A stretch of DNA of 64,000 bases from Elusimicrobiota bacterium. Its GTDB lineage: Bacteria > Elusimicrobiota > Elusimicrobia > F11. Each line of letters starts with the position of its first letter. Within the stretch, counting starts at the first letter, position 1. The notes below the pieces were generated by a model. That model saw only the letters and a program-made list of their open reading frames with translations, was not told where the DNA came from and did no database searches. Shown in pieces: positions 1 through 64,000 of the stretch. The position numbers and the translations under genes were made by a program. The stretch covers positions 178,050 to 242,049 of the forward strand of contig JAJVIP010000010.1 of assembly GCA_022072025.1 (NCBI GenBank). Direction: 5' to 3'.

Positions 1-3000
1 GTCAATGGCCATATCCCCATATTGGACCCCTGCAGGAAACCATTTCAAAACACCTGGGGTGGACTTCAACTGAATCGCGTTCTGAAATTCGAGAATTAAT
101 CCGTTGTTCGGCCGGAGCGCCTCAATACACGGCCCAACAAGGTGACGATTGAAATATTGCGCGTACTTCACCCACAGACGGTCGGAATAACGGGGTGTTG
201 AATCTGGTCTATCAGCAAGCAGATTCTGACGTTGGACAAACCAAGGGTCAGGCGCAATGGGCGAACTCTCTAACTTTGATTCCCTCACGAGATAGCGCAC
301 CACCCAAGCATCAGGTTGTTCATCAGATGATGATCGAACCGCCTGCGCAATTTTTTCCATACACAAGTTATCGACCAGCCAGGAATATGAATTGTTTGCA
401 ATTCCAGCCCGAGCCGCCAAAAAGAGCATGTGAAGAAATGTCGCATTTGCATTTTTAAAGCCAAGTGGACGTTCTGGGTTGTTGTTGTAGAGATCGTGAA
501 GAAGGCGTTCATCAGCCGAATCCCACCTCTCAATGTCTTGATGAATAACCTCTTTCAGCGTATCGACAACAGGCTGGACAGGAGCTTCAAGCATGAGAAA
601 AATGGCATACAACCCGCCCAGCCTGGCCCTCCAAAGGTATTTGTCGGGATCAAAATCAGGTTCGATACGGGGATCAAAACCAACAGGAAGAAGCGGATTT
701 TTTAAATTTTCAAGAACAGCCCTCACAACCTCGGATGTTTTTGTCCCACTGCAAATATTCGCGGCAGATAAAGCCACATGATGATCCGGATCAGTCATTG
801 CCAAAAACAAGAGTCTGAGATCCTCTGGCTTGGCAGCATCCAACTCAGCGAAAATAAGAGCTTTTCGACGCTCCCAGTTTCGCCCCACAGGCCCAAGCCA
901 AACATACCTGCGGTAGCCCGCCTTTTTGGCCGTACCGTACGAGATCTTCATGCAAGAACTTAAATGAGAGAATTTCTCTCCGAGTCGCGAGTCAATCTCA
1001 GTCTCAAGAAAAGCCCTAATTTCACTCTCACGATCAAAGAGCGCCATAGCGAGTTGCTCCGTGGTTGCATTTTCAAATATCCTCGTGAAAGTTTGATCCA
1101 ATTCCTCCTCAAGGGTTGCAAGCGGCACGCCACGCAAGGATTTTTCTAGCGAGCGCTCGGCCACCCAAACCAGCCGTTGCTTGAATTCTTGAAGCATGGC
1201 TCGGTCTGAATTGCTTGCGAGCCGATTTTTTATGGTCCGTTCAAATAATTTTTGAACCTTTTCCTTCAGATCACGGGAATAATTCCGGGGGACATTCAAA
1301 TCCATATCCCCCCATCGGCCAGGGGTCAGATTGATCAACACGTTGGCCATTCGCTGAGCGAAGAAGAGAGTCAATATCACCGCTCCCTCCGTCCTTTCTA
1401 CGGCAAGCAACAACGCACGGTTCCCCCCGCGCCAATATCTCCACATCCAAATTCGCACGTACTCCAAAGAAAGGTTGACCGAAGCAGCAACACACAAGAC
1501 CAGCCCTCGGTTGTGGACGGCATCTGAGAAACCGGGCTCGGCCAGGAAGAGTTTCTGGCCTTCAAAGAGTTTATCGAGCGGGGTTTTTTCTTGGGCGAAA
1601 GGGGTCAGATAAGCCGGGCCTGCTTCCCGGTCCACCTTGGTCACCTTCGGAACGAAATCAATGACGGTGTGGCCGGCGTGGACGAGACGTTGAGTGAGAC
1701 CGGCAGAGTGGAAGCCACCGGCGACCAACAATGAAACCCCTCCTAACTCTCCTCGGCGAGTCGCCTTTGGCGACCTCCCCCCTGTGCGACGTGGGGAGGA
1801 ATATATAACGGACAACGATTGAAGAATATTTCGCGCCATTTTCTCATCGCGGATTTCGGCTTCTTCATAAAAAACTTCAAATTTCGATTTTCCATTTTCT
1901 ATTTTCGTCTTCTTGTACTCGTCCCACTCCTCTCTGGTCAACGCGAAATCCAGTAATTTTCTGGTGAGATATTGCCGTTTTCCCCTTTCCACCAGGTCCT
2001 GTTCATTCAATGTGGGTGAGAGGGCGGCATAGGTCTTATTTTCGACCTCACGCATCTCCCCAAAAAGTTTTTCCGCATCTATCCGTTCAGACAACGACAC
2101 ATAGCGCAGGTAATCCCGGAACGCCCGAAAAGGGGTGATGTCTATTCCATGCTTGCCGCAGAGGTCCCGCAAATAGCCATGAAAAGCGGTGTGATCCATC
2201 TGCCCCTTGCGGTACCACAGAGATTTCTCAAAAAACGATTGGGAGGCTTCTTTGGATAACTTCGGCAGGAGTTGAGAAAGAAGACGCGCTCGTTCAGCTT
2301 CAACTCGATTGAAATCGAGACTTGACTCAAGAGAGAAGGCTTCCCGAAAAATTTTCAACTGGGCCGAGTGGTTTTGGTCAAGGACAGCCCTTCGGGCTGC
2401 CACTTTTCCGGGGCCTGTATTCCCGGAAAAGTACTGCGAAGTGGAAACCCCGGACTTACGTCCGGGGCTTGTGCTGCAGTCAGGGAGAATTTTAATGTAA
2501 TCACCCAATGACATTGCACCTGCCCGGTAAGCGGTGACCGCACGGTCAAACGCCAAGAGCGCTGGATTCATGGATTTTTCTTTTTCGACTTCCAAGCGGC
2601 GACCATCATCCGCCCATTTCTTTTTCAAATCTTCCTGATGCGGCGCGGCCGAGCGGTACGCCTCGACGTTGGCGGCGTGGTGGGCGGGGTCGTCGACACC
2701 AAGAAGGGGTGGGAAGGAAAACGTATTTTTTTTAGGCGGACTCGTCATCAACGCATGAACCGGTCCCGATATTTTCCCTTGAGCCAGAAGAGTGTCCGCT
2801 GTTTTTTGGACGGCGGCTTGATCCGGAAAAATTTGGAATGCCTTTAAATCAATGGGGCCCGACGATCCTTCAAGAGCGACCTGGTCCACCATTCCTTGAT
2901 CGACCAGCGCCCGCACCGCCTTGCTGATGTTGGATTGGGCTTCGAAATTCTTATGGATATCTTGTATGAGAATAATGGCCGGGAATTTGGGATTTGGTGA

Positions 3001-3303
3001 TTTTGGCTGAGTCACTTTTCTAATACTGCCGAATTGAAGAAGCCCCTTAAGCGAATCATTTTCAAAATAATTTCTCCCGCTCTTCTTTTCGGGGGCGGGA
3101 ACATCCAACCCTGGTAAATTGAACATTCTTGGTTGGGGAGCGGGCAGAGCGGCCCATTGGCTGGAGTTGTTCTTATCGGAATTTGTCGCTTTCCTCCGCG
3201 CCTCCCACACATGGGTTTCGAATGAGTGCGCGAACGCGCAATTCGTCAAAAAATAGAGGAGGGCCAAGAGCACGATAAATGGTTGATTTCGGTATATTTT
3301 CAT
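1..3303 (-). CDS. Large predicted secreted protein of unknown function; N-terminus complete, C-terminus beyond left window edge (>=1100 aa); not in supplied ORF track
   Basis: Manual translation of the minus strand (codons occupying 3k+1..3k+3) gives one uninterrupted frame from ATG at 3303-3301 down to nt 1 with no stop. N-terminus MKIYRNQPFIVLLALLYFLTNCAFA resembles a Sec signal peptide. The track presumably omitted it because its stop lies outside the window. Only weak TraB/GumN-like motifs (QDIH, LLVAGGFHSAGL). Carries an in-frame copy of repeat family B at 2385-2482. Confidence 0.7.
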   Translation of the reverse strand, partial: MKIYRNQPFIVLLALLYFLTNCAFAHSFETHVWEARRKATNSDKNNSSQWAALPAPQPRMFNLPGLDVPAPEKKSGRNYFENDSLKGLLQFGSIRKVTQPKSPNPKFPAIILIQDIHKNFEAQSNISKAVRALVDQGMVDQVALEGSSGPIDLKAFQIFPDQAAVQKTADTLLAQGKISGPVHALMTSPPKKNTFSFPPLLGVDDPAHHAANVEAYRSAAPHQEDLKKKWADDGRRLEVEKEKSMNPALLAFDRAVTAYRAGAMSLGDYIKILPDCSTSPGRKSGVSTSQYFSGNTGPGKVAARRAVLDQNHSAQLKIFREAFSLESSLDFNRVEAERARLLSQLLPKLSKEASQSFFEKSLWYRKGQMDHTAFHGYLRDLCGKHGIDITPFRAFRDYLRYVSLSERIDAEKLFGEMREVENKTYAALSPTLNEQDLVERGKRQYLTRKLLDFALTREEWDEYKKTKIENGKSKFEVFYEEAEIRDEKMARNILQSLSVIYSSPRRTGGRSPKATRRGELGGVSLLVAGGFHSAGLTQRLVHAGHTVIDFVPKVTKVDREAGPAYLTPFAQEKTPLDKLFEGQKLFLAEPGFSDAVHNRGLVLCVAASVNLSLEYVRIWMWRYWRGGNRALLLAVERTEGAVILTLFFAQRMANVLINLTPGRWGDMDLNVPRNYSRDLKEKVQKLFERTIKNRLASNSDRAMLQEFKQRLVWVAERSLEKSLRGVPLATLEEELDQTFTRIFENATTEQLAMALFDRESEIRAFLETEIDSRLGEKFSHLSSCMKISYGTAKKAGYRRYVWLGPVGRNWERRKALIFAELDAAKPEDLRLLFLAMTDPDHHVALSAANICSGTKTSEVVRAVLENLKNPLLPVGFDPRIEPDFDPDKYLWRARLGGLYAIFLMLEAPVQPVVDTLKEVIHQDIERWDSADERLLHDLYNNNPERPLGFKNANATFLHMLFLAARAGIANNSYSWLVDNLCMEKIAQAVRSSSDEQPDAWVVRYLVRESKLESSPIAPDPWFVQRQNLLADRPDSTPRYSDRLWVKYAQYFNRHLVGPCIEALRPNNGLILEFQNAIQLKSTPGVLKWFPAGVQYGDMAID
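2385..2482. repeat. Palindromic repeat element, family B copy 1 (three consecutive hairpins), embedded in-frame in the 1-3303 CDS
   Basis: About 85% identical to 30598-30697. Hairpins: cagccc-ttcg-gggctg; acttttccgggg-cctgtat-tcccggaaaagt; ccccggac-tta-cgtccgggg. Translates in-frame as ...RKSGVSTSQYFSGNTGPGKVAAR... Confidence 0.6.
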
Positions 3304-3447
3304 CAAGAAACATTTAATCAAGAAGAGATTAAAACTCGATTAAGAACCTGTAAAAGAGTTGTAAAAATTCTCCCCTTTTGTAACACTTCGGCCCATGGAT
3401 ACCGTCGTAAATAAAGCCTGGGTGACAAGTTTGCCCCTCCCAAAACC

Positions 3448-4773
3448 ATGAAACTGGTCATTATCGGGGCCGGGCCGGCAGGCGAGGCGGCTGCCAAAAC
3501 AGCCAGGGCCCTTGGCTCTTCCCACACAGAACCCCTCGACATCACTCTCATTGAAAAAGAAGAGGTGGGAGGCTTGTGTCTCAACAAAGGCTGCATTCCA
3601 TCAAAAACACTTTTGGAAGAAGTGCGCAAACGCGTGCAAGGCGACCTTCCCATCACATGGCCGGAAATTCAATCCTTTAAAACAGAAGTTGTTTCAGGAA
3701 TTCGAGGCCAATTAGAAAACGCGTTTAAAACACAACGTATAAAACTGATCAAGGGATCCGCCCGGTTTAATTGGCCCTCCTCTCTTGAGATTGTGTCATC
3801 GAATGGAACCCAAACCATCCATTTTGATAAAGCGATTATTGCCACAGGAACCGCGTCTTTCTTCCCTCCCCCACTCGATCAATTTCGAGATCTTCTTTGG
3901 GACAGCGACCGCATGCTCAATATTTCTCACACCCCCAAAAGTATCATCATCGTGGGAGGGGGCGCCGTGGGATGCGAATTTGCCTGTCTGCTGAATGCCG
4001 CGGGGGCAAAAGTGACGTTGATTGAACTCAAAGACAATCTGCTCCCCGGAGAGGACCCCCAGATCGCGGAGGCCCTGGCCAAAATCTTTGAAGCCCGCGG
4101 CATGGTTATCAAAACAGGAAACAAGGTGGTCGCCGCAGAAAGAAATGAGCAGGGATGGCAATTGGCCCTCTCCAAAGGAGACATTCTCCAATCTGAAGAG
4201 GTGTTGGTGTGCGTGGGCCGACTTCCCGTTTATAAAGACCTTAATTTGGACTCCGCCGGAATTCGAACTGAAAACAACCGATTGGTTTTAGATGACCGTC
4301 TCCACACCACGAACCCCAACGTGTTGGCAGCAGGAGACGCCGCCACGACGCGATTGGCTCACGCGGCCGCGGTCCAAGGTGAGGTGGCGGCTATAAACGC
4401 TCTGGGAGGAAATGAACGGTTTGATGATTCCCTGACTCCTCGCTGCCTCTACAGTTGGCCGGAAGTGGCCAGCGTTGGGAAATGGAAATATCAGCTGGAG
4501 GAAGCCAACAAACCGGTCAAAACCACCCGGGCATTTTTCAAAGGATCATCGAAAGCCTTGGCGTCCAAGGAGGCCGAAGGATTTGTGCAAATTGTTTTCG
4601 ATCCCGACACAGGAAAAATTTTTGGCGCTCAAATAATCGGCCCTCACGCGACGGAACTCATCCACAACTTCTCCATCGCAATAAAAACACAAATGACTCT
4701 CAAAGATTTAAAACAAGTGATGTTCGCCCACCCCACCTTAAGTGAAGTGATTCGAGACGCCGCCCGAAGATAA
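3448..4773 (+). CDS. lpdA: Dihydrolipoyl dehydrogenase (E3 / glycine cleavage L-protein), FAD/NAD pyridine nucleotide-disulfide oxidoreductase
   Basis: N-terminal GAGPAG dinucleotide-binding motif, redox-active GGLCLNKGCIPSK disulfide motif, C-terminal dimerisation region; leads a lipA-gcv operon; TAATG stop/start overlap with lipA. Confidence 0.8.
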   Translation: MKLVIIGAGPAGEAAAKTARALGSSHTEPLDITLIEKEEVGGLCLNKGCIPSKTLLEEVRKRVQGDLPITWPEIQSFKTEVVSGIRGQLENAFKTQRIKLIKGSARFNWPSSLEIVSSNGTQTIHFDKAIIATGTASFFPPPLDQFRDLLWDSDRMLNISHTPKSIIIVGGGAVGCEFACLLNAAGAKVTLIELKDNLLPGEDPQIAEALAKIFEARGMVIKTGNKVVAAERNEQGWQLALSKGDILQSEEVLVCVGRLPVYKDLNLDSAGIRTENNRLVLDDRLHTTNPNVLAAGDAATTRLAHAAAVQGEVAAINALGGNERFDDSLTPRCLYSWPEVASVGKWKYQLEEANKPVKTTRAFFKGSSKALASKEAEGFVQIVFDPDTGKIFGAQIIGPHATELIHNFSIAIKTQMTLKDLKQVMFAHPTLSEVIRDAARR

Positions 4774-5714
4774 TGATGCCGACCCAAGATAAAATTATTG
4801 TACAGAACCGCCCCTTCCGTTTGAGACTGCCCAAATATTTCACCCAAACCATTCCTTCTGGCCCGGCGTTTGACGCCGTCCAAAATTCCATTAAAGAGTT
4901 TAAGTTGAACACGGTGTGCGAGGCGGCCAAATGCCCCAACCGCACCCATTGTTATGAACGGGGCACCTTGACCTTCCAAATTCTGGGCGATACCTGCACA
5001 AGGTCCTGCGGTTTCTGCGCCGAAAAATTTTGGTCTCCCAACAGCAATCCTTTGGGCCCTGTGGATCCCTCTGAACCCTTTCGTGTGGTTGAGGCCGCCA
5101 AAAAGTTAAAACTCCAACATGTGGTCATCACCTCACCAGCGAGAGATGATTTGAAGGATCAGGGATCAGGACAGTTCGTGGCTGTCATCAACCATTTCCG
5201 AAAGGAAATGCCCCACGTGACAGTGGAAGTTCTGATTCCAGATTTCCAAGGACAACAAGAATATCTCGATTCCGTTTTTGCCGCATCCCCTGACATTTTT
5301 AATCACAACATTGAAACGGTTCGCCGCTTGACGCCCAAAGTGCGGAGCAAAGCCACTTATGACCGGACTTTGTTTGTCTTAAGTACGGCATCGGCCTATA
5401 GACCAAGGACTATGGACCATAAACCATTCCGGACGAAGTCCGGAATTATGGTGGGCCATGGCGAAACGAGAGAAGAGCTGCTTCAAACTTTCCAGGATTT
5501 GATGGCTGTCGGTTGCCAAATGTTGACCCTGGGCCAATATCTCCCTCCTTCTCCTCATCATTTGCCGGTGGACCGATTTTATACGCCGGAAGAATTTGAC
5601 CAACTGCGGCAAGAAGCCCTACAATGCGGCTTCGTTGACGTCGCCGCAGGACCGCTTGTCAGAAGCTCCTACCACGCAGACGAATCAGTGAGAAAGACAG
5701 TACTTGGTACTTAG
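4773..5714 (+). CDS. lipA: Lipoyl synthase
   Basis: Radical-SAM CxxxCxxC (CTRSCGFC) plus N-terminal auxiliary cluster cysteines (CEAAKCPNRTHC); typical length 313 aa. Confidence 0.9.
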   Translation: MMPTQDKIIVQNRPFRLRLPKYFTQTIPSGPAFDAVQNSIKEFKLNTVCEAAKCPNRTHCYERGTLTFQILGDTCTRSCGFCAEKFWSPNSNPLGPVDPSEPFRVVEAAKKLKLQHVVITSPARDDLKDQGSGQFVAVINHFRKEMPHVTVEVLIPDFQGQQEYLDSVFAASPDIFNHNIETVRRLTPKVRSKATYDRTLFVLSTASAYRPRTMDHKPFRTKSGIMVGHGETREELLQTFQDLMAVGCQMLTLGQYLPPSPHHLPVDRFYTPEEFDQLRQEALQCGFVDVAAGPLVRSSYHADESVRKTVLGT

Positions 5715-5738
5715 TACTTCGTACCTTCGCAGAGGAAT

Positions 5739-6842
5739 ATGAAAACACCCTTTTACGACAAACACATCGCGCTCGGAGGCAAGGTCGTTGATTTTTTTGG
5801 ATGGGAACTTCCCATCCAATACTCGACCATCACGCTCGAACACAATGCCGTTCGGAACAAAGCGGGACTCTTCGACATTTCCCACATGGGCCAAGTTTTT
5901 GTTTGGGGACGCGGCGCTTTCGATTTCCTCCAAAATCTCACCACCAACGACCTCAAAAAAGCCGATATCGGCAAAGGCATTTACTCGCATTTGCTCAATG
6001 ACAAAGGCGGAGTCATTGACGACATTTTTATTTACCGCTTGGAAAGCGACAAATTCCTCGTGATCGTGAACGCCTCCCGCCGCGAGTTTGACCTGGCGTG
6101 GATGAATCAACATAGAACCAATTTTGAAGTAAAAGTCATGGAGGCTCCCTTTGCAGCGGCTTTCGCGCTCCAGGGACCGAACGCCGAAAGCATCGTTGCC
6201 AAACTGAACCCTGAAATCGCCCGGTTGCCTCGCTTCGGCATCAATGAATTTGAAATAGGAGATCTATCCGTGCATGCGGCCCGCACAGGGTACACCGGAG
6301 AAGATGGTTTTGAATTTTTTGCGCCCGCCGGCCATCTCTTGATTGTTTGGGACCAAGTCATTGCGGCCGGAAAAGAGTTTGGCCTTCTGCCCTGCGGTCT
6401 CGGCGCGCGTGATACGCTGAGGACCGAAGTGGCTTACCCTCTCTATGGACACGAACTGGATGAAAACCACACATCCCTCGAAGCGGACTTGGGGTGGGTG
6501 GTCAAATTGGACAAAGGAAATTTCATTGGCCGACAAGCTTTGCTAAAGCAAAAAGCTGGCGTGTTGCCCAGCCGGCTTTTGGGATTTAAGGTAGAGTCCG
6601 GCGGTGTGGCGAGGGGCGGCGGAAAAATTTTACTGGGCGGCAAAGAAGTGGGCTCGGTTGCGAGCGGCACTTTCGCGCCATCCCTTGGATACGCCATCGG
6701 CATGGCTTATTTTCCACCTGACACGGAACAAGATGGCGTCAAATTTATGATCAAGCAAGGAGAGAGAAATCTGGAAGCGGTAACGGTTAAGATGCCGTTC
6801 TACAAGCCGTCAGCTGTCAGCCCAGCGAAAGTGAAAATCTAA
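5739..6842 (+). CDS. gcvT: Glycine cleavage system T protein (aminomethyltransferase)
   Basis: 367 aa; conserved GcvT N-terminus (KTPFYDKHIALGGKVVDFFGWELPIQY...), followed by gcvH and gcvP subunits. Confidence 0.9.
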   Translation: MKTPFYDKHIALGGKVVDFFGWELPIQYSTITLEHNAVRNKAGLFDISHMGQVFVWGRGAFDFLQNLTTNDLKKADIGKGIYSHLLNDKGGVIDDIFIYRLESDKFLVIVNASRREFDLAWMNQHRTNFEVKVMEAPFAAAFALQGPNAESIVAKLNPEIARLPRFGINEFEIGDLSVHAARTGYTGEDGFEFFAPAGHLLIVWDQVIAAGKEFGLLPCGLGARDTLRTEVAYPLYGHELDENHTSLEADLGWVVKLDKGNFIGRQALLKQKAGVLPSRLLGFKVESGGVARGGGKILLGGKEVGSVASGTFAPSLGYAIGMAYFPPDTEQDGVKFMIKQGERNLEAVTVKMPFYKPSAVSPAKVKI

Positions 6843-6857
6843 ATCGCACAGTCTTTT

Positions 6858-6931
6858 TCGAGTTTCGAGTTTGTGACTTGTAATTTTGAGTTTAAAAACT
6901 CTAAGTTTCAGATTTCAAACTCTAAACTCGA
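6858..6931 (+). promoter_or_regulatory. Long imperfect palindrome / GAGTTT direct repeats in the gcvT-gcvH spacer (possible attenuator, RNA stability or processing element)
   Basis: cgagtttcgagtttg ... caaactctaaactcg form a ~15-bp inverted repeat enclosing an inner gagttt-aaaa-actc hairpin; sits 26 nt upstream of the gcvH GTG start with AGGAGG RBS at 6946-6951. Confidence 0.35.
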
Positions 6932-6956
6932 AGCGACGTCTTAACAGGAGGACGAA

Positions 6957-7337
6957 GTGATCAACCCAGACCAATGTAGATTCGCTAAATCCCATGAGTG
7001 GTTAGCACCCGACGGCACCGTCGGCATATCGGACCATGCCCAAAAAGAAATCACCGATGTGGTGTTTGTGGAATTGCCCAAATTGGGAAAAGACGTAATA
7101 GCGGGAGAGGCGGTGGCCGTTGTGGAATCGGTCAAAGCGGCGTTTGATATTTACGCTCCCGTATCAGGAAAAATCGTGAAAGTGAACACGGAGGTCAGCA
7201 AAAATCCCGCCCTCGTAAACCAATCACCTTACGGCAAGGGCTGGCTTTTCACCATTGAAAAAATAAACGGAGAAGAGGAGAAAAAACTTATGGATCATCA
7301 ATCCTATCTCTCCTTCCTTTCTTCTGACGAGCACTAA
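6957..7337 (+). CDS. gcvH: Glycine cleavage system H protein (lipoyl carrier)
   Basis: 126 aa, GTG start with AGGAGG RBS; lipoyl-lysine motif VESVKAA; HEW motif near N-terminus. Confidence 0.9.
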
Positions 7338-7338
7338 T

Positions 7339-8676
7339 ATGTTCCAACCGAATTCCGCTCTTGACGAAAAAAAATTACTGGCCGCGGTGGGCGTTTCCTC
7401 TTTTGAGGAATTGATTCAACGCCTGCCCAAAAAATACGTTAACCCCGGCCTCGGCCTGCCCAATGAAATGGCGGAAATGGATTTGACGCGTTTTCTCACC
7501 GATCTCTCCAACAAAAATGGGCAACCCCTCAGTTTCTTGGGGGCTGGTTCTTACGATCATTTTATTCCCACCGTCGTATCGGCTTTGAGCAACCGCGGTG
7601 AGTTTTCAACGGCCTACACACCCTACCAGCCCGAAGCGAGTCAAGGCACGCTGCAAGTGATTTTTGAATTCCAAAGCATGGTCGCTGAAATCTACGGCAT
7701 GGACATCGCCAATGCCTCTCTTTATGACGCGGCCACCGCCTTGTCTGAAGCCGCCTTGGTGGCCTTTCGGCACACCGATCGACACATTCTTCTTATTCCC
7801 GATGCTCTCCATCCCCATTATCGCCGCACCCTTGAAACCTATTTTCTAGAAAACACCCCCTATCGCCTTGTGACGCTTGCTTGTCCTGAGGGAACCATCG
7901 ATCCCAATGATTTGGATGCCAAACTCAAACAAAATGAAAATCAAGTGGCCGGCGTGGTCGTTCAAACCCCCAACTTTTTTGGCTGCCTGGAAAACGGAAG
8001 CGTCATCGCCGAAAAAGCCCATGCGGCAGGAGCTCTTTTGATCGCCTCTTCCAACCCGCTCGCTCTGGGAGTTGTTTCTCCCCCTGGAGAATTCGGGGCC
8101 GACATTGCCGTGGGAGATGGGCAACCGCTGGGACTCTCCTTGTCCTTTGGAGGCCCGTATGTGGGCCTGTTCGCGTGCAAAAAAGAATTGATGAGGAAAA
8201 TGCCGGGCCGCATCTGCGGACGGACTGTAGATGTAAACGGCAAACCGGCCTTTGTTTTGACTCTCCAAGCGCGCGAACAACATATCAGGCGGGAGAAGGC
8301 CAACTCCAACATCTGCACCAACCAAAACCTCTGCGCCACAGCCATGACCATTCACACCGCCATGCTGGGGCCCGAAGGACTCAAAGAAACCGCGGAACTG
8401 AACCTCCAACTCGCCCACTATGCCGCTGAACAGTTGAGCCAACTTCCTGGTTTCAATTTAAAATTCACGGCTCCCTTCTTTAATGAGTTTGTTCTTGAAT
8501 TACCGGAGGAGGCAGAGACATTGCAAAAGAAAGCTCTCGAACTCGGCGTTCTTGCAGGTCTCCCGCTCAAAACTTTTTATCCCAAACTCGACCGGCACTT
8601 GCTCATCAATGTGACTGAGAAAAAATCAAAAGAGGACATTGACCGACTGGTGAGCGTCCTAAGGAGTCTTAAATGA
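7339..8676 (+). CDS. gcvPA: Glycine dehydrogenase (decarboxylating) subunit 1
   Basis: 445 aa, N-terminal half of split P-protein; adjacent to gcvPB with 4-nt overlap. Confidence 0.9.
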   Translation: MFQPNSALDEKKLLAAVGVSSFEELIQRLPKKYVNPGLGLPNEMAEMDLTRFLTDLSNKNGQPLSFLGAGSYDHFIPTVVSALSNRGEFSTAYTPYQPEASQGTLQVIFEFQSMVAEIYGMDIANASLYDAATALSEAALVAFRHTDRHILLIPDALHPHYRRTLETYFLENTPYRLVTLACPEGTIDPNDLDAKLKQNENQVAGVVVQTPNFFGCLENGSVIAEKAHAAGALLIASSNPLALGVVSPPGEFGADIAVGDGQPLGLSLSFGGPYVGLFACKKELMRKMPGRICGRTVDVNGKPAFVLTLQAREQHIRREKANSNICTNQNLCATAMTIHTAMLGPEGLKETAELNLQLAHYAAEQLSQLPGFNLKFTAPFFNEFVLELPEEAETLQKKALELGVLAGLPLKTFYPKLDRHLLINVTEKKSKEDIDRLVSVLRSLK

Positions 8677-10184
8677 ACCCGCCCGAGAAATTATTGGTGG
8701 ATCAATCGGTCCCTGGCCGGCGCGCGGCAAGGATTCCGGCCTCACCGGTGTCTCAGCCGCTTGAAAAACTGGTCCCCGCCCATCTTCTCCGCAAGAAAAA
8801 ACCGCGTCTGCCGGAGGTTACCGAATTCCAGGTGGTTCGCCATTTCACGCGCCTTTCTCATTTGAATTTTTCAATTGACGCCAATTTTTATCCGCTGGGC
8901 AGCTGCACGATGAAATACAACCCCAAAGTCAATGATGCCATCTCTGCCCTGCCGGGTTTTCGGCTCTCCCATCCTTTGGCGCCCGACGCCGTCAACCAAG
9001 GCATTCTTGAGTTGCTGTTTGATTTGGAACAGTGGCTCTGCAAAATGGCGGGCATGGACGCTTTCACCTTGCACCCCGCGGCTGGCGCGCATGGAGAATT
9101 TTGCGGCATTTTGATTGCATTGGCCTATCATCGATCAAAGGGTCACAAGAAAAATGTGGTGCTTGTTCCGGACTCAGCTCACGGCACCAACCCCGCCAGC
9201 GCGGCCATGGCGGGCCTGAGCGTCGTGCAAGTCAAATCCCAACCCAATGGTCATATTGATATGGCTGATTTCCGCTCCAAACTGAATGACGATGTGGCGT
9301 TGGTCATGATGACATTGCCGAATACCTTGGGTCTTTTTGAGGAAGAAACCGAAGCCCTCACGCGCGAGGCTCATGCCAAAGGCGCCTTGGTCTATTTGGA
9401 CGGAGCCAATTTCAACGCCTTGGCCGGCCTGATCCGCCCTGGCGATTTGGGTTTTGACATCTGCCACATCAATCTGCACAAAACTTTCTCCACACCGCAT
9501 GGCGGCGGTGGCCCCGGCGCCGGGCCCGTGGGTGTCAAAAAAGCTCTCGAACCCTTTCTTCCGGTTCCCCGCGTGATCAAAGAAAATGGCGTATTTCATT
9601 TACGGGATTCAAAACATCAATTCCCACAATCCATCGGACAACTTCGCAGTTTTGCTGGAAACACCGGAATTCTCATTCGAGCCTACACTTACATGTTGTC
9701 CTTGGGCGAGAACGGTGTCAAAGAAATGAGCCGCCGAGCCATCCTCAATGCCAACTACGTCCGTGTGCGACTCTCAAAACTTTTCAAGGCGGTGTTGAAC
9801 GAACCTTGTATGCATGAGGCGGTTTTCTCAGGTGTGACCCTTCATGATTATGGACTCAAAACACTGGATTTGGCCAAACGGTTGCTCGATTATGGTTATT
9901 ACGCGCCCACCATCTATTTCCCGCTGATCGTTCCCGAGGCTCTCATGATTGAACCCACGGAAACGGAAACGCCCGAAACGTTAGAAGAATTCTGCAACAC
10001 CATTGAGAAAATTATGGAGGAAGCCAAAACCAACCCCACGCTTCTCCAAACGGCCCCTCACACGACACCTGTTCGACGCTTGGACGAGGTCAAAGCGGCT
10101 CGCGACCCCATTCTCAAATGGGACGGCTGGGACGAAACATTGGTATTCCATGCTGGCCACTCAGCCCACTTTCAAAATCGTTGA
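8673..10184 (+). CDS. gcvPB: Glycine dehydrogenase (decarboxylating) subunit 2, PLP-dependent
   Basis: 503 aa; PLP-lysine region CHINLHKTFSTPHGGGGPG; C-terminal half of split P-protein. Confidence 0.9.
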   Translation: MNPPEKLLVDQSVPGRRAARIPASPVSQPLEKLVPAHLLRKKKPRLPEVTEFQVVRHFTRLSHLNFSIDANFYPLGSCTMKYNPKVNDAISALPGFRLSHPLAPDAVNQGILELLFDLEQWLCKMAGMDAFTLHPAAGAHGEFCGILIALAYHRSKGHKKNVVLVPDSAHGTNPASAAMAGLSVVQVKSQPNGHIDMADFRSKLNDDVALVMMTLPNTLGLFEEETEALTREAHAKGALVYLDGANFNALAGLIRPGDLGFDICHINLHKTFSTPHGGGGPGAGPVGVKKALEPFLPVPRVIKENGVFHLRDSKHQFPQSIGQLRSFAGNTGILIRAYTYMLSLGENGVKEMSRRAILNANYVRVRLSKLFKAVLNEPCMHEAVFSGVTLHDYGLKTLDLAKRLLDYGYYAPTIYFPLIVPEALMIEPTETETPETLEEFCNTIEKIMEEAKTNPTLLQTAPHTTPVRRLDEVKAARDPILKWDGWDETLVFHAGHSAHFQNR

Positions 10185-10212
10185 TTCCGGCCCCCTTCCT
10201 GGGGAACGGAAT

Positions 10213-10842
10213 ATGGAGATCGACCGCGCCGCATTGGAAGACATCCAACTCAACGCCTTGAGTAATCCCATACTTCGTTTCTTTGAGTGGACCACACCTA
10301 CGGTCACTTATGGATATCTGCTTGAATTTGAAGAGGTCAAAAAATGGGCGTCTCCCCATGGCGCGCTACCGCTCGTTAAGCGCCCGACCGGCGGAGGAGC
10401 CGTTTTGCATTCCCCCTCTGACTTGAGCCTTTCTCTCCTTTGGCCAAGAGGCATGGGTTATTTCTCTGAAACTCCCCGCGCGTGTTATGCGGAAATTCAT
10501 TCCATTATTTTGAAAACGTTGATCTCGTCTGGTGAAATTGGAAAGGCCTTCTTATACAAAGCCGCCATCCCCACAAAGGCGGGGATACAGGCCTCCCACC
10601 CTTCGTTCAAATGCAAGTCGAAAGACTGGATTCCCGCCTCCGCGGGAATGACGAAGGTACCCGCCTGCTTTCAGGAACCGGTCTGCAATGATCTGATGCA
10701 AGATGGTAAAAAGATTTTGGGGGGAGCGCTTCGGATCACCAGAGATGCCATTTTGTATCAGGGAACTCTGCAGATAGCGGCCTCAATAGACTGGGGCCAA
10801 CTCAAAAATCGATTGGCGGAGAACTTTAACCATGGCCGCTAA
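10213..10842 (+). CDS. Lipoate/octanoate-protein ligase family protein (LplA/LipM-type octanoyl- or lipoyl-transferase)
   Basis: KRPTGGGAVLH motif typical of the biotin/lipoate A/B ligase fold. The track ORF (10003-10842) overlaps gcvPB by 182 nt; trimmed to ATG at 10213 preceded by GGGGAAcGGA, giving 209 aa. Confidence 0.65.
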   Translation: MEIDRAALEDIQLNALSNPILRFFEWTTPTVTYGYLLEFEEVKKWASPHGALPLVKRPTGGGAVLHSPSDLSLSLLWPRGMGYFSETPRACYAEIHSIILKTLISSGEIGKAFLYKAAIPTKAGIQASHPSFKCKSKDWIPASAGMTKVPACFQEPVCNDLMQDGKKILGGALRITRDAILYQGTLQIAASIDWGQLKNRLAENFNHGR

Positions 10843-12241
10843 TTTTCGTTGCCGCCCCATCGAACTTTTCATTCCGGAAATAAAACAACTTCTTGAAACG
10901 CGTTCCTTTGAACCCCTTCAAGATCTGCTTAACGAGATCAACCCCATCGATTTGGCCGATGGTTTTCCAGATTTCAACCCCGAGCAACAACTCCTCATGT
11001 TTATGCTGCTCCGACAAGTTCGAATGATGGAAGTCTTCGAGGAATTAGAGCTAAAGGAACAAGAGTACATCCTTCAACATTTGGACGATCAATCGCTCAC
11101 ACCCCTGGTTCAAGATATCCCCGCCGATGTTGTGGCCAAACTATTTAAAAAGTTACCAGAGAAGATGGTCAAGAAGATGTCAAAGCACATGCACAAAGAG
11201 AAAATTGAAGTGGTGCAGGATTTCATGGATTACCCTCCTCACACCGTGGGCGCCATTATGCGGTCAAATTTCATTCACGTGGGACCCGACACAACAGCCA
11301 AAGCCACCATGTCTCTTCTTCAGGCAAGGTCAAGAGTTCGCGTAGAAGAAGGACACGATGTTATTTTCGTTACCAATGGAAATCGGCGATTATTGGGAGG
11401 AGTGGCGCTTCGAACCCTGATCGCAGCGCCCAGCGACATCCCCATGAAAGAGATTATGTCGCCCATGTCGCCCATTCGTATTTTGGTGACAATGGACAGA
11501 GAAGAAGCGTCCGACATTTTTTCCCGATACAAAATTATGACGGCGCCGGTGGTGGACGAAAATGGACGTTTGGTGGGCGTCCTCGACGCAGACGATGTGA
11601 TTCAAGTTATCGAGCAAGAAACCACCGAAGACATTCAAAAACTCGGCGCTATTGAGGCTTTGGAAGAACCGTATTTTAAAACCAACATTTTTGATGTGGT
11701 TAAAAAGCGCGCCACCTGGCTCTGCCTTCTTTTCTTTGGCCAAACATTAACAGCCACTGCCATGGGATTTTTTGAAGGTGAAATTGCGCGGGCCGCTGTG
11801 TTGGCCCTTTTTATCCCGCTCGTGATATCCAGTGGTGGAAATTCAGGCTCGCAAGCCGCCACGCTTATTGTTCGGGCCCTTTCACTCAAAGAAATTACCT
11901 TCCGGGATTGGTGGCGTGTTGTCGAACGGGAATTCGTTTCAGGGCTAACGCTGGGCCTCATTCTGGGCAGCTTAGGATTTTTGGGAATTGCTGGCTGGGG
12001 AACCTTCGCCCACCTTTATGGCCCTCACCATCTGCTGGTTGGCCTGGCTGTGGGTTTGGCCTTGGTGCTGATTGTTCTCTGGGGTTCGGTCATTGGATCA
12101 CTGCTTCCCATATTCCTTAAGAAATTGGGACTCGACCCAGCCGTGGCCTCCGCTCCGTTTGTGGCCACCTTGGTTGACGTGACGGGATTGGTTATTTATT
12201 TTACAGTCTCACTTTTGGTCCTCAAAGGAACGTTGCTGTGA
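10832..12241 (+). CDS. mgtE: Magnesium transporter MgtE
   Basis: 469 aa; MgtE N-domain, tandem CBS region, C-terminal 5-TM transporter region (GGNSGSQAAT motif). Confidence 0.85.
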   Translation: MAANFRCRPIELFIPEIKQLLETRSFEPLQDLLNEINPIDLADGFPDFNPEQQLLMFMLLRQVRMMEVFEELELKEQEYILQHLDDQSLTPLVQDIPADVVAKLFKKLPEKMVKKMSKHMHKEKIEVVQDFMDYPPHTVGAIMRSNFIHVGPDTTAKATMSLLQARSRVRVEEGHDVIFVTNGNRRLLGGVALRTLIAAPSDIPMKEIMSPMSPIRILVTMDREEASDIFSRYKIMTAPVVDENGRLVGVLDADDVIQVIEQETTEDIQKLGAIEALEEPYFKTNIFDVVKKRATWLCLLFFGQTLTATAMGFFEGEIARAAVLALFIPLVISSGGNSGSQAATLIVRALSLKEITFRDWWRVVEREFVSGLTLGLILGSLGFLGIAGWGTFAHLYGPHHLLVGLAVGLALVLIVLWGSVIGSLLPIFLKKLGLDPAVASAPFVATLVDVTGLVIYFTVSLLVLKGTLL

Positions 12242-12642
12242 AAGCTTTTGACTCTCTGGTAAAAATCATGGCTCAACTGCGCTCCAAAAGCGGCTGCCCG
12301 TGGGACCGAGAGCAAACACACATTTCGTTGGTGAAATATCTCCGTGAAGAAACCAAAGAGTTGGAACAGGCAATCCGAAAGAAAGACATGGCCAACCTCG
12401 AAGAAGAGTTGGGGGACGTGTTGCTCCAAATCCTTTTTCATTCTCAAATCGCTTCAGAAAAAAACCTTTTTGACATAGAGGACGTTATCCAAACGCTCAC
12501 CACAAAACTGACGCTTCGCCACCCCCATGTGTTTGGAGACAAAAAACATGAAAAGTGGACGGCTCAAGACGTGGTGGCCCGCTGGGATGAAATCAAACAA
12601 CGCGAAAAAGAAATACGCCGAAAAATGAGGCGTAAACGCTAA
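12238..12642 (+). CDS. mazG: MazG-like nucleoside triphosphate pyrophosphohydrolase
   Basis: 134 aa; SGCPWDREQTH and EETKELEQA...ELGDVLLQI all-alpha NTP-PPase motifs. Confidence 0.8.
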   Translation: MKAFDSLVKIMAQLRSKSGCPWDREQTHISLVKYLREETKELEQAIRKKDMANLEEELGDVLLQILFHSQIASEKNLFDIEDVIQTLTTKLTLRHPHVFGDKKHEKWTAQDVVARWDEIKQREKEIRRKMRRKR

Positions 12643-12654
12643 TATCCGTCAACA

Positions 12655-12897
12655 ATGCCTACAATTTTGTCAAAAAATGGTTATCGATTATTTTTTTATT
12701 CGAATGAAGGATCTGAACCACCCCATGTCAATGTTGAATATCAAGGAGCTGTTGCAAAGTTTTGGCTTAACCCTGTTGTATTGGCAAGTAATCTCGGCAT
12801 GAGTGCGCATAATGTTCGGAAAGCATCAGGAATTGTCCAACAACATGAAACCCACATAAGGGAGAAATGGAATGAATTCTTTAGCAAAAAGTCTTGA
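12655..12897 (+). CDS. DUF4160 family protein (putative toxin-antitoxin-like component)
   Basis: 80 aa; YRLFFYSNEGSEPPHVNVEY...AKFWLNPV signature of DUF4160; paired with a DUF2442 gene overlapping by 26 nt. Confidence 0.7.
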   Translation: MPTILSKNGYRLFFYSNEGSEPPHVNVEYQGAVAKFWLNPVVLASNLGMSAHNVRKASGIVQQHETHIREKWNEFFSKKS

Positions 12898-13135
12898 AAC
12901 CTATTTCGTCGCTACGCATATCAGCTTCGACGAAGATTTCATTTGCATCAAACTGGTTGATGGCCGGGAAGTGAAAGTCCCCATTGAGTTCTATCCCAAA
13001 ATCAAAAACGCCAAATCAAAACAACGCAAGAATTTTCGCCTGATTGGCATGGGAACCGGAATTCATTGGCCGGACCTTGATGAAGACCTCAGTGTTGAGG
13101 GACTGGTACTTGGACGTAAGGTACCTGAACGCTAA
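12872..13135 (+). CDS. DUF2442 family protein (partner of DUF4160)
   Basis: 87 aa; C-terminal GMGTGIHWPDLDEDLSVEGLVLG signature of DUF2442. Confidence 0.7.
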   Translation: MNSLAKSLETYFVATHISFDEDFICIKLVDGREVKVPIEFYPKIKNAKSKQRKNFRLIGMGTGIHWPDLDEDLSVEGLVLGRKVPER

Positions 13136-13522
13136 ATGAAAACAAAACTGGGGTATACCGATCGTCACGCCGTGGCGGGAATCAAGGCGAGTTTGCCCGC
13201 CATTGAATGCTGGCCCAATCAATATCCGAATTATGACATCACGATCACAGTTCCGGAATACACCTCAATTTGCCCCAAAACCCAATTGCCTGATTTTGGA
13301 ACGATAAAAATCATCTATCGCCCGAATAAACTCTGTATGGAATTAAAGTCTCTCAAGATGTACTTGCTCGCTTATCGCAATTTGGGGATCTTTTACGAGA
13401 ACGCCGTGAACCGAATTCTCAAAGACGTGGTTAAATCTTGCAGTCCCAAATGGTGTGTGGTGCGAGGCGAGTTCTCCTCCCGCGGGGGAATTCACAGCAC
13501 CATCGAAGCACGTTACCGATAA
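13136..13522 (+). CDS. queF: NADPH-dependent 7-cyano-7-deazaguanine reductase (preQ0 reductase), type I
   Basis: 128 aa; catalytic Cys in YTSICPKTQLPDFG and the E-x-K-x-x-K-x-Y QueF motif (ELKSLKMYL). Confidence 0.85.
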   Translation: MKTKLGYTDRHAVAGIKASLPAIECWPNQYPNYDITITVPEYTSICPKTQLPDFGTIKIIYRPNKLCMELKSLKMYLLAYRNLGIFYENAVNRILKDVVKSCSPKWCVVRGEFSSRGGIHSTIEARYR

Positions 13523-13563
13523 CTCCCTCTGAAAGGAGTCAGAGTCGCCGCCCTGAGAAAACC

Positions 13564-13779
13564 CTATTCCCCTTCTTGTATCGCCTTCTCGGTTTTAGAA
13601 ATCCCGTCATTCATTTTTTTTACTGACTGACGGGCGCGATCCACATCGGACTGCATCTCGCTTACATAGCGGGTGGCAGGATTGTTGACGGCAGCCTCCT
13701 CGCTCTGAACGGGCGCCTTTGTCTCTGTCGGCTTGCAACCCGACAGAACGACCAAAAACCCAAAGATAAATCTCCTCAT
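13564..13779 (-). CDS. Small lipoprotein (71 aa), unknown function
   Basis: ATG at 13779 preceded by GGAGGAAG RBS; MRRFIFGFLVVLSGC lipobox; the track shows a longer 181-aa ORF that runs into dapL and was trimmed. Confidence 0.5.
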   Translation of the reverse strand: MRRFIFGFLVVLSGCKPTETKAPVQSEEAAVNNPATRYVSEMQSDVDRARQSVKKMNDGISKTEKAIQEGE

Positions 13780-13811
13780 CTTTTGACTTCCTCCTTCAGA
13801 CCCCCATTGAA

Positions 13812-14981
13812 TTACCAGGTCAGTTTGGAAATCCGTTGAATCGCCTCTTGCAGGCGAAACTCTTCCACCGTGAGAGCGAAGCGAACATAACCCTCCCCGG
13901 AAGGGCCAAAACCATGGCCCGGCGTGCAAAGCACGGCCGCTTTGTCCAAGATATGCGAGACAGTTTCCATGGAAGTTAATCCCAGGGGAGTGCGAGCCCA
14001 GACGTAAAATGTGGCATCGGGAGTGTTCAAGTCCCACCCCATTTTTTTGAGGGCCGGAACAAAAACATCGCGTCGCTTCTTGTACATCTTTCGCATTTCT
14101 TCCACACAATCCTGGGGTCCCGTGAGGGCGGCGATACCTGCCGACTGAACCACCTCGAACACACCGGAATCGAAATTGTCTTTAACCGTGGCCAATTGCT
14201 TGACCACGTCTTTGTTTCCGCAGACCCATCCAATACGCCAACCGGTCATGTTGTAGGTTTTAGACAAGGAATGAAATTCCACCCCCACTTCCTTCGCGCC
14301 CGGAGTGCTTAAGAAACTAATCGGAGGTTCTCCGTAATACATTTCCGAATAAGCATTGTCATGCGCAACCACAATTTGATGATCACGCGCAAATTTGATG
14401 ACCTTCTCAAAGAATTCCCGCGTGGCTGAGGCGGAGGTGGGATTGTTGGGATATCCAATAAACATCAAACTCGCCCGGTCACGCACATCAATGGGAATGG
14501 CATCCAAGTCGGGCAGAAAATTGTTTTCTTTCAGGAGGGGCATGTAATAGGGTTTCGCTCCCGCCAAGATGGTGGCCCCTTGATACACCGGGTACCCGGG
14601 ATCGGGAACCAACACCACGTCATCGACATCCACCACCCCCAAAGGCAAATGCCCGATGCCTTCTTTGGAACCAATCAATGAATATATTTCGGTGGTCGCA
14701 TCCACCTCAACGCCAAAACGCCGTTTCATGAACGAACAGACGGCCTCTCTAAACGCACCGAGACCCGAACCAAAGGGGTACTTGTGATGGGAGGGGTTGT
14801 CCATCGCTCGCTTCGCCGCCTCAATGATATGCGAGGGAGTGGGCTTATCGGGATCTCCAACACCCAAAGAAATTAAATCTACGCCACTGGCCAAAACAGC
14901 TTTCTTGCGGCGGTCCAATTCGGCAAATAAATAGGGCGGAAGTTTTTGTAACCGTTGATTCAACGACGACCTAACTTTCAT
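13812..14981 (-). CDS. dapL: LL-diaminopimelate aminotransferase (DapL-type lysine pathway)
   Basis: Class I/II aminotransferase with DapL N-terminus LQKLPPYLFAELD and PLP-lysine region; start trimmed to ATG 14981 with GGAAGGAG RBS (track start 15008). Confidence 0.8.
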   Translation of the reverse strand: MKVRSSLNQRLQKLPPYLFAELDRRKKAVLASGVDLISLGVGDPDKPTPSHIIEAAKRAMDNPSHHKYPFGSGLGAFREAVCSFMKRRFGVEVDATTEIYSLIGSKEGIGHLPLGVVDVDDVVLVPDPGYPVYQGATILAGAKPYYMPLLKENNFLPDLDAIPIDVRDRASLMFIGYPNNPTSASATREFFEKVIKFARDHQIVVAHDNAYSEMYYGEPPISFLSTPGAKEVGVEFHSLSKTYNMTGWRIGWVCGNKDVVKQLATVKDNFDSGVFEVVQSAGIAALTGPQDCVEEMRKMYKKRRDVFVPALKKMGWDLNTPDATFYVWARTPLGLTSMETVSHILDKAAVLCTPGHGFGPSGEGYVRFALTVEEFRLQEAIQRISKLTW

Positions 14982-15014
14982 TTTGACTCCTTCCCACGTT
15001 CCTGGCATTGTGTT

Positions 15015-15103
15015 CCGTCATCCCGGCCGGAAAACGTGCCGGGGCGACAGCGTCTTGTGCAGTAGCTTTAAGTACGATTCAACTGAATTATTCAGGTTAA
15101 ATA
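15015..15103. repeat. Palindromic repeat element, family A copy 1 (short variant) in the dapB-dapL spacer
   Basis: gtcatcccggc-cggaaaacgt-gccggggcgac outer stem plus gattcaactgaattattcaggttaa tail shared with 21913-22050 and 34897-35030; lacks the inner ggccgggatccaggtttt/aaaacctgggccccggcc hairpin. Confidence 0.55.
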
Positions 15104-15834
15104 TTCAAGACATCTTTCATAGCGTACAAACCTGGCTTTCGACCCACACCCCATGCGGCCGCTTCCAAAGCGCCTGAGGCGAAAGCGTCGCGAGAATGGG
15201 CGCGGTGAGTTAGTTCCAACCGTTCTCCAGGACCCGCCAAAAGAACGGTGTGGTCTCCCACAATATCGCCGGCTCGAACCGCCGAAATCCCGATCTCTTT
15301 TTTGGTCCGTTCCCCCACCAATCCCTGCCGTCCATAAACAAAATCGCGCACATTCCGATAGGAGGCTTGAGCGGCCACCTCCGCCAATTTCATGGCACTT
15401 CCCGAAGGAGCGTCTTTTTTTAAATGGTGGTGCGCCTCTACCACTTCAATGTCATAAGCCGCCAGAATTCGCGCCGCTTTGGCCACCAAATCGAACAGCA
15501 CGTTCATTCCGACGCTCATGTTCGGGGAAAAAACAATTGGAATTTTTTTTGAAAGAGTTTTCACTTGAGACAAAGTTTTAAGTGAAAGTCCCGTGGTTCC
15601 AATGACCAACGCTCGCTTCGACTGAGCCACTGTTTTGGCTATCGAAAAAGTGGAATGCGGGTCTGAAAAATCGATGACCACATCCGATCCTTCCAGACCT
15701 GCATTCAAATCATCATCTCGGTCCACACCCACGATCTCTCCAAAACGCGGATCTTGGTGCGCCAGCGCCAAAATACGCGTTCCCATCCGTCCCCGAGCGC
15801 CACACACCAACAAACGTATTTTTGGGGGTCTCAC
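15097..15834 (-). CDS. dapB: 4-hydroxy-tetrahydrodipicolinate reductase
   Basis: 245 aa; N-terminal Rossmann VCGARGRMG; conserved DapB C-terminal domain; overlaps dapA stop by 4 nt. Confidence 0.9.
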   Translation of the reverse strand: MRPPKIRLLVCGARGRMGTRILALAHQDPRFGEIVGVDRDDDLNAGLEGSDVVIDFSDPHSTFSIAKTVAQSKRALVIGTTGLSLKTLSQVKTLSKKIPIVFSPNMSVGMNVLFDLVAKAARILAAYDIEVVEAHHHLKKDAPSGSAMKLAEVAAQASYRNVRDFVYGRQGLVGERTKKEIGISAVRAGDIVGDHTVLLAGPGERLELTHRAHSRDAFASGALEAAAWGVGRKPGLYAMKDVLNI

Positions 15835-16706
15835 CGGCTGTACCCACGCATGGCCGCCTTGATTTTCTGACGGGTCTCTGATCGCACCGTCACCAAGGGC
15901 AACCGCAAGCTTTCATCCTGAATAAGTTTGGCCTCTTTCATGGCCGCTTTGAGCGGTGCGGGATTGGTTTCCAAGAAAAGAGACTTGATTAAGGGGAACA
16001 GTTTCAAATGAAGCTCTTGAGCTCTCTGAAAATCTTGAATTAAACAAGCCGACACCAGCTCTGCAATCGATTTTGGGACCAAGTTCGCCGCCACTGAAAT
16101 CACGCCAACGGCGCCCACGGACATCAACGGCAAGGTCAAGGAATCATCCCCAGAAAGAACAAAAAACTTCCGTCCCATCCGTTGAATAATTTCGGAGGTT
16201 TGATCGATACTCCCCGTCGATTCTTTGATTCCCACAATATTTTTATTTTTCTCCGCCAATCGAACAATGGTGTCCACCGACAAAGAAACCCCCGTCCGTG
16301 ATGGAATGTTATAGAGGATGACGGGAACTGAGGCCGCCTTCGCAATGGCTGAAAAATGGGCAACAAGTCCTTCTTGCGTGGGACGGTTATAGTAGGGATT
16401 GACCGACAAAACGGCGTCGACCCCCAGCTTAAGCGCTTCTTGGCTTAAGGAAATGGCCTCTTCAGTGGAATTGGAACCGGCCCCCGCAATCACAGGAACG
16501 CGTTTCTTGACCGCGGCCACAACAATTTTTATGACCTGCGCATGTTCCTCATGCGAAAGAGTGGACGACTCTCCCGTGGTTCCCACTGGAACAAGGCCCG
16601 ATGTTTTTTCTGCGATATGCCATTCCACCAGCTCTTGCAGTTTTTTTTCATCAATGCGCCCTTTTTTGAAGGGGGTGATAAGTGCAACGAATGATCCTGA
16701 GAACAT
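15831..16706 (-). CDS. dapA: 4-hydroxy-tetrahydrodipicolinate synthase
   Basis: 291 aa; GTTGESSTLS and NPYYNRP motifs; TIM-barrel DHDPS family. Confidence 0.9.
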   Translation of the reverse strand: MFSGSFVALITPFKKGRIDEKKLQELVEWHIAEKTSGLVPVGTTGESSTLSHEEHAQVIKIVVAAVKKRVPVIAGAGSNSTEEAISLSQEALKLGVDAVLSVNPYYNRPTQEGLVAHFSAIAKAASVPVILYNIPSRTGVSLSVDTIVRLAEKNKNIVGIKESTGSIDQTSEIIQRMGRKFFVLSGDDSLTLPLMSVGAVGVISVAANLVPKSIAELVSACLIQDFQRAQELHLKLFPLIKSLFLETNPAPLKAAMKEAKLIQDESLRLPLVTVRSETRQKIKAAMRGYSR

Positions 16707-16724
16707 AATCTCTCCTCTGAATAA

Positions 16725-17546
16725 TTAAAGAAAAAAATCGCCTTTAAAAGTGATCGCCGTGGGCCCCGTGAGATACACATGTTGATTGTCCTCCCATCGG
16801 ACACCCAACCTCCCTCCCGGCAAGTCAATCTTCACCGAACGTCTTGTTTTTCCAAACCGAGCTGAAGCCACCAGAATGGCGCAAGCGCCCGAGCCGCACG
16901 CCAAGGTTTCACCCGCTCCACGCTCCCAAACCCGGGCCTTCAAGTGCGTTGGGCTCATGACTTCCACAAATTCAACATTGACCCGTTTGGGGAAAAAGGG
17001 ATGGTTTTCAATCAAGGGCCCAATCTGTTGAACCGAAAAGCGTTCCACATCTCGCACAAATATAACGCAGTGGGGATTCCCCATGGACACCGAATGAATT
17101 TTGAAAGTTTTTCCCGCCACAGTAAATGGACGATTGATAATGGGGCCTTTGGCTTTGACCGGAATCAAGGAGCCCTCCAACACCGGCCTTCCCATATCCA
17201 CTTCAATTGTGCCCTTCTCGATCCGGATGCCGACCAAACGGGTTTTCGTTTGAATTTCGAAGTTATTTCGGACACCCTTATGATCTCGAAGGTAAAGGGC
17301 AGCGGCACGCGTTCCATTTCCGCACATTTCCGCTTGGGAACCATCCGCATTGTAAAACTCAAGCAGGGGTCGCCCCCCCTCCCGCTTTGGAGTCAACACC
17401 AAGAGCTGATCGCCTCCAATACCAAAATGCCGGTCCAAAAGACGTCTGGCCAAGCCGGGAGAAACCGTGCCTTTGAAATTATCGCGGTTGAGAAAAACAA
17501 AATCATTGCCGGCGCCATGCATTTTTACAAAAGGAATTTTCTTCAT
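16725..17546 (-). CDS. dapF: Diaminopimelate epimerase
   Basis: 273 aa; two catalytic Cys motifs (MCGNGTRA, CGSGACAI) and FVKMHGAGNDFVF N-terminus. Confidence 0.9.
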   Translation of the reverse strand: MKKIPFVKMHGAGNDFVFLNRDNFKGTVSPGLARRLLDRHFGIGGDQLLVLTPKREGGRPLLEFYNADGSQAEMCGNGTRAAALYLRDHKGVRNNFEIQTKTRLVGIRIEKGTIEVDMGRPVLEGSLIPVKAKGPIINRPFTVAGKTFKIHSVSMGNPHCVIFVRDVERFSVQQIGPLIENHPFFPKRVNVEFVEVMSPTHLKARVWERGAGETLACGSGACAILVASARFGKTRRSVKIDLPGGRLGVRWEDNQHVYLTGPTAITFKGDFFL

Positions 17547-18805
17547 TGAATGGACTCCGGGATTCGCTCCCCTTTAACCAGATCCTCGAAAGTTTCCCGT
17601 TCTCGAATAAGGTCCCACTCTTTTTTATTCACCAAGATCTCTGGAACGCGCGGCCTGGAATTGTACTGCGAACTCATGGAAAAACCATAAGCGCCGGCCG
17701 TCATAACGGCAATCAAGTCCCCCTGATGGGGCAACACCATCAAACGATCTTTTCCCAAATAATCTCCCGATTCGCACACCGGACCCACAATATCAACCTT
17801 GATTTTGACGCCCCCCTTATTTTTGACCGGAATGATTTCGTGATAGGCGTCATACAACGCTGGCCGCGCCAGATCGTTCATGGCTGCGTCAACAATTACA
17901 AACTCTTTGGTTCCTGCTTTTTTCCGGTAAAGAACTTTCGTGATCAAAAGACCCGATTGAGCCACCATTGAGCGACCAGGCTCCAGAAACAAGGTCAAAC
18001 CCCTTCCTTGAAGAGATGGCAAAATAACATCGGCCAAATGTTGCGGCGTATCGGGGCTATCTCCATTGTAATCGACCCCCAATCCCCCCCCCAAATCAAT
18101 AATTTCAATTTTAATCCCAATCCCATGGAGCCGGTCAATCAAATTCAATAAAACCGACAACGCTCTGCGATAAGGTGCCACGCGCGTGATTTGGGAACCG
18201 ATGTGAGACTGGATGGCCACCGGCCGAAGATACTTTTGCTTTTTGGCCCATTCATAAAGGGGAAAAATATTTTTGTGATACACCCCAAATTTATTTTTTG
18301 GAGTCCCCGTTGAAATGTGGGGGTGACCTCCGGCTCGAACATCGGGGTTGACCCGAAGCGAAAACGCGGCGGGCCGGCGAATCGATCGCGCCACTTCATT
18401 CAACGCTTTCAACTCTTCTTCAGATTCCACATTGATAAGCCTTATCTCTTTTTGGATCGCCATTTCGAGTTCATCACGGGTTTTTCCAACACCCGAAAAA
18501 ATAATGTTTTCAGGTGGAAATCCAGCCAAGAGCGCCCGCCTCAATTCCCCTCCTGAAACAATATCCACTCCGCCCCCCAAACGGGACAACAACCTGGCGA
18601 TGCTTAAACTCGAGTTCGCTTTTAACGAGTAACAAATAAGGTGCGGGAGCCCTGCCAACGCGCGCTCATAGGAGAGAAAGGCCCCTTCAATTCCCGCCCG
18701 CGTGTAGGCATAAAACGGAGTGCCCGTTATTTTGGCGATGCGGCGGACGGGTACTTCTTCAATATATAAATCACTCTGACGATATGAATAATGCTCCGAT
18801 TTCAT
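17543..18805 (-). CDS. lysA: Diaminopimelate decarboxylase (PLP, alanine racemase-fold)
   Basis: 420 aa; PLP-lysine region YSLKANS, CESGDYL substrate-binding motif. Confidence 0.9.
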   Translation of the reverse strand: MKSEHYSYRQSDLYIEEVPVRRIAKITGTPFYAYTRAGIEGAFLSYERALAGLPHLICYSLKANSSLSIARLLSRLGGGVDIVSGGELRRALLAGFPPENIIFSGVGKTRDELEMAIQKEIRLINVESEEELKALNEVARSIRRPAAFSLRVNPDVRAGGHPHISTGTPKNKFGVYHKNIFPLYEWAKKQKYLRPVAIQSHIGSQITRVAPYRRALSVLLNLIDRLHGIGIKIEIIDLGGGLGVDYNGDSPDTPQHLADVILPSLQGRGLTLFLEPGRSMVAQSGLLITKVLYRKKAGTKEFVIVDAAMNDLARPALYDAYHEIIPVKNKGGVKIKVDIVGPVCESGDYLGKDRLMVLPHQGDLIAVMTAGAYGFSMSSQYNSRPRVPEILVNKKEWDLIRERETFEDLVKGERIPESIQ

Positions 18806-19596
18806 TGCTTTCCTTCAGAAAATGGGATTTCGAATAGGGACTTCAAGTCAGGAGGAACGGCCTTTCCTGAAAGAATCTCCATCGGCGGGCGCCGAAGCCA
18901 TTCAACCAAATTTTCGTACGCCTGCCTTGTTTCCTTTGAATAGGAGGATGTCCGGAGTCGAGCCAAACACTCTTTAATTACCAGTGGATCCCCTGCCAAA
19001 AGCCCCAGATACAACACCCGCGTTTCTGGTTGACCGGAAGCCCGAGCCGTATGAGCGGCTTGAATAAAACGGCCTTTCCCCTCATATAGAAACGAAAGTT
19101 GCTCTAAAACACGTACATTATGGGGCTCCACCGCTAAATTCTTGTTTAACCAAATTTCCGCATCCGAATAGAGACCCACCGTTCTATAAGCGCGCCCCAA
19201 AGACAGGAATAAAGAAGCCTCTTTAGGATTCAACCGCAATGCATTTTTGTAGCAATCAATGGCTTTCCAGGGAAGATCCATATTTTCGTAAAGCCCGCCC
19301 AAATCGCGATGACGACGCCAATTTTTTCGATCATAAATCAAAGCTTCCTCATAGGCTGGAATGGCTTTGTCCATTCGGCCAGAGGATTCATAGCTCTTCC
19401 CCAAATAAAGATAGAGAGTCCGCCTTTCATGACTCCTGGTTCCTCTAGCCAACTTTTTTTCAAAACTTCGAATGGCCTCAACATAATTTCCGGCTTTGTA
19501 TTGCCTGATTCCTTCTTCAAGATAATCAGCTCGCAAAGGATTCCGAAACGCCACAGCCAGCAGCGCCACCCCCCCAACCAACCGAAGCCATTTCAT
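18802..19596 (-). CDS. TPR-repeat protein with signal peptide
   Basis: 264 aa; N-terminal signal peptide MKWLRLVGGVALLAVA; multiple 34-aa TPR units (AIRSFEKKL..., AIPAYEEAL..., AIDCYKNAL...). Confidence 0.7.
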   Translation of the reverse strand: MKWLRLVGGVALLAVAFRNPLRADYLEEGIRQYKAGNYVEAIRSFEKKLARGTRSHERRTLYLYLGKSYESSGRMDKAIPAYEEALIYDRKNWRRHRDLGGLYENMDLPWKAIDCYKNALRLNPKEASLFLSLGRAYRTVGLYSDAEIWLNKNLAVEPHNVRVLEQLSFLYEGKGRFIQAAHTARASGQPETRVLYLGLLAGDPLVIKECLARLRTSSYSKETRQAYENLVEWLRRPPMEILSGKAVPPDLKSLFEIPFSEGKQ

Positions 19597-20582
19597 GGAC
19601 GATTTTTTCCCAAGGCTTCGCGGGCGCGGCGCAACAATAGATTTTTAATATCCAGCGCCCAACGACGCGAAGCCAAAGTGCCCGCTTCTATACATTCTCT
19701 TGATCGTTTTAAATCGATAATGGAAATATCACCCACCTCGGGTTCAATGACGATATCCGCATACTTCCGGTTTTCTTTCATGAAAATACCTCCCTGTATT
19801 TCAATCGCTCGCGAGAGGGATCGAAACACGGTAAGTTTTTCAGAAGGCAATTTATCCGCTTTCGGCAAAACGGCCAAAACCACATCAAAAGGTCTTTTAT
19901 TCTCAATAATATCGGTCGGCAAATTATCCACCAATCCCCCGTCAACCAAAAGCCGTTGACGGAAAGGCACAGGCTTAAACAATCCCGGAATGGTTGCGCT
20001 CGCGCGCGCGGCAAACGCCACCGATCCTTCCCTGAGAATAACCCGCTCCCCCGTCCGAATGTCCGTGGCCAAACAAGAGAAGGGAATGGGCAAATCCATA
20101 AAGGTTTTTTCTCCAATATGTTTTTTCAAATAGTCTTCCATCCCCTGGGTGGACAAAAGTTCATCGGAAAGAATCATACGCAGGGCGGACGTTTGAGAAA
20201 CATCGGTTAACTTGTCCCACCCAATCTCATGAGCCATGACCTCAAGTTCGGCATCATCCACGCCGGCGGCGTAAACGGCCCCAATCAAAGCCCCCACGGA
20301 AACGCCGACAATTTCATCGATGGGAATTCGTTCTTCTTTCAGGACACGCAGCACACCAATGTGTGAAAGACCCTTGGCTCCTCCGCCCCCCAAAACGAGT
20401 ATGACTCGAGGGCGTTCAGATGGCGCGAGCGCCTCAAAGCTTTTCCATAAAATTTCCGCGGAAAATCTTTCCTGAGAGACTCCCGCCGGTAATTCAAATC
20501 CACAAACGCTGCGTGGTTGACTCAAGGCCCCATATCCAAGGTGGAGCCCCAATAAAACCAATCTCACAAAACGGCTTATCAC
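19593..20582 (-). CDS. Patatin-like phospholipase
   Basis: 329 aa; GGGAKG oxyanion motif, GVSVGA nucleophile elbow (GxSxG), DGG catalytic Asp motif. Confidence 0.8.
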   Translation of the reverse strand: MISRFVRLVLLGLHLGYGALSQPRSVCGFELPAGVSQERFSAEILWKSFEALAPSERPRVILVLGGGGAKGLSHIGVLRVLKEERIPIDEIVGVSVGALIGAVYAAGVDDAELEVMAHEIGWDKLTDVSQTSALRMILSDELLSTQGMEDYLKKHIGEKTFMDLPIPFSCLATDIRTGERVILREGSVAFAARASATIPGLFKPVPFRQRLLVDGGLVDNLPTDIIENKRPFDVVLAVLPKADKLPSEKLTVFRSLSRAIEIQGGIFMKENRKYADIVIEPEVGDISIIDLKRSRECIEAGTLASRRWALDIKNLLLRRAREALGKNRP

Positions 20583-21842
20583 GGCTGAAAGGAATGGCCT
20601 GTGGCTTTCGTCAATCGAGCCTGAGATATCTGAAGTTCCAAACGCGCGTCAATTAAATTGATGTTGGCCTCCGCGCGCCACTTTAAATAGTCCAATCGTT
20701 GAGATAAAGAGAAAGACTCCCGTTCTGATTCCTTAAGGGCTTTGAGTTGCCTCCCACGAACATCCACCTCATTTTTCCAATGAGTCCAATCGCTATGCGC
20801 GGTCCGGACTTCCATTTCAACTTTGTCTTCCAACTGCACCCGCCGCAGTCGGCCTTGATCGGCTCTATAACGGCTCTCCTTAACGCGGGCCCAACTGGAA
20901 AATCCATCGAATATTGGAATGTTCATGACCAAAGCGGCATTCCAGTTCGTGTCCTCAATGGGGAATTCCTCATTGCGGAGCTCCACATTTCCCCCCAGTA
21001 AAAAAACCGGATAGCGTTCTGACCGGGAAAGCTCCACGGACAGTTGATCCACCTCTTCTTGTATTTGCGTGTCTTTGAGTTCGGCCCGATATTGTTTGGC
21101 CCATACAAGAAGAGTCTGCAATTCAGGGATAACAAAATCGTTATCTAAAGTTCCTTTGGGTTCAACATCGCCAAAAAGTTCGAGGCCCATCGACTCCAAA
21201 TACTGGAAACGTGTAGATTGCTCTTGTTGCTGAAAATCGCTGAGAAGTTTACGCGTATTGGCCTGAGCCGCCATCAAGGCCAGACGGGCGTGAACGGTAG
21301 AAGACTGCTTGGATAATTTTTCAATTTCGATAAGTTCATCAGATAAAATTTTCTGTTTTTGATGAAGCGCCAATAGTCGGTAAAAATTTTCCGTTGTTTG
21401 ACAGCGCACATGATGCCGAACCGTTTCAACCGCGCTTTCCGCGCGGCGCAACCCCGCTTGTGACAACCGATGCGTGGTGCTGACTTTCCCCCCCGCGTAC
21501 AAGGTCTGAAGAAATCCCAAACGTCCCAAATAGAGATTTTGGGCCAATGGATTTCCCCGCGACTCATCCTTGCTTTGTTGCACCGGAGCTTCCAACACAA
21601 TCCCTCCCAGTTCCGGACTGGTCACCCCCAGAGTTTCATGACGATAACGCACATAATCCAAGTTTAAATTGATCTTGGGATAATAAAGGGATTGGGCTTG
21701 CCGAACCTGGGTTTTTGCGACCGATAAATCTTTTCTCGCCAACAGAAGTTCCGGGTTGTTTTTCTCCGCGCGCTCAAGACTCTCAGGCAAAGTGAGTTGC
21801 TCAGCTGAAAAAACCGTGGACCCCGCCAGCATGATCGTCATT
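20579..21842 (-). CDS. TolC-family outer membrane efflux protein (start uncertain)
   Basis: The track ORF (to 22084) runs through repeat element A2. The TolC-like mature N-terminus LTLPESLERAEKNNPELLLARKDL follows MTIMLAGSTVFSA; ATG at 21842. The true start may lie further upstream, possibly inside the repeat element. Confidence 0.7.
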
Positions 21843-21912
21843 CCCACGAAAACAGGAATCCAGCTTCTTAACCCGAATAATTCAGTTGAATGGCCATTAC
21901 CGTCTATCAACA

Positions 21913-22050
21913 GTGAATATTTTTGTGCCGTCATCCCGGCATGTTTTCTGGCCGGGATCCAGGTTTTCTTCATGGGGAAAACCTGGGCCCCGGCCAAAAG
22001 ATTGCCGGGGCGACGATTCAACTGAATCATTCCGGTTAAAATCATGAATG
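21913..22050. repeat. Palindromic repeat element, family A copy 2 (full length, nested hairpins) in the argH-TolC spacer
   Basis: gtgaatattttt...gtcatcccggc-atgttttct-ggccgggatccaggtttt-cttcatgggg-aaaacctgggccccggcc-aaaagatt-gccggggcgac-gattcaactgaatcattccggttaaaatcatgaat; ~90% identical to 34897-35030. Confidence 0.6.
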
Positions 22051-22123
22051 CGTTTCTCCCATTGGGTCTGAATTCCTGACCCACCTGATGGACGGGCGGG
22101 TAAAAAATTTCGCGGATGGCGAC

Positions 22124-23479
22124 TTAATGGAGCAGACGGGTGAGCTTGGCGATTTGGCGCTGGACACTGGCAGGGGAGGTTCCTCCATAGGATGTTTTGG
22201 CGCGGACCACTTTTTCAGGCGCCAATAAAGCCAGCGCCTCTTTATCGAATTGGGAATGAAAAACTTTTAATTCCAGCAAGGAAAGTTGATCCAATCGCAC
22301 TCCTTTCCGTTCGCAATAATTCACCAAATTGCGCACGACCCCATGGGCCGTTCGAAATGGAACCCCACGAACCGCCAAAAAATCAGCCAACTCGGTGGCC
22401 GCAAGATATCCATAATCACACCACCGTTTGAGGACCCCCACATTGACTTTCATGGATTTGATCATCGGCGCCATCACCGATAAACACCCCATGACGGTGT
22501 CGATGGCATCAAACAAAGGGGGTTTGTCTTCTTGGAGATCGCGGTTGTAACTAAGCGGAAGGCCTTTCAGAATGGTGAGGAGCGCCACAAGAGACCCATA
22601 CACCCGGCCCGTTTCTCCCCGCACAATTTCAGCCACATCGGGGTTTCTTTTTTGAGGCATGATAGAGGAACCGGATGTAAATTCTTTGGTCAATTCAATA
22701 AAAGAAAATTCGACACTCGACCAAATCACAAGCTCCTCGGCCATTCTGGACAAATTAGACATCAACAGTGCGCAAGCCGATACAACCTCAACCACGGTGT
22801 CCCGGCTGGCCGTCGCATCAATCGAATTTTCACTGATGGATTTAAAACCCAACATTTTGGCCACAAAACTTCGATCCAAAGGGAAAGAGGTGCCGGCCAA
22901 AGCCGCAGAGCCCAAAGGCAATATATTCAATCGTTTACGGGCATCTCGAAACCGGCCCTTGTCTCTTTCAAGCATCCAGGCATAGGCCAATATGTGATGC
23001 GCAAAAAGGATCGGTTGGGCATGTTGAAGATGTGTGAAACCTGGCATGATGACGTCTTTGTGTCTGGAAGAAATGCCCACCAAGGCGGCTTGAAGGAGAG
23101 AAATTTCTTGGACCATCATATCCACATGATCCCGCATGTAAAGGGCCAAATCGGTGATCACTTGGTCGTTTCGAGACCGACCCGTGTGAAGCATGCCGCC
23201 CACAGGTCCCAATCGGCGGATCAGCTCCCGTTCCATGGCGAAGTGGACATCCTCTTCATCGGGAAGTCTAAATCCCTGATGCATATCGCGAAGAATGGAT
23301 TTCAATCCGCGAACAATTTTTTCGGATTCTCTGAGAGGAATAATCCTCTGTTTCCCCAACATGGTCGCATGCGCGATGGACCCCTGAATATCATAGGGGG
23401 CCAGCCGAACATCGTAGGAAAACGATTCAATAAACCGTTGTGGCGCAGAAACAGAAATGGGAGACGCGGATTTTTTCAT
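22124..23479 (-). CDS. argH: Argininosuccinate lyase
   Basis: 451 aa; fumarate-lyase signature GSSIMPQKRNPD; overlaps argG by 4 nt. Confidence 0.9.
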   Translation of the reverse strand: MKKSASPISVSAPQRFIESFSYDVRLAPYDIQGSIAHATMLGKQRIIPLRESEKIVRGLKSILRDMHQGFRLPDEEDVHFAMERELIRRLGPVGGMLHTGRSRNDQVITDLALYMRDHVDMMVQEISLLQAALVGISSRHKDVIMPGFTHLQHAQPILFAHHILAYAWMLERDKGRFRDARKRLNILPLGSAALAGTSFPLDRSFVAKMLGFKSISENSIDATASRDTVVEVVSACALLMSNLSRMAEELVIWSSVEFSFIELTKEFTSGSSIMPQKRNPDVAEIVRGETGRVYGSLVALLTILKGLPLSYNRDLQEDKPPLFDAIDTVMGCLSVMAPMIKSMKVNVGVLKRWCDYGYLAATELADFLAVRGVPFRTAHGVVRNLVNYCERKGVRLDQLSLLELKVFHSQFDKEALALLAPEKVVRAKTSYGGTSPASVQRQIAKLTRLLH

Positions 23480-24726
23480 GGCCGCTTTAGAAGCGCTTCC
23501 ATTTTAATAGGCAAGCCGAACAGCCGGATAAACCCAGTGGCGTCGGCTTGATTGTAGAAGCCATCGGCCTCAAAGGTAACCCAATCTTTTGAGTAAAGCG
23601 ATTTCTGGCATCGCCGCGAACGAATCTCAACGGTCCCCTTGTATAAACGAAGGGTCACAGTTCCAGTTACGTTTTTCTGGGTATTCGCGATAAATTTCTG
23701 AAGATTTTCTCGAATAGGAGTGAACCATTGCCCATAATAGGTGAGTTCGCCAAACCGCGGACCTAACAATTCTTTGTAATGCAGCGTCTCACGGTCCAAA
23801 GCCAAAGTTTCAAGTTCTCGGTGCGCCGCATACAAAAGAGTGGCCCCCGGACATTCATAAATGCCGCGGGATTTAAGCCCCACCAATCGATTTTCCACCA
23901 AATCCACTCGGCCCACCCCATGACGACCGCCAATGTCATTGAGGGTCACCACCATCTGAACAGGAGACACTTTTCTCCCATTCAAAGAAACAGGAATACC
24001 CTTCGAAAATCCGATGGTGATGTCTTGCGGCTTGGAAGGCGCTTTCTGGGGCGACACGGTCCATTCGTAAACATCTTCCGGCACGGGCTTGTCCAGGTCT
24101 TCCAATATTCCCCCTTCATGAGAAATGTGCCACAAATTGGCGTCGCTGGAATAAGGCCGTTTTTTTGAAACCGGCACCGGGATCCCATGCCGGGAGGCAT
24201 AATCCAACAAATCTTCTCGGCCTTTGAAATCCCATGTTCGCCAAGGAGCGATGATGGTGAGGTCCGGGGCCAAGGCAGCAAAGGTGAGTTCGAAGCGAAC
24301 CTGGTCATTTCCTTTTCCGGTGGCGCCATGACACACCGCGTCGGCCTTGACCTTGCGCGCCACTTCAACCACTTTCTGAGCAATCAAAGGCCGGGCCAAA
24401 GCAGTGCCCAATAAATATTTGTGCTCATAGGTGGCATGCGCTTGCAGGGCGGGCCAAAGATAATCCGTCACATATTCATTGGAAACATCGGGGGCGAAAA
24501 AAGCGGAGGCCCCGGTTTTAAACGCTTTTTTCCGAACTGCCGCGCTGTCTTCTCTCTGCCCCACGTCGACATAACAGGCCACAACATCGGCGTTGTACTC
24601 TTCTTTCAACCACGTCAAAATGACGGATGTGTCCAATCCGCCTGAGTAGGCAAGAACTATTTTTTTGGGTGTTGAATTCATAAAGGGGTTATTGCTCCTC
24701 GGTGAGATGAGGGCGGACACTACCAA
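23476..24726 (-). CDS. argG: Argininosuccinate synthase
   Basis: 416 aa; PP-loop AYSGGLDTS near N-terminus. Confidence 0.9.
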   Translation of the reverse strand: MVVSALISPRSNNPFMNSTPKKIVLAYSGGLDTSVILTWLKEEYNADVVACYVDVGQREDSAAVRKKAFKTGASAFFAPDVSNEYVTDYLWPALQAHATYEHKYLLGTALARPLIAQKVVEVARKVKADAVCHGATGKGNDQVRFELTFAALAPDLTIIAPWRTWDFKGREDLLDYASRHGIPVPVSKKRPYSSDANLWHISHEGGILEDLDKPVPEDVYEWTVSPQKAPSKPQDITIGFSKGIPVSLNGRKVSPVQMVVTLNDIGGRHGVGRVDLVENRLVGLKSRGIYECPGATLLYAAHRELETLALDRETLHYKELLGPRFGELTYYGQWFTPIRENLQKFIANTQKNVTGTVTLRLYKGTVEIRSRRCQKSLYSKDWVTFEADGFYNQADATGFIRLFGLPIKMEALLKRP

Positions 24727-24758
24727 TTTTTTTTCTTTCCTGGTACCATCCTCCCCAC

Positions 24759-25913
24759 ATGAAACGCGTGGACGTGGCCATCATAGGAGCGGGACGGTCG
24801 GGTGTAAAAATAGCTGAAAAATTATCAGCCGCCCAACAAGAAGTGCTTCTTCTCTCCCTTCCCGAAAATCCTGAGGACTCCTTTCGCCATTTCCTCAACG
24901 CGGTCGCGGGAATGCCTCCCAGCGCGCCTTTGTCTCTTCCGCCAAGCGCCGTCCTGGCCAAGTCTCCTCCTTGTTTTCTCAACGCCAAAACTCTGCTTCT
25001 CAATGAGGAGGAAATTCACGCCAAACATTTCATTATCGCATCGGGCTCTTGGCCAGAGATTCCTCCGGATTTTCATGGAAAAAAATTCCAAACTCCCCTC
25101 GAGGTATTAACCTCTCCCTCTCCGCCTTCTGAAATAACAATAATGGGGGCGGGACCGGTGGGAGTGGGAACAGCGGCTCGTTTGGCCCATCGAAAATGCC
25201 AAGTGACCCTGATAACTTCGCAGGACCGTATCCTTCCCCAAGAAGAGCCTGAGATCTCTGCCGCGGTTCAAACCTGGTTATTGACCTTGGGGGTTCACAT
25301 CGCTTTGGAACAAACGGATCTGTCCAAAAATACAGGAGTCTTGGCGATGGGTTTGCGTCCCAACACGCGCGGCATGAACCTGCCCAAAGCGGGCGTCTAC
25401 GTCAACCCAGAAGAACGTATCGTGGTGGACGCTGAAATGAAAACGCCCAATCGGCATATTCATGCCGTGGGCCCCGTCACAGGGCCGGTGTTTAATTTGG
25501 CTTTTGAAGATTTCCAGGCGGACCTCGTTTCAGAAAATGTTTTAACGCCGTTTTTTAATCGCCAGAAACTCCAACCTGAACCATTTCCTTGGCTGTTGCC
25601 CATGGATCTTCCATTGGCTCGCATTGGTTTGACGGAAACCCAGGCCTGCGCGGAAAAACGCGGGGTGTTGGCCATCAACCATGCCGAAGGGAAATCCCAT
25701 ATTAAATTGGTTGGCCGCAAAAAGACCACAGAACTTTTGGGAGCCCATCTTTTTGGTCCGGGCATGGACAGTTTGATTGTCTATTTTGATTTGTTGATGC
25801 GGGCAGGAATTGGATTAAGAGAGGTGAATGAAAGACACCACATGCCCGAGCCGGGCCCCGCCCGCCTGGCCCAAGAAGCGATTCAGGCTTGGCTCAAAGC
25901 CGCCGGCGAGTAG
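24759..25913 (+). CDS. FAD/NAD(P)-binding pyridine nucleotide-disulfide oxidoreductase family protein, E3-like but lacking an obvious CxxxxC redox centre
   Basis: 384 aa; N-terminal IIGAGRSG and second GAGPVG Rossmann motifs, E3-like C-terminal dimerisation region, no redox-active disulfide motif seen; divergent from argG with a 32-bp spacer. Confidence 0.55.
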   Translation: MKRVDVAIIGAGRSGVKIAEKLSAAQQEVLLLSLPENPEDSFRHFLNAVAGMPPSAPLSLPPSAVLAKSPPCFLNAKTLLLNEEEIHAKHFIIASGSWPEIPPDFHGKKFQTPLEVLTSPSPPSEITIMGAGPVGVGTAARLAHRKCQVTLITSQDRILPQEEPEISAAVQTWLLTLGVHIALEQTDLSKNTGVLAMGLRPNTRGMNLPKAGVYVNPEERIVVDAEMKTPNRHIHAVGPVTGPVFNLAFEDFQADLVSENVLTPFFNRQKLQPEPFPWLLPMDLPLARIGLTETQACAEKRGVLAINHAEGKSHIKLVGRKKTTELLGAHLFGPGMDSLIVYFDLLMRAGIGLREVNERHHMPEPGPARLAQEAIQAWLKAAGE

Positions 25914-25928
25914 CCCAAGTCGACCCGA

Positions 25929-26186
25929 TCATAAAGTCGAACGAGAATCCCATTCTGATTCGCAGAGGGCGGTAAGATGCTCAAATTCTTCACGTGACAA
26001 CTTTCCTTCCTCTCTCCAACGCTTGAGACGTTTTAAAATTGCTTTTCTTTCTTTGGCTTCCATGACTGGCCGGTCAAAAATATCGACAGGTTTTTCGGCT
26101 TGAGTGAGGAACCCGGATTTCCACAAAAACCAACTGATCAACATAAAAACAACAAGCGTCAAAATCACCAACAGAAAGTTCAACAT
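25929..26186 (-). CDS. Small membrane-anchored SHOCT-domain-like protein
   Basis: 85 aa; N-terminal TM helix LLVILTLVVFMLISWFLW followed by KRLKRWREEGKLSREEFEHL (SHOCT-like). Confidence 0.4.
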   Translation of the reverse strand: MLNFLLVILTLVVFMLISWFLWKSGFLTQAEKPVDIFDRPVMEAKERKAILKRLKRWREEGKLSREEFEHLTALCESEWDSRSTL

Positions 26187-26192
26187 GATTTT

Positions 26193-27221
26193 TTAGAGAA
26201 ACCGCAAAACAAGCGAGGCAATCGAGGCCAAACGTTCCACCGCTAACACTTCAACCTCATTAAAAGGTTTTGTATCGGAACGCCAAACCAATACAGCGGC
26301 TTTAGGTTTTTTATCCCAGATGATGGGCTGACTGAGAACAGACTGTGACTGGCCCGTCACCCAGGGTCGAAGCGCCCCCCAAACCTCTCCTGAGACGGAG
26401 GATTGGCTTTGCGCCTTGTTATTCAATAGAAGAGATTCCGCCAAAAATCGAGGGACTTCAACAGAATTTTGAATGGCTTGAGGAGGCACACCAGTCCCAG
26501 CCAAGGCAACGAGAAAAAGGCCGCTGGGAGTAAGGTTCAATGAACCCGAAAGCATTCCGGCCGGAGATAAAAATTTAACCAACACCTGTAACAACGCCGC
26601 ATGGACTTGGGGTTCCGATAAAGCTCGAGCATGAAGTTGTTCCAAAAATTGATCAATTGGAGACAAATTCTGCCCAGAAGCCGATCCGCCGCCCCCTCCC
26701 TGAGAACTTTCCATCGCGCTCCCCACCATGCGCCCTATCGTCATGAGTCGATCCATTGTTCCCTGGTCAATGAGGCAGACATCCTTATAATAAGCGCACA
26801 AAACCCCCATCGCTCTGTTTTGCCCCAACAGAGGCACCGCAATAAAGGATTTGAACTGATGGGTTGACATCACATTGAGAAACCAAGGCGCAAGACCGAC
26901 CCCTGGTTTAATTTCAGAAACAGCCACCACTTGTTTATCTCGGAAAGCGATATCCAACGGGGAAGGTTCACGGGTGGAAAGCGATTCTTCTTGATTAAAC
27001 TTCTGATTGAACTCCGGGCTCAATCCACATGAAACGAGCGTTTGAAGTCCTTTATTTCCGGACTGTTCGAGGAGGTGCCCTTCAGAAGATCCCACTGAAC
27101 GGCAAAAAATTTCCAAGAAACGGGCGTAGGAAGAGTCTTCGTCAGGAAGGTCGTTATTATTTCTTTTATTTAGAAACCCATTGAGTGCGCCAAGGAATTC
27201 GTCTAAATCAGGGCGGTCCAT
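26193..27221 (-). CDS. GAF-domain protein (probably tandem GAF), signalling
   Basis: 342 aa; FKSFIAVPLLGQNRAMGVLCAY and later AAVLVWRSDTKPFNEVEVLAVERLASI resemble GAF cores; Gly-rich linker between. Confidence 0.5.
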   Translation of the reverse strand: MDRPDLDEFLGALNGFLNKRNNNDLPDEDSSYARFLEIFCRSVGSSEGHLLEQSGNKGLQTLVSCGLSPEFNQKFNQEESLSTREPSPLDIAFRDKQVVAVSEIKPGVGLAPWFLNVMSTHQFKSFIAVPLLGQNRAMGVLCAYYKDVCLIDQGTMDRLMTIGRMVGSAMESSQGGGGGSASGQNLSPIDQFLEQLHARALSEPQVHAALLQVLVKFLSPAGMLSGSLNLTPSGLFLVALAGTGVPPQAIQNSVEVPRFLAESLLLNNKAQSQSSVSGEVWGALRPWVTGQSQSVLSQPIIWDKKPKAAVLVWRSDTKPFNEVEVLAVERLASIASLVLRFL

Positions 27222-27239
27222 GGGGCGAGGAAGAAAAAC

Positions 27240-27707
27240 CTATCGGCGTGAGGCTCGCGCGATCGCCACCGCGGGGTTTTTAACAATACTAATGAAATCC
27301 TTGAAGGCTCCCAAAAGGGCTTTGGGTTGTTTTTTAGCGTCATCAAATTTCACACCCAAAACCCAACTCCCGGAGACAGGAGCTTTTCGAACCCATGTGA
27401 TTTTCCCTTCAATGAACGGGGAACCTTCATCATCATAAAAAAGGTCCTGCACTTTGACGGGGGATCCTTTGGAGAAATTGAAATCTTCGAAACGGACATG
27501 TTTGATGCTTTCTTTGCTTTCCCCTTTTTCCGCTAGATGAGAAACATTCAGACCGGGCGCCAATTCCAACTGCATGCCTTTTTCATTCACATCTTTTGCC
27601 CACATTTCTACTTCGACCAATTCATCAGATAATTTTGGCAATGTGCAGCGCACCAACACGGCGACTTGCCACCTCTTCCCCTTGCGTCTCTCTTTGCCGG
27701 ATTTCAT
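27240..27707 (-). CDS. PilZ-domain protein (putative c-di-GMP receptor)
   Basis: 155 aa; RRKGKRW (RxxxR) and DVNEKG (DxSxxG-like) PilZ motifs; next to the HD-GYP gene. Confidence 0.5.
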   Translation of the reverse strand: MKSGKERRKGKRWQVAVLVRCTLPKLSDELVEVEMWAKDVNEKGMQLELAPGLNVSHLAEKGESKESIKHVRFEDFNFSKGSPVKVQDLFYDDEGSPFIEGKITWVRKAPVSGSWVLGVKFDDAKKQPKALLGAFKDFISIVKNPAVAIARASRR

Positions 27708-27768
27708 GGAAAGCCCCCTTTAAAAACATAAATAGTCGTTTGGTATTCAGTGATGTGATTATAGAAGT

Positions 27769-28863
27769 TTATTTGGAAAGGGCCAGGAATGCTTCAACCA
27801 CATTTTTGTCAAATTTGGTTCCCGTGCCCTCGCGAATAAGCTGATCGACAGCTTTGGTGTAGTCTTCTCCGATCACTCCGTTGATGTGTAGCTCCTCCAA
27901 ATTTTCCACAAAACAGATAATCCGGGAAGCCAAAGGAATATCCTCTCCCACCAATCCATCGGGATGACCAGTCCCGTCAAAATACTCGTGGTGGTGCAGA
28001 ATAATGGGCGCAATATTCTCGAGCAATTTGATGTGTCTCACCAGTTCCGCGCCCACCAGCGGGTGAAGTTTTTCGGGGGTGCGTTCCATCGTTTTGGTCA
28101 ATACATTCGGCAGATAACGCAAATCATGCACCGCCACCATGCCAATATCATGCAGGATGGCCCCGTAGTAGAGATGTCGATAATCTTCTCCCGCGATTCC
28201 CAATTCGCGCCCAATGCGGCACGACAACTCCGCCACTCGGTACGAATGCCCGGTCATCCTTGAATCAGCCCCTTCTATGGCCATGGTGATGATCTCAATG
28301 GTGTGAGAAAAAAAGTTTCGATAATCTTCACTCAACCGCGCGTTGTTAATAGAGGTCGCCGCCAAGGCCGCCAAATTCTCCATAATGGCTTTGTCCGTTT
28401 CGGAATACCCGCCATTGACTTTATTCAGAGCCTCCGCCACGCCAATCAATTGACCATTCACCACCATCGGAACCGCCAAAATTGATTTCGTTGAAAATCC
28501 GCTGGATTTGTCAATTTGGCCAGTGAACCGGGTATCCGAGGCCACATCGTTAATAATGACGGATTTTTGATTTTCAGCCACCCATCCAGCCACTCCTTTT
28601 CCCATGGGAACGTAAAAACGTTTTACGGAAGCGCCCTTTTCTCCGGTGGCCACCTTAAAAACCAATTGTTTTTTATTCGAGTCCAATAAAAGAATCGAAG
28701 CCGCTTCCGACCCCGTCATCCTCTCCACCGCCGCGCTGATTTCCCCCAACAGCGTGTCAACGTCTTGGCTCGTGGCCCATACTTTGGCCATTTCAATGAC
28801 CTCGGCTTCGTTGAGGTTGATGTCGGTCCCGAAAAGGTGCGCTTCTTTATTGGGTAGCTGCAA
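27769..28863 (-). CDS. GAF-HD-GYP domain c-di-GMP phosphodiesterase
   Basis: 364 aa; N-terminal GAF; HD motif (ILHDIGM) and HHEYFDGTGHPDGL HD-GYP signature. Confidence 0.8.
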   Translation of the reverse strand: MQLPNKEAHLFGTDINLNEAEVIEMAKVWATSQDVDTLLGEISAAVERMTGSEAASILLLDSNKKQLVFKVATGEKGASVKRFYVPMGKGVAGWVAENQKSVIINDVASDTRFTGQIDKSSGFSTKSILAVPMVVNGQLIGVAEALNKVNGGYSETDKAIMENLAALAATSINNARLSEDYRNFFSHTIEIITMAIEGADSRMTGHSYRVAELSCRIGRELGIAGEDYRHLYYGAILHDIGMVAVHDLRYLPNVLTKTMERTPEKLHPLVGAELVRHIKLLENIAPIILHHHEYFDGTGHPDGLVGEDIPLASRIICFVENLEELHINGVIGEDYTKAVDQLIREGTGTKFDKNVVEAFLALSK

Positions 28864-30580
28864 ACACTTCCTCCATGGTGGTCACGCCATTTGTCACTTT
28901 AATAAGGCCGTCCAACAACATCAGTCGCATGCCATTTTTCACCGCTTGTTCCCGAATGGGTTGAGCCGAAACTTCAGTTAAAAGAATACGCCGAATGTCA
29001 TCATCCATCAGTAACAGTTCATGTATACCCGCCCGGCCCTTGAATCCGGTTTTATTACAGGTATCACATCCTTTGCCCTTCATGAATTTGGCTTTTGAAA
29101 TATCAATCTGATACTTCTCAAAAACGACTTTCATTTCATCGGTGGCTTGGGTTGGCTTGGCGCAACTTGAACATACGCGACGCACCAACCGTTGGGCCAA
29201 AACTCCTTCCACCGTCCCGCTCACCAAAAATGAGGGCACTCCCATCTCATGTAAACGCGCCACCGCGGAAGGGGCATCGTTGGTGTGGATCGTTGAAAAA
29301 ACCAAGTGACCGGTCATGGCCGCTTCCATGGCGATCTGAGCCGTTTCTTTATCACGAATTTCACCCACCATGATGATATCGGGGTCTTGGCGCAAAAAGG
29401 CACGCAAGGCTTCAGCAAACGTGAACCCAATGTCTGGGTTCACGTTGGTTTGGATGATACCGGACAAATTGTATTCGACAGGGTTTTCAGCGGTCAGAAT
29501 TTTCGTGTCGGGATTGTTGATCGAATTGAGAGCGGCATACAGCGTGGTTGATTTTCCTGAACCCGTTGGACCGCAAACAAGAATCAGTCCATACGGGCGG
29601 GCCAACACATTCTTAAATTTCTCAAGCAATTCCGGGTGAAACCCCAACTTATTTAAATCCACACGGACACTCGCCCGGTCCAACACCCGCATCACACAAG
29701 ATTCTCCAAAAACAGTGGGCACAATGTTGACGCGGAATTCCACCGGATTTCCCTTGGCGCTGACTTGAATGCGTCCATCTTGCGGTTTTCGACGTTCTGT
29801 GATGTCCATTTGATTGGTCATAATTTTTATTTTGGCTATCACCGCATTTCGATAGGACATGGGAATCTGAAACGCAGCTTCCCGAAGATTGCCATCCACT
29901 CTGTAACGAACCAGAAATTTTGATTCAAAAGGTTCGATGTGAATATCTGAGGCTTTGCTCTGCAGGGCCCCCACAATGACGGCGTTGACAATACGCTCCA
30001 CTTCCGGGGCCGACGCGTCCACTTCCGTGACATCAACGGCCTCCTCCATTTTCTCAAGCGAAATCGCCCCATCGGTCTCAGGAATTTGTTCGGTGATGCC
30101 TTTCACCATGTCTTCGGCGCTGACCGAAGCCGCCACGCCATACACCTTGCCCAACTCGCGCAAGATGTCTTCCGGCAAGGCCAAATAGCTTTGAACCTCA
30201 AAACCCGTCCTTAAATGAATATCTTCAGAAATAAAAAAGTCCCGCGGGTCGGCCATCGCCACCAAAAGCACGCGTTCCTCTTTGGCAAAGGGAATGGCGA
30301 AGTGCCGGCGCGCATTTTGTTCAGAAACGATTTTTACGACCTCGGGATCCACATCCATTTCGGCCAAATCCACCGCGCGAACACGCCATTCTTTGGAAAG
30401 GGTTTGCAATACATCCACCCGTTCCACGAGTCCCATGTCCACCACCACTTGCTGAAGAGGCTTCTGCGTGTTTTTGGCTTCCACCGCCGCTTTTTCAAGC
30501 TGGTCCGCCGCTAAGAGCTTGTGCTCAAGGAAAATATCCTTGATTGTTTTCCGCCCCAATATGTTCGGATTATTTGCCAT
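28847..30580 (-). CDS. gspE: GspE/PilB-family secretion ATPase (type II secretion / type IV pilus assembly)
   Basis: 577 aa; N-terminal T2SSE_N domain, Walker A LVCGPTGSGKSTTL, Asp/His boxes, C-terminal tetracysteine CSSC...CDTC. Confidence 0.85.
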   Translation of the reverse strand: MANNPNILGRKTIKDIFLEHKLLAADQLEKAAVEAKNTQKPLQQVVVDMGLVERVDVLQTLSKEWRVRAVDLAEMDVDPEVVKIVSEQNARRHFAIPFAKEERVLLVAMADPRDFFISEDIHLRTGFEVQSYLALPEDILRELGKVYGVAASVSAEDMVKGITEQIPETDGAISLEKMEEAVDVTEVDASAPEVERIVNAVIVGALQSKASDIHIEPFESKFLVRYRVDGNLREAAFQIPMSYRNAVIAKIKIMTNQMDITERRKPQDGRIQVSAKGNPVEFRVNIVPTVFGESCVMRVLDRASVRVDLNKLGFHPELLEKFKNVLARPYGLILVCGPTGSGKSTTLYAALNSINNPDTKILTAENPVEYNLSGIIQTNVNPDIGFTFAEALRAFLRQDPDIIMVGEIRDKETAQIAMEAAMTGHLVFSTIHTNDAPSAVARLHEMGVPSFLVSGTVEGVLAQRLVRRVCSSCAKPTQATDEMKVVFEKYQIDISKAKFMKGKGCDTCNKTGFKGRAGIHELLLMDDDIRRILLTEVSAQPIREQAVKNGMRLMLLDGLIKVTNGVTTMEEVFAATQ

Positions 30581-30597
30581 ATTTTTTACACGTCAAG

Positions 30598-30697
30598 GGC
30601 TCCACACGACGGAGCCACTTTTCCGGGGCTTGTATCCCCGGAAAAGTACCGCGGTAAGGTAACCCCGGACTTACGTCCGGGCTTTGGCCGCAGTAAA
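30598..30697. repeat. Palindromic repeat element, family B copy 2 (three consecutive hairpins), in the gspE/HK divergent spacer
   Basis: ggctcc-acacgac-ggagcc; acttttccgggg-cttgtat-ccccggaaaagt; ccccggac-ttac-gtccggg. First hairpin differs in sequence but keeps its pairing relative to copy 1 (compensatory). Confidence 0.6.
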
Positions 30698-30721
30698 TGT
30701 CTCCGCTCAGTATAAAGTGGG

Positions 30722-30750
30722 TTGACAATAATTCAATCCCCAGTTCTAAT
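30722..30750 (+). promoter_or_regulatory. Candidate sigma70-type promoter for the HK/RR operon
   Basis: TTGACA at 30722-30727, 17-nt spacer, TCTAAT at 30745-30750, about 22 nt upstream of ATG 30773. Judged by consensus match only. Confidence 0.35.
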
Positions 30751-30772
30751 TTGTGTAAGATTCACCCCTTTT

Positions 30773-32263
30773 ATGGCGACCAAACGAATGCCGCTCAAAT
30801 TGAAATTGGCCTTTTTTTCCACTTTGTTGGTGGTATTTGTCGCTGTGAGTTTGAGCACATTCATTCGCCAAGGCCAAAAAAAAGCCATTGTTGAAACCCA
30901 AAAAACGGCACGATTAGACACGGTGAAAGCGTTGAGACAAGTGGCCCGGGAAGCCATCCTGGTGGATGATGACACGGGTCTCGTCAATTACGTGAATTTG
31001 CTTCAAAAGTCTCTTACCACGGCCCATGCGATGGTCATTGATGAACAGGGACGCATCCGCGTCCACACCGACCCCACCCTGATTGGAACCAAAGTGGATG
31101 ACCCCGCCTCACTAAAAGCCCTCGAAAGCCGCGATCGGCAAGACGTTGTTGTTCAGAATCTCACCTCTCCTGACGGGAAAAACATACTGGATTATTCCAT
31201 CCCCATCCTGCTCGGGCAAAATCCGGCCGAATACAGAGGCGTGGCGCGCATTGGGTTCGACAAAAACGTGATTGACGAAGAAATTCAAGAATCCCTTCGC
31301 ATTATGGACCAACGGATCAAAGGGGCCTTCTTTTTGGCTTTAATTCTGGGAATTGTCGGGGCCTTTTTACTGGCCACCTTCATCACGAAACCCATCGAAA
31401 CCCTGCGAACCGGCGCCCAACAAATTGGAGAAGGAAAATTGAGTCATCGAATCGAAGTCCACACGAACGATGAACTGCGCGAACTGGCCGATGACTTCAA
31501 CGCGATGGCCAAAAAACTGGGCGAACTCGATGAAATGAAACAAGATTTCGTATCCAACGTGACCCATGAACTCAGGTCTCCCATGACCTCCATTCGCGGA
31601 TACGTCGATCTTCTGCTTCAAGGAGCTCCAAGCTCCCTTTCTCAAACCCAAAAAGATTATCTGTCCGTCATTAAAAACAGCGCCGTTCGTTTGGGTCGGT
31701 TCATCGACAACTTGTTGGATGTCGCCAAAATTGAGGCCAACAAACTGAACCTGACCCCTGAATCCCTCTCTCTTCACGAACTGGGTTATGAAATGACCGT
31801 CCTTTTCAAGCCGCAACTGGATGAAAAAGGGATAGTTCTTAAAAATCTCATCCCGAAAGAAATGCCTCCCGCCTTTGTTGACAAGGACAAACTCGCCGAG
31901 GTGTTTATCAACTTGACCTCGAACGCCATCAAATTCACCCCTGAAAAAGGGACCATTGAATTCCAAGCCGCGGAAGGAGAAAAACATTTGGAAGTACGCG
32001 TTCAAGACAATGGCCCTGGAATTCCAGAGGACAAAGCTGCCAAACTGTTCAATAAGTTTGAACAGGTGAAGTCGAATCAAGGATTGGCGCGCAAACACAA
32101 AGGCACCGGATTGGGCCTGACCATCGCCAAAGGCATCATTGAGGCCCATGGGGGAAAAATATGGATCAAAAGCCCCGGACCTCATGGCGTGGGAACCGCG
32201 TTCTATTTTTCTGTTCCAAAACTGACCGCTGAATTAAAAGAGAGGCTTGCGAATGACATTTGA
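30773..32263 (+). CDS. Sensor histidine kinase (TM sensor, HAMP, HisKA, HATPase_c)
   Basis: Track start 30722 is a TTG inside a promoter-like sequence, so ATG 30773 is preferred. Two TM segments, HAMP, H-box VTHELRSPMTSIRGY, N/G1/G2 boxes (NAIKFT, DNGPGI, GTGLGL). Confidence 0.85.
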   Translation: MATKRMPLKLKLAFFSTLLVVFVAVSLSTFIRQGQKKAIVETQKTARLDTVKALRQVAREAILVDDDTGLVNYVNLLQKSLTTAHAMVIDEQGRIRVHTDPTLIGTKVDDPASLKALESRDRQDVVVQNLTSPDGKNILDYSIPILLGQNPAEYRGVARIGFDKNVIDEEIQESLRIMDQRIKGAFFLALILGIVGAFLLATFITKPIETLRTGAQQIGEGKLSHRIEVHTNDELRELADDFNAMAKKLGELDEMKQDFVSNVTHELRSPMTSIRGYVDLLLQGAPSSLSQTQKDYLSVIKNSAVRLGRFIDNLLDVAKIEANKLNLTPESLSLHELGYEMTVLFKPQLDEKGIVLKNLIPKEMPPAFVDKDKLAEVFINLTSNAIKFTPEKGTIEFQAAEGEKHLEVRVQDNGPGIPEDKAAKLFNKFEQVKSNQGLARKHKGTGLGLTIAKGIIEAHGGKIWIKSPGPHGVGTAFYFSVPKLTAELKERLANDI

Positions 32264-32948
32264 AATCAAGAGGAAGATTCTCGTCGTCGATGATGATCCC
32301 GATATCCGCCGCCTTGTAGAAACCGTTTTGGAACGTGATGGGTTCAGTGTTCAATCAGCCTCCTCTGCCGCCGAATTCTTTAAAACTCTGGCCGCCTTTA
32401 AGCCTGACTTGGTCGTTCTGGATCTTCAATTGCCCGACATGGATGGGTTTGGAATCATCAAGAAACTTCGGGCCGACCCGATGACGCTTCATTTGCCGGT
32501 GGTGATGCTTACGGTGCAATCCATCGACTCCTATAAAATCGCGGGGCTTGAAATTGGCGCCGACGATTACATCGTCAAACCCTTCAACCATGGCGAGTTT
32601 GTGGCGCGCATCAAAGCGCTTTTAAGACGTTCCAAACCCAAAGATCCTTCCCACGGTATTGTTGAAGCCTCCGGAATCCGGTTGAACCTCGATCAACATC
32701 GAGTCGAGATTGATAACAAGGTTGTGGATCTTTCTCCAAAAGAATTTGATTTATTGGCCGCCCTCATGCGCGCCAAAAACACGGTGCTCACGCGCGAGAC
32801 GCTCTGCGAATCCGTCTGGGGCCATGAACTGGTCGGCAACACGCGCACCGTGGACGTTCATGTGGGAAGACTCCGCCGGAAGTTGGGCGCCCACGAGAAA
32901 AAAATTGAAACAGTCGAACGCATCGGCTACCGCTTTTTGGCGGAATAA
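32253..32948 (+). CDS. OmpR-family response regulator (REC + winged-helix)
   Basis: Start moved to ATG 32253 with AGAGG RBS (track TTG 32247); receiver with VVDDD, D at LDLQLPDMDG, K at YIVKPF; C-terminal trans_reg_C. Confidence 0.85.
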   Translation: MTFEIKRKILVVDDDPDIRRLVETVLERDGFSVQSASSAAEFFKTLAAFKPDLVVLDLQLPDMDGFGIIKKLRADPMTLHLPVVMLTVQSIDSYKIAGLEIGADDYIVKPFNHGEFVARIKALLRRSKPKDPSHGIVEASGIRLNLDQHRVEIDNKVVDLSPKEFDLLAALMRAKNTVLTRETLCESVWGHELVGNTRTVDVHVGRLRRKLGAHEKKIETVERIGYRFLAE

Positions 32949-33020
32949 CCCCATTCGATCGCTCCAAATGATGACGCATCAGTTTCCTGTTTTTCCACGA
33001 ATAAATTTTCGGATTGCATT

Positions 33021-33047
33021 CCTCCCCACGCCGTACAGTGGGGAGGT
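33021..33047 (+). terminator. GC-rich hairpin downstream of the response regulator (possible terminator lacking U-tract)
   Basis: cctccccac-gccgtacag-gtggggagg: 9-bp perfect stem, 9-nt loop, 73 nt after the RR stop; no T-run follows. Confidence 0.3.
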
Positions 33048-33196
33048 TGGGAGGGGCAACAAGTGGGGACTCTATAGTTTTTTCAAGGCGACCCTCCTCG
33101 TCGCCTGCCGGGACATCGACAGAGCAATGTCACGTTATTTCCTGCGGTTGTCTTAGGCGTTCCATTAACAGAACGAATTCTTTATAATCCCGTTCT

Positions 33197-34519
33197 ATGA
33201 AGAGTACGGAAGATACCCGATACAGTCTAAGAATTCTATTGGCAGAATCTCATGAGAAAACCTGGCCATCCTTAATCAAACGCGATTTCAATTGGGATTT
33301 GCTGAGTTCCACGCGATTACTCACCTTGGTTGGACCGCGTCGTGCAGGAAAAACTTTTCTGTGTTACCAAATCCTACGCCACCTACTGGACCAAGGGACC
33401 CCACGCCACCGTTTGCTCTATCTCAATTTTGAAGATGAAAGGCTTTATCCCATGTCTGGTCAGGAGCTCACTCTTTTATTGGATGTGTACGAAGAACTCT
33501 TTCCTTGGAAATCAGCGGACCCTCTCTATGTGGTTCTAGACGAGATTCAGAACGTGCCGCAGTGGTCGAGATGGGCCCGGCGGGTACATGAACAGCATCC
33601 CAAGCTTCATTTAATTCTGACCGGATCTTCCTCAAAATTGCTTTCAACTGAGCTGGCCACAGAACTGCGCGGACGAACTTTGGGTTTCTCCGTCTATCCC
33701 TATTCATTCAGTGAGAGACTTCGCGCGGAGGGCGAGGATAACGCCGTATCATCTCTCATGCTTCATGGCCGGGGAAAAAATCGTATGAGACGGTCATTTG
33801 ATCAATTTCTGCTTAAAGGAGGATTTCCAGAACCGTGCCTGCAAGAAAATCCACAACCTGTTTTGCAGTCTTACTATCAAACGATGTTCATGAGAGATCT
33901 GGTTGAACGATATCGAATTAACAACGTGCCTTTATTTGAGGATTTTCTCAAAGTGGCCATCAGCCGTTTCGGATCTCTTTTTTCGGTTTCAGCGCTCCAC
34001 AAAGAACTCGAAGCGCGACATGGCCGAGTGAGCAAAGCGACGCTTGTTCAATACACGCGCTACGCGCGCGAGGTATTTCTTCTCTTCGAACTTCACCGTT
34101 TTGACTTCAAAATAAGGCGCCAACTGTTGCACCCTCGAAAGCTCTATGGCGTGGACGTGGGCCTTTTGAATGCTATTCGCTTTTCCTCCACAGAGGATCG
34201 AGGAAGACTTCTGGAAAACGCGGTTTATCTCGAGCTGCTCCGGCGACCCGCCGAGCTTTATTTTTGGCGACAGGAAGCCGAGTGTGATTTCCTAATAAAA
34301 GAGGGGAAAAAAGTAACGCAAGCCATTCAAGTATCTTGGTCGGTGGAAAAACCTGAAACCCGGGAACGGGAGTTAAGAGGGCTTCTAGAGGCAACCACCC
34401 AGTTTCATTTGAAAGAAGGACTCATTTTAACGGCCGGAGAAACAGCTGATTTCAAACGAGAACACTGCCGTATTCGAGTTCGACCTTTTTGGTACTGGGC
34501 TATAGGAGGGCAAAATTAA
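33197..34519 (+). CDS. AAA+ ATPase of the COG1373 / DUF4143 family
   Basis: 440 aa; Walker A GPRRAGKT, Walker B VVLDEIQ, DUF4143-like C-terminal region; TATAAT at 33183-33188 just upstream of the ATG suggests a short or absent leader. Confidence 0.75.
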   Translation: MKSTEDTRYSLRILLAESHEKTWPSLIKRDFNWDLLSSTRLLTLVGPRRAGKTFLCYQILRHLLDQGTPRHRLLYLNFEDERLYPMSGQELTLLLDVYEELFPWKSADPLYVVLDEIQNVPQWSRWARRVHEQHPKLHLILTGSSSKLLSTELATELRGRTLGFSVYPYSFSERLRAEGEDNAVSSLMLHGRGKNRMRRSFDQFLLKGGFPEPCLQENPQPVLQSYYQTMFMRDLVERYRINNVPLFEDFLKVAISRFGSLFSVSALHKELEARHGRVSKATLVQYTRYAREVFLLFELHRFDFKIRRQLLHPRKLYGVDVGLLNAIRFSSTEDRGRLLENAVYLELLRRPAELYFWRQEAECDFLIKEGKKVTQAIQVSWSVEKPETRERELRGLLEATTQFHLKEGLILTAGETADFKREHCRIRVRPFWYWAIGGQN

Positions 34520-34535
34520 CCCCAGTGCTTGCCGG

Positions 34536-36110
34536 TTAGGCCGCGGAGAGAAGGGCGCGGCGCTGAAGTCCCCAATCCTCTAGCTGAAGAATTTTAGAAA
34601 GGCCCTCCAACGATTCAAACAAGATTTTCAATAAAGTTTGATCCTTCGACTGGATCGTCACGGCGCGAGAGTGAATAAAGGCCAGTTGAGCCAGACTCAG
34701 ATTGTTTTGTTGAGCGAAACCCTCCGCCCGAAAGACCTTCTTTCCTTCTTTCGTATTCTCAAACCATGAGGCTCGCGCCATACTTGCACTATCCGCGTCG
34801 TCCTGGACACGAATATCCATATTTCGATTTTGAAACTCGCGGATGACACTCATTATTCTGGAATTTTCAGTTGAACGACCATTATCGCCTGTTGACGGTG
34901 AATCTTTTAGAGTCGTCATCCCGGCATGCTTCCTGGCCGGGATCCAGGTTTTTTCCTCAGAGAAAACCTGGGCCCCGGCCAAAAGATTGCCGGGGCGACG
35001 ATTTATCTGAATATTTCCGGTTAATGAATCGCTCAAGCCCCCTTCGCCTTCCACAACAACCCTCACCTCTTGTTGGAAGTGGAAAGCCACCACCAACGCC
35101 GACTTCAATTGATCTCTCATGGATTTGGGATTTTCCATCATCGACCGGTCCACCACAAGGACGCTGATTTTTCGAGTTAACAGCCCCCGCAACAACTCAA
35201 GATCCTGCGGTTTCTCGCCGGCCAACGCCAGTATTCCCACCACCAACTCCTTGTCTTTCTCCCGAATGTTGATCCCCTGTAAAACGTTGTGAAAGCCTGC
35301 TTGAAAATCACGGTTCGCAACAAGCTGGCTCAGTTGTAGGGGCGACGTCTCCAAGCCCCTCCCTTTTTTCCCGGATACGTCCGAAACCCGAATCCCCTCG
35401 CCAACCAAGGTCCATTGCACCGCTTGGCCAGGTTCTTGTTGGATCAGCGCCTTCACAATTTTCCCCAACCGCTGGCCGGCCAGATAAGAAGGGGGGAGAG
35501 AAGTCAGAAACGGCGCCGTGGCGATGGCAGTACGGTCTGGGCGGCGATCATTCCAGTCTTTGTGGAAAATCCAAAAATAATAGAGCTGGAAAAACACCAG
35601 GCCAACAACCGCGCTCCCCATCAACCACGCGCCGACAGCTCCGCTCAGCAATGAGTTCCAAAGTAAGAGAAGAACCCAGGAAGCCAAAACCCCCGGAGAA
35701 TGGAATTTCAGAGAGCCCATAAAAATTTCGATGCGATCCAAGGGCGTGGCGTGGTCAAGCCGATAGACCCACCCCTTGTTTTCCAGACTTTTAATCACCA
35801 CTTGATTCCAGTGCGGCAACAAGAACAAAATATTGACCCCCACATGAATGACCAAAGCCATCACGGCCGCGGAACTCGCCTCCAGACCGATGAGATCCCC
35901 CTCCGAAGTCGCTTTAATGAACAAAAGCCAAATCGCGATCACATTGGCCATCGTGTACATCATCGTGGCAATCAACACTTCCTTCTTTAAGGCCTCTTTA
36001 ACACTCTCAGGGTTGACCTTCCTTTCATCATTGACCTCCACCAACGACGGCCACATGGCTTGAGGAGAAGAACTTTCTTTTCCGTTTTTATTATATGTTG
36101 TATTAAACAA
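34536..36110 (-). CDS. Multi-pass membrane protein of unknown function with in-frame repeat-element A insertion (possible ATG start at 36056)
   Basis: Track start is a TTG at 36110; ATG at 36056 (MWPSL...) is an alternative. Several hydrophobic helices in the N-terminal 200 aa; the family A element at 34897-35030 is read through in-frame (...NRRPGNLLAGAQVF..KTWIPARKHAGMT...). Confidence 0.5.
   Translation of the reverse strand: MFNTTYNKNGKESSSPQAMWPSLVEVNDERKVNPESVKEALKKEVLIATMMYTMANVIAIWLLFIKATSEGDLIGLEASSAAVMALVIHVGVNILFLLPHWNQVVIKSLENKGWVYRLDHATPLDRIEIFMGSLKFHSPGVLASWVLLLLWNSLLSGAVGAWLMGSAVVGLVFFQLYYFWIFHKDWNDRRPDRTAIATAPFLTSLPPSYLAGQRLGKIVKALIQQEPGQAVQWTLVGEGIRVSDVSGKKGRGLETSPLQLSQLVANRDFQAGFHNVLQGINIREKDKELVVGILALAGEKPQDLELLRGLLTRKISVLVVDRSMMENPKSMRDQLKSALVVAFHFQQEVRVVVEGEGGLSDSLTGNIQINRRPGNLLAGAQVFSEEKTWIPARKHAGMTTLKDSPSTGDNGRSTENSRIMSVIREFQNRNMDIRVQDDADSASMARASWFENTKEGKKVFRAEGFAQQNNLSLAQLAFIHSRAVTIQSKDQTLLKILFESLEGLSKILQLEDWGLQRRALLSAA
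34897..35030. repeat. Palindromic repeat element, family A copy 3, inside the 34536-36110 CDS
   Basis: ~90% identical to 21913-22050 including flanking gtgaat...tgaat motifs; 134 bp; no stop codons in the host frame. Confidence 0.6.
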
Positions 36111-36122
36111 TAATATAGGTTA

Positions 36123-37379
36123 TTGTTTTTTACCATGAAATCACTATACACCACTATTGAAGCCCATAAGAGAGAGAGAGATTTGGCGCTTCGCCGGACT
36201 CTCGTCCCCCGCCATATGAGCGCCGCCCTTTCGAAAGCGCTTTCTTCCCCTCTGGTGAAAGTCATTACAGGACCCCGCCGGGCCGGGAAGTCCACCTTGG
36301 CTTTTCAGACTCTTTCTGGGAAAAATTTCGCCTATCTCAATTTCGAAGATGATGCGCTGAAAAGCGATGTCACCAGCGACGAGCTGATCGAAGCCATGGA
36401 TGAGGTGTACGGAAAAGCCGAATATGTCTTCTTTGATGAAATTCAGAACTATCCTCAATGGGAAAGCTTCATCAACAAATTACACCGCCGTGAGCACAAC
36501 CTGGTCATTACCGGCTCAAATTCAAGGCTCCTGAGTCGAGAATTGGGATCGGCTCTCACGGGCCGGCATCTTTCTTTCGAGTTATTGCCTTTTAGTTATC
36601 AAGAGTTTTTGGCTGCGCTTTCAAATAACACAAGCAATGACATGAAAAATTTTCACCGGTACTTAACATGGGGCGGTTTTCCCGAAGTTGTTCTTGGGAA
36701 TTCCGAACCGCACGGATACTTGCGCACTCTTTTTGATTCGGTCGTCCTGCGCGATATTGTGACCCGTCACCACATCCGTTCCTCATTGGCTATTCATGAT
36801 CTGCTGAACCTTCTCATCAATAACGCAACAAGCCGGTTTTCAGCGCGAAGCCTGGAACGATCCTTGGGCTCACTCTCCATCGCCACCGTTCAGAAATTCA
36901 TTGCCTATTTTCGTGAGGCCTATTTGGTCCATGACCTTCAACCGTACTTCTTCAAGCCGCGGTTGAGAATCAAGGCAGACCGCAAAATCTATGCCTATGA
37001 CAATGGCTTGATTTCCGCCGTCTCACAGCCCACCACCTCAAATCAATCGCGGCTGCTTGAGAACCTGGTTTTTATTGAACTCGTGCGGCGCGGATTCAAA
37101 CCAAATCTCGATTTATTCTATTACCAAACTCGATCCGGCAACGAAGTGGATTTCTTGGTTCGGAATGGATCAAAGAACATTGAGCTCATTCAAGTGACGC
37201 AAAACCTTGCCGCCTTAAAAACCCGTGAACGAGAGCTTCGCTCCCTTCATCAGGCGTCAGAAGAACTCAATGTCTCCAAACTCACCATCCTCACCATGGA
37301 TACGGAAGAAACAATCAAAGAAAGCGGGATTCGAATTCGCGTGATCCCATGCCAGAAATGGCTGTTAGAAAAAATCTGA
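36123..37379 (+). CDS. AAA+ ATPase of the COG1373 / DUF4143 family (paralog of 33197-34519)
   Basis: 418 aa; Walker A GPRRAGKST, Walker B VFFDEIQN, same architecture as the other copy; divergent from the membrane-protein gene with a short AT-rich spacer. Confidence 0.75.
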   Translation: MFFTMKSLYTTIEAHKRERDLALRRTLVPRHMSAALSKALSSPLVKVITGPRRAGKSTLAFQTLSGKNFAYLNFEDDALKSDVTSDELIEAMDEVYGKAEYVFFDEIQNYPQWESFINKLHRREHNLVITGSNSRLLSRELGSALTGRHLSFELLPFSYQEFLAALSNNTSNDMKNFHRYLTWGGFPEVVLGNSEPHGYLRTLFDSVVLRDIVTRHHIRSSLAIHDLLNLLINNATSRFSARSLERSLGSLSIATVQKFIAYFREAYLVHDLQPYFFKPRLRIKADRKIYAYDNGLISAVSQPTTSNQSRLLENLVFIELVRRGFKPNLDLFYYQTRSGNEVDFLVRNGSKNIELIQVTQNLAALKTRERELRSLHQASEELNVSKLTILTMDTEETIKESGIRIRVIPCQKWLLEKI

Positions 37380-37492
37380 CATTCAGCCTCATCAACCAAC
37401 ACCGACGGTTTTTGATGATTCAGGCGGGTTTTTTAGGGGTTTCTCTTATGACAAAAGGAATAAGTGTTTCAGACCTTTTGACATCGACGTTT

Positions 37493-37864
37493 TTAGCGGA
37501 GTTTTTCGTAACTTTTTTGACTTCCGTATTGGAGACATAAATTCCGGAAGGAATCTGATTCAATGTCGATGTTGTTTTCCTTGATCAGCGCCGCAATATC
37601 CAGCAAATCTTTTAATTCCCGTCTTTCCGGATTTTGTTTGATGGCATGCAACTTCATTGCGATAAGATGATCTAAGCTTGGGACAATAAAAGGCTCTCCT
37701 GAAATCGTGATTTCCTGGCCATCCCTGATGACGGCTTTTAAGGTTTCTTCATCAGTGAACAAGAAATCGATGTCTTTCGTCTCCCGAGAAAATTTGTAGT
37801 GATTCACAGCAAATCCGCCGATCAAAACACTCGGTAAATTTTTTTCACGAAAGAGCCGCCCCAA
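37493..37864 (-). CDS. Small nucleotidyltransferase-fold-like protein (AbiEii/MNT-like motif); candidate immunity or accessory gene of the giant ORF
   Basis: 123 aa, TTG start 22 nt after the giant-ORF stop, same strand; LIGGFAVNHYKFSRETKDIDFLF resembles the GG..A......R.T.DIDF nucleotidyltransferase motif. Confidence 0.45.
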   Translation of the reverse strand: MGRLFREKNLPSVLIGGFAVNHYKFSRETKDIDFLFTDEETLKAVIRDGQEITISGEPFIVPSLDHLIAMKLHAIKQNPERRELKDLLDIAALIKENNIDIESDSFRNLCLQYGSQKSYEKLR

Positions 37865-37886
37865 TGTTTTAACAACATCAAAAAAG

Positions 37887-40800
37887 TCATTTGTGCGAGT
37901 CTATATATTTGTGACTAACAAGGTGTTTGGCCCGTTTGCGGTCCCACAGGGGGGTGCGGCAGCGGAGCAGGGCCCACAACGAGAAAGGGCCGGAGAGGGC
38001 GGATGCTTCCTCTGTTCCACCCAATAAGTGAAGTTCACCGGTGAATTGCGCCCATCGGAGGCGCTCCAAGGATACCTGGGCCAGGTGAACGCGCCCGTCA
38101 GCCCCCCGCACCTCGAGCCGAATGGCGTCTTGATCAGAAGCGCCCACCCAGAAGAGGGTCGTTTCACCGGTCGCGAAATAAATGACACTGGGCAAATTCA
38201 ACGAAGTGCCATGGCTCTGGGCAAACTTGGTCATGATTTTTCGATGGGCCCAAACGTCTTCGGGCGTGGGCGCGAACCGAGCCAAACCTCTAAACGATTG
38301 AGGCCAGCCCCCATGGGTGTGGAAGGGAACGAAGGGCCCGGTCAACTTTTCAAAGTCAGAATCATGAACCACGACGCTCGTGGGAGAATTGAAAACAGGC
38401 GAAAAGAACACAATGCCATCGTCATTCCCGCGAAGAAGAATCGCTCCGGCTCTTTCATGTTCAAAGAGAGTCGATTTCTTCAGGGAAGGAGCAAGTGCAT
38501 AAGATCTAAATTCCTCCATTTCTACGGCTGGCCGGATAGGGGCGGGAATGAGCCCCCCTGCCCCCGCTCCCTCCCTCACCGTGACATCAGCTTTGGGCAA
38601 GGGATTTAAGGGGAAAGTGGACGTACCGGTGAGAGAGACGGCCACCCCATATTCTTGGTCTCCTCTCTTTTGGACACTCAAAAGGACCGGTGAATACTGC
38701 CCCTTGTTGTCCTGTCGAAGGGCCAACTGCCATTGGTTGTCATCACGCGGAGAATTTTTAAGCAAGGTGGTGATTTGCTCCCACAGGTTCGATCCCGGAA
38801 CCAGCGAGTCAATCAATTTGCTCAAAGCCGCGATTTTTCCTTCAGGCAAGGTCAGGATGGCTTTAAGAACTTGAACATCTTCGAGGGGAACCACCTCGCT
38901 TAACGAAACGTCGGACCGCACATAGGCTTGCCCCAATTCCATGGGCACCTTGGAGGCCAGTGAATCCATTGTAAGCGAGACGGTCGTTTCTTTCGCTCCC
39001 AACAAAATCTCTGTAAATGCCATCACACCAGAAAGAATGGGATGGACAATGTCGTCTATAGCGAATTCTTCTCTGGGATCTACATCGAAAAGAGTTTTGA
39101 ATTCGGCGCCTACCGACAACAAGGGAGTCACAGCAGCCTCATCAGCTCCTTCAAGCGCTTTCGTCACAAACGGAGTGGCGATCTTCAAAGCAAAGTCGGA
39201 CAATCGGGCTGACAAAGAAACCCCTCCTTTGGGCAAAACGGCGGTTGCGGCCAGACCGTCCAAGCGGAGCAGGCTGCCCGTTTTGATGTCGCCTCTTGTC
39301 CCAATCAAGGTGGCTTTTCCGGCGCCTTGGGCCCGCAACATCCCCACCCCCAGAGGCGTGGCCATCAAGGCGGTCCCTCTGAACCGTTTCACCGCGTCTG
39401 GCAAGACCAGGGTCCCTTTGTCCCGGTCAAAAGAGGCGAAATACAAATTCCCTCTCGCGGTCATGATCAAAACCCGTGTTCCATTATCCGGGCCTGCCAC
39501 CAAACTGGAACCCGCGAGACTTTGAAGAATGCTCGCGATGGCAGGTCGCCCGCCGGACAAACGAAATACCGGGAAAGAACGCCCGCCAATCTTCACGCGA
39601 CTGTCAAAGGTGGCGTTTACAGGGCCTCCAGGCCCCAACAACACAAAACGGTTCATCTGAAGATCTCCGAGATCAACCGAAGAATTGGTTAAAACAAAAC
39701 CATTCGCGGCAACATTTATTTCCACCTTCTTCAAAAAGAAACCTTCTTCCGCATTACCCTGAAAAACTCCATAAAAGGTTGGTTGACCTGTGGGACTTTC
39801 CGGCAATTGCGCGCCCAAAGTCATTCCCAAAACCATGGCCAACTCTCGGTCCTTGACTTGAAGACCTTGAGAGGTAACCTGGGCCGGCACCAAACGTCCT
39901 CCCACACGGAATGACACTTCACTTCCAACCCGATACACTTGAACTCTGAATTCACCTGGACGAACAGTGGCCTGTTGGACCGTCACCGTGTTGTTTCTTT
40001 CATCCACCTCGACAGATACGGGTTTATTGGGAACAAAATCCGGGGATTCAATTTGTAACAGTCCCTTGATTCTTTGGAAGAGAGAAGGAGATTGAATCCA
40101 AACAGGGTTTCCTGTGACTCTCGGACCGGAGGGTTCTTTTGAACGCGCTTTTTCTTTGGATTCTTTGGAAGGTTCAAGCCGACTCGTTTTGAGCGTTGTA
40201 AGAGACGAGGGTTTGCTGGACGTAAACAAGGGCCTACTCATAAGAAATGAGGCCAAGCCACTGACAATGGACGGACGGTCGCTTCCAAACAGAGGAATGA
40301 GGAATGAATCCAGCCCTCCCAAGAGGGGAACCGTCTCTCCAACCCCTTTAGGACTTGCCGCCTCTTCCCTTGCTCCGGCTGAGGAGGCCTCATCTCCAAC
40401 AAGGGCCGGGAAGAACGCCATCCCAAAAGGAGATGAAAGGGCCGCGGCCAAGGCCCCTGGCAAAAGAGAGGCGGACTCCTCTTTCGGTTTCTCGGCCTCT
40501 ACAGGTTCAGGCGCTCCGTCTTTTTTGGCGATGGGCCCTTCGGTTTTTCCTTCGCCTGAGGGCCGGACGCTGGAATCTCGACGGCGAGGTGTTTCGGGCC
40601 GTTCTTGCCGTTGGGGCTGCCTCAGCGTTTGGATCTCCACCCCTTCCCGCGTTCTCACGGCGCCCACCCGCACTTTTTCACCGCCGACGGGTCTCAACAT
40701 TTTTTGTATGGCTCCCGCGAGAACAACCGCATTTTTCCTGACCAACAGAAGGCCGTCTTTCCCCACCACCGCCTCCATCGTTACTCTCCGAACCTTGAAC

Positions 40801-43800
40801 TCCAGAACGGTTCCTTCTTTCAGGAATCCCTTTGGACCTTTTAACTCCTTGTTATCAGTGACCAATCGCAAACGTCCATCGCCGAACCTTAACTGAGACG
40901 ATCCAAAACGCACCGGAATGGTTTCTTTCACGAGAGGTTTGGGTTTCTTGTCGGTCAACCGGGCGTCGGGATGAATTTTTTCCACGATAGCCTTGCCTTC
41001 AAGCACTGAATCCCCCTCTTTGGGAAGTGATGCGGCTTCGGCTTTTTTGTCTTCAATGGTTTTGACCAAGTCTTCCACGAGAAAATCCGGGACCAAAGGC
41101 CCCACAATATCCAGACCCCGCGAAATCCACGATTTGGCCATTTCAAATATTTTGGGAACGATTTTTTCTTCGGGACTGAATTCTTTTTCCAGGCTTGTCA
41201 TTTCGTCCGTCGACAACCCCAGATCGGTGGAGATTTCTTTGATCGAATCCTCATCGCCCCGGATGAGCGCTTGAGCCAACATTTCGATTTCAACCTTCAC
41301 ACTCTCCGGGAGCGGTTCTCGACGCGCCTTTTCAACCAAAGAACGAACCTGGGCAATTTCTCTGGCGGTGGGGGCTCGAGGTGACGAGGCCCTCTCTGTT
41401 TTGGGCCCCGGCGCTTCTACGGATCCCGGAGCGGCCTCGGCCCCTTTTTCCTCGGGCTCAGGATCTTTAAAGAAACCAGTGATGTCGTCAATTAAGTCAC
41501 CAATCCAGTCCTTCAAGAGACGAGTCATCCTTCGAGCGGGACTGTTGGTCCATATAGGATTCCAAATCCCGCTCTGGAAAAGGCGGCCGCCCTCCGGTAA
41601 GCCCCAGGCAGCAATCGCGGGCAGATAATAATAGGGATCATGTGCGAAATCTTCGGGGTCCCGCGTTATATCTGGTGGCCTCCGTTCAATGCGTCCCCCT
41701 CCGTTGTTCACTGGGGTGTGATAACGGGAGATCATTTCGATATCCTGGTGTTCAACATTTTCCCCACCGCCAGCGCCCACCTGCCGATTCAAAATGGGAT
41801 TATAAAACCCAATGGGGGCCCCCAAGAACAACGATCCCACTCCCGAAGGACCGTAATACAGATCCGACAAACTCGCGCCGGGTAAATTTCCCTCATAGCG
41901 CCGGCGGCTCACATGTTTTACATAGGGAGTCATGACACCTGCCTGCGTGAGATTTGCTCGATAGTCCAGGGTGAGCGAGGCTCGATATTTTACAATGGCC
42001 TCATACAGCTGTTCCGTCATGGGAGTTGCCCCTCGCCTGTCGTCACCATTGATATCGGGGTCCTCATCTCCTTGGAGAGTGGGGTTCAGCGGATCGCCAA
42101 AGGGATCAAACAGGCGGCGGCTAAATACGGTTTCATGGGTGTAAACATAATAATCAGCCTCTTGGTTAAACCAATGGGCGAAGAGAGGAAAACCCCCGAT
42201 AGGATCGACGAGATTGGGATTTCCCGAAAGTTGATTGAGTGAGAAATGAACCACTTTTTGTCGTTGATCAATTTGTTTGAGAACGTCTCCGTCATATTTT
42301 CGGTCTTCCACTTTGAAGAGCTTAAAGTAATCTCCATAGAACCGAAATCCATTGCCCAAATTGATTTCCTGCCAGCCAATAAACTCCATGTGGTTTACTT
42401 TTTGGGTGAGGATCGGATCTCGGTTCGACGTGAGTTCCCATTTTTCCGTGTAATGATTGAGGATGGTTCCATCCCGATCGGCATTGCCCAGGGTGCCATA
42501 ATAGGGGGCGTTACCACCGGCCAAATCTCCACCAACGGAACGGACCAACTGAGACACCGATTGGAACGAACCCGGAGCGAACCCAAACCAAACCGAGGAC
42601 TGGAGCACCTTGACGTCAATACTGGCGGACCCGTCCATTCGGGTGAACAGAAGTCCTTGCGCGTCATATTCATATTTTCGGTCCACAACAGTGTAGACCG
42701 GCACCACATTGGCTCCGGGCCCCGCCACCCCAAAAAAGCCCACGCCTTCATATTTTTGTTCCCGCACATTTTCCATGCGGTAATGCTCGCCAAAATCCCG
42801 CACCATGGAGGTTTCGGTTTGGTTCCACCAATTGTTCTGTGAAAACAATTGGCCTGTGCGGCTCACACTAAAAGCAAAATCCCCTTGGCCGTTCGCGTTT
42901 CGGACATAGGTTGTTTCGGTCTCGCTGACAAGTCCATTCGAATTACTTTCACTGAACGCCTTCAACACCTGTTCGCCCACCCAACGGTAAATGCCGTACT
43001 GGTTGTAGCCTTTGGCGGTGGAAAAGTTACGGACATTGGGAAGCGTGACCGCCACGCCACCGCCGTCCGTTCCCGTTTCGTTGAGATACCAGGCGTTCCA
43101 GGTTCGACTTGTCCACCCGTCTGTGGCTCCGGTTTGACCGAACAAGTTGAAGGTGCGGTTTATGAAACTCACCGTCTCCGTATAGGAGGATTGATAATTG
43201 TTGAGGGACGCGCTGATGGTGTCGGTGCGAACGGCATCCATAAACCCAAACAAGCTGCGGTGATAGGTTTGGGACAACGACCGCGTCCAAGCGCCTTGGC
43301 TCGGGAACGCATCCCCGGCTGCGGCTCCGCCGGCGTTCACGGGAGGATTAAAAGTGTCTCGAATGGAGTTGGTAATTTTGTCGATGGAGTTCCCCACCGC
43401 GTTGTAACGGTACGCCGATACGCTTGAGCCGGTGGTGATCGACTCCACGCGCCCGGCCACCGTCATGATTTCGTTCGAGGTGCTGCTGTCCATATCCACC
43501 ACGCGTTTGCCCGCAATGTTAATGAAGGTCACAAAAGATCGTGAATTGCCCGTGTGGGAAACGGGCAGGCCCACCGGGCTGATTTCCTGTTTATCAAACA
43601 CCACATTGCTTTCTGTAAACCCATTGATGAACTCGGCGTTCCACGGGTTGTAAAAAAACCGCGACACACGGGTGGCCCGGGTTTGATCAATGGGATACCA
43701 ACCGGTCAAGTTCACGCTCGTGCTGTCGTTCACTTCTTCAAACACGTCGCGCATCAAATTCGTGTTGCCGATCACGCGACTCACGCGAAGCCCGTTGTTT

Positions 43801-46800
43801 TCGGTCGTGAGAACGCCATTTGAAAAACTGCGATCGTTGAATTCCGTGCGGTTCTCAAAATTCACATTAATGGGGAAATAGAGCCCCCGATCATTAAAGA
43901 CATCGTCAACCAGGGCCCCCATAAACCAGAGGCTGATCTCAGGCCCCCGCGGCAAGGAGGGATAGAGCCAAAGGGCGCTGGTCGCCGGTCCATCCCCCCA
44001 AACGACATAATCGGCCATATCCCATCCGACTGGAATTTGATCGGTGGTGTCATATTCATAGTCGACCCAGTCCGGCATATAGGTATGGTAATGACGCGTC
44101 ACCGCCCGGGACTGATTCCAATCTCCTCGAATGTTGGACCCGCTGGATTCAATAAGTGATTCATAAGGAACCGGGGCCCCAAAGGCAATAATGTATTGGG
44201 TAAGAACGGAATAGGCATTTGAGTACACCAGGCCGTCACCGCCGAACCCCGATGACGCCCCAAGCGACCCCGTGATACGTCCGCCCGAATCCCAGCTTTG
44301 CCACAGCGTGTCGAAATTGATGCTCCAGGAACCATCCACGCGCCGGCTTTCTGAACGGGTGGACGTCCCGATGGGACGGGCCTGTCCCGCATAAATACCG
44401 TAAGAAACAGTCGAAAAACTGGAATAGGTATTGCCCCAAAAATCGGTTCCAAACGAATTTCGATTTCCCCACACTTCCGCTAATTGGTCCCGCTCATCAT
44501 AAAAATAGCTGGTCAAACTGTAATTGCTCCCGTAATTGTTGTCCCGCCGCATAAAACCGCCTTGGCTGAGCACCGATATCACCTTGAACCTTCCATGCAG
44601 CAGGACATAACTGGTCCGTGAAAGCGCCTCCCACGATTGGTTCCCAGAACCGTCATTGGTGGCGCTGGTTCCATAGGCCACCTGATCCAAGAGACGCCCA
44701 TTCGTTTCGTAATCGGTATAGGTCAAGTTGGTGGAGGCGGTGATGGACCCGCTCATCGACCTGGACTCTGAATCCACACGGGTCTCAATCGACCTAGCCT
44801 GGCCGGCGATAATCCCAAACAAAGTGTGGGTCACGGCGCGCGAAATATTTCCCCATCCATCATTGGTTTTGCTGCTTCCCAACGAAAAAGCGAAATCCAA
44901 TAAATAATAAGCGCCCACTTTTTTATATCCATAGTGCATCGCGCTTTCCGACCAAGAGAGCGATTGATCCATCGCCGCGTGTAAATTGTTGCTCAACGAC
45001 AACGAAATCTTGAGCAATCCTCCCACCGCAATATAGGTGTCTTCTCCGATGCCACGATCGATGTTCCCATACCCGTCGTCGGATCTCGATTCACGGGTGC
45101 CCTTGCCCCCCTCAAGCACGCCGTCATCAGAATAGAGGGTTCGCGAAATATTCTTGGAGAGTTGTGAGGACCCGTCGAAAAAATTCCCTAAGGATAATGT
45201 GCCGCTGACCGTCTGCTTGGAGTTCCCAGCGATGTTCTCCGATTGGGACAGGGTCCAGGCCGTGCTTACGTTCTCATATCCGTCGTCAGAGGTGGAGGTG
45301 TTGCGGCTGCTGGAAGTGATGCGGCGGGGCAAAGCGCCTGAGGACATGAACCAATTTAAATTGACGCTGTCGGAAATGCTGGACGATCCATCGGTATTAA
45401 AGGATTCAACATGGGACTGGCTTAAAAATGTTTTGATGGATCCCGCCATCAATCGCAAGTCCACCGTCACCCTCCGGTCTTGCGTGTTGCCAAAGAGGTC
45501 AGTCGTGATCGAATCCCCTCCGGTTTGAACCGCTCCGGTCATATTGCCTTCCTCATCATAGTGATATTGGGTGCGCGCCCGATTTTTGGAAACCGTGCGG
45601 GTTCCGTCCGTGCTTTCACCCAGAGTCTCACTCAGTGAATAGTCCAACTTGACCAGCGTTTTGATCACCCGGTAAAAAGATTCGGTGTTGGTGTCACTCG
45701 TATTTCCGAAACCGTCATCGTTGCGAAGTCGGCTCCAACTGTGTTGGTCTTTTAAACGGCCCACCGCGTCATATTGATATTCGGTGAAATTTTCTCCGTT
45801 GAGTAACGTGAACGAACCATCGTTGTTGTCCGACTCGATGCCTGTGACCAACTGCTCGGTGAGCCGCGCTTCTTTTAAAACGATCTCAAAGTTTTGAATG
45901 AAAGATTGTTTCTGTTTGTTGCCATGGGCGTCTTCGGTGAGAGACCAGCCGGAACCCGTGGTGCTGAGCGCCGGGGCCACGGAAGGGTCAAACACACTGA
46001 TCACCTCCACCTCGCTTTCCTGGCGGTTTCCGTCAATCAATTGGGTTTTTGAGGAGGTCTTTCGAATTTCGGCTCTTTGTTGGCCGATGGTTTGCCACAC
46101 CACAGCCGAAAGCTGTTGCTCCACTTTGCTTTCACTCAAACTCCGCCAAGCGAAAGAATTTTGGGTCGATGTTTTATCGGTGAAGTTGTAGAGGAGCTGG
46201 CTTAAATCGTCGATTACGCGTTTATTTTTGGTTTGGCCCATCAAGGAGGTGATTTTCCCCGCCACCTCCACAAACGTTCCGCCCGCGTTGAGGATGGCGG
46301 TCACCGCGGGATCCAATTCAGGATCTCCGAGCAACCGGTCCTCGATAACTTTCAAGAACGCCCGGTTCGGTCCCGATTCTTGTTCGCGGAACAAGGCTTC
46401 CACCACTTGACCTTCGAAATCAAAGTTGAGAGTGTTCTTCCATTCGTCCAGGTCCGGCATGGCTTCGATGCGCTGGATCACAAAATCATAAAAATCGTCA
46501 TAGCTGGTGTTGTCCGCGTTGTGGGTGTCCAGCCAATCCTCCAGCGAGGTTTGAAAGTCGTTTCGGACTTTCAACACTTCCGAGAAATCCGGATTCCAAA
46601 GGGGTTGGGACAAATCATTTCTCAAGATGCCGCCCAATCTTTGTTCGGCCGGACTCAAGGGGTCCAAATCCGTGAATCGATCAAACACATCGATGACCGA
46701 CTGAACGGCCTGATCCATGTCGGCTTGATTGATGAATTCCCTTTTTTTGTACATCTCTCCGCTCTCCGATTCGCCGGTCGAAAGCGGGGCTTTTTCGGTC

Positions 46801-49800
46801 GGCCGACCCAACAGGTCGAAGGCTCCCTGCCCCAACACCGTGTTCACGGAACGATTGAAGGTATGGTCCGCTTGGAACACCGGAGTTTCATAGCGCCCTC
46901 CGCCCCAATCCGGGTTTTTGAGATCATTGTTGATGAGCGTGTTATCGGAACTGAAGGACCGCGTGATCACCTTGTCAAAAGCCATTTTTCCGGAGAAGCC
47001 CCAAATATCGCCTTGATGCGTGGTTTGACTGATGGACTTTTGGAACCGCGCTCCGTCAAAATTGAGATACCAGGAATCGATCACCGGCGCGTGAGCCGCA
47101 TGAGGTTGACCACTGGTCTCCTTCCAACTGTTTTCATAGGTGGTTCGACTGAAACCCCGGAACCAGGTGTCATTTTCTTGCACAAACGGAATTTCAAAGG
47201 AGCCCTCACCCCATTCACTGTCAATTCCAAGGGTTCCCGATTTCTTTTTATCGTTGCTCGAGAAAATCAGGGATCGGCTTTCCTTGAGCCGAACGATTCC
47301 CAACGAACGCCACAGGTCATCGCGGTTGTCTTGCTCCAATATCACTTTATTGAACCCTACGTTATGTCCTTCCCCAATGCCGCTGTCGCTCCAACTCCAT
47401 CCAGTGGAGCGTGGCGCCAATTCGGTGGGTCGGCCCATCACGCCGAATTCTTTGTGAGTGGAACCCACGTAATCGGTTTTGATCGAGGTTCGGGAACGGC
47501 TGTCATCAAAAGAACGAACCGGATCATCAAACGTGCCGCCGCCGAAAATAATCGTGGCGCCACGTTCGCCAAAAAGGGCGGCGTCAGCTTCAGTTCCCTG
47601 CTCCGTCCAATCGGAGCTGTAGGACCTTGATTCCGTGGATTCCAAAACCAAGCGGCCCAACGTGTTCCAGAAGAAAGGATCATTTTTTTGGGTGGACCGC
47701 GCCGCGGTGTAGGAAGTCAGTCCATCAAAACTCCAGTTCCAAGAAGACACCGTGGGCAACGCGTCGGCCACCAATTTTCCGGTGGCGGCGTCAAAGGAAC
47801 CCGCGTAGGTGGTGCGCGCATAACTGCGCGAAAGAGACCGATCGTCCTGCGCCGCGGGGTTCCCAAAGGTGCCGTTTCCTTGACGATCGCTCGACCAAGA
47901 CCGAACGGCGCTCTCCACCAATCGCGTGAGGCCGGTGTTTTTCCAAATGACATCGTCATTTTTCTGCGCGATCTCTGAAGCCGTGAACCCCGTGTGTCCG
48001 GTTTCACGGCCCGCGGGAATTCCATCAAATGACAGGGACTTTCCAAAGGCCGTGGGCGCCTTATCCGTCAAGCGCCCGGTCACGGGATTGTAGCTGTCCT
48101 TAAAGGAGGTGGTGAATTCCGACGTGCTCCAAGAATCCGTCACGTGCGCGACCGGATTCTCCAGCGTGCCCTCGCCATATCGTTTGGTTTTCCAGGCGTC
48201 CTCAAAGGTCCCCCCTTCTTTTCCATTCGAGGAGAAGGAGCGGGACGTGCTCTCCAACACAAGCGCCCGGCCCAAGTGGTATTGAACGGACCCGTTGTAT
48301 TTTTCAATTGAAATGGATTTGGTGAAGGTGTTGAAACCATCGAAACTTAAATTCTCGGATTCCAAGAGTCGCGGAGCGTAAGTTTGATCTTCGATATCGC
48401 CGCTTCCGCGCTCCACGCCGCCGAATTCATTCCAACGGGGCCGGTTGTCTTGCGCCCGATAACTGCGGGCATAACTGCCATCGGCATTCAATTTAAATGG
48501 ATCATCGTAACTGCCCTCACCTAAATCGTTCGATGAGAAACTTCGCGTGATGGACAAACCGTCCCGCTCCACGCCTTGGTTTTTCCAAATGTCTTTTGCC
48601 GACTCCACGCGAAATTCGGATTTGTTGTATCCAAGTGTATTGTTCGGCAAATATCCGTCATAGGAGAGACTGGTTCCCACCGTGACCGGAGCTTTATCGG
48701 TTGGACGTGAAGATTCCAGGTCATAAGCCCCCTCATACAGCCGTTTGCTTTCGCTCTTGTTCCAGCCTCCCGTCATTTGGACCGCGGGCCTGTCATAACT
48801 GCCCCCGCCATAAACCAACAGGCTGCTGTAATCGATCACATCTCCATGAGAATCCTTCACAAGAATGGGTTTTTCAAACAATGCTTGCGCCTCCCAAGTC
48901 GACGCGGCGTTATCCGAGGTCCAATTGTGCGAGGTGACTTCCAAGGCCAACGCTTTTCCAAAGCGGTTCCACAAAACAGAATTAAATTTCGTGCTGGATT
49001 CGGACCGCGAATAATTGGCCACCCCGTCAAAACTCCAACTGCCGCTGTGGTTCACAGGAACACCGTCGGCCTTTCGATTGATGGCGCCGATGACCGTTCG
49101 ATCCCCGTCGGAAATCACCTGATCCCCATCCACATAACTGTTGGAATAGTCGGTGACGGACCAGAACCGCGTCGACTCGCCCGTCTCCATTTCCACCGGC
49201 GATTCAAAACGGCCGCGCCCTTCTTTGTCGGAGCTATAGCCGATTGACACTTCTATGGTTGAACGCAAAAGCCCCGTGAGTTCCCAAATTTTTTGGTTGT
49301 GGGCTCTGTATATCTCACTTTTGGAATAACCCACATTGATGCCAGGAAGAGCCAAGCCATCAAAACTCAAACTCCATCCTTCTGTCCATGGCGTGTTGGT
49401 CCCGATGGCCTTGGAGGTCGTGAGGTCATAACTGTTGGTGTAATGGGTCACCAAATGGTTTTTGCTCCAACTGCCGTCTTTTTGCGGCGTGGGATTGGAA
49501 AAATTCCCCAAACCAAAAGCGGGCACCCGGTTCATGTCCACGAACCCTCCGACGGCGTCTCGAACGACCAAGGTTCGACCCAAGGCTTGATCCGCCTCCC
49601 ACGGAGCCGCAGAATCATCGCTCGAATAACTGTCCACCACGCTTTCCGAAAGCAATGTTTTGCCAAACCGGTTCCAGATGTCCACGTTAAATTTCTGGGT
49701 AATGTCGGTTCGTGTGTATTGATGGAAACCGTCAAAACTCCAACTGCCGCCTTTGACCACCGGCACGCCCTGGGCGGACCGGTTAATGGCGCCCAGATTT

Positions 49801-52800
49801 TTTCGCCATTGGGAAGGCGCCACTTGAACCCCATCAATATAACTCGAGCTGTAGTCGGTGACCGTCCACGATCTGAATTGACTGCCGTCGGCGGAAGAGA
49901 GGGAGTTCAAATCATGGTAATCGCCCTCTCCCGCGGCATTGGAGTTGAAGCTCAAAGACACCGACGAATCCAACCGCAAAAGACCGGCCGCGTCCCACAG
50001 ATGAGAGTTGTAGGTTTGATATATGAGACTCTTGGAATATCCCAATCCCAAATGGAGAAGAGCGGTTCCGTCAAAACTCAAACTGAACCCTTCCGCCCAG
50101 GGTGTTGAAAGTCCCGTCGGAAGAGTCGTGAGCGGATCATAGCTGTCTTGATAATGGGTGATCATTTCGCTTTTGGTCCAGCTCTCATCGCCCTGTTGGA
50201 GCGGCGACTCAAAGGATCCGCCACCGATCACCGCGATGTTGTTGTAATCAATTAAACGTCCTTGCGAATCCCGCCCCAATAGAGGCACGCCGAACTCACG
50301 ACCCGCCTGCCAGGTGTGCGCCTGATCATCAGAGGAGAAACTTCGAACCACCGAACGCGCGAGCAATGTTTTTCCGAATGTGATCCAGAAGGTCGGATCA
50401 AAAATTTGTTCGTTTTCAGACACGGTGAAATGTCCTTGGCCGTCATCGCTCCAGCCGCCCCCTTTGACCACCGGAACCGCGGCCGCCGTTCGGTTGACCG
50501 CGCCCGCTTTGGGGCCTGACTTGATCCACGCATTTTCATAACTCGTCACATTCCAGGAACGAGACCGGGTGTCATCGATGCCCCGATGCGGCTCCATCAG
50601 CGAACCCGCCTGACCCTCATCGGAGCTGTGGCTAAAATTAAAAGAGGCCTTGAGCCTCATTTGACCGGTGAGTTCCCAAATATCGTCATGGAACACTTGG
50701 TTGATGTCGGTTCGCGTATATCCAAGCCCGAGTCCCGGCAAAGAGAGCCCGTCAAAACTCAAGGACCATCCTGTTGAATGGGGCGCCACCGCGGTGGGCC
50801 GCGCGCTGTTTAAATCGTAACTGTCGTGGTAGCGGGTCGTGATTTCGCTTTTGTTCCAACTCAAATCGCTTTGAGAAAGCGGCGCGTCAAAGGTCCCTTT
50901 TCCAAACACGATGGTGGAACTCAAATCCAAAGACTGCCCAAAGGCGTCTCGAACCAAAACCGGCGATCCCGACAAGGAGGCCACATCCCAGAGACTCGGC
51001 AATTCATCACTGGAATAACTTCGGGAAACGGTCTCCAACATCAAGGTCTTGCCATGATTGATCCAGAATCTGGGATCGAATGTTTGCGCGGTATCGGTTC
51101 GGGTGAAACGCCCAAAACCGTCGTCACTCCAAGAGCCGCTCGACCCCACAGGCGTTCCCGCTTCAGTTCGGTTCACCGCGCCCGCCTTGGGCCCTCCAGT
51201 CACCCACGCATTGTCGTAAAGCAGAACGCTCCAAGAGCGGGATTGTTGACGGTCAATCCAAGGAACGGGTTGTTCAAAGTTGCCGGCTCCAAATTCATTG
51301 GAGGTCCAATTAAAATTCGCGTTCGCCTGAGTGCGCAACAAGCCCGTGGACGCCCAAAGCGCGCTGTTGTAGGTGGTATAACTCACTCCATGCGTGTGAC
51401 CGGTTCCCGGCATGAGACTGAGGCCGTCGAAGGAATGGGTTTCTCCTTCGCTCCACGGCGTGTGTTCAAAGGCGCCATCAGAAAAGGGTTTTGAGGTGGT
51501 TTCATCATAGGCGGTTTCGTAATGGGTGGTGATGCGGCTGCCATTCCAACTGTCATCGCCTTGAGCCACCGCTCCAAACAAGTTCGCGGGATTCACCTGG
51601 CCGCGGACCTCCATTTCCGTTTCAATTTTGATCTCTCCCGCGGCATCGCGGAACCGGATGACCCTCTCAGGGCTAAATTCCGCGCCCGCCCGCCAGAGAA
51701 CTTTTTTATCTTCGGTGGTTCCCGATGTTGTTTCAGTGAGGAACGCCACCGTCTTCCCAAAATTTTTCCATACGGCCTTATTGAAATCGGTTCGGGTCAA
51801 ACTTCGCGTGAACGTTTTAAACCCATCGAATGAAAACCCCCAGGACCAACTTTGCGGAACCCCCGAATCGGTTCGATTGACGGCGCCCATTTCTCGTCCG
51901 GAAGTTACCCAGGCATTGGCATAACTGGTGATGTTCCACGCCGCGTTGTAACTGTTGTCCGCGGCGCGAACGGGATTCTCAAGACTCCCATCTCCGGCCG
52001 CGTTCGACGTCCACGTTTTGCTGATGGATTGTTCGGTGCGCAGCAGGCCCCCCAAGGCCCAAAGCAGGGAATTGTACGTAGTATAGATGAGGCCATGGGT
52101 GTGGCCTTGGCCCGGCGCGAAACTGAGCCCGTCAAAATTGTGGGTTTCACCCTCTGACCAAGGGGTGTGTTCAAAGGAACCATCCTCATAGGGACGGCTG
52201 GTCGCTTCATCATAGGCCGTTTCATAATGCGTGGTCACGCGGCTGCCATTCCAACTCTCATCGGTCCCCGCCGCCGCGCCAAACAAATGGTCATTATCGA
52301 CGGGACCGCGAACCGTCATTTCGGTTTCGTTTTTGATTTGGCCATCGGCCTCCCGAATGAGCACTTGAAGCCCGGGATCAAACGCGGCTCCGACCCGCCA
52401 CGTATAAGGAGCCACCACGCCGTTCTCTCCCCGCGTGGAGGCTGAGATCGACACGCTTTGAGCCGCCACGGTTTTCCCAAATTGGGCCCATATATTTTTA
52501 TTAAAGGTTGTTTCAGTGAATGTTCGACTGTAGGAGCGGATCCCGTCAAACAAAGCGCTCCACGACACACTGGTGGGGGTGCCCAGCGCGCTGCGGTTGA
52601 CGGCGCCCAATTGGGATCCTTCGGTGATCCAGGCTTCGCTGAAATTGGTGACGCTCCAATTCATATTGCTGCTCCCGTCCAATTGAAAGACAGGATTGTC
52701 GATGGATCCCTCCCCCACCGCGTTGGACGACCAAGATTTATTGACGGACGTGAACGTTCGAAGCAGTCCCGCCCCTTTCCAAATGTCGTTGTTGTAGGTG

Positions 52801-55800
52801 GTATAGAGCACACCGTGCGTATGGCCTTGACCGGGGATGGGGCTCAAGCCGTCAAAATTGTGGCTCTCCCCTTCGCTCCAAGGGGTTCGTTCAAAGGACC
52901 CCTCTTTCCATGGTTGAGAGGTGCTTTCATCATAGGCCGTTTCGTAATGGGTCACCACGCGGCTGCCATTCCAACTGCCGTCGCTCTGCGGAAGTGCCTG
53001 GAATAAATTCGGATTGGCGCTCTCATCGATGGGCCCGCGGACCCGCATGCGAGACTCGTCATAGATATCGCCAACCGCGTCGCGGAGACGAACCCGAATA
53101 TCCGGATCAAATTGAGCCCCGACATTCCATTCATAGGGGTCTGCGATTCCATTGTCTCCGGCGGTGGTTCCGCTGACGGTTTCACTTCTCAATAAAACCG
53201 TTTTTCCAAACTGACTCCAGATGTTGTCGTTGAAAAGGCTGGTGGTGAGGCTGCGCGTATAGGTACGCAGACCGTCATAGGACACGCTCCATGAAAATCC
53301 CTTCGGGGTTCCCTGGCCGCTGCGGTTGACCGCTCCCACGTTATCGCCTTGCGTCACCCACGCGTCTTTGTAATTCGTCACACTCCAGGAAAGCGTGGTG
53401 GTGTTGTCCGTTTGGAAAATGGGCTCATTGATATTTCCCTCGCCCGCCGCATTGGACGACCAGGTTTTGCTCACATTGGAATCGGTGCGCAGCGTCGCGG
53501 CCCACTTCCATATTTCCGTGTTGTAAGTTGTGTAGATGAGACCATGGGTGTGGCCTTGACCTGGAACAAGAGAAAGACCATCGAAGTTATGACTCTCTCC
53601 TTCCGACCAAGGCGTTTGATCGAAACGGCCCTCTTGATAATGCCGGCTGGTGGCCTCATCATAGGCCGTTTCGTAATGAGTCACCACACGACTGCCGTTC
53701 CAACTGCCGTCTCCTTGCGGCAAGGCCTGATACAGATGGGGGGTCGCGCTGGTATCAATGGGGCCTTTAACACGGAGCAGGGTTTCATCGGTGAGGTTGC
53801 CTCGCGAGTCACGGGTTTTGAGGGTGAGGCCCTCTCCCAAACTCTGGGCCACATTCCACTGCCAATCGTTGATACGGCCTTGGTTGCCCTGCGTGGAACT
53901 TGACGTGCTTTCGGTTTGGCGAATCACCGTTTTTCCAAACCGGCTCCAAATGTTGTCGTTGAAATAACTGTGGGTGAGGGTGCGTGTGTAAGACCGCAAG
54001 CCGTCATAAGAAGCGCTCCACGTCGCGCCGGTGGGAGTTCCGCTCCCAGACCGGTTCACCGCGCCAGCGGCATCGCCAGAGGTGATCCAGGCATCTTTGA
54101 AATTCGTCACACTCCAAGCCACAGAGGTGCTGTTATCTTTCTGGGCGAGGGGATACTCAATATCGCCATGCCCCGCCGCGTTGGACGACCAGGTTTTGCT
54201 CAATGAGACATAGGTTCTCAGCACGGCCGCAAGCGCCCAGATCTCCGAATTATAGGAGGAGTGGGTGGTTCCATGCGTGTGGCCTTGTCCGGGAATGGAA
54301 CTGAGCCCATCAAAAGAATGGGTTTCGCCTTCGCTCCAAGGGGTGTGGAAATCCGCATTTTGGTAGCCGGCATCTCCTTCCTTCCACGGCCGCGAGGTGG
54401 CGGGGTTATAGGCCGTTTCATAATGCGTCACCACCCGGCTGCCGTTCCAACTGCCATCTCCTTGGGCCACCGCGTCAAACAAATTCCGGGAATCCACCGC
54501 CCCACGAACCGTCATCACCGTTTCATCGATCACGTTCCCATCGGCGTCTCGCGTTTTAATGAATACGCCGGGAGAAAACTTCCCGCCGACCGCCCAGGAA
54601 CTCGCCTCATCCCGGCTGCTGGAAGAAACAGATTCAGACGTTCGCGCCACAGTTTTTCCAAACTTTTTCCAAATCTCGGAATTAAATTTCGTTTCGGATT
54701 CACCTCGCGTGAATGTTTTAAACCCATCGTAATTAAAACTCCACGCCCAGCTTTGGGGAGTGGCCTCATCCGACCGATTGACGGCCCCGGCTTTGGCACC
54801 CGAGGTGATCCACGCGTTTCCATAATTGGTCACACTCCAGCTCAAATTCATGCTGTTGTCCTCTTGATAAATGGGGCGCTCCAGGCTTCCCGTCGATCCG
54901 TCCGCATGAGTATTCGTGGCATTCGAACTCCAACTCTTCGATACCGAATTGTCCGTTCGTAAAATCCCCGCCAACCGCCAAACCTCTTGGTTGTAGGTGG
55001 TCGATACAACCCCGTGGGTATGGCCCTGTCCTTCCAGCAGGGAAAGACCATCATAACTGTGCGTTTCTCCCACGCTCCACGGGGTATGATATTCAGCGCT
55101 TTCATACCCCACGTCGCCTCTCTGCCAAGGACGGGACGTCTCTTCGTTATAAGCGGTTTGGTAATAGGTGGTCACGCGGCTTCCATTCCAACTCTCATCG
55201 CCCTGGGCCACCGCCCCGTACATATTGTTTTCGTTCACCGTGCCGCGCACTTCCATAACGGTTTCATTGATGATTCTTCCATTGGCATCGCGCGTATAAA
55301 TGGACACATCCGGATCAAACTGACGCCCCGCGTTCCAATCATGGGTTTTGTTTTCGCTGGTGGCCGAGGTGGTTTCGGTTTTCAACAAAACGGTTTTTCC
55401 AAACTTCTTCCAGAGGTTGTTGTTGAATTCGGTTTTGGATTCGCTGCGCGTAAAGGTTCTAAAACCGTCGTAGGAAAAGCCCCACGACCAACCTTGGGGT
55501 GTGGCATTGTCTTCTCTGTTGACCGCGCCTGCCTTGTCACCGCTCGTCACCCAAGCGTTTTTGTAATTGGTGACGCTCCAGCTCAGGTTCGTGCTGTTGT
55601 CTATTTGCGCGAGCGGGTTCGTGATGCTCCCCGAGGTCCCGTCAGAAAGTGTGTTGGTGGCGTTCGAACTCCAACTTTTGCTCACAGAATTTTCTGTCCG
55701 CAACAGGCCCGCCCACCGCCAAACGTCTTGATTATACGTGGTGAAGATCATGCCATGGGTGTGGCCTTGACCCTCTTTGAGCAAGGGGGAGGTGTCGATG

Positions 55801-58800
55801 GCGCCAAGACCATCATAGCTGTGGGTTTCCCCTTCGCTCCAAGGTGTGCTCTCAGGAGAACCGTCTTGATGCGGGCGACTGGTTTCTTCATCATAAGCGG
55901 TTTCGTAATGCGTGACGATGCGGCTTCCGTTCCAGCTTTCATCGCCCTGAGCCACCGCATTAAATAGATTTCGCGAATCCAAGGCGCCCCGAACCTGCAT
56001 CCATGTTTCATCCCGAATAACACCATTCGCGTCTCTTGTCTTAATCGTGACATCGGGGTTGGACAATTCGCCCACTTTCCATTGGTGTGCCTCATCCCGG
56101 CTTGTGCCCGATTCGGTTTCGGTTCTGAACACCACCGTTTTTCCAAAACGCTTCCAGAGGGCGCGGTTGAATTCACTGGTTGATTGACTTCGCGTGTAAG
56201 TCTTAAAACCGTCGAAGGAGAACCCCCACGACCAACTGGTGGGAACCGCGTCATCGGTTCGGTTCACCGCGCCCGCTTTGGCTCCGCTCAATATCCAGGC
56301 GTTTCGATAATGGGTGACGCTCCAACTTAAGTTTGTGCTGTTGTCAGATTGATGAAGCGGGTTCGTGATGCTGCCGATGCCGTCCAACGGATGGCTGTTA
56401 TTGGCGGTGGAACTCCAACTCTTGCTTACGGAATGGTCGGTTCTTAGCAATCCCGCGTTTTTCCAAATTTCTTGATTGAAACTCGTAAAGACCACCCCAT
56501 GGCTATGCCCTTGTCCCTCCACCACCGAGAGTCCATCGTAGCTGTGGGTTTCGCCTTCGCTCCACGGCGTGTGGTGTTCCAAACCTTGGAAACCAAGGTC
56601 GCTCTCCTGCCAGGGGCGGGACGTCTCCACGTTATAAGCGGTTCGGTAGTGAGTGGTCACCCGGCTCCCATTCCAACTGCCATCGCCCTGAGAAACCGCG
56701 CCATACAAATTGTTTTCATCGCGGTCGGAATCCAACCAACCTCTCACTTGCATCAGGGTTTCATCTCGAATCACACCGTCTTGATCGCGTGTGCGAATGG
56801 AAAGGGGAAGACCAGCCGCCTGCGCCACGTTCCAGGTTCTTTCTTCATTCGCGCTTGTGCCCGAGGTCGTTTCAGTCTGGTAAATAACCGTTTTTCCAAA
56901 TCTCTTCCATATCTCTTTGTTGAAATCCGTTTTGGATTCGCTGCGCGTAAAGGTTCTAAACCCATCAAAGGAGAAACCCCACGACCAGCTTTGGGGCGTC
57001 GCGTCGTCCAATCGGCTCACGGCGCCGGCCTTGTCACCGCTTGTCACCCAAGCCTTGCCGTAATGGGTCACACTCCAACTTAAAGAAGTGCTGTTGTCCG
57101 ATTGATGGAGCGGATTGGTGATGCTGCCGATGCCGTCCAACGGATGGCTGTTGTCGGCGGTGGAGCTCCAACTCTTGCTCACGGAATTGTCGGTTCTTAG
57201 CAGCCCAGCGTTCTTCCAGATCTCTCGGTTGAATGTGGTGAAGGTAACCCCATGGCTATGGCCTTGGCCTTCCACCACCGAGAGTCCATCATAACTGTGG
57301 GTTTCCCCTTCACTCCACGGCGTGTGTTCAAAGGAACCGTCTTGGTGCGGGCGGCTCGTTTCAAGGTCGTAAGCGGTTTCGTAATGCGTGACGATGCGGC
57401 TTCCGTTCCAACTCTCGTCGCCTTGGGAAACCGCGCGGAACTTGTTGTTTTCGCTCACGTCACGGTCCAACAACCCGCGAACCCGCAGGCGCGTCTCATC
57501 TCGTATCACGCCTTCGTGGTCACGCGTGCGAACCGTCACGCCGGAACCGAACAATTCTCCGGTATCCCAATCTCTTTCTTCATCCCGGCTGGTGCCCGAT
57601 TCGGTTTCGGTTCTGAACACCACCGTTTTTCCAAATTTTTTCCAAATCTCCTGGTTGAATTCTGTTTTGGTTTCGCTGCGGGTGGTGGTTTTGAAACCAT
57701 CAAAGGAGAATCCCCACGACCAGCTTTGGGGCGTCGCCTCGTCCAGTCGATTCACCGCGCCAGCCTTGTCACCGCTTGTCACCCAGGCATTTCTGTAATT
57801 GGTCACACTCCAATTTAAATTGGTGCTGTTATCGGATTGGTGAAGCGGGTTTGTGATGCTGCCCACCCCATCCACAGAATGAATATTTGTCGCGGTGGAA
57901 CTCCAGCTTTTGCTCACAGAATTGTCGGTTCGCAGCAGGCCCGCGTTTTTCCAGACCTCCTGATTGTAAGTGGTGAAAACAACGCCATGGGTATGACCTT
58001 GGCCTTCCACCACCGAGAGTCCATCATAGCTGTGGGTTTCCCCTTCGCTCCACGGCGTGTGTTCGAAGGAACCGTCTTGGTGGGGGCGGCTCGTTTCCAA
58101 GTCGTAAGCGGTTTCGTAATGCGTGACGACGCGGCTGCCGTTCCAACTGCCATCGCCTTGTGAAACCGCGTCATATAAATTGTTTTCGTTTCGGTCCTCA
58201 TCGAGAAGTCCCTGGACCCGCATCGTGGTTTCGTCGATAAGCCGACCGTCTTTGTCACGCACCCGAATGATCACATCGGGATCAAAAGCGCGACCCACGT
58301 CCCAATTGCGTTCTCCTGGCAAACTGGTGCCGGAGGTGGTTTCCGTTTTGAGCACCACCGTTTTTCCAAATTTCTTCCAAATCTCCGAGTTGAATTCTGT
58401 TTTGGATTCGCTGCGCGTATAGGATTTGAAACCGTCAAAGGAGAAACCCCAGGACAAACTGACAGGCGTGGCGTCATCCGCGCGGTTGACAGCGCCCGCT
58501 TTGTCGCCGCTCGTGACCCAGGCATTTCGGTAATTCGTCACGCTCCAATTTAAAGAAGTGCTGTTGTCGAGTTGGTGGAGCGGATTGCCAATGCCGCCTT
58601 GGGTTCCGTCTGGAAGCGTGTTGGTGGCATTCGAACTCCAACTCTTGCTCACGGAATTGTCGGTTCGCAGAAGTCCCGACAAACGCCACACCTCTTGATT
58701 GTAAGAGGTAAAGGTGACCCCATGCGTGTGACCTTGGGCTTCTTTGAGTTGCGGTGAGGTCTCAATGGCTCCCAGGCCGTCAAAGCTGTGAGTTTCGCCC

Positions 58801-61800
58801 TCACTCCAGGGCGTGTGATATTCGCTGTCCACAAATCCCCGTTCACCACTCTGCCAGGGCCGGGACGTCTCGCTGTTGTACGCCCGCTCGTAGTGGGTGG
58901 TGACGCGGCTTCCATTCCAACTATCGTCCCCTTGAGAGACCGCGTCGAACATATGATCTTCACCCACGTCTTCGTCGATGAGCCCTCGAACAAGCATTTG
59001 GGTCTCGTCCATAATGTTTCCATTGTTATCTCGAATTTTAATGTTCACGCCCGGGTCCAACGCGTCCCCAACATTCCATTGTCTCTGCGCGTCGCGGCTG
59101 GTGGCCGACGTGCTTTCAGAACGCGACAACACGGTCTTCCCAAATCTTTTCCAAATCTCTTGGTTGAATTCGCTTTTGGAGGTGCTTCGCGTGTAGGTTT
59201 TAAATCCATCAAAAGAGAAACCCCAAGACAGGCTCACCGGCGTCGCGTCATCCGACCGGTTGACGGCGCCGGCCTTGTTGCCGCTCGTGACCCAGGCGTT
59301 TCGGTAATTCGTCACGCTCCAGTTCAAGTTCGTGCTGTTATCGGATTGGTGAAGCGGGTTCGTGATGCTGCCGAGGCCATCCTCCGAATGAATATTTGTG
59401 GCGGTGGAACTCCAACTCTTGCTCACGGAGTTTTCGGTTCGAAGCAACGCCGCTTGTTTCCATATCTCTTGGTTGTAGGTGGTGAACACCACGCCATGCG
59501 TGTGGCCTTGACCTTGAAGCGCGCTTAGCCCGTCAAAGTTGTGGGTTTCGCCTTCACTCCACGGCGTGTGATTTTCCTGAGACACAAAACCCGCCTCGGT
59601 CTCGCGCCACAAATGGGAAGTGGTTTCATTGTAAGCCGTCTCATAATGAGTGGTCACACGGCTGCCGTTCCAGCTATCGTCTCCTTGAGCCACCGCCCCA
59701 AACATGTTGTTGGGATCGATGGCGCCTCGCACGCGCATCACCGTTTCATCCCGTATCACGCCTTCTTTGTCGCGCGTTCTAATTGTGACGTCCGGAGTGG
59801 CCTTTGACCCCACCGACCATTCGGCCTCTTGATTGGCGCTGCTTCCCGATGTGCTGGTGGTTTGTCGAAGCACGGTTTTTCCAAATTTCTTCCAAATTTC
59901 ATTGTTGAATTGGGTGGTGGACTCGCTTCGCGTATACGTTTTGATCCCGTCAAAGGAAAAACCCCATGACCAACCTTGAGGGGTGGCATCGTCTGTGCGG
60001 TTCACCGCGCCCGCTTTGTCGCCACTGGTGATCCACGCCTTCTGATAGTTCGTCACACTCCAACTCAAATTCGTGCTGTTGTCGGACTGAGCGATGGGGT
60101 TCTCCAGGCTGCCCGCTGTTCCATTCGCGAGCGTGTTCGCGGCATTCGAACTCCAACTCTTGTTCACAGAATTTTCAGTTCGAAGGAGCCCCGCCAACCG
60201 CCACACGTCTTGGTTGTATGTGGTGAAAATGACGCCATGCGTGTGGCCTTGACCCTCCACCACGGAGAGCCCATCATAACTGTGCGTTTCACCTTCGCTC
60301 CATGGCGTGTGTTCAAAGGTTCCGTCTTGATAGGGCTTGGCGGTAGCCGGGTCATAGGCATATTCATAATGGGTCACCACACGGCTGCGGTTCCAACTCT
60401 CATCGCCTTGCGCCAAAGCCCCATATTTATTGGAGGGATTGCGCCGGCCATACACCAAGGCCACGCTGAAATCAACCGTGTCGCCGCTTTCATTTCGGAC
60501 CGCCAGCCGTCGTCCAAACTCGTCGGAAAGAACCCAAGCCGTTTCTTGGTCGTCGGTGGTGGCGCTTGTGACGGTGGTTTTCAACACCACGGTTCGTCCA
60601 AACCGATTCCAAATTTCCTTGTTGTATTCGGTGTCGGTGGAGGAGCGGGTCATGGTTCTAAATCCATCAAAGGACCAGGCGAGACTTTTGGTTTTGGGCA
60701 GGCCCGCTTCAGTGCGAATGATGGACCCGATACCCTCTCCGGCCGGCGGCATAAACCGAACCCCGTCGTAATAACTCTTCGAATAGTCGGTGACCGAAAG
60801 ACTGCGTTGTTGGCTGCCGTCCAAGGCCGCCACCGGCGCCTCATAACTTCCCTCGCCATTGGCATTGGAGCTAAAACCCTGGTTGATCACGGTCTCGAGT
60901 TTCAGGCCTCCCGTCTTCTGCCAAATGTTCGCGTTGAAAGTTTGGAATATCGTGCTCTTGGAATAGCCCAACTCAAGACCTGGAAGGCTCAAGCCGTCAA
61001 AATTCAGCGACCATCCCGTTGCCCACGGCGCGACTGAAGTGGGCCTCGTGGTCTCTTCGTCATAACTGTCTTTGTAGTGGGTGATCAGTTCAGACTTGTT
61101 CCAACTCTCATCTCCTTGAACAAAAGGCGAATCAAACGATCCCCGCCCATAAACCCTCAAGGAACTGAGATCAAACGTACTCCCGTTCTCCCGTCGAACG
61201 CTGAGGGCGCGACCAAACCCTTGGACGGCATCGGTCGTATCCCAAAGGGCGGGATCATTGGAACTGGAATAACTGCGCGAGATGCTTTTCTCCAAAGACG
61301 TTCGTCCAAATTTATTCCAAATGGCTTGATTGAACTCTTGGGTGGTATCGCTGCGGGTATAGGAACGGAAACCATCGAAAGACAAACTGCCACCCAAGGT
61401 TTTGGGAAGTCCTTGTTGGGACCTGACCAACGCGCCGATCCCTTCGCCCGCCGGCGGCACGGTGTTCACACCATCATAATAGGAGGAAGTGTAATCGCTC
61501 ACCGACCACGACCGTGTGGTGCTGCCGTCAGAAGCCGGCTCAGGCGCATCAAAAGTTCCCAGCGTCCCGGTTGAATCGGTGCTCCAAGAAAAATTGGCGG
61601 AGGTGGCCAATTTGGTTTGGCCCGTGGCCGCCCAGATGTGTTGGTTAAAGGATTGGTAAAACGAACTGGCCGTGGTGCCTTGGTTGAGGCCGGGCACCGC
61701 GGTTCCGTCGAAAGACAATGAACGCCCTGTCATAAACGGAGCGAAACTTAATATTGGCGCGCCGTTTTGGGTGTTGTAAGAACGTGAAAAATCGGTGGTC

Positions 61801-64000
61801 GAAAGCGATTTGGTCCAACTGCCGTCCGGGTTCGCGCCCGGCGAAGCGTAAGTGCCGGTGTAATCTTGCGCATTAAAACTTTTCAAGAGGCCGTCATTCA
61901 GTCTCACGGAATAGGATTGATTGGTGGACTGGGTCATGCGCGCTTGCCCTGTGTTCATCCAGATGAGCGGTGAAAATTCTTGCGTGATGTCGCTCATCGT
62001 GTACGCTCGAACCCCATCGAACGAGAGTGATTTATTTAAAAAGGGTTCGTCCGGCGAAGCAAGCACGGTCATGGGAGGCGTCGAGAGCAGCCGTCCGAAT
62101 TTGTCGTAACTCTGGGAATAATCAACCGCGCTGTGCGACTTGCTCCATTCCCCGGTCCATTCATTGGCGTGGGGATTGTCATAGGAAGCGACGTTCGAAT
62201 CTTCTTCATCGGCGCTGAAACTTCGCGTATCGACCCGCGCCAGCCGGGTTTGTTGAGCGCGTGTGATGACGTAAGTTTGGGTGATATCCGCGCCGCTGTA
62301 ACCAAAAACGCCATCGTAACTCCAACTGTGGCCGCGTCCCATGGTCTTTTCATCCTCTTCGATGGTACCGTCTTTGTCCATATCGGCCTGTTGCACCAAT
62401 TTTCCGTACTTGTTGTAAGCATTGGTGGTCACCATGCGTTGACGGTTTCGAGAATGGTCCGAATATTCCGTGGGATTGTCGTAGCTGCCGGACCCACGGG
62501 CGTCGTCGCTCCAAGTCTCATTGATTGATTTCCAAAGTTTGGCTTGGTTCGCTCGAACCACATATTCTTGAGCGCTTTGGCCCGTGGTCCGAACCCCAAA
62601 AGCGTCACGGCTGATAAAGGTTGATTCGCCAGTCGCGCCCAAGAGGCGCGTGTTCACTTGATCGTTTGTGTAGGTTGTTTTTGATCGGGCGGTGTTCGTG
62701 CCGCCGTCCCGCGAAAGAGTTTGAGATTCGGTGGTCACCTCTCCCAGTCGGGCCACCCCCACTTTAAGTTCCGGCGCCACGGATCCGGGGCCCACCAAAA
62801 TAATTTCGTACTGCTGGCGGATCGTGCCATTCGTTTCATCAAACGCCTCGCCATCGATCTGAGAATGACCCGAATGGGAAATGAACCGGCCCTCACCAAC
62901 CGCGTTTTGAAGAACACCGCTGTCGTTGTGTCCATAGGTGGTGGCCATCCACTGGTGATTGGTGGACGTGTCGATTGAATTCGTTTCACTTTCGGAATCG
63001 CTGAACACACGCCGCGTGACAATGCGAGGCCGGCCCGCTCCAGCCACTTCCCAGGTGTTGTAGGTTTCCGTGGTGTTGAACCAAGAGTTTTCCAACGATT
63101 GAAGCGTGTCCACCACCCAGGTGTTGCTCGCCTCATCATAATCATAGGCGAACCGGTCTGTTTTCCCCCGTAAGAAGCCTTGGTCTCTCACAACATAGGG
63201 AGTGCCCAACGCATCGGTGTACGCTTTAACGGTGTACCGGCTGTTTTGAATGGAGCGGTTCACAAGGCCGTCGGCCGAATAGTTTTCGGAGGCCGCGCGA
63301 GACTCCAGTAACACGCCATCACTGGTGTAGGTGTTTAACACGTAACTTTCCGTATGGGCATAAATCGGATGTGGTTGAATGGCGCTTCCATAAAGCGTGG
63401 CGCCCGCCGGAATATCCCAATCGCCGCCTGGGCGGACCGCGGAGAAATTGGGATTCAACTCGACATCACCAAGATGCTGTTTGTTTTCAAGAAGGCGGGC
63501 CTGCCCCCCCAACACGGTGTACTCCTGCCAGAGAGTTCCATAGGGCGGATAACCCGGCTGGACGCCCAACGTCAAACCCTCCGTTTCATTCCACGTGGTC
63601 CAGCGACCCATTCCGGTGGCAGCCTTTAATTGTCCCGCCGGCCCCGCCTCGCCCGGTTGCCAATAGCTGTTGGTGACCTCGGTCCGTTGAATGTTAAACG
63701 AACCGTCCACCCCATCGGCGCGTGAAAGGCTGGTGGTGCTGGCCAAACGCGCTTGTCCTTGAACAAAAACATAGGACTGAGTGGCGCCCCATTGACCGAC
63801 AAGCGGCGTCACATTCACGCCCCCTGTCTCGACAATGCCGATGCGCTGGTTGAGGTCTCTTAAGGCAGGATCCACATCCGTATCAATGGATGAGAAGGGA
63901 AGCGCTTTTTCATCGGTTACGTCGTAACGTGTTTTTTCTGATTCGCTTTTCGTCCCCAAGAAACCGGAATGGGTGACACTGCCCTCATTGTCGATGGACC
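37887..64000 (-). CDS. Giant RHS/YD-repeat-like surface or secreted protein, more than 8,690 aa in window (N-terminus beyond right edge), with tandem-repeat array and long C-terminal extension
   Basis: Single uninterrupted minus-strand frame from stop at 37887-37889; still open at nt 64000 (upstream codons ..SIDNEGSVTHSGFLGTKSE.. contain no stop). YD motifs: SYDKFGRLL, YQYDAVGRLKD, YHYDEEGNMTG, YEYDAQGLLF. RHS-core-like NPNLVDPIGG at ~42192-42221. 13 near-identical ~245-aa repeats. Confidence 0.85.
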   Translation of the reverse strand, partial: SIDNEGSVTHSGFLGTKSESEKTRYDVTDEKALPFSSIDTDVDPALRDLNQRIGIVETGGVNVTPLVGQWGATQSYVFVQGQARLASTTSLSRADGVDGSFNIQRTEVTNSYWQPGEAGPAGQLKAATGMGRWTTWNETEGLTLGVQPGYPPYGTLWQEYTVLGGQARLLENKQHLGDVELNPNFSAVRPGGDWDIPAGATLYGSAIQPHPIYAHTESYVLNTYTSDGVLLESRAASENYSADGLVNRSIQNSRYTVKAYTDALGTPYVVRDQGFLRGKTDRFAYDYDEASNTWVVDTLQSLENSWFNTTETYNTWEVAGAGRPRIVTRRVFSDSESETNSIDTSTNHQWMATTYGHNDSGVLQNAVGEGRFISHSGHSQIDGEAFDETNGTIRQQYEIILVGPGSVAPELKVGVARLGEVTTESQTLSRDGGTNTARSKTTYTNDQVNTRLLGATGESTFISRDAFGVRTTGQSAQEYVVRANQAKLWKSINETWSDDARGSGSYDNPTEYSDHSRNRQRMVTTNAYNKYGKLVQQADMDKDGTIEEDEKTMGRGHSWSYDGVFGYSGADITQTYVITRAQQTRLARVDTRSFSADEEDSNVASYDNPHANEWTGEWSKSHSAVDYSQSYDKFGRLLSTPPMTVLASPDEPFLNKSLSFDGVRAYTMSDITQEFSPLIWMNTGQARMTQSTNQSYSVRLNDGLLKSFNAQDYTGTYASPGANPDGSWTKSLSTTDFSRSYNTQNGAPILSFAPFMTGRSLSFDGTAVPGLNQGTTASSFYQSFNQHIWAATGQTKLATSANFSWSTDSTGTLGTFDAPEPASDGSTTRSWSVSDYTSSYYDGVNTVPPAGEGIGALVRSQQGLPKTLGGSLSFDGFRSYTRSDTTQEFNQAIWNKFGRTSLEKSISRSYSSSNDPALWDTTDAVQGFGRALSVRRENGSTFDLSSLRVYGRGSFDSPFVQGDESWNKSELITHYKDSYDEETTRPTSVAPWATGWSLNFDGLSLPGLELGYSKSTIFQTFNANIWQKTGGLKLETVINQGFSSNANGEGSYEAPVAALDGSQQRSLSVTDYSKSYYDGVRFMPPAGEGIGSIIRTEAGLPKTKSLAWSFDGFRTMTRSSTDTEYNKEIWNRFGRTVVLKTTVTSATTDDQETAWVLSDEFGRRLAVRNESGDTVDFSVALVYGRRNPSNKYGALAQGDESWNRSRVVTHYEYAYDPATAKPYQDGTFEHTPWSEGETHSYDGLSVVEGQGHTHGVIFTTYNQDVWRLAGLLRTENSVNKSWSSNAANTLANGTAGSLENPIAQSDNSTNLSWSVTNYQKAWITSGDKAGAVNRTDDATPQGWSWGFSFDGIKTYTRSESTTQFNNEIWKKFGKTVLRQTTSTSGSSANQEAEWSVGSKATPDVTIRTRDKEGVIRDETVMRVRGAIDPNNMFGAVAQGDDSWNGSRVTTHYETAYNETTSHLWRETEAGFVSQENHTPWSEGETHNFDGLSALQGQGHTHGVVFTTYNQEIWKQAALLRTENSVSKSWSSTATNIHSEDGLGSITNPLHQSDNSTNLNWSVTNYRNAWVTSGNKAGAVNRSDDATPVSLSWGFSFDGFKTYTRSTSKSEFNQEIWKRFGKTVLSRSESTSATSRDAQRQWNVGDALDPGVNIKIRDNNGNIMDETQMLVRGLIDEDVGEDHMFDAVSQGDDSWNGSRVTTHYERAYNSETSRPWQSGERGFVDSEYHTPWSEGETHSFDGLGAIETSPQLKEAQGHTHGVTFTSYNQEVWRLSGLLRTDNSVSKSWSSNATNTLPDGTQGGIGNPLHQLDNSTSLNWSVTNYRNAWVTSGDKAGAVNRADDATPVSLSWGFSFDGFKSYTRSESKTEFNSEIWKKFGKTVVLKTETTSGTSLPGERNWDVGRAFDPDVIIRVRDKDGRLIDETTMRVQGLLDEDRNENNLYDAVSQGDGSWNGSRVVTHYETAYDLETSRPHQDGSFEHTPWSEGETHSYDGLSVVEGQGHTHGVVFTTYNQEVWKNAGLLRTDNSVSKSWSSTATNIHSVDGVGSITNPLHQSDNSTNLNWSVTNYRNAWVTSGDKAGAVNRLDEATPQSWSWGFSFDGFKTTTRSETKTEFNQEIWKKFGKTVVFRTETESGTSRDEERDWDTGELFGSGVTVRTRDHEGVIRDETRLRVRGLLDRDVSENNKFRAVSQGDESWNGSRIVTHYETAYDLETSRPHQDGSFEHTPWSEGETHSYDGLSVVEGQGHSHGVTFTTFNREIWKNAGLLRTDNSVSKSWSSTADNSHPLDGIGSITNPLHQSDNSTSLSWSVTHYGKAWVTSGDKAGAVSRLDDATPQSWSWGFSFDGFRTFTRSESKTDFNKEIWKRFGKTVIYQTETTSGTSANEERTWNVAQAAGLPLSIRTRDQDGVIRDETLMQVRGWLDSDRDENNLYGAVSQGDGSWNGSRVTTHYRTAYNVETSRPWQESDLGFQGLEHHTPWSEGETHSYDGLSVVEGQGHSHGVVFTSFNQEIWKNAGLLRTDHSVSKSWSSTANNSHPLDGIGSITNPLHQSDNSTNLSWSVTHYRNAWILSGAKAGAVNRTDDAVPTSWSWGFSFDGFKTYTRSQSTSEFNRALWKRFGKTVVFRTETESGTSRDEAHQWKVGELSNPDVTIKTRDANGVIRDETWMQVRGALDSRNLFNAVAQGDESWNGSRIVTHYETAYDEETSRPHQDGSPESTPWSEGETHSYDGLGAIDTSPLLKEGQGHTHGMIFTTYNQDVWRWAGLLRTENSVSKSWSSNATNTLSDGTSGSITNPLAQIDNSTNLSWSVTNYKNAWVTSGDKAGAVNREDNATPQGWSWGFSYDGFRTFTRSESKTEFNNNLWKKFGKTVLLKTETTSATSENKTHDWNAGRQFDPDVSIYTRDANGRIINETVMEVRGTVNENNMYGAVAQGDESWNGSRVTTYYQTAYNEETSRPWQRGDVGYESAEYHTPWSVGETHSYDGLSLLEGQGHTHGVVSTTYNQEVWRLAGILRTDNSVSKSWSSNATNTHADGSTGSLERPIYQEDNSMNLSWSVTNYGNAWITSGAKAGAVNRSDEATPQSWAWSFNYDGFKTFTRGESETKFNSEIWKKFGKTVARTSESVSSSSRDEASSWAVGGKFSPGVFIKTRDADGNVIDETVMTVRGAVDSRNLFDAVAQGDGSWNGSRVVTHYETAYNPATSRPWKEGDAGYQNADFHTPWSEGETHSFDGLSSIPGQGHTHGTTHSSYNSEIWALAAVLRTYVSLSKTWSSNAAGHGDIEYPLAQKDNSTSVAWSVTNFKDAWITSGDAAGAVNRSGSGTPTGATWSASYDGLRSYTRTLTHSYFNDNIWSRFGKTVIRQTESTSSSTQGNQGRINDWQWNVAQSLGEGLTLKTRDSRGNLTDETLLRVKGPIDTSATPHLYQALPQGDGSWNGSRVVTHYETAYDEATSRHYQEGRFDQTPWSEGESHNFDGLSLVPGQGHTHGLIYTTYNTEIWKWAATLRTDSNVSKTWSSNAAGEGNINEPIFQTDNTTTLSWSVTNYKDAWVTQGDNVGAVNRSGQGTPKGFSWSVSYDGLRTYTRSLTTSLFNDNIWSQFGKTVLLRSETVSGTTAGDNGIADPYEWNVGAQFDPDIRVRLRDAVGDIYDESRMRVRGPIDESANPNLFQALPQSDGSWNGSRVVTHYETAYDESTSQPWKEGSFERTPWSEGESHNFDGLSPIPGQGHTHGVLYTTYNNDIWKGAGLLRTFTSVNKSWSSNAVGEGSIDNPVFQLDGSSNMNWSVTNFSEAWITEGSQLGAVNRSALGTPTSVSWSALFDGIRSYSRTFTETTFNKNIWAQFGKTVAAQSVSISASTRGENGVVAPYTWRVGAAFDPGLQVLIREADGQIKNETEMTVRGPVDNDHLFGAAAGTDESWNGSRVTTHYETAYDEATSRPYEDGSFEHTPWSEGETHNFDGLSFAPGQGHTHGLIYTTYNSLLWALGGLLRTEQSISKTWTSNAAGDGSLENPVRAADNSYNAAWNITSYANAWVTSGREMGAVNRTDSGVPQSWSWGFSFDGFKTFTRSLTRTDFNKAVWKNFGKTVAFLTETTSGTTEDKKVLWRAGAEFSPERVIRFRDAAGEIKIETEMEVRGQVNPANLFGAVAQGDDSWNGSRITTHYETAYDETTSKPFSDGAFEHTPWSEGETHSFDGLSLMPGTGHTHGVSYTTYNSALWASTGLLRTQANANFNWTSNEFGAGNFEQPVPWIDRQQSRSWSVLLYDNAWVTGGPKAGAVNRTEAGTPVGSSGSWSDDGFGRFTRTDTAQTFDPRFWINHGKTLMLETVSRSYSSDELPSLWDVASLSGSPVLVRDAFGQSLDLSSTIVFGKGTFDAPLSQSDLSWNKSEITTRYHDSYDLNSARPTAVAPHSTGWSLSFDGLSLPGLGLGYTRTDINQVFHDDIWELTGQMRLKASFNFSHSSDEGQAGSLMEPHRGIDDTRSRSWNVTSYENAWIKSGPKAGAVNRTAAAVPVVKGGGWSDDGQGHFTVSENEQIFDPTFWITFGKTLLARSVVRSFSSDDQAHTWQAGREFGVPLLGRDSQGRLIDYNNIAVIGGGSFESPLQQGDESWTKSEMITHYQDSYDPLTTLPTGLSTPWAEGFSLSFDGTALLHLGLGYSKSLIYQTYNSHLWDAAGLLRLDSSVSLSFNSNAAGEGDYHDLNSLSSADGSQFRSWTVTDYSSSYIDGVQVAPSQWRKNLGAINRSAQGVPVVKGGSWSFDGFHQYTRTDITQKFNVDIWNRFGKTLLSESVVDSYSSDDSAAPWEADQALGRTLVVRDAVGGFVDMNRVPAFGLGNFSNPTPQKDGSWSKNHLVTHYTNSYDLTTSKAIGTNTPWTEGWSLSFDGLALPGINVGYSKSEIYRAHNQKIWELTGLLRSTIEVSIGYSSDKEGRGRFESPVEMETGESTRFWSVTDYSNSYVDGDQVISDGDRTVIGAINRKADGVPVNHSGSWSFDGVANYSRSESSTKFNSVLWNRFGKALALEVTSHNWTSDNAASTWEAQALFEKPILVKDSHGDVIDYSSLLVYGGGSYDRPAVQMTGGWNKSESKRLYEGAYDLESSRPTDKAPVTVGTSLSYDGYLPNNTLGYNKSEFRVESAKDIWKNQGVERDGLSITRSFSSNDLGEGSYDDPFKLNADGSYARSYRAQDNRPRWNEFGGVERGSGDIEDQTYAPRLLESENLSFDGFNTFTKSISIEKYNGSVQYHLGRALVLESTSRSFSSNGKEGGTFEDAWKTKRYGEGTLENPVAHVTDSWSTSEFTTSFKDSYNPVTGRLTDKAPTAFGKSLSFDGIPAGRETGHTGFTASEIAQKNDDVIWKNTGLTRLVESAVRSWSSDRQGNGTFGNPAAQDDRSLSRSYARTTYAGSFDAATGKLVADALPTVSSWNWSFDGLTSYTAARSTQKNDPFFWNTLGRLVLESTESRSYSSDWTEQGTEADAALFGERGATIIFGGGTFDDPVRSFDDSRSRTSIKTDYVGSTHKEFGVMGRPTELAPRSTGWSWSDSGIGEGHNVGFNKVILEQDNRDDLWRSLGIVRLKESRSLIFSSNDKKKSGTLGIDSEWGEGSFEIPFVQENDTWFRGFSRTTYENSWKETSGQPHAAHAPVIDSWYLNFDGARFQKSISQTTHQGDIWGFSGKMAFDKVITRSFSSDNTLINNDLKNPDWGGGRYETPVFQADHTFNRSVNTVLGQGAFDLLGRPTEKAPLSTGESESGEMYKKREFINQADMDQAVQSVIDVFDRFTDLDPLSPAEQRLGGILRNDLSQPLWNPDFSEVLKVRNDFQTSLEDWLDTHNADNTSYDDFYDFVIQRIEAMPDLDEWKNTLNFDFEGQVVEALFREQESGPNRAFLKVIEDRLLGDPELDPAVTAILNAGGTFVEVAGKITSLMGQTKNKRVIDDLSQLLYNFTDKTSTQNSFAWRSLSESKVEQQLSAVVWQTIGQQRAEIRKTSSKTQLIDGNRQESEVEVISVFDPSVAPALSTTGSGWSLTEDAHGNKQKQSFIQNFEIVLKEARLTEQLVTGIESDNNDGSFTLLNGENFTEYQYDAVGRLKDQHSWSRLRNDDGFGNTSDTNTESFYRVIKTLVKLDYSLSETLGESTDGTRTVSKNRARTQYHYDEEGNMTGAVQTGGDSITTDLFGNTQDRRVTVDLRLMAGSIKTFLSQSHVESFNTDGSSSISDSVNLNWFMSSGALPRRITSSSRNTSTSDDGYENVSTAWTLSQSENIAGNSKQTVSGTLSLGNFFDGSSQLSKNISRTLYSDDGVLEGGKGTRESRSDDGYGNIDRGIGEDTYIAVGGLLKISLSLSNNLHAAMDQSLSWSESAMHYGYKKVGAYYLLDFAFSLGSSKTNDGWGNISRAVTHTLFGIIAGQARSIETRVDSESRSMSGSITASTNLTYTDYETNGRLLDQVAYGTSATNDGSGNQSWEALSRTSYVLLHGRFKVISVLSQGGFMRRDNNYGSNYSLTSYFYDERDQLAEVWGNRNSFGTDFWGNTYSSFSTVSYGIYAGQARPIGTSTRSESRRVDGSWSINFDTLWQSWDSGGRITGSLGASSGFGGDGLVYSNAYSVLTQYIIAFGAPVPYESLIESSGSNIRGDWNQSRAVTRHYHTYMPDWVDYEYDTTDQIPVGWDMADYVVWGDGPATSALWLYPSLPRGPEISLWFMGALVDDVFNDRGLYFPINVNFENRTEFNDRSFSNGVLTTENNGLRVSRVIGNTNLMRDVFEEVNDSTSVNLTGWYPIDQTRATRVSRFFYNPWNAEFINGFTESNVVFDKQEISPVGLPVSHTGNSRSFVTFINIAGKRVVDMDSSTSNEIMTVAGRVESITTGSSVSAYRYNAVGNSIDKITNSIRDTFNPPVNAGGAAAGDAFPSQGAWTRSLSQTYHRSLFGFMDAVRTDTISASLNNYQSSYTETVSFINRTFNLFGQTGATDGWTSRTWNAWYLNETGTDGGGVAVTLPNVRNFSTAKGYNQYGIYRWVGEQVLKAFSESNSNGLVSETETTYVRNANGQGDFAFSVSRTGQLFSQNNWWNQTETSMVRDFGEHYRMENVREQKYEGVGFFGVAGPGANVVPVYTVVDRKYEYDAQGLLFTRMDGSASIDVKVLQSSVWFGFAPGSFQSVSQLVRSVGGDLAGGNAPYYGTLGNADRDGTILNHYTEKWELTSNRDPILTQKVNHMEFIGWQEINLGNGFRFYGDYFKLFKVEDRKYDGDVLKQIDQRQKVVHFSLNQLSGNPNLVDPIGGFPLFAHWFNQEADYYVYTHETVFSRRLFDPFGDPLNPTLQGDEDPDINGDDRRGATPMTEQLYEAIVKYRASLTLDYRANLTQAGVMTPYVKHVSRRRYEGNLPGASLSDLYYGPSGVGSLFLGAPIGFYNPILNRQVGAGGGENVEHQDIEMISRYHTPVNNGGGRIERRPPDITRDPEDFAHDPYYYLPAIAAWGLPEGGRLFQSGIWNPIWTNSPARRMTRLLKDWIGDLIDDITGFFKDPEPEEKGAEAAPGSVEAPGPKTERASSPRAPTAREIAQVRSLVEKARREPLPESVKVEIEMLAQALIRGDEDSIKEISTDLGLSTDEMTSLEKEFSPEEKIVPKIFEMAKSWISRGLDIVGPLVPDFLVEDLVKTIEDKKAEAASLPKEGDSVLEGKAIVEKIHPDARLTDKKPKPLVKETIPVRFGSSQLRFGDGRLRLVTDNKELKGPKGFLKEGTVLEFKVRRVTMEAVVGKDGLLLVRKNAVVLAGAIQKMLRPVGGEKVRVGAVRTREGVEIQTLRQPQRQERPETPRRRDSSVRPSGEGKTEGPIAKKDGAPEPVEAEKPKEESASLLPGALAAALSSPFGMAFFPALVGDEASSAGAREEAASPKGVGETVPLLGGLDSFLIPLFGSDRPSIVSGLASFLMSRPLFTSSKPSSLTTLKTSRLEPSKESKEKARSKEPSGPRVTGNPVWIQSPSLFQRIKGLLQIESPDFVPNKPVSVEVDERNNTVTVQQATVRPGEFRVQVYRVGSEVSFRVGGRLVPAQVTSQGLQVKDRELAMVLGMTLGAQLPESPTGQPTFYGVFQGNAEEGFFLKKVEINVAANGFVLTNSSVDLGDLQMNRFVLLGPGGPVNATFDSRVKIGGRSFPVFRLSGGRPAIASILQSLAGSSLVAGPDNGTRVLIMTARGNLYFASFDRDKGTLVLPDAVKRFRGTALMATPLGVGMLRAQGAGKATLIGTRGDIKTGSLLRLDGLAATAVLPKGGVSLSARLSDFALKIATPFVTKALEGADEAAVTPLLSVGAEFKTLFDVDPREEFAIDDIVHPILSGVMAFTEILLGAKETTVSLTMDSLASKVPMELGQAYVRSDVSLSEVVPLEDVQVLKAILTLPEGKIAALSKLIDSLVPGSNLWEQITTLLKNSPRDDNQWQLALRQDNKGQYSPVLLSVQKRGDQEYGVAVSLTGTSTFPLNPLPKADVTVREGAGAGGLIPAPIRPAVEMEEFRSYALAPSLKKSTLFEHERAGAILLRGNDDGIVFFSPVFNSPTSVVVHDSDFEKLTGPFVPFHTHGGWPQSFRGLARFAPTPEDVWAHRKIMTKFAQSHGTSLNLPSVIYFATGETTLFWVGASDQDAIRLEVRGADGRVHLAQVSLERLRWAQFTGELHLLGGTEEASALSGPFSLWALLRCRTPLWDRKRAKHLVSHKYIDSHK
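46780..50850 (-). repeat. Degenerate long (3 copies, ~48750-50850) and short ~110-aa (about 6 copies, ~46780-48750) repeat units of the same family inside the giant ORF
   Basis: Units begin with YD-like motifs (TTRYHDSYD, ITHYQDSYD, VTHYTNSYD, YEGAYDLESSRPTDKAP, SYNPVTGRLTDKAP) and retain SLSFDG, IW..G, SWSS and SRS blocks; identity decays towards the C-terminus. Confidence 0.5.
50850..60385 (-). repeat. Coding tandem array: 13 near-identical ~245-aa (~735-bp) repeats inside the giant ORF
   Basis: Unit: VTHYETAYDxETSRP...TPWSEGETHSYDGLS...GQGHTHGV.FTTYNQEIWK.AGLLRTDNSVSKSWSS...NPLHQSDNSTNLSWSVTNY.NAWVTSGDKAGAVNR...SWSWGFSFDGFKT.TRSESKTEFN.EIWKKFGKTV...VRG...SQGDESWNGSRV. Unit starts at ~60375, 59645, 58895, 58115, 57385, 56650, 55910, 55165, 54425, 53675, 52945, 52225, 51530. 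Confidence 0.75.

Follow-up and report, generated by a model that had tools for sequence, protein, structure and literature searches.

An open reading frame (ORF) on the minus strand of this Elusimicrobiota contig is read straight through a palindromic repeat, further copies of which lie between genes nearby. The question raised by this locus is whether the repeat was inserted in frame into a single gene, whose product would then contain a segment encoded by the repeat, or whether the repeat has joined or disrupted genes and the long ORF is only apparent. We examined the window, that is, the whole 64-kb stretch of DNA analyzed, together with collections of protein and genome sequences. We consider it probable that a MITE-like repeat bounded by terminal inverted repeats (TIRs), inserted in frame into one gene and tolerated there, accounts for this locus.

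The reading frame across the element

The ORF at 34536-36110 (524 aa) was found to be open across the element on the minus strand, with zero stop codons, as the initial annotation had stated, and the peptide quoted there (...INRRPGNLLAGAQVFSEEKTWIPARKHAGMTTLKDSPSTG...) is present in it exactly. In GenBank, the gene appears as a hypothetical protein of 506 aa in an Elusimicrobia MAG (MCG3205015.1, KCHDKBKB_01732). Hydropathy analysis located four hydrophobic segments at aa 45-182, which makes the earlier label of a membrane protein reasonable. A soluble C-terminal part follows, and the repeat-derived segment (aa 363-420) is situated within it. A Pfam scan of the host ORF detected no domain, and a word-indexed protein search with the full ORF returned the self-match only. 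The AlphaFold2 model of the ORF had a mean pLDDT of 38.8, and the confidence was lowest in the element region.

When 1.84 billion representatives were searched exhaustively with HMMER, only one true homolog of the host was obtained, namely P0006 (E = 7e-5, in two stretches), a protein of 192 aa encoded by a single unbroken ORF on a JGI metagenome contig. A profile of the element-less host ORF and P0006, used in the word-indexed search, gave P0006 as its sole match. On these sequence searches, the host gene is lineage-restricted. An ORF upstream at the locus L121, which might have corresponded to the N-terminal membrane part, was rejected, as its match was non-significant (E = 0.3).

Alignment with an ortholog, which had been suggested for telling a gene from a fusion, was carried out with P0006, and this protein matches both sides of the element colinearly in one uninterrupted ORF. 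By BLASTP, its residues 1-83 aligned with residues 263-351 of the host ORF (E = 6e-8) and its residues 114-192 with 446-524 (E = 2e-9), and the two proteins have a common C-terminal end, RAL.SAA-stop. P0006, the one homolog behind the one-gene reading, is distant (30-37% identity to the host ORF). In-silico excision of 168 nt, corresponding to the element minus one TTAA, kept the frame and left an ORF of 468 aa, and the two BLAST segments became one gapped alignment covering all 192 residues of P0006 (E = 3e-17). Excision of 172 nt caused a frameshift and an immediate stop, and the frame arithmetic thus favors 168 nt, rather than 172 nt, as the net gain. Codon usage was scored with a measure trained on the window genes, in which correctly framed genes with Pfam domains score 0.17-0.45 bits/codon. 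The parts of the host gene upstream and downstream of the element, read in the frame of the ORF, scored 0.29 and 0.23 bits/codon, and the element 0.06. Because of the P0006 alignment, the excision and the codon scores, we regard the host ORF as one gene with an insertion of 56 codons, not a fusion. The in-frame insertion into a single gene that had been proposed for this locus is thereby supported, as it is by the recurrence of the element in other genes of the MAG described below.

We also considered that the long ORF is an artefact, produced by an element that lies between adjacent genes or disrupts one of them, in which case the product would represent two fused genes or a pseudogene. As the element has an open frame in each orientation, chance bridging is plausible, and copy 2 does bridge in this manner upstream of the TolC-like gene, whereas at the host gene P0006 covers both sides in one uninterrupted ORF and ends at the same extreme C-terminus. 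An ATG codon (MSVIREF...) comes after the element in the host ORF, and the coding score is low immediately downstream of the element (aa 406-450), but each flank as a whole scores as coding, and in the same frame. Although the host gene is an orphan without a Pfam domain, the excision of 168 nt yielded one HSP at E = 3e-17, and an artefact of this kind is very improbable.

Copies, limits and structure of the element

The limits of the element were set by aligning copies 1 and 2 with L018, a relative found in another Elusimicrobia MAG, and the features are listed in Table 1. The interval given initially for the copy within the host gene, 34897-35030, included the core and the right end and left out about 44 nt on the left; the corrected interval is 34853-35024. 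The statement that copy 2 encodes the same peptide held, in the same frame, within the N-terminal extension of the TolC-like ORF at 20579-22084; the mechanical ORF of this TolC-like (OEP) gene reaches back through copy 2.

Table 1. Features of the host gene and of the repeat element in the window
Feature	Position	Strand	Description
Host gene	34536..36110	minus	524 aa, TTG start; carries the palindromic repeat
Copy 1	34853..35024	+	172 nt, from TTAT to TTAA; by alignment with copy 2 and L018
Left TIR, copy 1	34853..34876	-	degenerate, 67% identical to copy 2
Hairpin unit A	34914..34946	+	CGTC, stem ATCCCGGC, 10-nt loop, stem GCCGGGAT, tail CCA
Spacer	34947..34968	.	22 nt, with a small hairpin of its own (GGTTTT...AAAACC); from folds and sequence
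Hairpin unit B, inverted	34969..35000	-	CGTC, stem GCCCCGGC, 9-nt loop, stem GCCGGGGC, tail CCA
Right TIR, copy 1	35000..35024	+	GATTTATCTGAATATTTCCGGTTAA; 3 mismatches to the family motif
Outer ends of element			TTAACCGGAAT...ATTCCGGTTAA
Examples of predicted peptides across the insertion junctions			GGLSDSLTGNIQINR and STENSRIMSVIR
Copy 2	21868..22039	+	172 nt, both TIRs intact; flanked by the argH stop (22124) and the TolC-like gene body
Copy 3	15016..15100	+	shortened: one collapsed CGTC hairpin, 27-nt spacer, right TIR

Copies 1 and 2 aligned without gaps over 159 nt at 85% identity, and a 34-mer taken from the element had two matches in the 64-kb window against zero expected. Between these two copies, the identity was 67% at the left end, 71% in the left arm, 90% in the core of 91 nt and 84% at the right end, against 26-27% in the flanks of 100 nt. 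Copy 3, which was detected by sensitive BLAST, has dapB on one side and an aminotransferase gene on the other. Both copies 2 and 3 are intergenic, with neighboring genes in the same direction, and this position is typical. The window thus contains three elements with five CGTC units in total, and proteins encoded on other contigs point to three further copies; CGTC-tagged REPs generally number from tens to thousands per genome. The neighborhood consists of housekeeping genes, namely those of glycine cleavage, lysine synthesis and arginine synthesis.

The core of the element may be described as an inverted dimer of CGTC-tagged REP hairpins. A CGTC-REP is defined by a CGTC head, a stem of 8-9 bp, a loop of 4-5 nt and a 3-nt tail that is mostly CCA (PMC3733652). 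A search with the pattern of the CGTC unit found five units in the window against zero expected; the heads in copy 1 are CGTCATCCCGGC at 34914 (+) and CGTCGCCCCGGC at 35000 (-), and copies 2 and 3 have theirs likewise. The stems of units A and B, 8 bp each, are within the range of the definition, and the CCA tails after GCCGGGAT and GCCGGGGC agree with it, whereas copies 1 and 2 have loops (10 and 9 nt) that exceed the defined length.

The TIR motif, GATTCAACTGAATNATTCNGGTTAA, has a length of 24-25 nt, within the 15-30 bp expected of a MITE. It occurred four times in the window against zero expected: copy 2 has it at either end, and copies 1 and 3 have it on the right. It was present in L018 also; the left TIR of copy 1 was not recovered by the motif search at up to 3 mismatches. 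TTAA, or its variants TTAT and TTAG, is found at both ends of the element, inseparable from the TIR, and the left end of copy 1 is TTAT. The whole element folded into one long hairpin on the plus strand (-79 kcal/mol, z = -7.8), and the fold in the mRNA sense had an energy of -70.8 kcal/mol (z = -6.5). Promoter and terminator scans gave nothing above the shuffle expectation, with no terminator-like site on the mRNA strand in the element. An Rfam scan of the window gave no family, and a Pfam scan of the ORFs in the 64-kb window detected no transposase.

Open frames, other carrier genes and the nature of the insert

We propose that this 172-bp palindromic repeat is non-autonomous and MITE-like, with 24-nt TIRs bearing TTAA at the start and at the end, and that its presumed transposition brought it into a membrane-protein gene specific to the lineage, in the region coding for the soluble C-terminal part. 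The net gain of 168 bp (56 codons) would fit a duplication of 2-4 bp within a TTAA target. If the gene is expressed, its product would gain a hydrophilic segment of about 56-58 residues, with the two conserved blocks on either side, which the protein presumably tolerates. The host gene is still one ORF because, in the frame of the gene, the element is free of stop codons. Intragenic insertions that are out of frame or that bear a stop would have been purged by selection.

Both full copies lack stops in frames -2 and +2 and have at least one stop in each of the other four frames. About 3% of plain shuffles had an open pair of frames, as did 9% of the palindromic ones; in a palindrome of this kind, a stop-free pair is only slightly unusual, which is suggestive and makes no compelling case. 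Given a net length of 3n and one open frame in each orientation, approximately one-third of random intragenic insertions would be expected to keep the ORF. When copies 1 and 2 were compared, the differences were distributed over the three codon positions as 9, 11 and 11, and 18 of the 21 changed codons were non-synonymous and 3 synonymous. The differences were two times as frequent at unpaired as at paired positions. The similarity between the copies is at the DNA level, not at the protein level.

In the HMMER search of the 1.84 billion representatives, P0002, P0003 and P0004 matched the host query only at 355-423, which is the element peptide, and these three proteins are encoded on other contigs of the same MAG (KCHDKBKB_01431, _01998 and _02925). 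The element-bearing proteins of the MAG include MCG3204715.1, MCG3205015.1, MCG3205279.1 (CoaB) and MCG3206194.1. The flanks of P0002, P0003 and P0004 are mutually unrelated, and their common block extends from LTG.IQLNRRPGN to NG.STELFGL. Since these proteins carry the element peptide, the ORFs of at least four annotated genes of this genome extend across the element, all in the same frame. None of the representatives from outside this MAG contained the peptide, and an alignment of the peptides of two copies had no match in the word-indexed protein search. P0005 was rejected, as it is a coiled-coil repeat protein whose 16 matching stretches are compositional.

Insertion was also seen in CoaB (phosphopantothenate-cysteine ligase), the domain of P0004, in comparison with the insert-free homologs PDB 5int and 1u7u and with Pfam DFP. 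Residues 1-114 and 193-271 of P0004 aligned with residues 20-132 and 126-208 of the 5int chain, and the 78 residues between these two parts had no match. Once the element was removed, the two stretches of the DFP match became one (profile 17-171, 171.9 bits). P0002 is a DUF2063 protein, in which a match to Pfam NGO1945_C crosses the junction after excision yet stays below threshold, and a PDB search with the element-less P0002 gave nothing meaningful. P0003 is a protein of 4451 aa with a kinase domain. The presence of the element in several genes would be explained by the stop-free frame in each orientation, the net length of 3n and selection against the remaining insertions. The main interest lies in a single genome with at least four in-frame cases, CoaB among them, and because structures of its homologs are solved, CoaB is a concrete test case for the tolerance of an enzyme to about 56-78 inserted residues.

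Two other readings concern what the insert is. The shared peptide could be an ordinary protein domain or motif, to which the DNA similarity is secondary, and a peptide of about 55 aa does recur in at least five ORFs; however, the identity of the DNA (84-90%) is higher than that of the peptide (about 67%), the substitutions are indifferent to codon position, and the peptide is confined to one MAG. Such a domain is refuted by the palindromic structure, near-perfect and bounded by TIRs, together with the intergenic location of copies 2 and 3, and we leave it practically no probability. The recurrent peptide (…NRRPGNLLAGAQVF…KTWIPARKHAGMT…) is therefore a warning for annotation, as what it flags is a repeat in the DNA, not a domain of the proteins. 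Alternatively, the insert may have been co-opted, either because the peptide adds a function or because the mRNA hairpin of about -70 kcal/mol acts as a signal for processing, stability or translational pausing. The hairpin is indeed very stable in the mRNA sense, the core stems are conserved across copies at 90% identity, and REPs are thought to be active at the RNA level (PMC3733652), but the copies have no protein-level constraint, as non-synonymous codon changes outnumber synonymous ones by 18 to 3 and the differences are even across codon positions, and the Rfam matches numbered zero. While the element is retained in at least four genes, its hosts, namely CoaB, a DUF2063 protein, a giant kinase-domain protein and a membrane protein, are unrelated, and the intergenic copies share its sequence. 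Co-option is distinctly unlikely on this evidence, and the insert is most likely tolerated selfish DNA, not a functional domain.

Relation to known palindromic repeats

In-frame insertion of palindromic repeats is already known from Rickettsia and other bacteria, and Elusimicrobiota is a new phylum for it. RPE-1 and others are the Rickettsia palindromic elements (Ogata et al. 2000, cited in PMC3733652 and PMC10969869), and according to a 2024 review, in-frame fusions by intragenic MITEs are not unusual, with the RPEs as the extreme case (PMC10969869). Like the window element, RPEs are palindromic repeats of about 150 bp that occur in frame in unrelated genes, including those of housekeeping enzymes, add a conserved peptide to the proteins and have intergenic copies too. 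The in-frame insertion relative to insert-free homologs by which an RPE is judged was observed here for the host ORF, compared with P0006, and for CoaB. The likeness to RPEs noted initially is more than an analogy, as the core hairpins bear the CGTC tag of the superfamily of RPE-4 and RPE-6, a link made only via the CGTC classification (PMC3733652). The present genome differs from Rickettsia in its lineage and in the number of intragenic cases, four versus dozens in R. conorii, and the window element differs from RPEs in having clearly definable TIRs and a candidate TTAA target. A phenomenon best known from Rickettsia is thus extended to a free-living bacterium of a candidate phylum.

Among the CGTC repeats, CGTC-1 includes the neisserial dRS3 and RPE-6 of R. 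conorii, and CGTC-4 corresponds to RPE-4 (Di Nocera, De Gregorio and Rocco 2013, BMC Genomics 14:522, PMC3733652). The same study reports intragenic CGTC and GTAG repeats from several species, and no dedicated transposase is known for CGTC repeats (PMC3733652). The window element resembles CGTC-REPs in that each half starts with CGTC and has an 8-bp G+C-rich stem and a CCA tail, in that the halves are dimerized in inverted orientation around a structured spacer, and in that the copies are found mainly between same-direction genes, with some intragenic copies encoding tens of residues. It differs from them in its loops (9-10 nt versus 4-5 nt) and in that the dimer forms the interior of a larger repeat, whose own 24-nt TIRs terminate in TTAA. 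Elusimicrobiota, the phylum of the host, is absent from the five phyla of the 2013 survey of CGTC-REPs (PMC3733652).

Other classes share parts of this structure. REPINs and BIMEs, which are REP doublets mobilized by RAYT, also consist of two inverted REP hairpins that can be folded into one long hairpin, but REPINs have a GTAG tag and a neighboring RAYT gene, whereas the window element has the CGTC tag; no RAYT (Y1 transposase) was found among the window ORFs scanned with Pfam. The Correia/NEMIS MITEs of Neisseria are, like the window element, small, with TIRs, a long RNA hairpin and no coding capacity, and both may have a short target duplication containing TA. The TIR of the window element is presumably unrelated in sequence to that of Correia. 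In contrast to bacterial MITEs, the interior of the window element consists of REP hairpins and not of a deleted IS. The composite of TIRs and a CGTC dimer might, speculatively, help to explain the spread of CGTC repeats. It is conceivable, if rather unlikely, that this genome hosts an active RPE-like burst of a translation-compatible CGTC-REP dimer that has added a loop to at least four proteins, CoaB included. If true, this could point to the missing transposase of the CGTC repeats, because the element has definable ends and a candidate target site.

One genome per species was scanned with the pattern GTCATCCCGGC-N45-75-GCCGGGGCGAC, and at least 120 loci were obtained in Sphingomonadales, Betaproteobacteria, Elusimicrobia and others. 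Among the matches listed, 127 dimers had the CGTC head, preceded by C in 93 and followed by G in 104, with 8-bp stems, mostly 4-nt loops, a CCA tail and a variable spacer. The CCA tail was present in 110 of the 170 units of the listed dimers from other genomes. This common architecture is that of the CGTC-1 type of Di Nocera 2013. Two matches to the central hairpin in a metagenome DNA scan were set aside as high-GC, proteobacterial-type intergenic CGTC dimers of a different subfamily. The few 9-nt loops among the 127 listed dimers were those of the Elusimicrobia loci L018, L090 and L105, whose dimers are intergenic or at gene ends.

Insertion point of copy 1 and its counterpart in the homolog

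The only homolog of the host ORF among 1.84 billion representatives, a 192-aa protein encoded on contig L121, corresponds to the soluble part of the interrupted gene. On L121 this equivalent is a separate ORF (217-795), and 65 nt upstream of it, in a different frame, lies the end of another ORF with a hydrophobic segment (2-151). The membrane and soluble parts may belong to two genes on L121 and to a single one in the window. The upstream L121 piece (2-151) showed no significant similarity to the N-terminal membrane part (E 0.3).

Where the homolog DNA corresponds to the insertion point (L121, approximately 505-515), it reads ATTAATGAG. The empty site of the window gene, reconstructed from 35021-35033 and 34847-34856, has two possible readings, TCATTAATGAGT and TCAATAATGAGT, according to whether TTAA or ATAA is the terminal 4-mer retained. 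When TTAA is kept, the reconstructed site and the L121 homolog have ATTAATGAG in common, with codon registers that differ; this sharing may be due to chance, or may hint at TTAA as the target.

Variants and distribution of the element

In truncated copy 3, the core and the right TIR are separated by a 27-nt segment that copies 1 and 2 lack. When translated (IQLNRT.SYCTRRCRPG), this segment matches the nine extra residues of the copy borne by the CoaB protein of the same MAG (IQLNRTKRTCTRRCRPG; P0004 residues 128-150), and this match indicates an element family with at least two length variants. Among the matches listed from the scan of one genome per species (L001-L120), CGTC hairpin dimers were nearly identical across Alpha-, Beta- and Gammaproteobacteria, Elusimicrobiota, Gemmatimonadales and Binatia MAGs, and the 8-bp stems ATCCCGGC and GCCCCGGC were kept the same across phyla.

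The open frame of the TolC-like ORF runs on through copy 2. Within the CGTC head of this copy, an ATG (GCCGGGATGACG) shares the reading frame of the TolC-like gene, and a signal-peptide-like stretch (RSWIPVFVGMTIMLAGSTVFSA) is located downstream of this candidate start. Copy 2 may supply part of the 5' end of the gene.

Neighboring genes and other repeats

Features of the window (window coordinates)
Feature	Position	Strand
AAA_14 + DUF4143 ATPase gene, first	33197-34519	+
Host ORF	34536-36110	-
AAA_14 + DUF4143 ATPase gene, second	36123-37379	+
Giant ORF (8690 aa)	37887-63959	-
TolC-like open frame through copy 2	21840-22084	-
Truncated copy 3	15016-15100	
31-nt palindromic sequence	2402-2432; 30617-30647	
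43-nt inverted repeat pair	1760-1802; 33018-33060	

The host ORF sits between two ATPase genes on the opposite strand, which are paralogs with 34% identity. Directly adjoining the studied region is a giant single ORF composed mostly of tandem units of approximately 235-258 aa, with a period of 705-774 nt in the DNA and 60-87% identity. A convincing match for this ORF was not found in Pfam.

Two smaller repeats were also observed. Both copies of a 31-nt sequence are palindromic (ACTTTTCCGGGG...CCCGGAAAAGT), and they may be members of a second family of small hairpin repeats, or else terminators of shared sequence. The 43-nt inverted repeat pair, 79% complementary, contains CCCCAC/GTGGGGAGG motifs and has no relation to the 172-nt palindromic element.

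Follow-up and report, generated by a model that had tools for sequence, protein, structure and literature searches.

Does a small ORF that lies directly behind a very large gene encode the immunity protein of a toxin? The question is raised by a 64,000-nucleotide stretch of contig JAJVIP010000010.1 from an Elusimicrobiota bacterium, here called the window, in which a giant ORF is followed by a small one that was initially read, from the sequence alone, as a candidate for the cognate immunity gene, or for an accessory gene, belonging to a polymorphic-toxin locus. The arrangement is defined by two features:

37493..37864, minus strand: small ORF of 123 codons with a TTG start, from the ORF list
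37887..37889, minus strand: TGA that ends the giant ORF, overlapping the presumed ancestral ATG of the small ORF

The TTG at 37864 lies exactly 22 nt past the TGA of the giant ORF (37889-37887), both on the minus strand, and a scan found no terminator-like site between the two, for which 22 nt leave little room in any case. The original prediction was therefore accurate in its description of a 123-aa ORF 22 nt past the giant stop, on the same strand and with no intervening terminator. Terminator and promoter scans around the small ORF returned nothing informative.

Over 12,834 nt that include the small ORF, a Logan assembly of run SRR10609165 agrees with the GenBank sequence at 100% identity, and the features of the ORF are thus not an artefact of one assembler; the two assemblies were probably built from the same reads. 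Only one database protein is near-identical, a 104-aa 'hypothetical protein' from an Elusimicrobia MAG that represents the same locus with a later start called.

The small ORF has a GC content of 0.414. The giant gene stands at 0.539, the window at 0.513 and the genes of the family to which the ORF is assigned below at a mean of 0.348; the low value of the ORF is consistent with horizontal acquisition. Within the region from 33 to 42 kb the lowest GC is found at positions 37400-37800 (0.41-0.43), the 3' end of the giant gene standing at 0.52-0.57, and the compositional boundary falls at the stop codon of the giant gene. The neighbours of the small ORF are the giant gene and, on the other side, a convergent gene at 36123-37379 (plus strand) for a 418-aa AAA_14 + DUF4143 ATPase, which matches the PADLOC candidate defence family PDC-S01 (E=6e-107). 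This ATPase gene is in turn neighboured by a 524-aa ORF at 34536-36110 (minus strand) that has a TTG start and encodes several hydrophobic segments.

A family of MenT1/AbiEii-like nucleotidyltransferases

Judged from its sequence, the small ORF is a member of a family of MenT1/AbiEii-like nucleotidyltransferases (DUF1814 superfamily) of about 178 aa. It matches the Pfam AbiEii profile (PF08843) in two stretches with 43.2 bits (gathering cut-off 22.5; E=5.9e-11), gives weaker Pfam matches to NTP_transf_5, DUF2204 and DUF6036, and has low-scoring matches to many PADLOC AbiEii models. The segment LIGGFAVNHYKFSRETKDIDFLF, in which an AbiEii/MNT-type motif had been suspected, is a true nucleotidyltransferase motif I (GGFAVNHYKFSRETKDID; T29, D31 and D33) that satisfies the pattern G[GS]...R-x-[ST]-x-D-x-D, and the suspicion proved right in the form of AbiEii. 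Besides motif I (GGFAV..SRETKDID) the ORF retains motif III (AMKLHA, with K71) and motif IV (KDLLD, with D86/D89).

Among 5.8 billion proteins searched, 198 homologues of the small ORF were retrieved. Self-hit aside, the proteins among the matches listed (120) are 170-212 aa long, most of them 178-181 aa, with an identity of no more than 45%. A genome scan found 335 genomic relatives. Omnitrophota MAGs account for most of them, and the rest include members from Elusimicrobia, Ratteibacteria, Margulisbacteria and Saganbacteria, among other groups. Most family members start at a common methionine and have a length of 176-190 aa, about 178 aa being typical. The small ORF shares 40-45% identity with family members (BLASTP), reaching 58% with one of them (P0010) on shared columns, and is matched by the family HMM with E=1.7e-53 in two overlapping pieces that correspond to HMM positions 6-48 and 83-174. 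At 123 aa from its TTG it falls short of the full length of its own ~178-aa family, and it is, as had been remarked at the outset, too short for a full enzyme.

An AlphaFold model of an intact family member (P0003), built on a 25-sequence alignment, has a pLDDT of 94. The best solved match to this model in Foldseek is MenT1 (E=3.5e-9, TM 0.66, ~20% identity), followed by ANT(2'')-Ia, LnuA and MenT3, and the family profile also finds MenT1 among the sequences of solved structures (E=4.7e-8). MenT1 is the Rv0078A protein of Mycobacterium tuberculosis and is paired with MenA1, or Rv0078B (PDB 8AN4, 8AN5 and 8RR5; PMC10435456, PMC11375011). It adds nucleotides to the 3' ends of tRNA and so blocks translation, and is neutralised by the 68-aa antitoxin MenA1 (PMC10435456). 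Four MenT1 residues are important by experiment, T39, D41, K137 and D152 (PMC10435456, PMC11375011). These align with the family-invariant residues T38, D40, K123 and D138, and with T29, D31, K71 and D86 of the small ORF, which has kept all four.

Defects of the window copy

Three parts of the locus depart from the intact family:

37757..37774, minus strand: deletion junction, GAC ATC GAT TTC TTG TTC = D-I-D-F-L-F, from the alignments and the overlapping HMM pieces
37865..37900, minus strand: upstream homology TRTNDFFDVVKT in the frame of the ORF with no start codon, from three-frame translation
37380..37492, minus strand: spacer of 113 nt from the stop of the remnant to the stop of the convergent AAA_14/DUF4143 gene

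In intact members motif I reads R-x-T-x-D-[IV]-D-F-L-I-T and is followed after 43 residues by motif II, D-x-D-F-M-F-V-D, whereas the window copy reads SRETKDIDFL/FTDEETL, with the slash marking the junction. The junction thus merges motif I (DxDFLIT) with motif II (DxDFMFV), the 43 codons (129 nt) between them having gone in frame. When mapped onto the P0003 model, the lost residues (approximately 45-87) comprise helix α3 (47-59) and the strands β3 (62-67), β4 (71-76) and β5 (83-88), and the remnant lacks the complete bi-lobed fold with its N-lobe β-sheet. Also within the deletion falls the motif-II aspartate, D85, which is invariant in the family and aligns with the Asp of 'VVDLLF' in MenT1. 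The distance between the two DxDF sites is exactly 43 codons in 62 of the 73 intact genes. In register the sites agree at 13 of 21 nt, the longest exact runs reaching 12 nt, and from these repeats we infer that slippage or a microhomology deletion is a plausible origin of the junction.

The second defect concerns the start of the gene. Family homology reaches past the TTG, upstream as far as an in-frame TAG at 37903-37901, and the HMM match begins four residues ahead of the TTG. The TGA of the giant ORF shares its position, as ATGA, with an ATG at 37890-37888 that is out of frame with the remnant by one T. An in-silico repair in which one T is added to the T6 run at 37885-37880 gives MTFFDVVKTLGRLF..., and the repaired N-terminus, MTFFDVVKTLGRLFREKNLP-SVLIGG, has exactly the 20 residues that the family carries ahead of xVLIGG. 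The frameshift is deduced from the register alone; the T6 run is the same in the independent assembly.

The third defect is the loss of a partner gene that accompanies intact members of the family. The 113-nt spacer holds no trace of it, and a partner HMM run against six frames of the whole window gave a best match with E=1.2 that lies outside the spacer, leaving the remnant with no adjacent cognate antitoxin gene. The AAA_14/DUF4143 ATPase gene abuts the site at which the partner would be expected.

Outside the deletion the remnant keeps 18 of 18 conserved columns (≥90%), among them all four MenT catalytic residues, and its reading frame is still open. In all likelihood the remnant is enzymatically inactive.

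The intact two-gene module

The partner is a gene for a protein of about 57 aa that directly follows the nucleotidyltransferase gene, on the same strand, in 85 of 87 loci with an intact family member; in the other two the contigs end 1 nt and 27 nt past the nucleotidyltransferase gene. It is 174 nt long, encodes the consensus MKKLNLPIIKEKLPEAKVLSMDDYLKFVQLNLKYTVDKKAYRKWKKLLAVNVPFSLK with a core motif LSMDDYLKFV, and in most loci begins between -4 and +13 nt from the nucleotidyltransferase stop. Examples among the loci L001-L087 are L001:5001-5721, L004:5001-5717 and L008:3676-4400. The partner belongs to no family in Pfam, NCBIfam or PADLOC, and a profile search of the PDB gave only unrelated proteins at best E=0.32, with no detectable similarity to MenA1 in 8AN5. 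The module of nucleotidyltransferase and ~57-aa protein appears to be undescribed in the databases that were searched.

The genomic contexts of the module are scattered. Its upstream neighbours fall into 66 unrelated clusters in 80 loci, 26 of them on the opposite strand, and the contexts run from glycosyltransferase and polyketide clusters through to a defence-like island. Two MAGs (JAUYCX01 and JADHYN01) carry two copies of the family gene each. Scattered contexts combined with a conserved partner are the signature of a self-contained, mobile pair of the toxin-antitoxin type. By analogy with MenT1 we infer that the intact enzyme would be a growth-arresting toxin that extends tRNA acceptor ends, and that the small partner would act as its antitoxin. 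Several hundred genomes carry the module of MenT1-like nucleotidyltransferase and 57-aa protein; they belong to Omnitrophota and to candidate phyla that neighbour it.

The defence-like island is found in L001 (1-10537), L002 and L003, which represent one Omnitrophota-type lineage and have the intact module inside it. The island also encodes a 282-aa AbiEii, a pair of AbiEi_2 and NTP_transf_8 proteins, an AEP-TOTE/DEAD helicase and a PLDc_2 protein.

Other short forms of the family

A search of 1.84 billion representative sequences found four further proteins, P0151, P0199, P0231 and P0196, that lack roughly the same segment as the window copy, and a fifth, P0181, with a different internal deletion. 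P0151 is encoded at L089:1925-2353 and in L090, and P0231 at L091:694-1134. A large gene lies upstream of the one for P0151, and its product is not related to the giant protein of the window (best E=0.5). Three of the four have a small gene at the 3' end, which is a partner homologue in the two for which the DNA is readable; loss of the segment is thus not always accompanied by loss of the module.

The junctions differ from one form to the next (DIDFL/FTD, DVDLLL/VD, DIDFLIG/DA and SRTT/EEE), and P0231 loses motif I instead. In a MAFFT alignment with 124 shared columns the nearest relatives of each short form are full-length proteins. Other short forms rank between 40th and 233rd of 234, with the exception of the window ORF, which is third for P0231 at 41% identity. 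In a neighbour-joining tree of 235 sequences the window copy and the four others that lack the segment each have a full-length sister, and the clades that descend from the most recent common ancestors of short forms hold 35-198 sequences. A dedicated search with P0151, the best-sampled short form, gave ten closest relatives that are all 185-211 aa long. A conserved short subfamily, which had been considered, was rejected on the nearest-neighbour ranks, the tree and the P0151 search.

As placed by alignment and tree, the short forms are deletions that arose independently and did not last long in evolution, rather than a variant under maintenance. At least four other lineages lost a similar segment independently, each as a singleton nested among intact genes, and this suggests a recurrent deletion hotspot that inactivates the enzyme. 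In the intact family the recurrent site lies between the two catalytic motifs that repeat each other.

The giant ORF and its C-terminus

The giant ORF extends over 37887..63959 on the minus strand and is open to the window edge, with at least 8690 codons. It contains 13 copies of a repeat marked by GH[ST]HG with a period of ~235-258 aa at residues ~1240-4190, flanked by more degenerate copies, and a later region (~6060-7290) with four YxYDxxG motifs and two DPxG motifs (DPxG near 7250-7290). The whole protein has only sub-threshold or zero-stretch matches in Pfam (DUF7188, DUF3903 and RHS_repeat), that to RHS_repeat scoring 19.6 bits against a cut-off of 22.

For the last 699 aa no match was found in Pfam, NCBIfam or PADLOC, for the last 449 aa no homologue at E<=1e-3 in 5.8 billion proteins and for the last 299 aa no PDB sequence match at E<=10, while a single-sequence AF2 model of the last 238 aa has a pLDDT of 36.7 and is unusable. 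A JAB/MPN-like 'HTH...PTPED' motif in the C-terminus is a guess by eye. The C-terminus might conceivably adopt an unknown toxin fold, but nothing links such a fold to the small ORF. These searches lend no support to the idea that the giant gene encodes a polymorphic toxin.

Probable origin and fate of the remnant

The ORF probably stems from a MenT1-like toxin gene that was acquired horizontally, of which it represents a remnant in decay, and its position by the giant gene is probably incidental; an apt annotation should be that of a truncated or pseudogenised AbiEii/MenT-family nucleotidyltransferase. The two-gene module would have been acquired horizontally and have inserted just behind the giant gene, at its 3' end. 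In a sequence of events whose order is conjectural, a 129-nt in-frame deletion between the two DxDF motifs removed α3, β3-β5 and the motif-II Asp, the loss of 1 nt in the T run presumably disconnected the original ATG, and the partner gene was lost. The loss of an antitoxin is tolerable only when the toxin is dead, which fits the combination of a damaged enzyme gene with a missing partner. The 18 retained columns and the open frame point to a recent decay or to some constraint that persists; the comparison offered no intact module from a sister genome and no close relative by which the decay could be dated.

The reading with which the locus was introduced, in which the ORF is an immunity or accessory protein that is co-transcribed and translationally coupled with the giant gene and neutralises its C-terminal toxin, now seems extremely improbable. 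It draws on the shared strand, the 22-nt gap and the missing terminator, and on the YxYDxxG, DPxG and sub-threshold RHS_repeat features of the giant protein that loosely recall Rhs proteins. Against it, the ORF is homologous to the toxins AbiEii and MenT1 and matches no immunity family in a profile check, it is a damaged copy with a foreign GC content, and the C-terminus of the giant protein has neither a database match nor a homologue. Its relatives have a conserved partner of their own and are never found beside a relative of the giant protein, none of which was detected by tblastn in the 87 loci that carry them; nor is there in these loci any conserved linkage with a C-terminal domain of the giant type. 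Conservation beside unrelated loci, which the original prediction itself had named as evidence against an immunity role, is what the 66 upstream clusters display. A small ORF right after a giant gene is no evidence for a toxin/immunity pair. An error of assembly or sequencing, or a minority allele that hides an intact 178-codon gene in the true genome, is highly improbable as well. The source is a metagenome-assembled genome, and a deletion between short repeats and a start defect in a homopolymer are both classic error sites; however, the second assembler gave an identical sequence over 12.8 kb, the repeats, with their exact runs of at most 12 nt, are far shorter than assembly k-mers, and no local error explains why the partner gene is missing too.

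That the ORF encodes a functional short MenT-like protein, non-catalytic or differently catalytic, which might for instance bind tRNA or partner proteins or act as a decoy for them, is unlikely, even if every conserved residue outside the deletion is intact, the frame is open and the same segment has been lost repeatedly, in three cases with the partner-position gene in place. The deletion takes three strands of the core sheet together with the invariant motif-II Asp, the remnant has neither a canonical start at the family position nor a partner, and the short forms are singletons of polyphyletic origin whose junctions differ and none of which has diverged short relatives. Very unlikely is the related proposal that the remnant is alive as the product of a 'detox switch', in which the repeated excision of α3-β5 (in at least five lineages) would leave a non-catalytic decoy or regulator that keeps its tRNA or partner contacts, was captured behind the giant gene, is translationally coupled to it at the ATGA and possibly undergoes slippage in the T run. 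A decaying toxin-gene remnant remains the preferred explanation for the ORF.

Comparison with known systems

The immunity genes of Rhs/CDI-type systems resemble the window ORF in position only, as a small same-strand ORF right after a very large gene, and differ in that the ORF has no immunity-family homology, no linkage to a large gene and no identifiable toxin domain upstream of it.

The MNT antitoxins of HEPN-MNT (type VII) systems were considered and rejected, there being no NTP_transf_2 or Polbeta-type Pfam match and no adjacent HEPN gene.

Among nucleotidyltransferases at large, the best Pfam score of intact members is to NTP_transf_5 (PF14907; 46.7 bits, cut-off 31.2), for which the remnant stays below the cut-off (29.4 vs 31.2); the weaker DUF2204 match of the remnant is to PF09970. 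The intact family is also similar in fold to the antibiotic nucleotidyltransferases ANT(2'')-Ia and LnuA (E~1e-6). There is no hint of antibiotic resistance in the genomic context, and the obligate small partner and the scattered contexts argue for a module of the toxin-antitoxin type rather than an antibiotic nucleotidyltransferase.

AbiEii is the toxin of AbiE systems, which are type IV toxin-antitoxin and abortive-infection systems. With AbiEii, MenT3 and MenT4 the family has in common a motif I of the Pol-β type and the motifs III and IV that are specific to DUF1814, and MenT3 is matched in fold with E~1e-5. Unlike the family, these proteins are ~250-300 aa long and are preceded by the gene of a COG5340 (AbiEi/MenA3) wHTH antitoxin; no COG5340/AbiEi-type antitoxin gene is found at the remnant or adjoining the intact family members.

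The closest comparison is with MenT1/MenA1, in which the enzyme likewise has a size of ~180-196 aa and the partner is likewise very short (68 aa in MenA1, ~57 aa in the family). The order of the genes is reversed: menA1 precedes menT (15 of 21 cases; PMC10435456), and the family partner follows the nucleotidyltransferase gene in 85 of 85 informative loci. The remnant differs further from MenT1/MenA1 in that motif II is gone, along with three β-strands, the proper start and the partner. A toxin-first module of the DUF1814 superfamily, PygAT, is known from one mention found in a literature search (PMC11375011). The intact module seems to be an uncharacterised relative of MenAT1 that places the toxin gene first and has a short partner of a new kind, and its family is a reasonable system in which to study the control of MenT-type toxins outside the mycobacteria.

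Follow-up and report, generated by a model that had tools for sequence, protein, structure and literature searches.

A giant gene with a 44-unit tandem array

The window (the whole stretch of 64,000 nucleotides that was analysed) carries a giant open reading frame on its minus strand, which is intact across 26 kb. The gene belongs to an Elusimicrobiota bacterium, and its product, most probably a structural protein rich in beta strands, lacks annotation; it received no Pfam assignment, and the models PF05593 and TIGR01643 stayed below their cut-offs. Orthologues were found in further Elusimicrobiota metagenome-assembled genomes, and one orthologue has ~9,770 aa of additional upstream sequence. 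An exhaustive profile search retrieved 63 proteins among 1.84 billion; of ten matches looked up, the three with a named source were all from Elusimicrobiota. In some word-indexed homologue searches, the protein P0003 was the sole match. The parts of the gene are listed below from the N-terminus onwards, with amino acids numbered along the open reading frame.

37887..64000, minus strand: giant open reading frame of at least 8,703 aa, cut by the window end, so that the N-terminus with any signal peptide falls beyond it (open reading frame list and translation)
62388..63782, minus strand, aa 73-537: compact-type units N-terminal of the array (compact-unit HMM)
46761..62321, minus strand, aa 560-5746: tandem array of 44 units, or 22 alpha/beta doublets (FDG-anchored segmentation; A, B and I HMM scans)
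60282..62321, minus strand, aa 560-1239: divergent N-terminal flank, units 0-5, of which units 0-3 have reciprocal orthologues at the same positions
51129..60281, minus strand, aa 1240-4290: central block, units 6-30, apparently homogenised (alignment of 13 doublets); full I segment on beta units
48666..51128, minus strand, aa 4291-5111: intermediate C-terminal flank, units 31-37; beta units of 123-124 aa with shortened I segment
46761..48665, minus strand, aa 5112-5746: six distal short units 38-43 of 100-113 aa each; I segment reduced to a stub; positional orthologues
47889..48092, minus strand, aa 5303-5370: example unit of the initial annotation, SYNPVTGRLTDKAP..SLSFDG..IWKNTG..SWSS (translation)
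46149..46760, minus strand, aa 5747-5950: insert of ~200 aa, sitting where the last unit would have its FDG turn, conserved in P0001
45933..46148, minus strand, aa 5951-6022: bridging unit of 72 aa, like the compact units, with an array-type VW..IGQQ motif
44232..45932, minus strand, aa 6023-6589: eight compact units of 69-72 aa that each combine a single YD-like motif with a D.[FYW]GN turn
42099..44231, minus strand, aa 6590-7300: conserved stretch without periodicity that follows the compact units (four-lineage alignment)

The initial annotation had singled out recurring sequence blocks at positions 46780-50850, i.e. aa ~4384-5740 of the minus-strand open reading frame 37887-64000. These blocks are genuine: 12 repeat units that carry them follow one another there in one frame, and a single central 245-aa unit used as phmmer query matched all of them far above chance. 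What had been read as a 245-aa unit degrading into units of ~110 aa is a doublet, in which two homologous ~100-aa units (A or alpha, B or beta) are accompanied by an extra segment I of ~50 aa. The homology of the A and B halves was recovered by hhalign for the central units (E 8e-6) and for alpha versus beta over all units (E 4.6e-18, probability 99%). Since two diverged subtypes alternate, the duplicating module is the doublet, so that the duplicated block holds more than one basic unit, and the 245-aa period arises from the extra segment in every second central unit.

This alternation does not fade towards the C-terminus. Scans with the A, B and I HMMs followed it to aa ~5688, and it was seen along the whole array in three lineages. 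Measured between FDG anchors, alpha-type units keep a length of 100-115 aa throughout, and only the beta type shortens, stepwise from 133-143 to 123-124 and then 100-113 aa. From the centre to the C-terminal end of the array the doublet period falls accordingly from 241-258 to 226-237 and 205-223 aa, and the spacing of DNA repeats goes from 720-774 nt in the central block to 678-711 nt in the C-terminal flank (DNA families D13-D19); a DNA repeat search detected no DNA-level repeat among the distal short units. Tandem Repeats Finder, with a longest period of 500 nt, gave no match over the array because the array period of ~735 nt exceeds this maximum.

An AlphaFold model of 417 aa of the array (aa 5079-5495), for which the modelling alignment A2 consisted of non-overlapping two-doublet slices, reached a pLDDT of 85.5 and a pTM of 0.80. 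According to DSSP, one pattern occurs in it four times over, in which three strands are followed by a short helix and then by a fourth strand. The basic ~100-aa unit is predicted to form four antiparallel strands and one short helix, and the extra segment may add a beta-hairpin. Foldseek against the PDB returned nothing below E 0.08, and no PDB sequence was matched by phmmer or by a profile. The array units lie outside any described domain family.

Old array ends and a genome-specific interior

With the central 245-aa query, phmmer scores fell along the C-terminal region (187, 90, 98, 94, 40, 42 and 9 bits). The initial annotation took such a gradient to be directed towards an RHS shell. The N-terminal flank declines in the same way with the same query (126, 71, 8.6 and 1.1 bits), which makes the gradient symmetrical and removes its direction. 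Furthermore, the closest relatives of the intermediate C-terminal units 31-37 are the N-terminal flank units 3-4 at both the protein and the DNA level, and DNA families D13-D19 cross-match positions 60751-61138 in the N-terminal flank.

We compared the units with orthologous arrays. In the orthologous giant gene from another metagenome the alternating units again number 44, a count that depends on how we segmented the arrays and on a nanopore-read assembly of the orthologue with frameshifts and one in-frame TGA. For units 0-3 and 38-43, the reciprocal best hit is the unit of equal index, at 40-55% identity. For units 38-43, same-index identity is 42-55% as compared to 34-43% for the best paralogue, and it exceeds the best paralogue for units 0 and 1 as well. 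The edge units therefore diverge from the interior, yet correspond position by position between lineages. Central units show the opposite pattern, with 58-86% identity to their paralogues versus 32-41% to any unit of the orthologue, and no positional correspondence was found between the two sets. Within the genome, units 6-29 share on average 65% (alpha-alpha) and 58% (beta-beta) identity, against a same-index orthologue mean of 32%; the interior is closer to its own paralogues than to orthologous units.

Other lineages repeat this layout. In a third lineage (P0004) the central period is 227 aa, compared to 245 aa here and ~241 aa in the orthologue, and beyond the centre come six short units as in the window, then the insert and then the compact units. 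The distal short units are present again in P0004, in P0007 and in many metagenome fragments, and fragments match distal-unit positions at 40-59%. Considering that the edges are reciprocal same-position orthologues while the centre is similar only within a genome, the edges are old and conserved and the centre has been homogenised. The suggestion that the distal units provide a snapshot of a giant repeat arising from RHS repeats is contradicted by these data, as the units are old and stable.

Together, these results lead us to regard the region most probably as the C-terminal flank of a 44-unit array in a giant beta-rich protein, with the apparent decay reflecting ordinary tandem-array evolution. 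Interior doublets are kept alike within each genome, presumably because blocks of several units recombine unequally or undergo gene conversion. Outer units escape this and persist as old positional orthologues. The extra segment is graded in length in three lineages; this may be a conserved structural feature, with the sheet tapering off at the ends of the array. The count of 44 units in both countable lineages suggests a constraint on length. An equal count is surprising under unequal crossing-over.

An alternative without homogenisation, in which the central block is a recent amplification burst, separate in each lineage, on an ancient short array of edge units, seems to us improbable. It would accommodate lineage-specific central periods (245, ~241 and 227 aa), a central identity that is high within and low between genomes, and N- and C-terminal flanks that resemble each other in layers, which fits a mid-array insertion. 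Independent bursts are nevertheless not expected to arrive at the same total of 44 in two lineages, and central units that are 44-86% identical are not recent. This alternative differs from the preferred reading in mechanism only and interprets the region in the same way.

Compact units on both sides of the array

The C-terminal end of the array is interrupted by the ~200-aa insert, which is probably alpha-helical; P0001, in which it is conserved, is an orthologue protein encoded on a related metagenome contig. In four lineages the repeat resumes after the insert. The compact units that follow have anchor spacings of 72, 72, 72, 69, 72, 69 and 70 aa, are conserved position for position in four lineages and share a family with the 81-86-aa units of P0003. 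Their predicted structure, of low confidence (pLDDT 51.6), is all-beta, a single meander sheet made of long, polar hairpins with two strands each. On the N-terminal side, the compact-unit HMM matched aa 73-130 (28.2 bits), 332-373 (15.4 bits), 389-462 (17.9 bits) and 465-537 (16.3 bits). The conserved region beyond the compact units (aa 6590-7300) makes up the remainder of the supposed "RHS shell"; it had no PDB sequence match by profile and no Pfam or NCBIfam match.

Compact and array units aligned colinearly over 60 columns (E 1.5e-4) when four lineages were included, significance being reached only with all four (fewer lineages gave a non-significant E of 0.01-0.1). The score of 25.2 compares with 7.3+-1.3 for column-permuted profiles (z about 14). 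The array sits between compact 72-aa units that belong, distantly, to its own family.

A possible distant relation to YD repeats

RHS proteins characteristically give many hits to PF05593 and TIGR01643, possess an autoproteolytic DPxGL core followed by a variable toxin domain, and form a closed beta-cocoon, as in TcB/TcC, RhsA and teneurin. In the giant protein, PF05593 (RHS_repeat) produced a single hit of 19.5 bits (cut-off 22) at aa ~6140, and TIGR01643 (YD_repeat_2x) reached 11.3 bits (cut-off 15.8), both outside positions 46780-50850. A crude HMM of 12 RhsA YD repeats gave one hit of 8.2 bits. A YD motif every 20-22 residues is typical of RHS proteins, whereas array units recur every 100-143 aa and compact units every 69-72 aa. 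No match to TIGR03696, the Rhs core, was obtained, the window's DPxGL-like string LFDPFGDPLNPT is not conserved in three orthologues, and a profile of aa 5945-7450 did not match any solved RHS protein.

The compact units do resemble YD repeats in one respect. Against a profile of Escherichia coli RhsA YD repeats they gave an E value of 1.3e-5 over one 17-column motif, t.Y.YD..G.L, with a score of 22.2 as compared to 5.5+-1.6 in column-permuted controls. Array units (alpha, beta, distal or all) reached E 0.02-0.36 with the same profile, about the permuted range. By HMM hits and hhalign, the short and long array units form one family; the short units show no significant connection with YD repeats. 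Judged from sequence profiles, the link from the array units to YD repeats is a weak one and runs transitively via the compact units.

These findings bear on the proposal of a directional continuum, from YD or RHS repeats via ~110-aa units to the 245-aa module, with the short units as intermediates beside an RHS shell. The RhsA-matching motif in the compact units next to the array, their colinear alignment with array units, the bridging unit at aa 5951 that combines features of both unit kinds, and YD..G.L-like strings in some distal units would agree with it. Against this, the array units themselves have no significant similarity to YD repeats, RHS models remain below threshold with neither an Rhs core nor a solved RHS match for aa 5945-7450, and each distal unit has a conserved orthologue at its own position. 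Nor do the short units behave as sequence intermediates: scores with the compact-unit HMM do not increase in the C-terminal direction (0.1-1.9 bits for units 40-43), compact units occur N-terminal of the array too, and the gradient is symmetrical. What stands of the continuum is the kinship of short and long units and the weak transitive YD link; as a directional series it is largely refuted, and we consider it unlikely.

Least plausible is relaxed selection, with outer units as dispensable copies decaying to loss: HMM scores do drop and the extra segment does shrink nearing the array ends, but the frame is intact over 26 kb, and the distal units are 42-55% identical between lineages (mean 32% for same-index central units) and also occur in P0004, in P0007 and in numerous metagenome fragments.

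Significance and comparison with known systems

A frozen series leading from RHS repeats to a giant repeat is therefore not what this locus records. It offers a clean and quantifiable case of array evolution, in which a homogenised interior, orthologous ends and an equal unit count occur in two lineages sharing only ~32% identity, together with a confident, albeit predicted, model of the repeating unit. The function of the array may be that of an extended spacer, a fibre or a tubule. More tentatively, the protein could represent a new family of giant single-chain beta-sheet proteins in Elusimicrobiota with a four-strand unit distantly related to YD hairpins. Its 44-unit array would then be a ruler or fibre of defined length, with selection keeping the unit number and the position-specific end units constant and the interior being continually homogenised.

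Nebulin super-repeats and the central repeats of ice-nucleation proteins likewise consist of multi-unit blocks with divergent edges. Protein repeats mostly expand by several domains at once and in the middle of the array (Björklund, Ekman and Elofsson 2006, PMC1553488). The present array resembles those in its multi-unit duplicated block (here a doublet), uniform interior and divergent old ends. It differs in that the edge units are demonstrably positional orthologues across lineages and that 44 units are found in two lineages despite lineage-specific interiors.

With RHS/YD proteins (PF05593, TIGR01643, TIGR03696; TcB/TcC, bacterial Rhs and teneurins), the giant protein shares antiparallel beta-hairpin repeats, and its compact 72-aa units share one t.Y.YD..G.L motif matching RhsA repeats. 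Motif density separates them: one per ~21 aa in RHS proteins, one per 72 aa in the compact units and none detectable per 100-140-aa array unit. The giant protein also differs in having no model at threshold, no Rhs core and no orthologue-conserved DPxGL. The predicted two-strand hairpins of the compact units within a single sheet (pLDDT 51.6) recall OspA, the CPAP G-box/TCP domain and MORN repeats, from which the giant protein is set apart by the absence of sequence similarity and by its hundreds of strands.

A further parallel is provided by giant proteins of Omnitrophota, for which hollow antiparallel beta-helix tubules were predicted, with an RHS-like flavour noted and the sheet wound hollow over ~1,500 aa (West-Roberts et al. 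2023, bioRxiv 10.1101/2023.11.21.568195). Both are giant proteins of bacteria of the PVC supergroup (Planctomycetota-Verrucomicrobiota-Chlamydiota and relatives), and both are described as a long single-chain antiparallel beta sheet with regular short helices and no Pfam annotation. The model of aa 5079-5495 displays such a continuous antiparallel sheet with spaced short helices. Unlike the Omnitrophota tubules, the present protein comes from another phylum, to which huge single-chain beta-sheet assemblies of PVC-group bacteria are hereby extended.

Unit structure of the array

The region 46780-50850 lies within a minus-strand open reading frame (37887-63959) whose frame remains open up to base 64000. 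It encodes at least 8,703 aa, with the N-terminus beyond the window end; as residue i begins at base 64001-3i, the region corresponds to aa ~4384-5740. Scanning the whole giant protein with Pfam and NCBIfam gave essentially no matches; RHS_repeat (19.5 bits, cut-off 22) and YD_repeat_2x (11.3 bits, cut-off 15.8) were both sub-threshold at the same single site near aa ~6140, outside the region.

With a central 245-aa unit (aa 2196-2440) as query, phmmer recovered 23 copies in a row, spanning aa 487-5685. Central copies scored 300-540 bits, and outward scores were 126, 71, 8.6 and 1.1 bits on the N side and 187, 90, 98, 94, 40, 42 and 9 bits on the C side. The recurring blocks described in the initial annotation are therefore real and the C-terminal copies progressively diverge, but the gradient is symmetrical on both array sides.

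Alignment of 13 central copies split the 245-aa unit into an A half (~97 aa: SWNGSR..THYETAYD..TPWSEGETHSYDG..YNQEIW..SKSWSS), a B half (80 aa: STNLSW..SWGFSFDGF..FNxEIWKKFGKT..TSGTS) and an extra I segment (~54 aa: W.VG..I.TRD..G.I.DET.M.VRG). The A and B profiles were homologous (hhalign E 8e-6 for central copies; probability 99%, E 4.6e-18 over 91 columns with all units), and the 245-aa unit is a doublet. Separate A, B and I HMM scans showed that the A/B alternation runs on through the region:

A-unit starts (A HMM), minus strand: aa 4380, 4606, 4843, 5079, 5289, 5496
B-unit starts (B HMM), minus strand: aa 4478, 4708, 4944, 5214, 5411, 5617

Through the same region, I-segment scores were 30, 11, about 0 and 8 bits, then undetectable. 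With the FDG motif as anchor, the array divides into 44 units (aa 560-5746, numbered 0-43 from the N-terminus). Alpha-type (A) units measure 100-115 aa everywhere; beta-type (B) units shorten from 133-143 aa in the centre to 123-124 aa at aa 4292-4990 and then to 100-113 aa at aa 5219-5647, with N-flank lengths of 103, 126 and 131 aa. The proposed degradation of 245-aa into ~110-aa units was a mis-parse: the doublet is retained, and what shrinks is solely the extra segment carried by alternate units. Short and long units do form one family, as was thought, by their A/B/I HMM matches and hhalign. In the DNA, central repeats are spaced 720-774 nt apart and those within 48946-50893 are 678-711 nt apart; no DNA-level repeat was detectable below ~48900.

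Orthologues and conserved array ends

The repeat-protein family is rare. A word-indexed search of 5.8 billion proteins returned two fragments only, P0001 and P0002, mutual neighbours on nanopore metagenome contig ERZ26871208 contig_60284, where they are flanked by a 13,046-aa and a 1,460-aa gene. These pieces constitute a single giant gene that one in-frame TGA and frameshifts divide into called genes of 13,046, 1,445, 1,151 and 1,460 aa (breaks in orthologue loci L002, at 9818-9820 and about 14110-14173, and L001). The TGA may be real, as a stop or as a recoding site, or it may be a sequencing error. Since this orthologue carries about 9,770 aa more upstream of the part matching aa 1, the full window protein probably exceeds 8,703 aa by far.

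Searching 1.84 billion representatives exhaustively by HMMER with a two-doublet profile gave only 63 proteins at E <= 1e-3, for the most part short fragments; three of the ten looked up carry an organism name, all three Elusimicrobiota metagenome-assembled genomes. Among 185,579 species genomes scanned, 13 loci were found, each from Elusimicrobia or Elusimicrobiota (best identities 46, 43 and 40%). No above-threshold RHS domain occurred in the five long matches scanned (P0007, P0032, P0060, P0062, P0064).

Segmented with the window's alpha and beta HMMs, the orthologue array likewise consists of 44 alternating units, and pairwise unit identities define three zones. Distal units 38-43 (aa 5112-5746) are 46, 54, 45, 55, 42 and 46% identical to their same-index orthologues, above their best paralogues (34-43%) and other same-type orthologue units (unit 40 tied at 45%), and the best matches are reciprocal. 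At the other end, units 0-3 behave alike (50, 55, 40 and 47%, reciprocal). Central units 6-29, in contrast, share 58-86% identity with paralogues versus 32-41% with any orthologue unit, with no positional correspondence to orthologue units. Intermediate units 31-37 resemble N-flank units 2-5 at protein and DNA level, with 73-77% DNA identity between units ~10 kb apart:

50136-50215 and 50814-50893, matching 61059-61138 (73-77% range)
49114-49160 and 49819-49865, matching 60751-60797 (73-77% range)

This likeness is consistent with an older repeat layer that the expanding centre split apart. In a third lineage, P0004 (5,671 aa), the central period is strictly regular at 227 aa, and behind it come six short units and then the insert and compact units known from the window; individual distal positions are matched at 40-59% by many metagenome fragments.

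Same-position orthology of the distal units, together with the lack of central correspondence, shows the short units to be old, individually conserved end units; there is no decay. The array interior is lineage-specifically homogenised or re-expanded. The initial annotation was thus partly right in observation and mostly not in interpretation: the region forms the C-terminal edge of a tandem array, in which this edge is conserved and the middle homogenised. Both arrays (window 46761-62321; merged L001/L002) have exactly 44 units between orthologous end units, while their separately homogenised interiors have only ~32% identity in common; the equal count hints at selection on array length.

Compact units and the supposed RHS shell

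Several further segments flank the array:

46149-46760 (aa 5747-5950), minus: helical-looking insert of ~200 aa following the last array unit
from aa 5951, minus: bridging unit between insert and compact units
aa 6023-6589, minus: eight compact units of 69-72 aa each, by motif spacing
62388-63782 (aa 73-537), minus: N-terminal compact 72-aa-type units (HMM 28, 15, 18 and 16 bits)
37890-41651 (aa 7450-8703), minus: C-terminal ~1,250 aa, Pro/Glu/Lys-rich low-complexity linkers

The last array unit carries the insert at its turn position; the insert is kept in P0001, and the repeat resumes directly past it in four lineages. The compact units (motif order D.[FYW]GN, Y..I.GQAK, S.S, DGS, t.Y.YD..G.L) are position-for-position conserved in four lineages and share a family with the 81-86-aa units of another Elusimicrobiota protein, P0003. 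This partial protein (1,511 aa, from a metagenome-assembled genome) consists almost wholly of such tandem units (DAFGNVT..Q.F.IIAGQAKVK..S.T.SVDGSVTVT.PYTMTY.Y), which have no Pfam annotation.

A match to YD repeats was obtained for the compact units but not for the array units. The four-lineage profile of the compact units matched a profile of 12 YD repeats from E. coli RhsA over only 17 columns (probability 80.7%, E 1.3e-5; score 22.2 versus 5.5+-1.6 for column-permuted controls), whereas array units gave no match to these repeats (E 0.02-0.36). The compact-unit profile also matched one built from all 44 array units (probability 51.9%, E 1.5e-4, 60 colinear columns), scoring 25.2 versus 7.3+-1.3 for permuted columns (maximum 9.9, n=40) and 10.5 when the alignment was reversed. 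A relationship to YD-type hairpins, distant and transitive, is plausible.

No directional series leads from RHS repeats to the 245-aa unit: the compact-unit HMM scored no higher on distal units (units 40-43: 0.1-1.9 bits), and it matched the N-terminal part (aa 73-130 at 28 bits, three others at 15-18 bits), placing compact units on both sides. A larger run of compact units therefore surrounds the A/B array and probably extends upstream of the window. Nor does an RHS shell emerge, given the sub-threshold RHS models: a four-orthologue profile of aa 5945-7450 had no match among PDB sequences, and the RHS-core-like string LFDPFGDPLNPT was not conserved in orthologues. A low-confidence model of aa 5945-6640 (pLDDT 51.6; 60-85 for aa ~6075-6415) is all-beta with four 13-15-residue strands per unit.

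Pfam had no match in aa 7450-8703. The last ~150 aa share 37% identity with the end of a 648-aa gene that stands separately at the orthologue locus, and an HTHGGW...PTPED string lies in the segment directly preceding them.

Neighbouring genes

Genes around the giant ORF give no direct functional clue:

33197-37379, plus: two AAA_14/DUF4143 ATPase genes, paralogous to each other, immediately downstream of the giant gene
27769-30580: PilB/T2SSE-type secretion ATPase with MshEN domain, adjoining a GAF/HD-domain protein
neighbours of the giant gene: a two-component system; argG

A 524-aa minus-strand ORF without Pfam match separates the two AAA_14/DUF4143 genes. The distance from the PilB-like and GAF/HD pair to the 3' end of the giant gene is ~7 kb; type II secretion-like loci are reported near Omnitrophota giant genes (West-Roberts et al., 10.1101/2023.11.21.568195).

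Predicted structure and relation to known systems

An AlphaFold2 model of two distal doublets (aa 5079-5495), built on 13 rows of non-overlapping doublet pairs plus P0001 and P0002, had mean pLDDT 85.5 and pTM 0.80. In each predicted unit, three strands precede a short helix at FN..IW..G and a fourth strand follows it; the strands are 9-11 residues long. Foldseek against the PDB returned nothing below E 0.08. The host protein is an unannotated, Elusimicrobiota-restricted giant beta-sheet protein, and the array might function as a fibre, tubule or ruler.

The nearest described analogue is the hollow tubule predicted for Omnitrophota giant proteins, whose antiparallel beta sheet bears exterior helices at regular intervals and which its authors loosely liken to RHS proteins (10.1101/2023.11.21.568195, section 10). 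Tandem domain arrays are known to expand in multi-domain blocks, preferentially mid-array (Björklund et al. 2006, PMC1553488). With its old end units and homogenised or re-expanded interior, the window array shows the same behaviour as these known arrays; the mechanism that homogenises its interior is inferred.
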